Source: Acaryochloris marina S15 | Lineage (GTDB): Bacteria > Cyanobacteriota > Cyanobacteriia > Thermosynechococcales > Thermosynechococcaceae | Length of the DNA stretch: 24,000 bases | Direction: 5' to 3' | NCBI RefSeq assembly: GCF_018336915.1 | Contig: NZ_CP064923.1 | Coordinates: forward strand, 2,380,701 to 2,404,700 | Shown: positions 1 through 24,000 of the stretch, piece after piece | Position numbering within the stretch: position 1 is the first letter of the stretch | How the letters are laid out: every line of letters begins with the position of its first letter | Notes under the pieces: generated by a model | Told to the model about the DNA's origin: nothing | Databases searched by the model: none | What the model saw: only the letters and a program-made list of their open reading frames with translations | Position numbers and translations under genes: made by a program

Positions 1-362
1 TAAGTAATCTGGATAATACCGCCCCAGGTACAAAAGCATTTAGACGTGCTATTCAACGCTGGAAAATTATTGATCAATACGGTTGGTGAACCTGGTGCCC
101 AAGGGGCAGGAATAACTGGAATACAGGGCATGGGGGTAAGGACTCCCAACGCTGCAGCCGTTGCCGAGGCTACGGTGGGATTCGCGAGAGAAGAACAAAC
201 GCCAAAGGGTGGAATATTGGCGATGGGAGCATAGTCCATGATGGTGGCAGCTGCGGGACCTCCCGTCAGATCGGGGGGACCTTTAGGAATCACGATCAAG
301 GAACTCGGTGCTGCACCAAATGAACATTGTAATGAAGCTCCCATGACGACCTGTTGAGCCAT
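1..362 (-). CDS. DUF4280-type PAAR-like spike-tip protein (3' end cut by window edge)
   Basis: It is absent from the ORF track because it runs off the edge. My reverse-strand translation from the ATG at 362-360 gives MAQQVVMGASLQCSFGAAPSSLIVIPKGPPDLTGGPAAATIMDYAPIANIPPFGVCSSLANPTVASATAAALGVLTPMPCIPVIPAPWAPGSPTVLINNFPALNSTSKCFCTWGGIIQIT, followed by a split codon TA?. The Cys spacing and the PFGxC..NP and CxCxWGGxI segments match my memory of DUF4280. A GGAGGAG Shine-Dalgarno lies at 369-375 (minus strand), and the gene starts 22 nt after the VgrG stop. Confidence 0.8.
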   Translation of the reverse strand, partial: MAQQVVMGASLQCSFGAAPSSLIVIPKGPPDLTGGPAAATIMDYAPIANIPPFGVCSSLANPTVASATAAALGVLTPMPCIPVIPAPWAPGSPTVLINNFPALNSTSKCFCTWGGIIQIT

Positions 363-384
363 TGCCTACTCCTCCTTGTCACTA

Positions 385-2343
385 TCAATTGATCTTTACG
401 ATTGAGCCTTTAATGCTATTTACCCCAGAGGCCTGAACAGTCACTAAGGCACCATCAATTTTAGTTTGGGCTGTCCCTTTCATAGCGGCCTGAACCCCTT
501 GAATCGTGACGCCAGAATTGCTCAATTCAATGGATGAGCTACCCACCTTTAGCGTAATCTTGGTCGTTGCTGTTAGGGTAATTTCGCCAGCGTTCAGGCT
601 AATTTTACGAGAACTACCGCTGGTTCCAGATTTAACATTGATATCTCCTGTCGAAATCATATCGATCTTGGCGGAGCCATTATCGTCTAGTAAGACTTTA
701 TGTCCTCCCTTGGATTTTATTTCTAACTTTTTACCTTGATCATCCAACCGGGCATAATGTCCTTCTTTTGTTTTTAATTCGGTGAACTTTTCACTGTCAT
801 TGAGATACAGATGGTGGCCATACACCGTATCTAAGTAAACTCCTTTTTTATTCGCATCTTTATCCTCTTCGACAAATTGGAGGGTATGGCCGGTGCGAGT
901 TTTCACGGTTCGTAGATTGACCTTGCCGTCAACAATGGAACTATCCACCTTCTCTGGGGGACTATCTTTGCCATTCCACACCCCACCCATAATGTAGGGA
1001 CGGTGAATATCACCATGTTCAAACCCCACCAGCACCTCATCATCCACTTCGGGTAAACAGTCAAAACCGCGATTCTTGCCTGCGCCGCTGGCAACCATTC
1101 TGGCCCAGTTACTTTCATGTTCCTCTGTCAGGGTGGGAAATTTCACTCGGACTCGCCCCCACCCTTTAGGGTCTTTGTTATTGGTGACTTTACCGACCAA
1201 TAGGGTTTGCCCTGCCTGCAGCCGTTGAGCAGGGGCCAGCGTTGATAATAAATCTCCTCCCCGCAATCCCCGCACACTGAACTCAGTGGAATAAACCCGA
1301 TCTTGGAATAAATGGCGCGTTTCCGTGATGTAGTATTTACCGCTGTATTTCCCCATATCTTTGAGTTGGACGACTTGCCCCGTTCTCAAGTCGGGATTGC
1401 CTTCAGCCCTGGCATCCGCCACTACAAATTCACCTCCCAACTCATCAATTAAAGCCTGGGCAATGGTATCGGCTTCTTTGGCACTAAAGACTGGTTGATC
1501 CACCACAATCATTTTGGGAGTCGTGGGTTTGCCATTAAAGACGGTGCTTTGCTTCTGGCCGGAGCCATGATCTGTTGAGGTTAGCAATTTCTCGACATTT
1601 TTAGTGGAAACGATGGCTTCCTTCCGTTCATAATCCCAACCCCGCACTTCAACACTTTTCACTTGCTCTGCACTGGTCACCCGCACCCGAAAGCTATGTA
1701 GATCTTTGAGCCAGGTGAGGGAAATATTGGAGTTGGCCTTGGGCTTCCGAAAATTCATCTTGCCGTCTTGAACATAGAGTTCAAACCCATTTCGAGCCGC
1801 TCTCTCCCGCAAAAATTCCATATTGGTTTGGTTCTCTTGAAAAATATAGTCATGGGGAGAACCGCTGTTATCAATGCTGCCAACGGGAATTCCGACTTCT
1901 CCAATCACTTTTTTGACAACATCGGTGTCGGTCATATTTTGGAAGGAGCGATTGTAGCGACCTCGATGGAGTCGATGGGAGATATCGTAACCGCGAATCA
2001 CAATGGGGGCTTGGGAACTGGAGGTGAAATTCGTCTCCATGCCCGTGATTTCTCCATCCAGCACATAGCCTTGATTCTGATCATCAAAGTCCTGAGCTGC
2101 GGTGGTACTGCCGCTAAAGCCAATTTTGATGGTTTTACCGATCTGCAAGAGATCGTCATATTGCCAAGGGGCATCAACGGAGCGTCCAGAAAAGTAGTCA
2201 TTCTTGATTACCAGGACAAACATCCCAGGTAAGTGCAAGCTTTCTTCCACAGAAATCTGGAGGATATCTTCCATCAGCTCATTGGATGCTGTTTTACCAT
2301 CAATCTCTAGAAGTGGCTCGGCAATATAGGTGGTTGCAGGCAT
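385..2343 (-). CDS. vgrG: VgrG / Afp8-like spike protein (gpD-like N-domain, gp5 OB-fold, C-terminal beta-helix)
   Basis: 652-aa ORF. It carries the OB-fold signature GKVTNNKDPKGWGRVRVKFPTL...NWARMVASGAGKNRGFDCLPEVDDEVLVGFEHGDIHRPYIMGGVWNG. The C-terminus has repetitive beta-helix-like sequence (KVLLDDNGSAKIDMISTGDINVKSG...ITLTATTKITLKVGSSSIELSNSGVTIQG). It sits between a tube-initiator gene and a PAAR-like gene. Confidence 0.9.
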   Translation of the reverse strand: MPATTYIAEPLLEIDGKTASNELMEDILQISVEESLHLPGMFVLVIKNDYFSGRSVDAPWQYDDLLQIGKTIKIGFSGSTTAAQDFDDQNQGYVLDGEITGMETNFTSSSQAPIVIRGYDISHRLHRGRYNRSFQNMTDTDVVKKVIGEVGIPVGSIDNSGSPHDYIFQENQTNMEFLRERAARNGFELYVQDGKMNFRKPKANSNISLTWLKDLHSFRVRVTSAEQVKSVEVRGWDYERKEAIVSTKNVEKLLTSTDHGSGQKQSTVFNGKPTTPKMIVVDQPVFSAKEADTIAQALIDELGGEFVVADARAEGNPDLRTGQVVQLKDMGKYSGKYYITETRHLFQDRVYSTEFSVRGLRGGDLLSTLAPAQRLQAGQTLLVGKVTNNKDPKGWGRVRVKFPTLTEEHESNWARMVASGAGKNRGFDCLPEVDDEVLVGFEHGDIHRPYIMGGVWNGKDSPPEKVDSSIVDGKVNLRTVKTRTGHTLQFVEEDKDANKKGVYLDTVYGHHLYLNDSEKFTELKTKEGHYARLDDQGKKLEIKSKGGHKVLLDDNGSAKIDMISTGDINVKSGTSGSSRKISLNAGEITLTATTKITLKVGSSSIELSNSGVTIQGVQAAMKGTAQTKIDGALVTVQASGVNSIKGSIVKIN

Positions 2344-2378
2344 AGGTGTAAACAGTTGGAGAATTGAATTTCAGTACT

Positions 2379-2957
2379 TTAGCGACCAAAGGTTGTCCGG
2401 TTGGAGCGACTATCCTGGGAGCGATTGGGGGAGGCAGACTGACTCCCTCCTGCACCTAGGCTGGACTCATCTATTTCCTTCAAGGACATATCGACCCGGG
2501 CTTGGACCGGTGTTCCATCAGGCAAGAATAAGGTGAGTTTGTAAGTAATTTGTTCGACAAAACACCGCAGATATTGCTGGTCTCCCCAAGTGAAGATATA
2601 GATAGGCGGTCGTTTGTTGGCAGCGTCACCACTGTCATCAAAATCCAAGGCTTTAATCAGTTTGCTGACATAGGCATCGATCACGCTTGTACCTTGTTCG
2701 TAGGTATCAAACAATATATTGCTTAAGGACAAAGAGCAGGCTTCCGGGTAGGCAAAGGTGACTTTGGGTAATCCCTTAGCGGTTCGTGCCCCTTGGCTTT
2801 CATTCAGGCGCATTGACTGCTGAAAGACCAATTCAGTGGGGTTGAACATAAATTCAATATCTTTACTCTTGTCCGTGGGTTGGTGGACTAAGGTTGCCTT
2901 GGCTAACTTGCCAGAGGCAACGGCACTGTTATTGCTGCGAGAGCCACTATAGGTCAT
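2379..2957 (-). CDS. CIS tube-initiator protein (Afp7/Pvc7-like N-terminal tube domain), no LysM domain
   Basis: 192-aa ORF. The segments FMFNPTELVFQQS..., LFDTYEQGTSV..., PPIYIFTWGDQQYLRCFVEQITYKLTLFLPDGTPVQARVDMSLKEI match the conserved pattern I recall for proteins usually annotated as 'LysM peptidoglycan-binding / CIS tube protein' upstream of eCIS VgrG genes. The C-terminus here is low complexity (SSLGAGGSQSASPNRSQDSRSNR) rather than a LysM domain. Confidence 0.8.
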   Translation of the reverse strand: MTYSGSRSNNSAVASGKLAKATLVHQPTDKSKDIEFMFNPTELVFQQSMRLNESQGARTAKGLPKVTFAYPEACSLSLSNILFDTYEQGTSVIDAYVSKLIKALDFDDSGDAANKRPPIYIFTWGDQQYLRCFVEQITYKLTLFLPDGTPVQARVDMSLKEIDESSLGAGGSQSASPNRSQDSRSNRTTFGR

Positions 2958-2986
2958 GGGTATGGTTCAACCTCTTCATTTAATGT

Positions 2987-5900
2987 TCACCAAGGTAAGC
3001 GACCAGAATGATACCCTCCATGTCTCTCTCGCTCCACTTCCAGCCGCTGTCGGAGGATATGATAGATCTCCCTGGCTAAGATCTCGAAGCTTTGCTCATC
3101 TACTTTGGATGCGGTTGAAGTGTCGGTGTGGGATTGACGCATCACCACTTCTGTCGTTTGTAGAGGGGATGAGACTGGAGGAGGGGCAGCTAGAGCCTTT
3201 TGCAAGGTTTGAGCAGTCCGCCGGACAGATGCTGTTTTTCTTTGGACTCGCTTTTCTGGGTGAATTCCAGTGGGAGTGAGAACTAAATCTGAAGTGTCTT
3301 CAGGTACTGGGGTTTGTGGCTCTGCTTGGCGTTGGATGGCTGATGGCGATTGGACTGTGAATAGGTCTTCGATACTAGACCAGTTTGAGGGTAGTGCTGA
3401 GGGTTGGATTGTGGGTGCGATCGCATTCTCCGTATTCGCCTCAAAATCCTCCTCAGATAGCGCCGTGTCACCAGGGCTTAGATCTAATGGAATATTCGGG
3501 CGTTGCAAATGGCTGAGTTTTTGAGCACGATGCTGACGATTCGACTGGCTGGCAGGCCATAGGCTACTGATTAATTTCGGAGCAACAAAATTGTCGGCAA
3601 TGCTGGAAAGGGGAGAAGGCGCTTGGCCAGTCGCCAATAACTGGGCAACGGTTAGGTCTGGAGAATTCTCCTGTGGTAGTTCTAATTCAGGTGGTTGTGC
3701 TGCTATCTCAATGACTCGGCGTTGGCGCAAATCTGTAGAGTCAGGCTGAGCATTTATCTGATCTATCTTCAGCGCATCGAGAGTACCGCCTGATGGGTCT
3801 TGGTGCTGAATCGTAGGCTTAATGGGGGGCGATGATAATGGCTGGGTTGAAGCAAGTGAAGAGTCCGAACGATCTGCATCCGAAATCTGAATCTTTGAAT
3901 CAGGTGTTACTTGAGGCGGTTCTGCAACTTCAGATTTTTGTACAATGTTGGAGGAGATTTCTGTATGAGCAGGGTCAAACTCTGTTTCTACCTGAGAAGA
4001 GTGGCTCTCTGAATTCTTTTGAAGGATCTGATTCTCGTTGAGATCAGAGGATGGACTTGACGATATATCTTGACTGGGTAAATTAGCATTTTCGATGCTT
4101 CCATCAGGACGTTGAGCTGTAATTTCAATAACCCGACGGTGAAGAGACTCTACCTTGTCCGGTTGAGACTGGATGCTTTCTACTTTTTGAGGTGACGAAT
4201 CAGCAATATTTTCAGTTGGAAGTTGTTGTAAGTCTGGAGTTTTGGTGTCAGAAATACTCGGTTTGGCTAAGGGGGCCGGAGTAGCCTGATCCGAACGGGT
4301 TGTTGGGGTGGGTAGATCTGAACCTATCTTTGTCTTTGAAATTGTACTGGGCTGATGTGCAGACTGGATAATTTCTGATGCGTCTGAAATGTCAGTAAGA
4401 GCTGTATTAGAATCGTGAGACTGCTCAATGCTGGATGCTTGGATGGCAGGCTCTATAGTTGCTTCAGGCAAGTTATTGGGAGGTGATGTATCAACAGTTG
4501 GAGAGATGTGGCTATTTGGTGTAGCTTGCTGTTGTTCGGGCTGGTCTATTGACTGGGAAGGTTGGCTGTCTGGGGTTGGCTGGATTGAAAGAATATCTCT
4601 AGTATCTGGAGGTGATTCTTGGATGCGATCGCAATTATCATACGATTGCCCATTGCTTCCTTTCTGTAGCTGTGCTTCAACCGCGGGTTGGACAACAGAA
4701 ATCTCCACAGCCTGAATCGGAACGGTAGATGTTTGCTTTGATAACAACTTCGATATTTCTGTATTGGGTTCTGTTTGAGCAGAAGTCTTGTCTAGGACAG
4801 GAGTTTCCGGGGCTTTAGCCTGAGCATGTAACGGTTTGCTGGCATCACTGACATCCTTTCTTCGAGCAACTAATGGCTGATCACTATTTGATTGAGTCTC
4901 AATCTTTCGCTGAACGATGTTGCCCGTCTCAGCGATGCTAGCAGTATCACTGGTATTGCTTGGAGCTTGTGGCACATTATTTTCTTGAGATTCAAGAATC
5001 TTGGCATTCTGAGTGGCAGCAATAGCCGTATGGTCGGGCGCGTTTACCTTGAGGTCTGATTCAGATAAGCTTTGGTCTGATACTGTCTCTTTCGGTGGAT
5101 TTACGTTGGCTTGAATCGTTGGGGAAGCACTATTCGATACGTTGTCGTCTTGTTTCGGACTTTGAGATGTGTTGATATTAGTGCTATCCAGATTTTGACT
5201 AGTAGCTTCTGAGAGGTTAACTTCTATAACTACCTTTGGACTCTCTCTGTCGTCACTTTGCTTACTCTTCTTGGAAAGCTGAACCTGTTCTTCACTGAAT
5301 TCCTGGATAGATAAATCTGAGCCAGCGGGAAGCTGTTGTTGAGTTTGGCTAGTGATCGATGGCTGTTCAACCTTAGTTTGAACGGAGACTTCACTAATGG
5401 GAGGACGTTCTGGAGGATGCGATTCTGTTTCTAGAACATGTTGATCCAGAAAGTTTGGGGTTGGAGCGTTAGGTATATCGGGTTGAGATTGCTCCTGTAT
5501 AGTTTGTCGCTGGAGTAGGTTGTCTGGATCGCTGGTATTTGATACTTCTGAGTTTTCATCAGAGTCTGTGGACTCCTGTAACGATAGTTCAGCTTGAGAA
5601 AGTGAATGTGAACTTGGGGGGATAGCAGCTTTGGATTGTTTTATTCGATCATCAGCATTGTCGAGTTGTGATGATTGCTGATGAGTGACGTCCTGACGTT
5701 GAATAGAGTTATTAGTACTTGGAATTGAGGTCGCTTGATTGATCGCCTCACTTTGAGTAATGGAATTCTTCTGAGGGGAAAGTTGAATGGAATCTGAGGT
5801 GGGCAGAGAAGACAGCTCTGTTCGGTGCTGAAGGTTCGGTTCGCTAAAGGAGCTAGAACTTTCAGAATCCAAGGGCTTAGAGTTTATTTCCTCAGCTGGG

Positions 5901-8900
5901 ATAGGCTGCTTTTGAATAATTTCTGCTGTGGATGAGTGTCGTTTAATTGAGCTATCAGCTAAGGGAGAAGGAACCTCAGAGGGCTGTATGGAAGAGTGGG
6001 GTGTGTTTCTTGAAGGCTGGTCAGAGACTATTGGAGCGCGGGTCGAAGCTGCCTCGCTCCCATCGCCCGTGTCATGCTGCCTTTGGACCACTGCTGTATG
6101 TCCAGTGGTCGGTGATGATTGTGTGGGTACGTTTGGTCGTTCTAAAGGGTTGGACTGATGTGTCGATGGCGATGTTTCCTCTTGTTCAGTCAGTAAAGTT
6201 GGTCTGAGAGTTGTATCAGCTCCTGTATTCTCACTAGAAATTTTTGCGGGAGACGACGCTAGGTTCTGCTTGTTTGTCTGGCGTTTTGACTTTGTCTTTT
6301 TAGGCCTTAAGTTTGCCAACTGCTGGACAATGGTTGTACCTATTTTTGAGATATGGGAATTGAGGGAGAGATTGCGACTTTGAGATGATTTTGGTGTTGA
6401 GCCACGGTTTTCTGAACCTCGACTCGATACATCGGTTATTGGCTGTTCTGAGCTTGTTGAGGTTATCTCAGAGCTATCTGGAGTCCTTTGTATAGAGTCC
6501 TCATTGCCTGATGGCAAAGCTGGCTCATTTTGTCCTGAATCTTTTGGTGGCTGAGGAGTCTTTGCTTTATCAACAGAGCTAGCTTGAATAATTGGCTCAG
6601 TTGTGGATTCTGGTGGATTATTAGTGTCTTTTGCTGGGGAAGGAGGGATGGCGGGATTTACATCCGTTTGAACAAGACTTTCTGTTGCCGGGTTAGATGT
6701 AGAGGTTAGCTGTACCGAATCAGTCAATAATGGTTGTTCATTGCCATACACTTTGTCTGAACTAGGCTCAGCAGAGGCCTGAATATTATCTCTATTAAGC
6801 TCAGGAACATCTGCAGATTGTAGGGAGATGTTTTTCTGTGCAACTTCGGATGAGGTCGCTGGTTCAACTGAGCCAGCTTCCTGACATTGTATGGATTGAG
6901 GTAATTGCCTCCTCGAACTTTGTTTTCGGATCGACCGATCAACCCTCTCTTTAATTTCTGAACCTAGATTTGTGATTCTATCTGCGAATTGATTTTGAGT
7001 GGTTTGCCATCCAGGCTGGGCAGCATTGGGTTGTGCTTCTCCTTGGGCAACAAGTGCTGGGTTATGCCCTTCCCGTGGGGAAGATTCCTCAATACTATTT
7101 GGGGTAGGGAAGTCTACTTGCTCAGAAGGAAGAGGGGTCGGTATTGAGGATTGTGATGCTTCAGCTTTTTGTACCGTTGGTAATTCTTGGGTTTGGAGAT
7201 TTTCATCAGCAGTGACATCGGTGAGTCGACCTGACTGATTCTTGGGATGCTCTTGTTCGTTTGAACTAAGTTTAGATTTTGAATGAATAGCTGTATCTGG
7301 AACTGTATTGGGTGAAAATGGCTTAGCCTGAATGTCTGATTGAATAGATGTTACAGCGTTTTTATCTACAGCTTTACCACCACTACCTTGCGATGGCGAT
7401 GTATCTTCACCTACCGATTTTTGAGGCGAGACAGGGTTGATGGTCTGGTCTTTACGATTCTGCTCTGAGTTTTTGGATAAAAACTGCTGCTGTCTTTGGA
7501 GCGGATTGGACTCTTCATTTGGCTGAGGTTCAAGTTGGCGACTAACCGTATCCATGACCTGTTGACTGAAACGCGTCAGTCGTTGCAGGGGTTGAACTGG
7601 GAAGGGTCCCCGCGTCTTTGCTTTTGACCGAGACGAACTAGACTCAGCATTAGAAGTAACATCTGATGATGAGGTAGGTTTTTGCTGATCGGCACTCCCC
7701 TCGGGTGTGGATGATTCAGATTTAATTTGATCCGGTCTAGATGCCTTGGAGTCTGAGGTGGACTCAGTCCCCTCATTAGGACCAGCGATTGAATTAGGAT
7801 GTTTGTCTTGATGAATCGTTGGCTCAGACATTCCAAGAGACTTCGTTTGTAGTGGAGTGGAAGGCGAATGTTCTTGGGGTAAGTCTATAGACTCAGGAAT
7901 TGCTTGAACAGTTGGAGAATTCTCTTCATAGTCAGCATTCTCAGTGTTCACTGACAGCAGTTTTTCTTGGGACAGTTCTTGAGAAGGAGCTTTCTCTACA
8001 GCCTTTGTTCCTGTTTGGACTAGAGATACTTCAGAGGATGATTGTTTTGAGTCAGGGGACGATTTGGCTTGAAGCAATGGAGCGTTTGACAGTGGAGGTG
8101 AATCATTCGTGGATTTCTGTACCTCATTGGCCTTAGCTCTAGATTTACCAACAGGGAGTGATTGAGATGCCTGCTTAAGCTGAATACCAACTTTATTAAT
8201 ATCCTGTTGGGCTCGTTTCCCCATTCGCGAGAGCTGAGCTTGTAAGGGAAGCTTTTTCTGTTTGCTTTTTTTACTTTGTTTCGTTTGTTTTTTTTCAGGT
8301 GCTTTAGTAGATGCCTGAGGAGTTAAATCGTCTGCTCGTTGAATAGCTGTTGACTGTACCGCTTCCCCATCAATTTTTTCTGAAGTGCTGGGTATAGAAG
8401 GACTCTCAACGGATGGGAGGTTGTTACTAGGATTAATGCGGTTAGTCTCTACCTTTGGTATCTGTGGGTGATCCGTAGAAGACTGCTGAACAGCCGAACT
8501 TTCTGAGTTTTGAATAGTTGTTGTCTCTGTGGAGCTATCAGAAGTCTTGGCCGTTGAACTGGGTGGCTCGGAATTCTTAAGCAGTAAAGACTCATCATCT
8601 GGAGATTGTTGAGGAGATGCTGGGGTGACTGTTTGAACAATTGTTGTCTTGATGGGGGTTTCGTTAGTCTTGGGCTTAGGGCTAGGTGTTACAGGAGTTT
8701 CAATTGATGAACCACGATCAATTGAGTGACTTGGGTTAGCTTCTACTTTTGAGTTAGCGAGGGAAGCCTGTGAACGGCTAGTTTGCAGTTCATTTGGAGA
8801 AATAGGAGATGACTGTATAGTCCGCTTAGCAGGTAGATCTGTGGTGATGTCAGTCGCTTGTTCAGTGGGTGGAGTGGTTAGCTCGATGTCTTGAGCAGTC

Positions 8901-10252
8901 GCCTCAAGTGAAGTTTGGATTGGAACGGGTTGGGACTCGGGAGGTTGAACGTTAGATACTGGTTTTTCCTGAACAGGTTTAGAAGAAATAACTGGTTTTT
9001 GACTAGACAGTGGAGATGCTTTTGGGGCAGCTTCTTCTTTACTTTGGACAACCTGGGTGTTTTGAGTAGATAGAGCTAATGAATGGTCAGGGGCAGAAGA
9101 GACTTTTGGGAGGTTTGGTTGAATGGGGGTAGAGACTTCTGATGCTTCAGTTGGAGATGAATCAGAATTTGTAGAATTGGCAAGAGGTGAAGGGTCTAGG
9201 CTAGAAGATGTTACGTCTGAGTCTAGAGGAGTGGCCTGTTCTTGAGACTTAGGGAGACTCTCTTGGATTGCGGAGGGCTCGGAATTTGCCTTGATTTCTG
9301 GTAAATCCTGGCGTTTAGTCTGAAGGGGCGGCACATCTGTTGGGTGGGAAGAAGCACTCACCTCAGGAGATATCGCTTTGGATGAGGGATGTGCGATTGG
9401 TTTCTGGGGCGTTTGTTCAGGCTGGGGGTTGAACTCAGTACTGGGTTTGCCGGCAACCCCCTCTGATGATGTCTGAAGTCCCGGTGTGTTGTCTATTGGG
9501 GAGGAAGCAGGGGAATGTGCTGACTCTTGAGCATGGGATTCATGGGATGGCGGGCTAAGTTTAGAAGTCCTGACCAGCTTAGGTTGAAGTATTGTGTCAG
9601 GACTGCTTTGATCTTGAGCAATCTGTTTTTCTGATTCAACCTGCTCAGAATGAGGGACTAAAGACTGGGTAGAGATCTGATACTGCACAGGCTGAATAGA
9701 AGGGGCTGCAGCTTGGGTCGGGGCAGCATTAAGGACTGCATTAGTCTCACTGGATGACGATGGTTCTACTTCTGGTGCATTGCGATGGATCTTGTTAGCA
9801 TTGCTGGGTGCTGTTGGCGGCTCCTGATGGGTTGATAATTGCTCTAATTTAGGTTGCAGATTCTCGGCAGGTGCTTTCGGAGCAAGAGTGCTAGGTTGCG
9901 CTCCAGGAAACTGGGTTACGACGGATTGAGAGATGTTGGAAGCCATTGACGACAGCTCGTCAATGGCTTCCGTTGGCACCTGGGCAGCAAAATGGGTATT
10001 TAGAAGATTTGTCCGAGCTGTTTCGGTAGGCAGGGTGGCATCCAAGCTTATTAGGGATACAGTGCCCAAGGGAGATAGGGTATGGGGTTGGAGAAAGGAT
10101 TGTCCTAGAACAGGAGGAGGTAGCAGTGGATGTTGCAGGCCGAGCGAGTCTGAGGAAGGAATCTCTTCCGGCTGGGATTGATGACCTTGACCTGAATTGA
10201 CATCCATAAACAAACGTTTTGGGTTAGTTACTGGGGTAGAATCCTCCGGCAT
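2987..10252 (-). CDS. Giant 2421-aa low-complexity (Ser/Pro/Gln/Thr/Glu-rich) protein in the tape-measure (Afp14-like) position
   Basis: The 7.26-kb frame is uninterrupted, which cannot arise by chance at this GC content. It lies between the tube and tube-initiator genes and overlaps the tube stop by 29 nt (an alternative ATG at 10207 would leave a 16-nt gap). The C-terminus FEILAREIYHILRQRLEVERERHGGYHSGRLPW (2990-3088) is the only clearly helical, conserved-looking segment. Duplicated peptide blocks differ mainly at synonymous positions, which supports real translation. The functional call rests on position and motif only. Confidence 0.8.
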   Translation of the reverse strand: MPEDSTPVTNPKRLFMDVNSGQGHQSQPEEIPSSDSLGLQHPLLPPPVLGQSFLQPHTLSPLGTVSLISLDATLPTETARTNLLNTHFAAQVPTEAIDELSSMASNISQSVVTQFPGAQPSTLAPKAPAENLQPKLEQLSTHQEPPTAPSNANKIHRNAPEVEPSSSSETNAVLNAAPTQAAAPSIQPVQYQISTQSLVPHSEQVESEKQIAQDQSSPDTILQPKLVRTSKLSPPSHESHAQESAHSPASSPIDNTPGLQTSSEGVAGKPSTEFNPQPEQTPQKPIAHPSSKAISPEVSASSHPTDVPPLQTKRQDLPEIKANSEPSAIQESLPKSQEQATPLDSDVTSSSLDPSPLANSTNSDSSPTEASEVSTPIQPNLPKVSSAPDHSLALSTQNTQVVQSKEEAAPKASPLSSQKPVISSKPVQEKPVSNVQPPESQPVPIQTSLEATAQDIELTTPPTEQATDITTDLPAKRTIQSSPISPNELQTSRSQASLANSKVEANPSHSIDRGSSIETPVTPSPKPKTNETPIKTTIVQTVTPASPQQSPDDESLLLKNSEPPSSTAKTSDSSTETTTIQNSESSAVQQSSTDHPQIPKVETNRINPSNNLPSVESPSIPSTSEKIDGEAVQSTAIQRADDLTPQASTKAPEKKQTKQSKKSKQKKLPLQAQLSRMGKRAQQDINKVGIQLKQASQSLPVGKSRAKANEVQKSTNDSPPLSNAPLLQAKSSPDSKQSSSEVSLVQTGTKAVEKAPSQELSQEKLLSVNTENADYEENSPTVQAIPESIDLPQEHSPSTPLQTKSLGMSEPTIHQDKHPNSIAGPNEGTESTSDSKASRPDQIKSESSTPEGSADQQKPTSSSDVTSNAESSSSRSKAKTRGPFPVQPLQRLTRFSQQVMDTVSRQLEPQPNEESNPLQRQQQFLSKNSEQNRKDQTINPVSPQKSVGEDTSPSQGSGGKAVDKNAVTSIQSDIQAKPFSPNTVPDTAIHSKSKLSSNEQEHPKNQSGRLTDVTADENLQTQELPTVQKAEASQSSIPTPLPSEQVDFPTPNSIEESSPREGHNPALVAQGEAQPNAAQPGWQTTQNQFADRITNLGSEIKERVDRSIRKQSSRRQLPQSIQCQEAGSVEPATSSEVAQKNISLQSADVPELNRDNIQASAEPSSDKVYGNEQPLLTDSVQLTSTSNPATESLVQTDVNPAIPPSPAKDTNNPPESTTEPIIQASSVDKAKTPQPPKDSGQNEPALPSGNEDSIQRTPDSSEITSTSSEQPITDVSSRGSENRGSTPKSSQSRNLSLNSHISKIGTTIVQQLANLRPKKTKSKRQTNKQNLASSPAKISSENTGADTTLRPTLLTEQEETSPSTHQSNPLERPNVPTQSSPTTGHTAVVQRQHDTGDGSEAASTRAPIVSDQPSRNTPHSSIQPSEVPSPLADSSIKRHSSTAEIIQKQPIPAEEINSKPLDSESSSSFSEPNLQHRTELSSLPTSDSIQLSPQKNSITQSEAINQATSIPSTNNSIQRQDVTHQQSSQLDNADDRIKQSKAAIPPSSHSLSQAELSLQESTDSDENSEVSNTSDPDNLLQRQTIQEQSQPDIPNAPTPNFLDQHVLETESHPPERPPISEVSVQTKVEQPSITSQTQQQLPAGSDLSIQEFSEEQVQLSKKSKQSDDRESPKVVIEVNLSEATSQNLDSTNINTSQSPKQDDNVSNSASPTIQANVNPPKETVSDQSLSESDLKVNAPDHTAIAATQNAKILESQENNVPQAPSNTSDTASIAETGNIVQRKIETQSNSDQPLVARRKDVSDASKPLHAQAKAPETPVLDKTSAQTEPNTEISKLLSKQTSTVPIQAVEISVVQPAVEAQLQKGSNGQSYDNCDRIQESPPDTRDILSIQPTPDSQPSQSIDQPEQQQATPNSHISPTVDTSPPNNLPEATIEPAIQASSIEQSHDSNTALTDISDASEIIQSAHQPSTISKTKIGSDLPTPTTRSDQATPAPLAKPSISDTKTPDLQQLPTENIADSSPQKVESIQSQPDKVESLHRRVIEITAQRPDGSIENANLPSQDISSSPSSDLNENQILQKNSESHSSQVETEFDPAHTEISSNIVQKSEVAEPPQVTPDSKIQISDADRSDSSLASTQPLSSPPIKPTIQHQDPSGGTLDALKIDQINAQPDSTDLRQRRVIEIAAQPPELELPQENSPDLTVAQLLATGQAPSPLSSIADNFVAPKLISSLWPASQSNRQHRAQKLSHLQRPNIPLDLSPGDTALSEEDFEANTENAIAPTIQPSALPSNWSSIEDLFTVQSPSAIQRQAEPQTPVPEDTSDLVLTPTGIHPEKRVQRKTASVRRTAQTLQKALAAPPPVSSPLQTTEVVMRQSHTDTSTASKVDEQSFEILAREIYHILRQRLEVERERHGGYHSGRLPW
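3417..3424. repeat. HIP1 octamer GCGATCGC
   Basis: Perfect palindromic octamer read directly from the sequence, inside the giant ORF. Confidence 0.95.
4625..4632. repeat. HIP1 octamer GCGATCGC
   Basis: Perfect octamer read directly from the sequence, inside the giant ORF. Confidence 0.95.
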
Positions 10253-10796
10253 CTCTACCTTTCAAGAAGGTAGCCCCACCGCCTGCGTTACTGCTGGGCT
10301 GCAGGTTGGCAACGACCTTTAGACCTTCGTATGCCAAGGTGAGTTCTTCAATGGCAACGGTAGATGTATCCGCTTGGAGAGCTGGAGCTTGCCAAGCCAC
10401 GGGGACGGCACCAATTAAGGTCCAGGTTTGAATGGTTTCTCCTGCTTGATTGAACAAGAGGATATTGATGTTGCGACGCTGGGGATTCACATTACGATCG
10501 GTCGGTTCTAACTGGGTGAGCATACGACTGGCCCAGCCCCAAAACACTAGATCATTCGTAATCCCTCGCTTGAGGGTGACATCAGAGAATTCAGTTTGAC
10601 CGAGTATGATTCGCTGCTGGTTGTTGACGCCGCCTTCAAAGTAGGTGTCATGCTTGATTTTGGCGCTTAACCCTGAACATTCGCTAAAGCAAGCACTGAT
10701 ATAGCTCTTTTCTTGGATTTCGACATAGAAGCGATTGGCAGTGACGTAGTTAAGGTTATGGGTTTCGCTGTTGCTAGCCACTAGTGCCGCCCCCAT
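10224..10796 (-). CDS. Contractile-tail inner tube protein (T4 gp19 / Afp1-Afp5 family)
   Basis: 190-aa ORF. NRFYVEI...FSECSGLSAKIKHDTYFEGGVNN...FSDVTLKRGITNDLVFWGWA is the classic gp19-like 'phage tail protein' pattern (F-x-V-E-I, SGL, EGG-N, TLKRG). It has an extra Gly-rich tail of about 30 aa. Confidence 0.9.
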   Translation of the reverse strand: MGAALVASNSETHNLNYVTANRFYVEIQEKSYISACFSECSGLSAKIKHDTYFEGGVNNQQRIILGQTEFSDVTLKRGITNDLVFWGWASRMLTQLEPTDRNVNPQRRNINILLFNQAGETIQTWTLIGAVPVAWQAPALQADTSTVAIEELTLAYEGLKVVANLQPSSNAGGGATFLKGRDAGGFYPSN

Positions 10797-11007
10797 AGTT
10801 CCGCTCGCGCTGATTTTGCAGGTCGTTTTGCATCAGTTCATAGATGCGATCGCATAATCGAGATTGCGCCAGTGGATCTTGCAAAATCTGGGCTGCTAAT
10901 CTGAAAACCCTGTCTCGATCAGATAGATCAGACAGTCCAGGCGAGCACCCCGCTGAAGCTGAATGGATTCTCTGGTTTTCTCCTAGAGACTGATCCCCTT
11001 GGCTCAT
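10774..11007 (-). CDS. Small CIS-associated protein (77 aa from ATG 11007; 102 aa if the 11082 start is used) carrying the same C-terminal motif as the giant ORF
   Basis: It is the first ORF of the minus-strand operon and overlaps the tube start by 23 nt. Its C-terminus RLCDRIYELMQNDLQNQRERNYGGGTSG aligns without gaps to REIYHILRQRLEVERERHGGY of the giant ORF. That match argues it is genuinely coding. Confidence 0.6.
   Translation of the reverse strand: MSQGDQSLGENQRIHSASAGCSPGLSDLSDRDRVFRLAAQILQDPLAQSRLCDRIYELMQNDLQNQRERNYGGGTSG
10846..10853. repeat. HIP1 octamer GCGATCGC
   Basis: Perfect octamer inside the small CIS ORF, covering codons C-D-R of CDRIY. Confidence 0.95.
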
Positions 11008-11783
11008 ATGGCAAGTACCTAGTAACAACTCTCCCCGCCTGCCCCACCCCGCTTCAGATAAGGGATGAGGGACCAGCCTCACTCTATGGGCCAGAAAGAG
11101 CGACCGATAGTAGCCAAAGGTCTAACTGCACCAAGCATATGGTTCTACATAGGCGCAAGCCTTCCATGAACAAAAGCTGTGATGGGTAAAAAGGTCTATT
11201 AGAGAATGGTCCTCTTCTCCACTTTGAGTAGAGGCTAAATGAAGCCGTGAACTTTTCTAAGATTTTCCATCAGTTTTATCTTGCTTCATCATTTGATTAA
11301 CAAAAGCGAAGATTTTAGTAAATATACTCAGGAATCCATAGGGTATGAAGAAACTAAATCTCAGATGAAGCTTTACCTATCGCACCTAAATGGATAGGCA
11401 AAAGTAGAAAAATTTGCTGACTGCATTCACTTTTTTTCAACCGTAAGGAGGGTCTGATATCAGCTGAGACCTCTAAAAGTGGCTTAACTTAATAATTTTT
11501 TACAGGATTAAATTTCTTCTGACAAATAAAACTTACTGGGCATCAATAATCGAGAATCGTTTTCATGTTGATGTCTTAAAAGTATGCCCAGAAAGCTTTT
11601 TGAGCTATTTGACTGTCCGTAACTTTTGCCGAAATACTCCAAACTTTTCTATCCATAAACTCGTAATTACCAAAAAAAACCTGAAATCCAGAGATTATCA
11701 AGGTTCTGACGATCTATATTTAGCGAATAGCATTTAGAATAATCCATTAAATCGACGTGGTTGCGACATTTCAGCCAGTTAGA

Positions 11784-11853
11784 CTGTAGTTACACTCCAG
11801 ATAGAACATCAGATTTATCTGTATTTTTCTGGAACTACAGACTCGATTTTTTT
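11784..11853 (+). terminator. Nested hairpin plus T7 run in the hup leader (candidate intrinsic terminator/attenuator)
   Basis: CTGTAGTT (11784-11791) pairs perfectly with AACTACAG (11833-11840). An inner stem pairs CAGATA (11798-11803) with TATCTG (11816-11821). A run of seven T follows at 11847-11853, 35 nt before the hup ATG. The stems are AT-rich, so stability is uncertain. Confidence 0.3.
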
Positions 11854-11887
11854 GCTCACGCTTAACTGAACAAATAGGAGTCAATCA

Positions 11888-12169
11888 ATGAATAAAGGAG
11901 AACTCGTCGACGCCGTTGCTGATAAGGCAAGTGTCACGAAAAAGCAGGCAGATGCAGTTCTGACTGCCGCCCTAGAGGCCATTGTTGAATCTGTCTCGTC
12001 AGGAGAAAAAGTCACATTGGTGGGATTTGGCTCATTTGAACCTCGCGAACGCAAGGCCCGGGAAGGACGTAACCCCAAAACCGGTGCGAAAATGAAGATT
12101 CCCGCAACTAAAGTTCCAGCTTTCTCTGCAGGTAAGCTGTTTAAGGAAAAAGTTGCTCCTAAAAAGTAA
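11888..12169 (+). CDS. hup: HU-type DNA-binding protein
   Basis: The 93-aa sequence MNKGELVDAVADKASVTKKQADAVLTAALEAIVESVSSGEKVTLVGFGSFEPRERKAREGRNPKTGAKMKIPATKVPAFSAGKLFKEKV is near-identical in pattern to cyanobacterial HU. A TAGGAG Shine-Dalgarno lies just upstream. Confidence 0.95.
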   Translation: MNKGELVDAVADKASVTKKQADAVLTAALEAIVESVSSGEKVTLVGFGSFEPRERKAREGRNPKTGAKMKIPATKVPAFSAGKLFKEKVAPKK

Positions 12170-12199
12170 TTCCTTAATTTTTGGTATGAGGCGTCACTT

Positions 12200-13303
12200 T
12201 TGAGTCGCCCTTTACATGGAGGCAACCTGCGGTGGGCTGCAGACATAGCAGGTTGTTCTCCCAGCTGTATTCTCGATTTCTCGGCCAGTATTAATCCGCT
12301 TGGGCCGCCTAAATCTGCAATCACAGCAATTCAAACTCATCTCGATACCCTCACGGCTTATCCAGATCCCAGCTATCAGTCCATTTGCCAGGTGTTGAGT
12401 GAGGTTCACCGGCTCCCCATTGACTGGTTCTTACCGGGAAATGGGTCAGCAGAATTACTCACTTGGGCCTGCCGTGATTTGGCTCAACTTGCATGGACTG
12501 GGGTTCTAACGCCCGCATTTGCTGACTATCAACGGGCACTGAAGGCGTTTCAAGCCCAAATTCGACCCTTACCTGTGGATCTTAGCCAGATTCACCAACA
12601 ATCTTCCAGTGATTTGATCGAGCAGGCCTTACAGGGCGCTAGTCAGTTTGCCGATTCAGCTCAAGCTGGACTGTTACTGAATAATCCCCATAATCCCACT
12701 GGAGGGCTGGTCAGCATCAGTCAAATAGAACCGTTTCTAGAGCAGTTCTCTTTGGTGGTGGTGGATGAGGCATTTATAGACTTTTTGCCTGCAAATGCTG
12801 ACTACAGCTTGATTTCTAAAGTGCAAGATTTTCCCAATCTCATTATCTTGCGCTCTCTGACCAAGTTTTATAGTTTGCCTGGGTTGCGGTTGGGATATGC
12901 CGTTGGCCACCCTGATCAGCTACAACGCTGGCAACAATGCCGCGATCCCTGGTCCGTGAACTCCCTAGCTGTGATGGCAGGGATAGCGGTACTGGAAGAT
13001 CAAGCGTTTCAAAACAAAACCTTATCGTGGTTACCCCCTGTTCGCACTGAGCTGATGCAAGGTTTGGTGGATTTGGGGGCTTATCCCCTGGAGGGGGCAG
13101 CGAATTTTCTGTTAGTACAAACGAAGGTTTCGGTGCCTATGTTGCAGGAGTTGCTTTTAAAACATCACCGTATCCTGATTCGAGATTGCCTGAGCTTTCC
13201 GGAACTGGGAGATCAGTATTTTCGAATTGCCGTGCGGACCCAAGCAGAAAATCAACGATTACTGACGGCCCTGACCGATTGCCTACCTCAGTTATCTGTT
13301 TAG
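12200..13303 (+). CDS. cobD: L-threonine-O-3-phosphate decarboxylase (CobD) / class-II aminotransferase family
   Basis: The N-terminal HGGNLRWAA...ILDFSASINPLGPP is typical of CobD. The PLP-lysine context is RSLTKFYSLPGLRLGY. The start codon is TTG at 12200. Confidence 0.75.
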   Translation: MSRPLHGGNLRWAADIAGCSPSCILDFSASINPLGPPKSAITAIQTHLDTLTAYPDPSYQSICQVLSEVHRLPIDWFLPGNGSAELLTWACRDLAQLAWTGVLTPAFADYQRALKAFQAQIRPLPVDLSQIHQQSSSDLIEQALQGASQFADSAQAGLLLNNPHNPTGGLVSISQIEPFLEQFSLVVVDEAFIDFLPANADYSLISKVQDFPNLIILRSLTKFYSLPGLRLGYAVGHPDQLQRWQQCRDPWSVNSLAVMAGIAVLEDQAFQNKTLSWLPPVRTELMQGLVDLGAYPLEGAANFLLVQTKVSVPMLQELLLKHHRILIRDCLSFPELGDQYFRIAVRTQAENQRLLTALTDCLPQLSV

Positions 13304-13337
13304 ATGAGAAAAGGCATGAGCGCCTTGGGAGTAGGCT

Positions 13338-14621
13338 ATGGCTGATTATGATTTGGTGGTGGTGGGCAATAATGCGGTGGCTCCCTGGGCTGCGATCGCA
13401 GCCAAAGAACGGTCGGCCCGAGTCGCTTTTATCTCTGTTTCTCCAGAACCCATCCCGTATCATCTCCTTCTGCAGCAGTGGGTACAAACCCAGCCCCCGA
13501 TGGCTTTGACCGAATGGATTGAAGCGATGACAATGCGGCTGCAGGCCTCTCGATCGCCGGCCAAATTAGCCAGTTTAGGCATTGAGCAGCTCGATGGTAT
13601 CGCTCAGTTTAGAACCAAGCCGAATTTTCAGGTGCATTGTCAGAATCGGGTATTGAAATCTCATCGGTATCTCCTCTGTCTAGATGCAGATTTATCTTCA
13701 CCAGATGTTCCAGGGCAAGCGGACTGGCTCAGTCCGGCTGATGTTCTAACTCGACTAGACGATCCAAATCAGTCCCTAACCGATCCAGTGCTGGTGGTAG
13801 GGGATGGTCCGGTAGCCGTTTCCCTGAGCCAATCCTTAGGTCGTTTGGGACATTCAGTCCACTTACTGTGTCCCCATAATCAAATTTTGCCTTGGGAAGA
13901 TGCTGAAGCAGCTTGGCGGGTGCAAGCCCACCTAGAGGCTGATCGTGTCCATATTCACTGCCACTGCCAGATCAAAGGCGTTACCCCATCATCCGGCTAT
14001 CAGGTATCGACGAATCAAGGCTTGTTGAGGGCCGGATCCTTAGTTTGGGCTGTAGAAACAACCTCAGCCATCCTGAATCCCAATCAAGTTGCTGTGGATC
14101 TCCGTCATACCTCTCAAGGCTTGTGGGTGAACCCTCAATTGCGAACCTCTCATTCCCAAGTGTATTCCTGCGGGTCGGTCCTGGGGGGATATACCCTGGC
14201 AGATATTGCTCAGTATGAAGCATCTGTAGCGGTGAACAATGCCTTGGGTGCCAGGCAGACGATCGAATATGGCACCTTACCTTGGGCTATCTCGACCATG
14301 CCAGTGTTAGCAAGGGTGGGTTTAACAGAAACTCAAGCCCAACAAGCATCCAGGCCATTTAAGAGTTTCTATCATACCTACCAACAAACTGAGCAAGGTC
14401 AGCTCCAGGACCAGACCGGCTGGTGTAAGGTCCTCATCCAAAATAATGGCCAAATACTAGGGGCTCATGTAGTGGGTGCGGGTGCGGCTGAAATAGTTCA
14501 TCTAATCGCTTTAGCCATACAAAAGAGATGCCCGATTTCAGAGCTGGTTAGCCTTGAATCTTTTAAATCTAGCTACGGCAGTATTGTGGGACACATTGCT
14601 CGGCAGTGGTGCCAAAAGTAG
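13338..14621 (+). CDS. Pyridine nucleotide-disulfide oxidoreductase-like protein (degenerate N-terminal dinucleotide motif, no CxxxxC)
   Basis: 427 aa. The second Rossmann motif VLVVGDGPVAVSLSQSLGRLGHSV and a C-terminal dimerisation-domain-like region (LPWAISTMPVLARVGLTETQA...GAHVVGAGAAEIVHLIALAI) are present. The first motif reads VVVGNNAVAPWAA instead of GxGxxG. Confidence 0.7.
   Translation: MADYDLVVVGNNAVAPWAAIAAKERSARVAFISVSPEPIPYHLLLQQWVQTQPPMALTEWIEAMTMRLQASRSPAKLASLGIEQLDGIAQFRTKPNFQVHCQNRVLKSHRYLLCLDADLSSPDVPGQADWLSPADVLTRLDDPNQSLTDPVLVVGDGPVAVSLSQSLGRLGHSVHLLCPHNQILPWEDAEAAWRVQAHLEADRVHIHCHCQIKGVTPSSGYQVSTNQGLLRAGSLVWAVETTSAILNPNQVAVDLRHTSQGLWVNPQLRTSHSQVYSCGSVLGGYTLADIAQYEASVAVNNALGARQTIEYGTLPWAISTMPVLARVGLTETQAQQASRPFKSFYHTYQQTEQGQLQDQTGWCKVLIQNNGQILGAHVVGAGAAEIVHLIALAIQKRCPISELVSLESFKSSYGSIVGHIARQWCQK
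13392..13399. repeat. HIP1 octamer GCGATCGC
   Basis: Perfect octamer read directly from the sequence. Confidence 0.95.
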
Positions 14622-14643
14622 CCTTTTAGGTTTAATGCTTTAG

Positions 14644-15645
14644 CTAAACCGCTTGAGGTGCTTTGCCCATCTGTTCACGGCCATGGGGGTCAGATAAACT
14701 GGTAATATCAGGCCCTGAAGGGATAATGCCGCCAGGATTTAGGGGAAAGAGAAAACCGTAGTAACTTTGTTTGACTGCTTCTAGGTTGCAGGTGTCTGCT
14801 ACACCAGGGAGTTGGTAAAGATCACGCAAATAGGGGCCTAAATGCTGGTAGTCCTGGATTCGTCGGCGGTTGCACTTAAAAAGTCCGTAGTAGGCGACAT
14901 CGAATCGGAATAAGGTTGGGAATAGCCGCACATCCGCAAGGGTTAAGGTATCACCACAGAGATATCGTTGGTTGGCAAGGGCTGTATCGATTTCGTCTAG
15001 AACTTCAAACAGCTCGTTGCAGGCTTGATCGTAGGCCGTTTGGGTTTGGGCAAAACCACAGCGATACACACCATTATTGACGGCATGATAGATTTTCTCA
15101 TTCCACTGGTCGATGGTGGGACGCAAGGCTTCGGGGTAGAGATCTAGGTCTGGCTGTTGACCAATGTCAGTGAAGGCGGAATTAAGGTTGACAATGATCT
15201 CAGAACTTTCGTTATTGACGATCTTTTGAGTTTGAGTATCCCACAGCACTGGCACAGTGCAGCGGCCCTCATATCCAGGCTGTGCCAGAAGATAGAGATC
15301 TCTAAGGTTACGGCACCCTTGATGTTCAGAGGCAAAGACCCAGCCCCCTTCCGTATCAGAGGGTTGAACCACGACAACATCTATCACGTCTTGTAACCCT
15401 TGTAAGGCTCGAACCACTAAGGTGCGATGGGCCCAAGGACAGCCTAGCCCCACATATAGCCGATACCGTTGAGGGACCGCTGGGAAGGTATCGCTGCCAA
15501 TTTTGTCTCGGAACTGGCTCTCTGGTCGAATATAGGCACCCCCTTTACTCCGTGGGGCCATATTTGACATCATCACATTCCACATTGTGGTCCAAACAAA
15601 CTTACCCAGGCTGATGATGGCTTTGGGGGGTAGAGATTTACCCAT
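14644..15645 (-). CDS. Xi-class glutathione transferase / glutathionyl-hydroquinone reductase (YqjG/ECM4 family)
   Basis: It carries the hallmark CPWAHRTLVVRAL active-site motif, plus YRLYVGLG, VPVLWD and the C-terminal GST helices. The exact start codon is uncertain. Confidence 0.85.
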   Translation of the reverse strand: MGKSLPPKAIISLGKFVWTTMWNVMMSNMAPRSKGGAYIRPESQFRDKIGSDTFPAVPQRYRLYVGLGCPWAHRTLVVRALQGLQDVIDVVVVQPSDTEGGWVFASEHQGCRNLRDLYLLAQPGYEGRCTVPVLWDTQTQKIVNNESSEIIVNLNSAFTDIGQQPDLDLYPEALRPTIDQWNEKIYHAVNNGVYRCGFAQTQTAYDQACNELFEVLDEIDTALANQRYLCGDTLTLADVRLFPTLFRFDVAYYGLFKCNRRRIQDYQHLGPYLRDLYQLPGVADTCNLEAVKQSYYGFLFPLNPGGIIPSGPDITSLSDPHGREQMGKAPQAV

Positions 15646-15906
15646 GGTCTGATCTCCTATGGATGGGTGGGCTCACGATGGGAAAAGACGGTTTTGACCT
15701 TACCTCAATAGGTCAAGACTGCATCGACTAGGGTCGATTGCCTAGAGACCTTAAGAAAGTAAAGGTGAAATGATCTTTATTTTCAAGGAGATAAACTGAT
15801 TTGTCTTCTACAGTTAAGACAGTTTCATGTTTGGCAGCTACATTCCCCAGCTTCCCACTCCAAAGGAAGCCGTTATGGCAACCTCATTGATTCAGAGGAG
15901 ATCGAA

Positions 15907-16266
15907 ATGCGTGGACTTCTGTTAACTATTCTAGCTACCGCCCTCAGTTTACTGGTGGTCGATTACGTCTTTGCAGGGATTGATTTAGACAGTATCTCCA
16001 CTGCGATCGCAGCTGCAGTTGCCATTGGCTTGGTGAATGCCATTGTTAAACCCGTGCTGAAAATTGTGTCTTTCCCATTGACCTTACTGTCCCTGGGTGG
16101 GTTTTTGCTCGTGCTGAATGGGTTATGTTTCTCCCTAGCTGCCGCGTTCGTGCCAGGCTTTCAGGTAGACGGCTTGTTGGCGTTTTTTCTGGGGCCGATT
16201 GCCCTGTCGGTGGTGAATGCGTTCTTAAATCGGTACTTACCGGAAGAAGCACCCTCAGCGAGCTAG
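15907..16266 (+). CDS. DUF360 / phage holin family IV-like small membrane protein
   Basis: 119 aa with about four hydrophobic helices. The segment LVNAIVKPVLKIVSFPLTLLSLGGFLLVLNGL is typical of this family. A GAGGAG Shine-Dalgarno lies upstream. Confidence 0.7.
   Translation: MRGLLLTILATALSLLVVDYVFAGIDLDSISTAIAAAVAIGLVNAIVKPVLKIVSFPLTLLSLGGFLLVLNGLCFSLAAAFVPGFQVDGLLAFFLGPIALSVVNAFLNRYLPEEAPSAS
16003..16010. repeat. HIP1 octamer GCGATCGC
   Basis: Perfect octamer read directly from the sequence. Confidence 0.95.
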
Positions 16267-16319
16267 GGGGAATATGCCGACATCTTCAAGGGGCTGCGAA
16301 TGTTGGACGCCCCGGCCCT

Positions 16320-16619
16320 TTAGCCCGCGATTAAGTCTCGGGTGTGGACTTCCAGGGGTGGGTGGATCGCCACTTTGACTTTGAGTGGGCAGCAGAGATC
16401 TCTTCGAGATTGGGCTAACTCGCGGATCAGCAGTAGCCGCGAGCGAATATAGGCTTTGGCATTGGCTTCTTCGTCTTGAGGAAGCTGGTTGCGATTTTTG
16501 AGATTGGCTACCAGGACCTGAACCAGTTGCGAGTCGTTGAGCTGGGTCAACATATCGGTCTGAGTCGTTTCGATAACTTCCCAGACTTGCCGGAGAAGGT
16601 TGGAATTCATGACATTCAC
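16320..16619 (-). CDS. Hypothetical protein (start may be the ATG at 16610 rather than the GTG at 16619)
   Basis: A 99-aa ORF in an otherwise gene-free slot, with plausible helical sequence. I do not recognise any family. Confidence 0.45.
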   Translation of the reverse strand: MNVMNSNLLRQVWEVIETTQTDMLTQLNDSQLVQVLVANLKNRNQLPQDEEANAKAYIRSRLLLIRELAQSRRDLCCPLKVKVAIHPPLEVHTRDLIAG

Positions 16620-16884
16620 CCTAGGTGAGTGTTTTTCAGAAAACGTGTTTTATGGAAAAATTAATATTTTCTTTAGATTTGGATATCCCCAATTCTACGC
16701 TTATCGTTCAGCAACCCACTATCAGATCGGCTACAAAACATATAACTTAATATTTCTAAACAGCCCTCAAATTACCGTGAATAGGTAGATCTACGGTGTG
16801 AGGGTATGTCGCGATTGGGAATCAAGATCCATCAGATCAAAGGTAAATTGTGATAGTCGCAGGAGGGGAAAAGACCCTCGAACT

Positions 16885-17760
16885 TTAGTCTGCCCCACTG
16901 GATCTCCGAAACGTTTGTTGTCCGAGTAAAACACTACTCAGCACGACCACAACCCCCAACAGTTGAATGGAGGTCAGGGTTTGCTGGAGAAAGAGATACC
17001 CCAGCAGCGTTGCCACAACTGGACTCAGTAACCCCAGATAGGAAGCAGCTGTGGCATTGAGTTTACTAATGCCCCGAAACCATAAGGCATAAGCAAGCCC
17101 AGTTCCGATCAGTCCTAAATAGAGAAACCCTAGTAGGTTAGTCCCAGTAATTTGCTCAAAGGGACCTTCAACAATCAAAGCGATGGGGAGTAACATGAAT
17201 CCCCCCACCGTGAGTTGCCAGGCCGTAAACACCATTAGGGAAACGGGAGATTGCCACCGCTTCACCAAGACTGTTCCTAATCCCATGGTTGCAGCACTTG
17301 CGATCGCAGCCACAATCCCCACACTATCGAGCCGAGCTTCAGGACCGAGCACCAACAGACCCACGCCAATCAATCCAGTGATTGCTCCTAAGATTGATCT
17401 TGGGGAAGGTTTTTCACCTAAGAGTTGCCAAGCAAATAGGACCACCAGCAAGGGCTGAATCGAACCTGCAGTGGCTGCAACTCCCCCCGGTAGTCGATAG
17501 GCCGCCACGAACAAGAGTGCTTGGAAAAGACCAATATTGAGTCCTCCCAGAATCAACATCCGCCACCACCAAATCCCTTGAGGCAGTTGCCTCAGGCTCA
17601 GGATAAGGACCAGGCCGATCGGAAGCGTTCTTAGAGCTGCGACCAGTAGTGGATGCCCCGATGGCAGTAATTCCGTCGCCACAACATAAGTGGTCCCCCA
17701 GGAAATAGGAGCTAAAGCCGTCAACAAGATATTGAACAGCCGAGGTGGAGAAGCGTTCAT
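16885..17760 (-). CDS. EamA/DMT-superfamily transporter (PecM-like)
   Basis: 291 aa with about ten hydrophobic helices and two EamA-like halves. It is divergent from a MarR regulator, which is a typical arrangement. Confidence 0.85.
   Translation of the reverse strand: MNASPPRLFNILLTALAPISWGTTYVVATELLPSGHPLLVAALRTLPIGLVLILSLRQLPQGIWWWRMLILGGLNIGLFQALLFVAAYRLPGGVAATAGSIQPLLVVLFAWQLLGEKPSPRSILGAITGLIGVGLLVLGPEARLDSVGIVAAIASAATMGLGTVLVKRWQSPVSLMVFTAWQLTVGGFMLLPIALIVEGPFEQITGTNLLGFLYLGLIGTGLAYALWFRGISKLNATAASYLGLLSPVVATLLGYLFLQQTLTSIQLLGVVVVLSSVLLGQQTFRRSSGAD
17300..17307. repeat. HIP1 octamer GCGATCGC
   Basis: Perfect octamer read directly from the sequence. Confidence 0.95.
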
Positions 17761-17761
17761 T

Positions 17762-17837
17762 ATTTATCTTGATATTAAGATACTTGATATCGAGATTTTA
17801 GCATTTATCTTGATGCCAAGTATCTTGGACTTAAGAT
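17762..17837. promoter_or_regulatory. Tandem operator-like pseudo-palindromes in the EamA/MarR divergent promoter
   Basis: The sites are ATCTTGATATTAAGAT (17766-17781), CTTGATATCGAG (17783-17794), CTTGATGCCAAG (17809-17820) and ATCTTGGACTTAAGAT (17822-17837). There is also a 12-nt direct repeat, ATTTATCTTGAT, at 17762-17773 and 17803-17814. Confidence 0.45.
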
Positions 17838-17887
17838 TTATGAGGTGCTAAAATCATCGCCATTCAAATCCTGAGCTGTCTTTTCCT

Positions 17888-18379
17888 ATGGATACCGATG
17901 CAGTTGACGAAATTTTGGCCCAGTGGCAAAGAGAACGTCCTGATTTAGATGTATCGCCCATGGGAACCATTGGCCGCATGACCCGACTGGCAAAACATCT
18001 CAAAGGAGCAATCGGGGCCACCTTTGCTCAATTTGACTTGAATCCAGGAGAGTTTGATGTACTCGCAACGTTGCGACGGTCTGGGCAGCCTTATCAGCTA
18101 TCACCGACAAGGCTATATCACGCCATGATGGTCACGTCCGGAACCATGACCCATCGTATTGATTGCCTCGAGCAAGCTGAGCTGGTAAAACGAATTCCCG
18201 ACCCCAATGATCGTCGGGGGACCCTGATTCAGTTAACAGATAAGGGGTTTACTCTGATTGAAAAAACCCTTGAAGCCCATGTCGCCAACGAACACCTTCT
18301 CCTAAGTGTATTGGAGCCATCAGAGATCGACTCTCTTACTCAATTACTCCGAAAGCTTTTAGACTCATTTGAGAAATAA
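17888..18379 (+). CDS. MarR-family transcriptional regulator
   Basis: 163 aa. The winged-helix region FDVLATLRRSGQPYQLSPTRLYHAMMVTSGTMTHRIDCLEQAELVKRIPDPNDRRGTLIQLTDKG is canonical MarR. Confidence 0.9.
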   Translation: MDTDAVDEILAQWQRERPDLDVSPMGTIGRMTRLAKHLKGAIGATFAQFDLNPGEFDVLATLRRSGQPYQLSPTRLYHAMMVTSGTMTHRIDCLEQAELVKRIPDPNDRRGTLIQLTDKGFTLIEKTLEAHVANEHLLLSVLEPSEIDSLTQLLRKLLDSFEK

Positions 18380-18771
18380 AAAAGTATCAAAATTGGTGGC
18401 AAATTTCGCAAAGATTTGAGGACCTTTTTTCCCAAAGAACATCCCCACATATATACAGAGTCTTTTCTAAGAAGATTAGGTAAAAATTAGTAGAATTTCT
18501 ACATTGTTCGGGTTTGAAGATCATAGGTAAATCCTATGAAGCCGGATGTTTTTGATGTTGATTTTTCTAATGCTGTCTTTAGGTAAAGTTATCAGGTAAT
18601 GCGGTCTTTATCCTGATCCTGATGGCTTGGATTGAGTTGAGTGTATAAAACTAAAACTTCATCTATACTTGCAAGGTGAGAATTTTTTAGGCCAGTCTAT
18701 AATCCTCCAATGTGTTGAAAAAGTTTTCTATATTTGTAGATGATTTGATGATTTAGAAGGGGATACTAAAT

Positions 18772-21207
18772 TTGACTCTCTTCAAGATCTTTTACCTTTC
18801 AGATAGTTTATTGTTTGCTAATTTTTTAAGTCAGCTGGAGCAGTTCCCTACAGCGATTATTCCTGATATAGCTATTGCCTTTACATTTGGAGGAATGGCT
18901 GTTCTCTTGGGCTATGTGGCCTTTCGCCATCAGCCAGTGACCTATCCCCAACTTGTTTCTCTATTTATTGCTTTATTGGCTACTTGTAGCCTCAATTCGA
19001 TTCTGGATATAGCCTCTCTTTATATTCCCATTGCTGGTGTTCAAGCAGGAATCAAGCTACTCACCTTGGCCATTGCGATCTTCGCTAGTAGAGAATTCCT
19101 AGCAGACAGCACAAAAATTTTGTCTCAAAATACTACTCCCACCTTAGTGGATGAAAATCGGGTAGTGAAGCAGGAGCTTGAAAATTGTCGACAACTAGAA
19201 GTAGAACGATATAAAAGCCAGCAAATTTTAAATGATGCCTTCGAATATGCCTTAATTGGTAAGGCTATTCTCACCCCTGATGGAGATTGGATCAGAGTCA
19301 ATTCAGCCCTCTGTGAACTATTGGGTTACACAGAGGCCGAGATATTACAGACAAACTTCAAAAGTATGACCCATCCTGAGGATGTAGCCCTTGAACAACA
19401 CTATTGTGATCAACTGCTATCTGGAGAAGTGTTGGCCTGTCGCTTTGACAAGCGGTATTACCACAAGCAAGGACATATTGTTTGGGGCAGGTTGAGTATT
19501 TCTCTGGTCAGAACGCCTGAGGATAAACCCCTATATTTTATTGCTCAAATTGATAATATCTCTGACCGCAAACAGGCTGAAGCAGACTTGAATTTGGTGA
19601 TTGGGCAGCTAAAACTGGCCATTGAAGATCGCTCTACAGAGCTAGATACAGCTTACTCAACCTTGAAGAAATCTGCTGCTCAGTATCAGGATCTTTATGA
19701 CAATGCCCCAGACATGTATCTGTCCGTCGATGCGGATAGCACCAAGATTTTGCGTTGCAACCAAACCCTAATGAAAGAACTGGGATACAGCTATTCAGAA
19801 ATAGTGGGTTGCTCTGTCATCGATCTTTATCATCCTGATTTTCGGACTGAAGCACAGAATGCCTTCCAAACCTTTTTGGAAACAGGTGAAGCTAGGAATG
19901 TCTACCTAGTCGTACAGCGCAAAGATGGGACGACCATGGATGTCAGCCTCAATGCCCAGGGGTTTCGCGATCAGCAAGGCAAGGTTAGGTACAGTCGCTC
20001 AAGCTGGCGAGATATTTCGACGCGCAAACGTTTGGAGAACCAACTGAAGCGAATGAATGCTGAATTGGAAGAGCGGGTTGAAAATCGAACTTTAGCACTA
20101 CAAATTGCCATTCAATCCTTAAAAGAGAGTGAGTCCCGTTTGGAACTGGCATTAGAGGCCTCTGGAGATGGTTGGTGGGACTGGAACATGCTCACGGATG
20201 AAACAAGCTGGAGTATACAGTTCTATCAAATGCTGGGATATGAGATGGAAGAATTGCCTTCCTCGTTTCAAACTTGGCAAAGCTGGACTCATCCTGATGA
20301 TTTACCTAGAATGATGGCTTTGCTGGAAGAGCATTTACAAGATCAGTCCATCCCCTATGTTTTTGACTATCGAACGCGAACGAAATCAGAGCAATGGAAA
20401 TGGATTTCTGTCATGGGCAAAGTCGTAGATTGCAATGATCAAGGGGAACCTCTCCGTATGGTTGGGATGCTCCATGATATTAGTGATCGCAAACAGGCAG
20501 AGCAGGAACTGCGGAGAATAAATACGGAGCTCGTTCGCTCTAACCAAGAGTTGGGTCATTTTGCCTATGTTGCCTCCCACGATTTGCAGGAACCGTTACG
20601 AAAAATAAGGAGTTTTACTGAGTTATTGGCCGAACGCTATCAGGGGCGACTAGATGAGACAGCGGATCGCTATATTCGCTACATCACCGATGGGGCTGCC
20701 CGCATGCAAGGGTTGATAGATGATCTACTCAGTTATTCTCGAGTCGGACGAGCTGAACTAAAGGTGAATCCCACTGCATTATCGTCCCTAGTGAAAGAGG
20801 TGCAATCTGATTTAGAAAAGGTTATTGAACAACGCCAGGTCGAGATGGTCATAGATTCGTTGCCAACCGTTGCTGTTGATCCGGTGCAAATGAGGCAGGT
20901 GTTCCAAAATCTGATTTCTAATGCCATCAAGTATTGCCAAGCGGATCGTCCGAGTATTCACATTCGAGCCACTCAAAATAAAGAGTTTTGGGCTATTTCA
21001 GTCCAAGATAATGGAATTGGCATTAGCCCCCAGTTTGCTGAGCGAGTATTTATCATTTTCCAGCGCTTACACCACCGGGGAGAATATTCGGGGACAGGGA
21101 TTGGATTGGCCATCTGTAAAAAAATAATTGAGCGGCATGGAGGGGAAATTTGGGTGGACTCGGAAGAAGGTAAAGGAGCGATCTTTTCTTTCACTCTGCC
21201 CCGATGA
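18772..21207 (+). CDS. Membrane-anchored sensor histidine kinase (TM region, 3 PAS domains, HisKA, HATPase_c)
   Basis: TTG start. The N-terminal approximately 110 aa are hydrophobic. Three PAS/PAC units each end in a DISDRKQAE-like segment. The H-box is FAYVASHDLQEPLRKI, and the N/G boxes are NLISNAIKY, DNGIGI and GTGIGLAICKKIIERHGG. Confidence 0.9.
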   Translation: MTLFKIFYLSDSLLFANFLSQLEQFPTAIIPDIAIAFTFGGMAVLLGYVAFRHQPVTYPQLVSLFIALLATCSLNSILDIASLYIPIAGVQAGIKLLTLAIAIFASREFLADSTKILSQNTTPTLVDENRVVKQELENCRQLEVERYKSQQILNDAFEYALIGKAILTPDGDWIRVNSALCELLGYTEAEILQTNFKSMTHPEDVALEQHYCDQLLSGEVLACRFDKRYYHKQGHIVWGRLSISLVRTPEDKPLYFIAQIDNISDRKQAEADLNLVIGQLKLAIEDRSTELDTAYSTLKKSAAQYQDLYDNAPDMYLSVDADSTKILRCNQTLMKELGYSYSEIVGCSVIDLYHPDFRTEAQNAFQTFLETGEARNVYLVVQRKDGTTMDVSLNAQGFRDQQGKVRYSRSSWRDISTRKRLENQLKRMNAELEERVENRTLALQIAIQSLKESESRLELALEASGDGWWDWNMLTDETSWSIQFYQMLGYEMEELPSSFQTWQSWTHPDDLPRMMALLEEHLQDQSIPYVFDYRTRTKSEQWKWISVMGKVVDCNDQGEPLRMVGMLHDISDRKQAEQELRRINTELVRSNQELGHFAYVASHDLQEPLRKIRSFTELLAERYQGRLDETADRYIRYITDGAARMQGLIDDLLSYSRVGRAELKVNPTALSSLVKEVQSDLEKVIEQRQVEMVIDSLPTVAVDPVQMRQVFQNLISNAIKYCQADRPSIHIRATQNKEFWAISVQDNGIGISPQFAERVFIIFQRLHHRGEYSGTGIGLAICKKIIERHGGEIWVDSEEGKGAIFSFTLPR

Positions 21208-21367
21208 GATTTTTTTGGATGCAATTCTCGAATAATATATTCGCCAGATAATGGCCATAATCATTCGAATTTAATTTTATATGGACAAGAAATTAAAATC
21301 CCTGCAATTTTCATGGATTTGTTTATGATGTTTAACAGTTGGGTGTATTTTGACTTTGGGGCAATGA

Positions 21368-21799
21368 ATGATTGAGATATTGTTGGTAGAAGATGATGAA
21401 GGGGATATAGAACTCACTTTGGAAGCCTTTAATCGCTCAAAAGTTGCCCTCAACGTTACTGTTGTCAGAGATGGTATGGAGGCGATGGCCTACCTTCAGC
21501 AAGAAGGGACCTATGAGGCGGCAAAAACTCCCGACTTGATGTTGCTAGACCTCAACTTACCCCGTAAAGATGGTCGAGAAGTGTTGACCGATATGCAAGA
21601 GAGTAGCCGTCTCAGGCAGATACCTGTGGTTGTGCTAACGACATCAGATGCGGATGAAGATATTTTGAAGAGCTACAAAATTGGGGCTAATGCTTATGTC
21701 ACGAAACCTGTGGGTTTAAAGGGACTAGTTAAGGTGGTTAATTTGCTAGAAGAATTTTGGTTTACGATTGTCAAGTTGCCTCCCCATGAAATGAGCTAG
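21368..21799 (+). CDS. Single-domain response regulator (Rcp1/CheY-like receiver)
   Basis: 143 aa with VEDDEGD, the phospho-acceptor context LMLLDLNLPRKDG, VVVLTTS and YVTKP. Confidence 0.9.
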   Translation: MIEILLVEDDEGDIELTLEAFNRSKVALNVTVVRDGMEAMAYLQQEGTYEAAKTPDLMLLDLNLPRKDGREVLTDMQESSRLRQIPVVVLTTSDADEDILKSYKIGANAYVTKPVGLKGLVKVVNLLEEFWFTIVKLPPHEMS

Positions 21800-21832
21800 A
21801 CAACCGACGGGTCCTAGAAGAGCTAGCATTCC

Positions 21833-22237
21833 TCATTCCTTGGACTTGGCTTTTATCACCCGATCGACCACTGTCATTAGCTCTGGCAAATCGATAGGTT
21901 TTTTCAGGTATTCATCTGCGCCTACGGTTTTGGCAATTTCTAGGACTGAGAAACCTGGATCATGAGAACGTCCACTAATAGCAATCAGCCATGGCTTGCT
22001 TTCTAGGGCGAGCATGTTGATTTTGGAAATCAGCATGATCCCTCCCCTAGGACTTTCTTGATTGTTTTCTTGGATAAAAATATCAATTAAAGCAATGTCT
22101 AGATATGCTTCATAAATTTTGGACATGGCCACATTGATATTAGCGGTGTATTCAACCTGGTGCCCTTGATCACCAAGGGTTTTTTGCCAGGACTCCGCCA
22201 AGATTGTATCGTCTTCGAATATAAGAATATTAGCCAA
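21833..22237 (-). CDS. Single-domain response regulator receiver
   Basis: 134 aa with FEDD, IALIDIF, LIAISG and LKKP. It starts 14 nt after the stop of the phytochrome-type kinase gene, on the same strand. Confidence 0.85.
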   Translation of the reverse strand: MANILIFEDDTILAESWQKTLGDQGHQVEYTANINVAMSKIYEAYLDIALIDIFIQENNQESPRGGIMLISKINMLALESKPWLIAISGRSHDPGFSVLEIAKTVGADEYLKKPIDLPELMTVVDRVIKAKSKE

Positions 22238-22251
22238 TGGTATAGCTCCCT

Positions 22252-24000
22252 CTAGGCTAAGAGTTGATGGATGGTGAGGTTTAATTGCTCCCCGTCAATG
22301 GGCTTTTTGAGCATGGGCACAATGGCTAAGTCTTCTGGAAGCGTGAATTTGGAATTGTAGCCCGTCGTAAACATGAAGGGGATTCGTCGCCGGATTAGTT
22401 CTCTGGCGATGTCAAAGCTATTTTCTTCCTTGAGGTTGATGTCTAAGATACCCAAGATGTATGTTTCCTGGGCTAAAAGTTTAATGGCCTGTTTGACTCT
22501 GGGGGCTGTATCGATGTCGTTAAATCCCAAAGACTCTAGAAGATTCTCCATTTCGAGGGCCAGTAACATGTTGTCTTCAACGATCAGAACATGACCAGGG
22601 GCAAGGTCTGGTTCTTCCTCGCTCTGGAAGGCGGGCATTGGCGTAGAAGACACTTCCGGTTGGTCATCTTGGAAGAGGATCAGGTGAGCAGGCAGCCAAA
22701 AATTGACTTGAACCCCTGTTCTGGGGAAGCGCAGCGTGGCCTCTCCTTCAAACTCAAACGGGATCGCCCGCTCGATTAACGTCCGTCCAAACCCTTTACG
22801 TTTAGGTGGAAAGACGGTCGGTCCATCAGATTCCTTCCAATAAATGGCCAGTCCTCCATCCTGTTCTTTCCAACGGACATCAACTTTACCTGCAGAAACG
22901 GATAAGGCTCCATACTTGGCAGAATTAGTAATCAGTTCATGAATGACTAGGGCAAACATGGGGACAAAGTTGGCTTTTAGACCTGCTTCTGGACCCGAGA
23001 GACTGACTTGATGTTCTGATTCCCCCAGGTAAGGACGGAGTTCTGTCATTACCAAGTTTTGGAGACTGGGCCACTCCAGACCATGTCCAGCCACCAAATC
23101 ATGGGCATGGGCTAGGGCTGCAATGCGGCGATCTAAGAGCAGGGTATATTCTTCAATGGAAGTAGTGGAGTGACGGGTTTGGCGAGAGATGGATCGGATT
23201 AAGGCCAGAATATTTTTGACCCGGTGGTTGAGTTCCGCAATGAGGAGATCTTGTTGTCGCCGTTGTCTTAACCATTCTTGTTGCTGAACCTCTCCTTGAC
23301 TGATGGCTAACTGCATTAGCCCAGTGCGGAGTTCTAGGGCGACTTCTGTTTCGAGGACTGACCAAGGTTTGCATTGGCCTGCTATCTTTTCTCGATACTC
23401 TGCAAAGGAGGTGCGAGGGCGTAATCGGGGTCCATTAGCCCCTTCGACAATCTCTTTTTCTGGCGATCCTGCCCATCGGACTTCATAGATCATTTCATGG
23501 CGAAAGAAAATGACGAAGACGTCGTCGCTGGGGGCTATGCCTAGACAGAGAGCACCTGCGGTTTTACCCAATTGAGTGGTACTAAGGCGGTTGAGTTGGG
23601 ATAGGTTTTCCAGGGGGATTAGATCAGGGCAGGGATGGGTTTGAACCTGATGGACTAGTTCTCTGATGATGCCATGAGTGGGAACGTCTCCATAGGTTTG
23701 AATTTCTTGCTTGGCAATAACCGCCAGACCCTGGGCAGAGAGCATGGAACAGAGTTGTTCTCCTAAGGCTTGTACGGTTTGCGTAAACCGGCCGCTACTC
23801 GTCAATTTTTGGACGAATTGGGAGATGGCTGAAGTGGTGCGTTTACGGGTGTTGAACCGCTCTTCTTCCAGGACCAACTGGAATTTGAGGGAAAAAAGTT
23901 GGCCAAATAGATCGCAGGTGGATCGGTAATCAGGGGATAGTAATTTGACACTCTTGTGATGGAAGGCAAACAGCCCCCATAGCTGTCTCCGAACAATAAT
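22252..24000 (-). CDS. Phytochrome-type photoreceptor: (GAF end)-PHY-HWE histidine kinase-receiver hybrid, 5' end beyond window
   Basis: The frame stays open from 23877 to 24000. My translation of 24000-23878 is IIVRRQLWGLFAFHHKSVKLLSPDYRSTCDLFGQLFSLKFQ, which is the LWGL-x-x-x-HH...R-x-x-C-(E/D)-x-(F/L) end of a phytochrome GAF domain. The PHY end is FFRHEMIYEVRWAGSPEK. The HWE/HisKA_2 H-box is ELNHRVKNILALIRSI. HELITNSAKYG and WKESDGP are present. The C-terminal REC has VEDN, ILDINL, FTTGY and LKKP. Confidence 0.85.
   Translation of the reverse strand: MIVRRQLWGLFAFHHKSVKLLSPDYRSTCDLFGQLFSLKFQLVLEEERFNTRKRTTSAISQFVQKLTSSGRFTQTVQALGEQLCSMLSAQGLAVIAKQEIQTYGDVPTHGIIRELVHQVQTHPCPDLIPLENLSQLNRLSTTQLGKTAGALCLGIAPSDDVFVIFFRHEMIYEVRWAGSPEKEIVEGANGPRLRPRTSFAEYREKIAGQCKPWSVLETEVALELRTGLMQLAISQGEVQQQEWLRQRRQQDLLIAELNHRVKNILALIRSISRQTRHSTTSIEEYTLLLDRRIAALAHAHDLVAGHGLEWPSLQNLVMTELRPYLGESEHQVSLSGPEAGLKANFVPMFALVIHELITNSAKYGALSVSAGKVDVRWKEQDGGLAIYWKESDGPTVFPPKRKGFGRTLIERAIPFEFEGEATLRFPRTGVQVNFWLPAHLILFQDDQPEVSSTPMPAFQSEEEPDLAPGHVLIVEDNMLLALEMENLLESLGFNDIDTAPRVKQAIKLLAQETYILGILDINLKEENSFDIARELIRRRIPFMFTTGYNSKFTLPEDLAIVPMLKKPIDGEQLNLTIHQLLA

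Follow-up and report, generated by a model that had tools for sequence, protein, structure and literature searches.

The 24,000-nucleotide stretch of Acaryochloris marina DNA analyzed here (the window) raises the question of which machine is served by six co-directional minus-strand genes that fill its positions 1 to 11082 in the ORF listing, and what a giant ORF does among parts of a contractile injection system (CIS). The operon runs from a small ORF through a gp19 tube gene, the giant ORF, a CIS_tube initiator gene, and VgrG to a DUF4280 gene (Table 1). With the longest-ORF starts, the genes are separated by gaps of 22, 35, and 29 nt or overlap by 29 and 23 nt, and the tight packing noted in a preliminary description is thus borne out by the ORF coordinates. 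Its assignments of the tube, Afp7-like, VgrG, and DUF4280 proteins are all upheld by Pfam profile matches, and the AT-rich gap of about 800 bp that it placed before a divergent hup gene measures 805 bp. The window contains the first 120 of the 130 codons of the DUF4280 gene, the rest being located beyond its left edge, and a longer contig provided the complete 130-aa protein. With moderate confidence, we read positions 1 to 11082 jointly as a spike/tube-initiator operon of a lineage II CIS that is closest to CIS-Sc of Streptomyces coelicolor, and the giant ORF as a divergent tape-measure-type lumen protein.

Table 1. Features of the operon and of its hup-side flank, in window coordinates
Feature	Position	Strand	Match or remark
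DUF4280 PAAR-like spike-tip gene	1..362	-	PF14107, 3.9e-34
VgrG-type spike, Cis8/Afp8 equivalent, 652 aa	385..2343	-	Phage_base_V, 1.9e-27; Phage_GPD, 4.1e-12
Cis7/Afp7-type beta-barrel tube initiator, 192 aa	2379..2957	-	CIS_tube PF19266, 1.4e-18
Giant ORF, 2421 aa as longest ORF	2987..10252	-	Tape-measure/Afp6 slot
Giant ORF C-terminal module, residues 2382-2421	2990..3109	-	Helix SFEILAREIYHILRQRLEVERERHG, then GYHSGRLPW
Giant ORF N-terminal motif, residues 36-71	10040..10147	-	SLGLQHPLLPPPVLGQSFLQPHTLSPLGTVSLISLD; family alignment
gp19-type tube, spike-adjacent copy, 190 aa	10224..10796	-	PF06841 Phage_T4_gp19, 2.4e-36
Small ORF, 102 aa as maximal ORF	10774..11082	-	Apparent paralogue of giant-ORF C-terminal helix
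AT-rich intergenic region, operon head to divergent hup	11083..11887	.	GC ~0.40
hup	11888..12169	+	Bac_DNA_binding, 2.9e-33

Spike, tube, and sheath genes

In a PDB search, the best solved relative of VgrG was Cis8 of CIS-Sc (dbeCIS lineage II, subtype IId; PDB 9GTP/9GTR; chain 9gtr_q, 1.5e-48), and All3320 of Anabaena was matched at 1.2e-30; the A. marina protein QUY44649.1 has the same sequence as the VgrG of the window. PDB matches of the tube initiator, i.e., 8kea_P ("tube initiator," 1.2e-9), Alg7, Cis7 of CIS-Sc, and Afp7, were confined to the barrel region, and a LysM domain, which is carried by Cis7 of CIS-Sc, was not found in a Pfam search. The top PDB match of the 190-aa tube was Afp5 (2.8e-11 versus 3.5e-5 for Afp1), and this copy holds the Afp5/Cis5 or Cis1b position. 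In the particle, VgrG would form the spike and the PAAR-like DUF4280 protein its tip, and the tube would be nucleated by two adaptor rings, one formed by the Cis7-type protein that lacks LysM and one by the tube copy of the Afp5 type. The gene order had been regarded as non-canonical, but it is the order afp5-afp6-afp7-afp8-afp10 (All3323 to All3320 in Anabaena), and it is also that of phage P2, in which the tube gene is followed by those of the tape measure and the hub.

Sheath, baseplate, ATPase, and cap genes had been expected either left of position 1 or in a separate locus. The first proposal was abandoned after extension of the contig: the next gene to the left of the DUF4280 gene is a convergent Band_7 gene, with QueG, PNPase, and an SNF2 helicase beyond it, and no CIS-related gene was found left of the operon on the longer contig or in the flank annotation. 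The second proved correct for the sheath, cap, and ATPase genes, which are located in a sheath locus that also encodes three more tube paralogues, a DUF4157 protein, and a histidine kinase accompanied by a response regulator; the cap is present there as two Pvc16_N proteins, and the ATPase is of the AAA+ type. For the baseplate, the wedge genes gp25, Cis11, and Cis12 were not located in A. marina in several searches, and the completeness of the machine is therefore unproven. Two PHROG-508 tail assembly chaperones (5.4e-6 and 1.4e-3) are encoded in the sheath locus as well, and the second chaperone gene is overlapped at its end, in a different reading frame, by a DUF6760-like ORF that has no start codon, an arrangement resembling gpG/gpGT frameshift pairs.

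The genes of the system occupy at least two chromosomal loci. The sheath (QUY40554.1) and VgrG are encoded on one 5.88-Mb A. marina contig, and in a second Acaryochloris strain the spike and sheath modules share one contig of 74.7 kb. The distance between both loci is 48 kb in one strain, and protein accession numbers suggest that it is much larger in S15. The missing upstream sheath gene had been considered unusual, but the situation recurs in Pseudanabaena, where the spike operon is headed by the small ORF and the tube copy and the sheath module lies elsewhere; the split is therefore not peculiar to Acaryochloris. In Ancylothrix, a sheath gene was not found within 8 kb upstream of the matching tube copy. 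The Leptolyngbyaceae have a single contiguous operon (three tubes, TAC, small ORF, tube, giant ORF, Cis7, VgrG, DUF4280), and the two loci of A. marina therefore correspond to parts of an arrangement that is unbroken elsewhere; the related locus L005 contains a sheath gene immediately before the triple tubes, and gp25 and Cis11 of the Leptolyngbyaceae are encoded in an operon of their own on the other strand. Split eCIS loci have already been described in general, e.g., for T6SS-iv of Amoebophilus, which like the A. marina system has its core genes distributed over separate loci, and dbeCIS classed thirteen such cases as exceptions (Chen et al. 2019). In the cyanobacterial lineage examined, by contrast, a separate sheath locus is usual, and more than one genus has its spike operon apart from the sheath module.

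It is very improbable that the operon represents an auxiliary or decaying spike island without a working machine, comparable to the orphan vgrG-PAAR islands of T6SS. Such a reading would fit the orphan VgrG and DUF4280 pair of Thainema, the failure to locate baseplate wedge genes in A. marina, and the rearranged, truncated copy beside an IS element at L005 in another genome. However, all six genes are intact in each Acaryochloris strain compared, the structural genes have omega values of 0.01 to 0.04 between strains (0.03 for VgrG and ~0.01 for the tube initiator), an intact matching locus with sheath, cap, ATPase, and chaperone genes exists, and the full cluster of the Leptolyngbyaceae relies on the DUF4280-ended operon as its only spike operon.

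The region looks like a long-resident chromosomal locus. Six HIP1 sites are present in the window versus 0.28 expected from base composition, three of them within CIS genes (3417, 4625, and 10846), and the hup flank is identical in arrangement in the three Acaryochloris strains compared. This enrichment and the shared flank agree with the long genome residence proposed earlier, and the view that the locus is not a prophage was also confirmed, its genes constituting a CIS module. About 320 to 430 bp on the hup side of the intergenic region are strongly conserved between strains, and the CIS-proximal part is variable; within 11083..11887, an Rfam match was not found and promoter-like sites were no more common than expected by chance.

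A giant ORF with conserved ends and a variable middle

The giant ORF is the one unusual and informative part of the locus. Its real extent is probably 2406 aa from Met16, which is the start in the deposited annotation (QUY44651.1) and in other strains; it then begins at 10207, and the 29-nt overlap with the tube gene is replaced by a 16-nt gap. No match was obtained in Pfam, PHROG, or PDB. The protein is acidic (net charge of -103) and rich in S, P, Q, and T, composition and charge-hydropathy indicated disorder in 79 of 93 protein windows, and hydrophobic runs never exceed four residues. The sole confident element of the AlphaFold2 model is the C-terminal helix (block-mean pLDDT of 81 to 96).

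Homologues in the equal slot comprise 2313 aa in Leptolyngbyaceae, 2531 aa in Pseudanabaena, and 272 aa in Ancylothrix. The family is characterized by a conserved N-terminal motif, a disordered middle of ~200 to 2,400 aa, and a C-terminal amphipathic helix (…LAREIYxxLRQRLEIERERxG…GRLPW), and complete members have ~270 to 2,500 aa. Of 237 clusters (50% identity) that match the C-terminal module, the best 150 nearly all carry it at the very end of the protein, and the profile of the module did not find a match in the PDB; the N-terminal motif is alignable in most of 17 family members (266 to 2531 aa) from the compared genomes. Between strains, the giant ORF is 48 to 57% identical with an omega of ~0.5, whereas its neighbors show 94 to 99% identity, and omega decreases from ~0.5 in the middle to 0.11 to 0.26 in the C-terminal module. 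Although the amino acid sequences diverge by 43 to 52% and more than 320 alignment columns contain gaps, none of these gaps interrupts the frame along its 7.3 kb, and in Acaryochloris, Leptolyngbyaceae, and Pseudanabaena the lengths range from 2,188 to 2,531 aa.

The small ORF is annotated from the ATG at 11007 as a 77-aa protein (QUY44653.1), a start that is also used in other strains, and has no Pfam match. Its C terminus, LCDRIYELMQNDLQNQRERNYGG, matches the giant-ORF family profile at 1.2e-15, and judged by this similarity it is a short paralogue of the C-terminal helix module. Counterparts of 59 to 95 aa precede the equivalent tube gene in Pseudanabaena, Coleofasciculus, Nostoc, Almyronema, and Leptolyngbyaceae. 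The small protein probably serves as a plug or assembly partner in the hub/spike cavity.

Candidate roles of the giant protein

The giant ORF occupies the tape-measure slot, because it lies between the tube/chaperone genes and the tube initiator. In P2 and R-pyocins, the tape measure gene is located between the tube/chaperone genes and the hub, and phage tail assembly chaperones serve the tape measure. From the genes, we infer that the giant protein is a candidate particle component. Its C-terminal helix, possibly together with the N-terminal motif, would dock in the hub/spike cavity, and its acidic disordered chain of ~2,300 residues would be accommodated in the lumen of the tube. The pair of gpE/gpG-like chaperones from the sheath locus may attend the giant protein, which would determine or follow the length of the tube and be ejected upon contraction. 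If this is true, the giant ORF supplies a part that lineage II systems have been reported to lack; a tape measure has not been recognized in lineage II including CIS-Sc, the particles of which have a uniform length of 268 nm.

The tape measures known so far, Alg14 among them, consist largely of alpha helices, and the disordered, proline-rich nature of the giant ORF counts against a ruler, as does the lack of similarity to Afp14, Alg14, gp29, or tape-measure families in sequence and profile searches. A strict ruler with 0.2156 nm per residue would predict tails of ~60 nm to >500 nm within one sheath family, and the ruler function is strained because the family lengths of ~270 to 2,500 aa imply such a range.

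It is conceivable, though unlikely, that the giant protein is a disordered cargo or effector that is tethered in the hub by its helix and fired from the lumen, with the length of the particle being set otherwise. Its very fast divergence (omega of ~0.5 and many indels) would be expected of a molecule involved in conflict, [ILVM]Q[RK] motifs are ~5- to 40-fold enriched over shuffles and also occur in the disordered N termini of DUF4157 cargo-type proteins of A. marina and Pseudanabaena, and disordered N-terminal loading sequences are known for eCIS cargos. A precedent is Tme (BN159_7576) of Streptomyces davawensis, a CIS-associated effector of 2,247 aa that is ~70% disordered and for which tape-measure ancestry has been proposed; it shares its very large size and mostly disordered sequence with the giant ORF. 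However, Tme belongs to a different CIS clade and contains DUF4157, transmembrane helices, and a C-terminal EndA-like nuclease, all of which are absent from the giant ORF. Enzymatic, toxin, and membrane-insertion domains as well as hydrophobic segments are likewise absent, and many family members lack the QR motif. The fixed slot among structural genes and the two conserved termini fit a structural part better, and the chaperone genes of the sheath locus also argue against a cargo.

An enlarged Cis6/Afp6-type spike plug, the linker of which would be a tolerated near-neutral loop and neither ruler nor effector, is improbable. In this reading, an N-terminal strand and the C-terminal helix would be seated in the cavity of VgrG, as they are in Alg6 and Cis6. 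The giant ORF has the cis6 position between cis5 and cis7, its topology matches that of Alg6, which has an N-terminal conserved segment, a flexible loop, and a trimerizing C-terminal helix, its middle evolves almost freely, and three copies would amount to ~30% of a 270-nm lumen according to our own estimate. But Cis6 comprises 50 aa, and the giant ORF matches no PDB chain, assuming that Cis6/Alg6 models were present in the searched library. Moreover, a 7-kb loop under neutrality would neither remain open nor keep such similar lengths across three lineages, and the small paralogue is a better plug candidate.

Relation to known systems

A. marina has two tube types, Cis7, Cis8, the DUF4255 cap, the AAA+ ATPase, and DUF4157 partners in common with CIS-Sc; gp25, Cis11, and Cis12 are listed only in the part set of the latter, for which reports mention no recognized tape measure of the Afp14 type. 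S. coelicolor lacks a PAAR protein, whereas A. marina has DUF4280. In the Streptomyces clavuligerus relative, sheath and baseplate genes are contiguous, and a candidate long ORF is located before the second tube gene and not after it as in A. marina. The tCIS of Anabaena and AlgoCIS of Algoriphagus (lineage Ib) have the identical Cis5-Cis6-Cis7-Cis8-Cis10 order with the same roles, i.e., tube initiator, slot protein, tube initiator, spike, and tip. Their slot protein is a 50-aa plug, in contrast to 2,400 aa in A. marina, their genes form one contiguous cluster, and they possess a separate helical Cis14/Alg14 tape measure, whereas none was recognized in the two A. marina loci examined. The tail genes of P2 are arranged as sheath, tube, gpE/E+E' chaperones, tape measure gpT, gpU, and gpD, and in P2, R-type pyocins, and A. 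marina alike, the tube is followed by chaperone(s) with a frameshift-type second ORF, a long lumen protein (putative in A. marina), and the hub/spike. The long protein is helical in P2 and R-pyocins but disordered in A. marina, which, compared with P2, lacks the head, DNA-packaging, and lysis modules and instead has the AAA+ ATPase and the DUF4255 cap.

Gene content and order of the spike operon

The tube, Afp7-like, VgrG, and DUF4280 families that the preliminary description had assigned to the six-gene spike operon of a contractile injection system (CIS) of lineage II are all backed by strong Pfam matches, and the recomputed gaps of 22, 35, and 29 nt and overlaps of 29 and 23 nt agree with the spacing it had reported. 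The giant ORF between the tube and Cis7-type genes is represented in the S15 annotation by a 2406-aa hypothetical protein, which is the window ORF begun at Met16. Other strains use this start as well, so the 29-nt overlap with the tube gene was probably produced by choosing the longest possible frame. For the small ORF, the first gene of the operon, the annotated length is 77 aa. Exact-sequence comparison showed VgrG, tube, Cis7, and several flanking proteins of the window to be identical to QUY-series proteins of strain S15.

Spike operon genes of the window and gene content of the second chromosomal CIS locus (sheath locus) of A. marina
Feature	Position in window	Strand	Pfam match
DUF4280 gene, truncated by left window edge	start 362	-	3.9e-34
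VgrG	385-2343	-	Phage_base_V 1.9e-27, Phage_GPD
CIS_tube-family protein (Cis7/Afp7-type), 192 aa	2379-2957	-	PF19266 1.4e-18
Giant ORF, 2421 aa	2987-10252	-	none
gp19-type tube protein	10224-10796	-	PF06841 2.4e-36
Small ORF	10774-11082	-	none
Sheath locus: DUF4157 protein, AAA+ ATPase, two small ORFs, Pvc16_N cap, GerE-type response regulator, histidine kinase		one strand	
Sheath locus: second Pvc16_N protein, sheath, three tube paralogues, two small proteins, PBP_like_2 protein		other strand	

Afp5 is the best solved relative of the tube protein, and the PDB matches of the 192-aa protein lie in the barrel region of the tube initiators Alg7, Cis7 of the Streptomyces coelicolor system (CIS-Sc), and Afp7. 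No C-terminal LysM domain was matched in the 192-aa protein (Pfam, E <= 0.01), whose cyanobacterial homologues measure 148 to 192 aa, and the missing LysM is a real difference from the standard block. VgrG is closest to CIS-Sc Cis8 (1.5e-48), followed by Anabaena All3320. With DUF4280, a PAAR-like family, the operon encodes both a VgrG-type spike and a PAAR-like tip (Phage_base_V, Phage_GPD, DUF4280). The gene order had been described as non-canonical, but tube, an intervening gene, initiator, spike, and tip follow one another as in the standard afp5-6-7-8-10 block, represented in Anabaena by All3323 (Cis5), Cis6, Cis7, and All3320 (Cis8). The arrangement also corresponds to that of phage P2 and R-pyocins, in which the tube gene is followed by those for chaperones, tape measure, and hub.

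The earlier judgment that the locus is not a prophage was borne out, since capsid, portal, terminase, integrase, and lysis genes are absent from the window and from up to 10 kb beyond it. HIP1 occurs at six sites of the window, compared with 0.28 expected from base composition, and half of these sites lie inside CIS genes. The right half of the window consists of ordinary metabolic and signalling genes. Outside the CIS operon, the window has a single phage-named gene, a 119-aa Phage_holin_4_2 match (3.8e-29; window 15907-16266, plus strand). It is surrounded by housekeeping genes at a distance of 5 kb from the operon and probably codes for an ordinary membrane protein of the matched family. 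Upstream of the operon, a gap of 805 bp with a GC content of about 0.40 is followed by the divergent hup gene; the gap has no Rfam match, and consensus promoter sites occur in it at chance level. Its roughly 320 to 430 bp adjoining hup (window ~11460-11887) are near-identical in three Acaryochloris strains and likely represent the hup promoter and leader, whereas the CIS-side part is variable or deleted among these strains.

Location of the sheath and baseplate genes

According to the preliminary description, the missing genes should lie either left of position 1 or in a separate locus. The first alternative did not hold, because extending the contig to the left met no CIS genes: in the longer contig and in a second strain, the DUF4280 gene is followed by a convergent Band_7 gene and, in the next 10 kb, by QueG, PNPase, and an SNF2 helicase. 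The second alternative proved correct for sheath, cap, and ATPase. A sheath search yielded 566-aa proteins of A. marina, one of which, QUY40554.1 (Phage_sheath_1 and 1C), is encoded outside the window on the same 5.88-Mb contig as VgrG. Its locus also encodes two Pvc16_N proteins (436 and 186 aa) and a 664-aa WHD+AAA protein (Afp15-type AAA+ ATPase). In one divergent Acaryochloris strain, the two modules are 48 kb apart on a single contig. The protein accessions of the two modules differ by ~4,100 in S15, and in MBIC11017 the DUF1643 gene of the sheath locus is AM1_0280 and the tube gene AM1_5908; judged from this accession and locus numbering, the modules are probably widely separated in both strains.

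Several further genes accompany the sheath locus. Between the cap and sheath genes lie those for a histidine kinase and a GerE-type response regulator (L012:6771-8641, the A. marina sheath locus), which are likely dedicated regulators of the CIS; Pseudanabaena has a response regulator at the corresponding position, and Streptomyces clavuligerus has one close to its cap and ATPase genes. A single small gene separates the ATPase gene from that of the DUF4157 (eCIS_core) protein (L012:509-2134 versus L010/L097). The DUF4157 protein differs in length between A. marina strains (413 to 541 aa), and it is absent at that position in the SRR12447975 strain. The CIS payload set seems to be strain-specific. 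A PBP_like_2 protein of 729 to 834 aa with an adjoining Nif11-type leader-peptide gene was found with the CIS modules of Acaryochloris (L012:14311-16761), Pseudanabaena (L015:2045-4903), and Ancylothrix (L004:4629-7413); the A. marina protein contains a weak kinase-like stretch in addition.

The baseplate wedge genes gp25 (Cis9), baseplate-J-like Cis11, and Cis12 are not located within 10 kb of either A. marina module, and about 20 kb of the 31-kb intermodule gap on contig SRR12447975_43 carry only housekeeping and toxin-antitoxin genes. A plasmid location of the missing A. marina genes gained no support, since tblastn of PLSDB with a sheath and a Cis11 gave no Acaryochloris record among the matches listed; at 60 to 80% identity, the range expected of an Acaryochloris copy, the sheath matches listed were only from Kovacikia, Pseudanabaena, and Brasilonema. 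A Cis11 protein search yielded no Acaryochloris name in the best 120 matches, where the names are those of cluster representatives and could hide a cluster. A genome scan for Cis11 gave no Acaryochloris in the best 80 of 214 loci, but it used insensitive exact 8-mers, by which even the Cis11 fragment of a Leptolyngbyaceae locus (L005) was not fully matched. As the searches covered only the best matches or were insensitive, the failure to find the wedge genes of A. marina is not evidence of their absence. In the Leptolyngbyaceae system with a DUF4280-ended spike operon, gp25 and Cis11 form a separate operon on the opposite strand, and by analogy the wedge genes would be expected in a third A. 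marina locus.

A split of this kind had been presented as exceptional, which is not the case for the lineage. Split CIS loci have already been described in the literature. In Pseudanabaena ABRG5-3, one plasmid carries both the spike operon (small ORF, tube, 2531-aa ORF, Cis7, VgrG, PAAR, gp25, Cis11, Cis12) and the sheath module, at a distance of 54 kb from each other, and in Ancylothrix no sheath gene is present within 8 kb upstream of the spike-side tube copy. One Leptolyngbyaceae genome harbors a single run of tubes, chaperone, small ORF, tube, 2313-aa ORF, Cis7, VgrG, and DUF4280; in locus L005, which is related, these tubes come immediately after the sheath gene. What stands of the earlier interpretation are the gene identities and the position of the remaining genes elsewhere, but not the exceptional character of order or split. 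The split architecture is ordinary, and it warns that locus-based eCIS catalogues will miss or truncate these systems. CIS have been reported for about 40% of the sequenced cyanobacterial genomes.

An orphan pair of VgrG and DUF4280 genes in Thainema sp. (L002:6248-8642 and L003), with a VgrG 66% identical to that of the window, has no other CIS gene within 6 to 10 kb and resembles the auxiliary vgrG islands of T6SS. In Leptolyngbyaceae GCA_011009555.1 (L005:4000-13900), a rearranged partial spike module with a DDE transposase gene some 3 kb away contains a truncated giant ORF (1,575 aa), DUF4280 (49 aa), and Cis11 (445 aa); the layout is intact in the sister genome (L006).

The giant ORF and its possible role in tail length

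The product of the giant ORF is rich in Ser, Pro, Gln, and Thr (45% of residues), contains almost no aromatics, has a net charge of -103, and shows no hydrophobic run of more than four residues. Of 93 sequence windows, 79 score as disordered by charge-hydropathy, and the protein is not built of exact repeats. The plus strand has a strong GC skew of +0.18 to +0.38 with a negative AT skew sustained across the gene (window 3000-10000), which results from the C- and A-rich codons for these four amino acids and is not a replication signal.

Both ends of the protein are conserved in a family encoded at the same slot between tube and Cis7-type genes. Clustering at 50% identity gave 237 clusters with the C-terminal module SFEILAREIYHILRQRLEVERERHG…GRLPW; in almost all of the best 150 of them the module stands at the very end of the protein, and it is the only confident helix in an AlphaFold2 model of the last 200 residues. 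In most family members, which range from 266 to 2531 aa, an N-terminal motif …PLG.q.PLLP…LGQsfL.P…PLGa.S can be aligned. The linker between the ends is hypervariable (about 200 to 2,400 aa), with complete genes of ~266-303, 1,200-1,370, and 2,188-2,531 aa in the fetched loci. A 59- to 95-aa paralogue of the helix module is encoded just upstream of the tube gene in each fetched locus with a complete family gene, and the small ORF of the window is this short paralogue. A 53-aa member that had suggested a dispensable linker was discarded, since it is the end of a longer gene interrupted by a frameshift on a scaffold of low quality, and the motif [ILVM]Q[RK] was dismissed as a universal family feature, because some members are strongly enriched in it and others lack it.

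Among three Acaryochloris strains, VgrG, Cis7, and tube are 94 to 99% identical with a between-strain selection ratio (omega) of 0.01 to 0.04. The giant ORF is 48 to 57% identical, its omega is ~0.5 in the middle versus 0.11 to 0.26 in the last 100 residues, and its alignments contain 320 to 380 gapped columns, but the frame is closed in no strain. Selection appears to keep the openness, approximate length, and composition of the giant ORF rather than its sequence.

The best-supported reading of the giant ORF is a tape-measure-type lumen protein. Its gene is found where phages encode their tape measure, with tube and chaperone genes on one side and hub genes on the other, and this order is kept in the contiguous Leptolyngbyaceae locus. 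Conserved ends and a free middle fit a protein docked in the hub and threaded through the tube. Two small proteins of the sheath locus match PHROG 508, tail assembly chaperone (5.4e-6 and 1.4e-3). In phages, the tape measure is what tail assembly chaperones of this type serve to handle. A start-less, uncalled DUF6760-like frame (…GYPLDKLYEEVAYIAYHFHWSRNDILQMEHGERLQWIREIERLVG; L012:14040-14290) overlaps the second chaperone gene at its end in another frame and is a candidate programmed frameshift analogous to that of phage gpG/gpGT, and Pseudanabaena has a pair of Phage_TAC_7 and DUF6760. Against the tape-measure reading count the lack of any Pfam, PHROG, or PDB match and of homology to any tape measure, a predicted chain that is disordered rather than helical and lacks the long alpha-helical core, and the ninefold length range of the family, which would need very different tails.

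The main rival is tethered cargo, which we regard as unlikely. QR motifs are 5- to 40-fold enriched in the giant proteins and also occur in the disordered N-termini of DUF4157 proteins, and with Tme a giant disordered tape-measure-related effector is known; yet the A. marina giant ORF is devoid of an effector domain, and the QR motif is not universal in the slot-protein family. Sle1/Sle2 and Tme were rejected as homologues of the giant ORF, being different proteins at different positions. Still less probable is a pure enlarged spike plug of the Cis6/Afp6/Alg6 type. The location of the gene between cis5 and cis7 and the topology of Alg6 would fit such a plug, but it leaves unexplained why 7 kb stay open, and a protein of 2,421 aa contrasts with one of ~50 aa. 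Moreover, phmmer and a 21-sequence motif profile detected only chance-level PDB matches at E <= 10 for the giant and small ORFs, with no similarity to Cis6, Alg6, Afp14, or any solved chain.

No tape measure has been described in the literature for lineage II, to which the Streptomyces systems belong, yet its particles are of fixed length, e.g., uniformly 268 nm in CIS-Sc. The locus supplies a concrete ruler candidate for this lineage, i.e., a conserved-ended disordered family in the tape-measure slot together with phage-type chaperones. If the published slope for CIS tape measures (0.2156 nm per residue) applies, the tail predicted from 2,421 residues is ~520 nm long. It is conceivable, if rather doubtful, that the slot-protein family is the missing length ruler of lineage II in the form of a disordered chain, that linker indels tune tails from ~60 nm to >0.5 µm, that the A. 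marina machine of ~0.5 µm is among the longest known, and that a weakly similar, unannotated 1,381-aa Streptomyces ORF explains the uniform length of CIS-Sc. Weiss et al. observed only contracted sheaths in Lake Zurich Planktothrix and gave no lengths. If the family is a ruler, a disordered chain can measure length, and linker length would be a simple handle on particle size and cargo capacity; an ejected disordered cargo would instead represent a new payload class. The value of the finding lies in the slot-protein family and the testable prediction of tail length.

A possible relative in Streptomyces clavuligerus

The CIS cluster on plasmid pF1D18A of S. clavuligerus contains ~3.9 kb of unannotated sequence, flanked on one side by a DUF6760-like ORF and on the other by the second tube gene. 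This gap harbors a Pro/Ala-rich ORF of 1,381 aa (L016:11912-16057), of which only the last 71 codons are annotated, with an antisense hypothetical gene annotated inside. Its GC3 of 0.80, compared with 0.91 to 0.96 in the neighboring genes, makes its coding status uncertain. The motif profile matches its C-terminus weakly (E 1.4e-3 against a single sequence), and a relationship with the slot-protein family is suggestive only. The frame ends with …LLRAELRGDRERVGRLRDG and contains 20 xVQRx motifs versus 0.5 expected.

Follow-up and report, generated by a model that had tools for sequence, protein, structure and literature searches.

A common C-terminal helix in a small protein and a putative tape-measure-like giant protein of a cyanobacterial contractile injection system

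Why should two proteins of very different size, one of 77 and one of 2421 amino acids, end in the same short motif when they are encoded on either side of a single tube gene? This question is raised by the window analysed here, a stretch of 24,000 nucleotides from Acaryochloris marina S15. Both proteins belong to a minus-strand operon of five genes, which follows an HU gene and 800 nt of AT-rich spacer and runs in the order small ORF, gp19-type tube gene, giant ORF, Cis7-like gene and VgrG-related spike gene, with the tube gene encoded between the two carriers of the motif. Its features are as follows.

10774..11007, minus strand: small ORF, 77 aa, with its ATG at 11007; it opens the hub/baseplate operon and, at its end, runs into the beginning of the tube gene
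10879..10941, minus strand: first helix of the small protein, residues 23-43, ...RVFRLAAQILQD (AlphaFold2), with the conserved Pro45 between it and the motif helix
10792..10875, minus strand: motif helix of the small protein, residues 45-72, P-LAQSRLCDRIYELMQNDLQNQRERNY (AlphaFold2, 85-sequence alignment)
10224..10796, minus strand: tube protein, gp19-type, Cis5/Cis1b-like (PF06841, E 2.4e-36; TIGR02241; CIS5_fam scoring above CIS1_fam)
2987..10252, minus strand: giant ORF, 2421 aa, probable start Met16 at nt 10207; no Pfam or NCBIfam match
3020..3097, minus strand: motif helix of the giant protein, residues 2386-2411, EQSFEILAREIYHILRQRLEVERERH (AlphaFold2, last 142 aa, without an alignment)
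2990..3019, minus strand: terminal tail of the giant protein, GGYHSGRLPW, ten residues, non-helical (AlphaFold2 and alignment)
2379..2957, minus strand: Cis7-like tube initiator (PF19266 CIS_tube, E 1.4e-18)
385..2343, minus strand: VgrG-like spike, Cis8 (NF033848, E 2e-108; PDB 9GTR chain q, E 1.5e-48)

In the loci of relatives, genes for PAAR, gp25, Baseplate_J and Tail_P2_I proteins come next. From the gene content of the window and of these relatives, the operon is recognisable as a hub/baseplate module from a contractile injection system (CIS); the window operon has no sheath gene next to it. Among solved structures, the spike has its closest relative in the Streptomyces coelicolor CIS of subtype IId (PDB 9GTR chain q), and we take the CIS of the window to be lineage-II-type, with a spike nearest to that of the subtype IId Streptomyces CIS. 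The tube protein is about 97% identical to that of Acaryochloris marina MBIC11017; in relatives it has 187 aa, and its true start in the window may be the GTG at 10781.

Is the small ORF a gene? The mechanical ORF begins further upstream, with a GTG at 11082. Acaryochloris carries an annotated 77-aa protein that is 96% identical to the product, which places the start at the ATG at 11007, and the NCBI and JGI pipelines call the gene independently. It has no Pfam, NCBIfam or PHROG match. Its overlap with the tube start codon recurs, as overlap or abutment, in many loci, in keeping with translational coupling. A profile search of 5.8 billion proteins returned 339 matches at E<=1, and the 120 of these that were listed all belong to the small family, with 44-81 aa and no Pfam domain; those among the 120 that have a source name are all called ‘hypothetical protein’, and the named sources are cyanobacterial. 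Across the family as a whole, sizes run from 44 to 115 aa, mostly 48-60. The C-terminal half is almost invariant in five close homologues and better conserved than the rest, and when 59 different nucleotide sequences for the motif region are compared, divergence at the three codon positions is 0.38 / 0.23 / 0.56, as expected for coding sequence. AlphaFold2 predicts a disordered N-terminus followed by two helices (residues 23-43 and 45-72), with block-mean pLDDT of about 88-96 over residues 31-70 (93, 96 and 88 in the 10-residue blocks over 41-70); a conserved ‘LAAKVLxDP’ segment marks the region of the first helix.

An initial annotation of this DNA had described the ending common to both ORFs as I-Y, nine residues, [EQ]RER, one or two residues and GG. 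Translation gives exactly those C-termini, ...LCDRIYELMQNDLQNQRERNYGGGTSG for the small ORF and ...LAREIYHILRQRLEVERERHGGYHSGRLPW for the giant ORF, each running to the stop codon, and bears out the ungapped match; the coordinates assigned to the motif lie within both tails. Local alignment of the two 40-aa tails scores 44, as against 18.3 +/- 3.7 for shuffled sequences, none of which reached 44 in 5000 trials, and among the tails of the other 57 ORFs of the window the runner-up scores 29. Thus, the resemblance is not due to chance. What the two proteins have in common is a C-terminal amphipathic helix of about 26 residues, L..L...[VI]Y.L[ILM]...L...RER.G..[YF]. In the giant tail, AlphaFold2 predicts this helix at residues 107-132 of the modelled fragment, the sole high-pLDDT stretch (block means of 74, 96 and 86 over fragment residues 101-130), the remainder being of low confidence.

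How widely is the arrangement conserved, and does the motif occur elsewhere? A database search with the last 142 aa of the giant protein returned no matches, orthologues included; the orthologues were recovered via the small ORF and via a tube-anchored locus scan, which was seeded by an 18-sequence tube alignment and yielded 80 cyanobacterial loci. Conservation was surveyed in cyanobacterial sources, 83 in all. The tails served to build a motif HMM, which was run on the 10,128 ORFs of the 80 loci with 10-kb flanks (about 1.2 Mb); its matches are restricted to ORFs directly upstream or downstream of the Cis5-like tube gene, always on the strand of the tube. The upstream carrier (44-115 aa) is found in 67 of the 81 evaluable sources and the downstream carrier (106-2645 aa) in 49 of 55; loci syntenic with the window retain the two tails. 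Both are found in 35 of the 53 fully evaluable loci, the large protein only in 12, the small ORF only in 4 and neither in 2.

This fixed synteny bears on the earlier suggestion that the motif is a general packaging handle, by which any protein ending in it would be loaded into the tube lumen. The motif is modular, with three kinds of carrier (small proteins, long proteins and, in other lineages, tube paralogues), and 13 large proteins carry it twice, in tandem near the C-terminus. We nevertheless consider such a handle very unlikely. The HMM scan of related loci uncovered no further carrier outside the two fixed positions, all of the 120 profile matches listed are of the small family, and no toxin-like or DUF4157 protein bears the motif, the DUF4157 genes of pHBOR03 being negative. 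Moreover, the eCIS cargo signals that have been defined experimentally are N-terminal and disordered (preprint 10.64898/2026.05.27.728243). Such a signal is often followed by DUF4157, whereas the motif is C-terminal and helical.

The two carriers fall into distinct but homologous classes. An hhalign comparison of the small and large class alignments gives a probability of 92% (E 5.4e-7, 35 columns), and the class-specific HMMs cross-match down to 1e-4 and 1e-3, the best background being 0.35 and 0.69. Counting from the near-invariant Tyr as position 0, both classes have the core L-8, L-5, [VI]-1, Y0, L+2, [MIL]+3, L+7, R+11 E+12 R+13 and the cap R-E-R-x-G-x-x-[YF]; the consensus G-x-x-Y-S-G-R-L-P-W is found specifically in the large class. 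It could still be argued that the likeness is compositional, or that the small ORF is an untranslated, decaying fragment of a duplicated 3' end, since the short motif contains many R, E and Q residues and the cross-matches of the class-specific HMMs are weak. Given the outcome of the shuffle test and of hhalign, the intact ORFs in 67 of 81 loci from many genera, the class-specific invariant residues, the coding-type codon pattern and the gene calls of two pipelines, we regard this as extremely improbable. By homology, the two genes are old paralogues kept side by side, and the idea of a short scaffold alongside a giant variant falls away, as they are not alternative forms.

The classes differ in charge. 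At almost every polar position (-7, -3, -2, +4 to +6 and +8) the small and large helices are opposite:

Position -7: R in the small class, E in the large class
Position -3: D in the small class, R in the large class
Position -2: R in the small class, E in the large class
Positions +4 to +6: (L/Q) E D in the small class, R Q R in the large class
Position +8: R in the small class, E in the large class

Position +6, which lines up with the hydrophobic stripe at a heptad ‘a’ site, is occupied by D/E in 60 of 61 small and by R in 40 of 44 large sequences. Together, the common core and the inverted polar charges suggest that the small helix pairs with the large helix or sits beside it, and does not replace it. 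Such pairing cannot be obligatory, since most large proteins in loci without a small ORF retain R at +6.

In light of this inversion, the earlier proposal that the two proteins compete for, or co-occupy, one site in the hub or tube can be divided. Co-occupation is plausible and is the part that we prefer; competition is disfavoured, because helices with inverted charges would present opposite surfaces to any common pocket. A specific version of competition would make the small protein a decoy or regulator on the hub site of the large protein, controlling whether, or how many, giant chains are installed. It could draw on the hydrophobic core and cap that both classes possess, and on the optional nature of the small ORF (12 of the 53 fully evaluable loci have the large protein alone). 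The small ORF is also mostly missing alongside short large proteins: of the 13 loci with a large protein and no detected small ORF (L007, which is cut off upstream, and L008, which looks frameshifted, among them), 12 have a large protein of 106-272 aa, whereas the median is 967 aa when the small ORF is present. This correlation comes from a small number of independent clades, with Laspinema/Phormidium relatives accounting for at least seven of the loci. With the polar face inverted at seven positions, and with the small ORF standing first in a structural operon and overlapping the start of the tube gene, which is atypical for a regulator, we find a decoy decidedly unlikely.

What, then, is the large protein? 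The giant consists of a conserved N-terminus (LGLQHPLLPPPxLGQ), a Ser/Pro/Gln/Thr-rich body that is predicted to be disordered and in which [ILV]Q[RK] motifs recur, and a C-terminal region that is again conserved; it is 10.7% Pro and 15.8% Ser, with Pro+Gly at 9-17% in each 200-aa block. Homologues at the same position range from 106 to 2645 aa, a 25-fold range of length, and their conservation is confined to the N-terminal ~40 aa and the C-terminal ~100 aa, on either side of a disordered middle of 100 to ~2,600 aa. Neither the giant nor its homologues of 270, 605, 677, 1020 and 2531 aa match a tape-measure family in Pfam (CIS_TMP included), NCBIfam or PHROG. The position and the anatomy are those of a tape measure, but the body is disordered and matches no family; hence we term it a tape-measure-like lumen protein, one for which we infer, from position and anatomy, the function of a ruler. 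The tape-measure position of the giant ORF had gone unrecognised in the initial annotation.

Outside the cyanobacteria, the same helix is attached to a structural protein. Three tube paralogues from distant, non-cyanobacterial loci (P0070, P0146 and P0138) themselves end in the motif, which a flexible acidic linker joins to the tube part. Locus L083 has the order Pvc16_N, sheath, tube, chaperone-like protein, tube with motif, tube and a long [IV]QR-repeat protein, and locus L086 (70% GC) the order tube with motif, tube, a 677-aa Pro/Ala-rich protein, Cis7-LysM and VgrG. The 677-aa protein also ends in the motif, ...LDQLARQVYPLIKRMLAVERERRIGR running to the stop codon, and the charges of its copy and of the tube-fused copy in L086 are not clearly inverted. 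The presence of a motif-bearing tube gene upstream of a long protein outside the cyanobacteria indicates that the pairing of an upstream carrier with a long protein is old, and the fusion to tube paralogues fits a docking or assembly role at the tube base. By gene order, the cyanobacterial small ORF is the positional counterpart of the tail of the upstream tube paralogue. The N-terminal extensions of close tube homologues (P0006, P0010 and others) were considered as fused small ORFs and rejected, as they have no motif match (E ~4).

In Streptomyces plasmid clusters, a long Pro-rich ORF of 1020-1381 aa, ending ...LARRLxxPxxRLLRxELRxxRxRxGR, lies after a chaperone homologue and DUF6760 and before the Cis1b tube, Cis7 and VgrG genes. 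Its tail does not match the motif HMM significantly, the second-iteration HMM included (E 0.1-6), and so extension of the family to these clusters remains a lead only. In the Deinococcus and Halogeometricum loci the motif was not found. Two strict back-translated motif patterns had no matches in viral contigs, which is weak negative evidence.

Complete clusters also have, upstream, a homologue of the PHROG 508 ‘tail assembly chaperone’ (L024, E 2.4e-6; Streptomyces L089, E 2.9e-4), and in L024 the small ORF follows this homologue, at the place of the Streptomyces DUF6760. The small protein might thus be an assembly chaperone for the C-terminus of the large protein, like phage gpG/gpE, which would pair with it before docking, keep the giant soluble, be displaced and be absent from the particle. 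The arrangement in L024 would suit such a chaperone, as would its charge complementarity with the large-class helix and its occurrence mainly where the large protein is long. Set against this, the small ORF has no similarity to any chaperone family (it has no PHROG match of the gpG/gpE type, and it is neighbouring Zn-ribbon proteins that match PHROG 508), the helix is covalently fused to a structural protein, the tube paralogue, in other lineages, and, unlike the chaperone genes of phages, which adjoin the tape-measure gene on its upstream side, the small ORF is separated from the giant ORF by the tube gene. We therefore give a chaperone role some weight, while thinking it rather unlikely.

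What might the paired helices do in the hub? Our preferred explanation, which we hold to be about evenly balanced between right and wrong, is a tape-measure-like large protein that is docked by its C-terminal helix, with the small paralogue as its accessory partner or plug analogue in the hub. The motif would be a modular amphipathic helix of ~26 residues plus a short conserved tail, belonging to the hub/tube-initiator part, and probably anchors both proteins at the tube base. The large protein's C-terminal helix would dock at the spike/Cis7/Cis5 end, as in the tape measures of phages and tailocins, and the disordered body of 100 to 2,600 aa would run up the tube lumen. The small protein, an old paralogue of the large-protein helix, would be made together with the Cis5-like tube protein, and its helix would most likely pack with the large helix in a mixed bundle, or stack alongside it, inside the hub cavity. 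There it would act as an accessory nucleator or as a plug analogous to Cis6, and not as a competitor.

A wider and more tentative version, which we think doubtful, extends this to lineage-II CIS in general, those of Streptomyces included. These would possess a non-helical, intrinsically disordered tape measure or lumen tether whose helix, together with a charge-complementary paralogue (separate or fused to the tube), forms a mixed plug; this would start assembly and link the spike, with its three-fold symmetry, to the six-fold tube initiator. The [IV]QR repeats would be recognition elements for the lumen or for an ATPase; besides the long protein, DUF4157 proteins have such motifs in their N-terminal regions.

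Lineage-II CIS are common in cyanobacteria and actinobacteria and are stated to have no recognisable Afp6 or Afp14, yet the Streptomyces particles are of a uniform 268 nm (PMC6899500, PMC10066040, PMC12237407). With the fit of 0.2156 nm per residue for eCIS tape measures, that length would correspond to a protein of about 1,200-1,300 aa. The paired-helix module may supply candidates for the tape-measure and plug parts that are reported missing from these systems. It also defines an uncharacterised family of small proteins with several hundred members annotated as ‘hypothetical’, and if the 26-residue helix is an anchor, it could serve for attaching engineered proteins in the lumen or for adjusting the length of the particle. 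We found no family model, solved structure or descriptive paper for the motif or the small protein.

How does this module compare with known systems? The Cis6/Alg6/Pvc6 plug, of ~55 aa, closes the cavity of the spike with a trimer of C-terminal helices, and lineage-I systems require it for assembly (PMC8894135, PMC8894136, PMC12546770). The small protein resembles the Cis6/Afp6/Alg6/Pvc6 plugs in size, in its disordered N-terminus, in its C-terminal amphipathic helix (~28 residues in the plugs) and in having cis5 as a neighbour. In contrast, the plug gene lies between cis5 and cis7, an interval held here by the large protein, while the small ORF is upstream of the Cis5-like gene in 67 of 67 loci, and the plug has an N-terminal beta-strand that the small protein lacks. 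None of 29 small ORFs matches DUF5908, the Afp6 family, at E<=1; the small-protein profile finds no CIS chain in the PDB at E<=10, the plug chains 7B5H, 7AEB and 9QGL included; PDB searches with both tails and both profiles gave only noise; and Afp6 scores ~0 bits against the motif HMMs. Membership of the Cis6/Afp6 family was thus rejected on sequence and gene order, although size and helix agree.

The eCIS tape measure Afp14/Alg14 is presumed to occupy the tube lumen with its C-terminus attached at the baseplate, as in our reading of the large protein, to which it has no sequence similarity; its C-terminus is Trp/Pro-rich and its gene comes after afp13. No motif is common to Afp6 and the Afp14 C-terminus in the pADAP Afp cluster, and the paired motif is therefore not a general CIS rule. 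Lineage-II CIS are described as being without Afp6 and Afp14 (PMC6899500), and a tape-measure gene is stated to be absent from the Streptomyces CIS (PMC12237407). The latter, of subtype IId (PDB 9GTP/9GTR), has the closest solved spike; its long gene precedes the Cis1b tube gene, unlike that of the window.

The large protein can also be set beside known tape measures. Like those at the position of P2 gpT, in diffocin and in similar tails, the giant is encoded between the tube gene and the tube initiator/hub genes. In diffocin (CD1366, residues 795-817) and in phages 80alpha and T5 the tape measure has a short helix at its extreme C-terminus; the corresponding helix of the large protein is present and conserved, and is predicted as such, and in diffocin the tape-measure C-terminal helices have been resolved docking on the spike (PMC10996793). 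In tape measures, as here, length varies while the ends are conserved, and complete clusters have the chaperone homologue upstream. The body of a tape measure is helical or coiled-coil, whereas that of the large protein is Pro-rich and predicted to be disordered, and here there is a second, separately encoded copy of the helix. Thus, C-terminal docking of tape measures and the principle of a helical plug are already known; what is new is a paralogous helix that comes as a charge-inverted pair, and a disordered, tape-measure-like carrier.

The length of the large protein, the family to which the 2421-aa giant ORF of Acaryochloris marina S15 belongs, differs with the presence of the small ORF encoded upstream of the tube gene. 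In almost all contractile injection system (CIS) loci without the small ORF, the large protein is short, at 106-272 aa (L006, L008-L013, L015, L021, L044, L076, and L081), versus 232-2645 aa (median 967) where the small ORF is present. A Mann-Whitney test of this difference gives p = 8.5e-6, a value that ignores phylogeny, with at least 7 of the loci forming a single Laspinema/Phormidium clade.

The C-terminal amphipathic motif helix common to small and large proteins is itself doubled in 13 large proteins (L020, L028, L029, L036, L037, L042, L047, L049, L050, L053, L059, L074, and L081), where two copies lie near the C-terminus with approximately 60-70 residues between them. In the examples inspected, each copy has the charge pattern of the large class. 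For several tube homologues among the closest (P0006, P0010, P0012, P0013, P0014, and P0017), the N-terminus is extended by 60-170 aa of coiled-coil-like or low-complexity sequence that does not match the motif helix. These extensions may be gene-calling fusions, or they may be an alternative solution for the same role.

The long proteins also carry a short repeated element. The giant ORF (window 2987-10252, reverse strand) contains 18 copies of [ILV]Q[RK], where shuffled sequences contain 3.4 +/- 1.8 (0/1000 shuffles reaching the observed count). Long proteins of non-cyanobacterial loci repeat [IV]QR as well, with tandem MPIQRAAQEEEEVSR repeats among them, and a Halogeometricum DUF4157 protein has [IV]QR in its N-terminal region, before the conserved core (coordinates outside the window: L083 11771-13363, L086 1265-3298, and L090 21800-23227). 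[IV]QR may be a recognition element common to these proteins, for the tube lumen or for the ATPase.

Within the window, the automatic starts of the tube gene (10796) and of the giant ORF (10252) are probably too far upstream. Comparison with relatives suggests that the tube gene begins at a GTG at 10781, overlapping the stop of the small ORF, and that the giant ORF begins at Met16 (nt 10207), immediately past the tube-gene stop.

The Acaryochloris baseplate/hub module is isolated: its upstream neighbours (window 10774-24000) are HU and housekeeping genes, and the 24,000-nt window contains no gene for a sheath, Cis1, a cap, or an ATPase. In Thainema (L024), the module is contiguous with a Pvc16_N gene, a sheath gene, and three genes for tube proteins. 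The gene upstream of the small ORF in Trichormus, Laspinema, and Pseudanabaena (L062, L013, and L091) encodes a protein of approximately 800 aa with kinase-like and periplasmic-binding-like domains. Also lying a few kb from the Acaryochloris module are:

15907-16266, forward strand: superfamily-IV holin-like membrane protein (PF04020)
18772-23877: gene cluster encoding PAS histidine kinase, response regulator, and phytochrome-HWE kinase functions

CIS clusters on Streptomyces plasmids (L088, 6312-10457; L089, 6985-10701) also contain a long Pro-rich ORF of 1020-1381 aa. Three genes come in order before the Cis1b tube gene there: one for a Zn-ribbon homologue of the PHROG 508 (tail assembly chaperone) family, one for a protein of 52 aa (assigned to DUF6760 in L089), and the Pro-rich ORF. 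In the listed annotation of S. clavuligerus, just the final 71 codons of the 1381-codon ORF are called as a gene. This Pro-rich ORF may encode the tape measure reportedly missing from the Streptomyces CIS.
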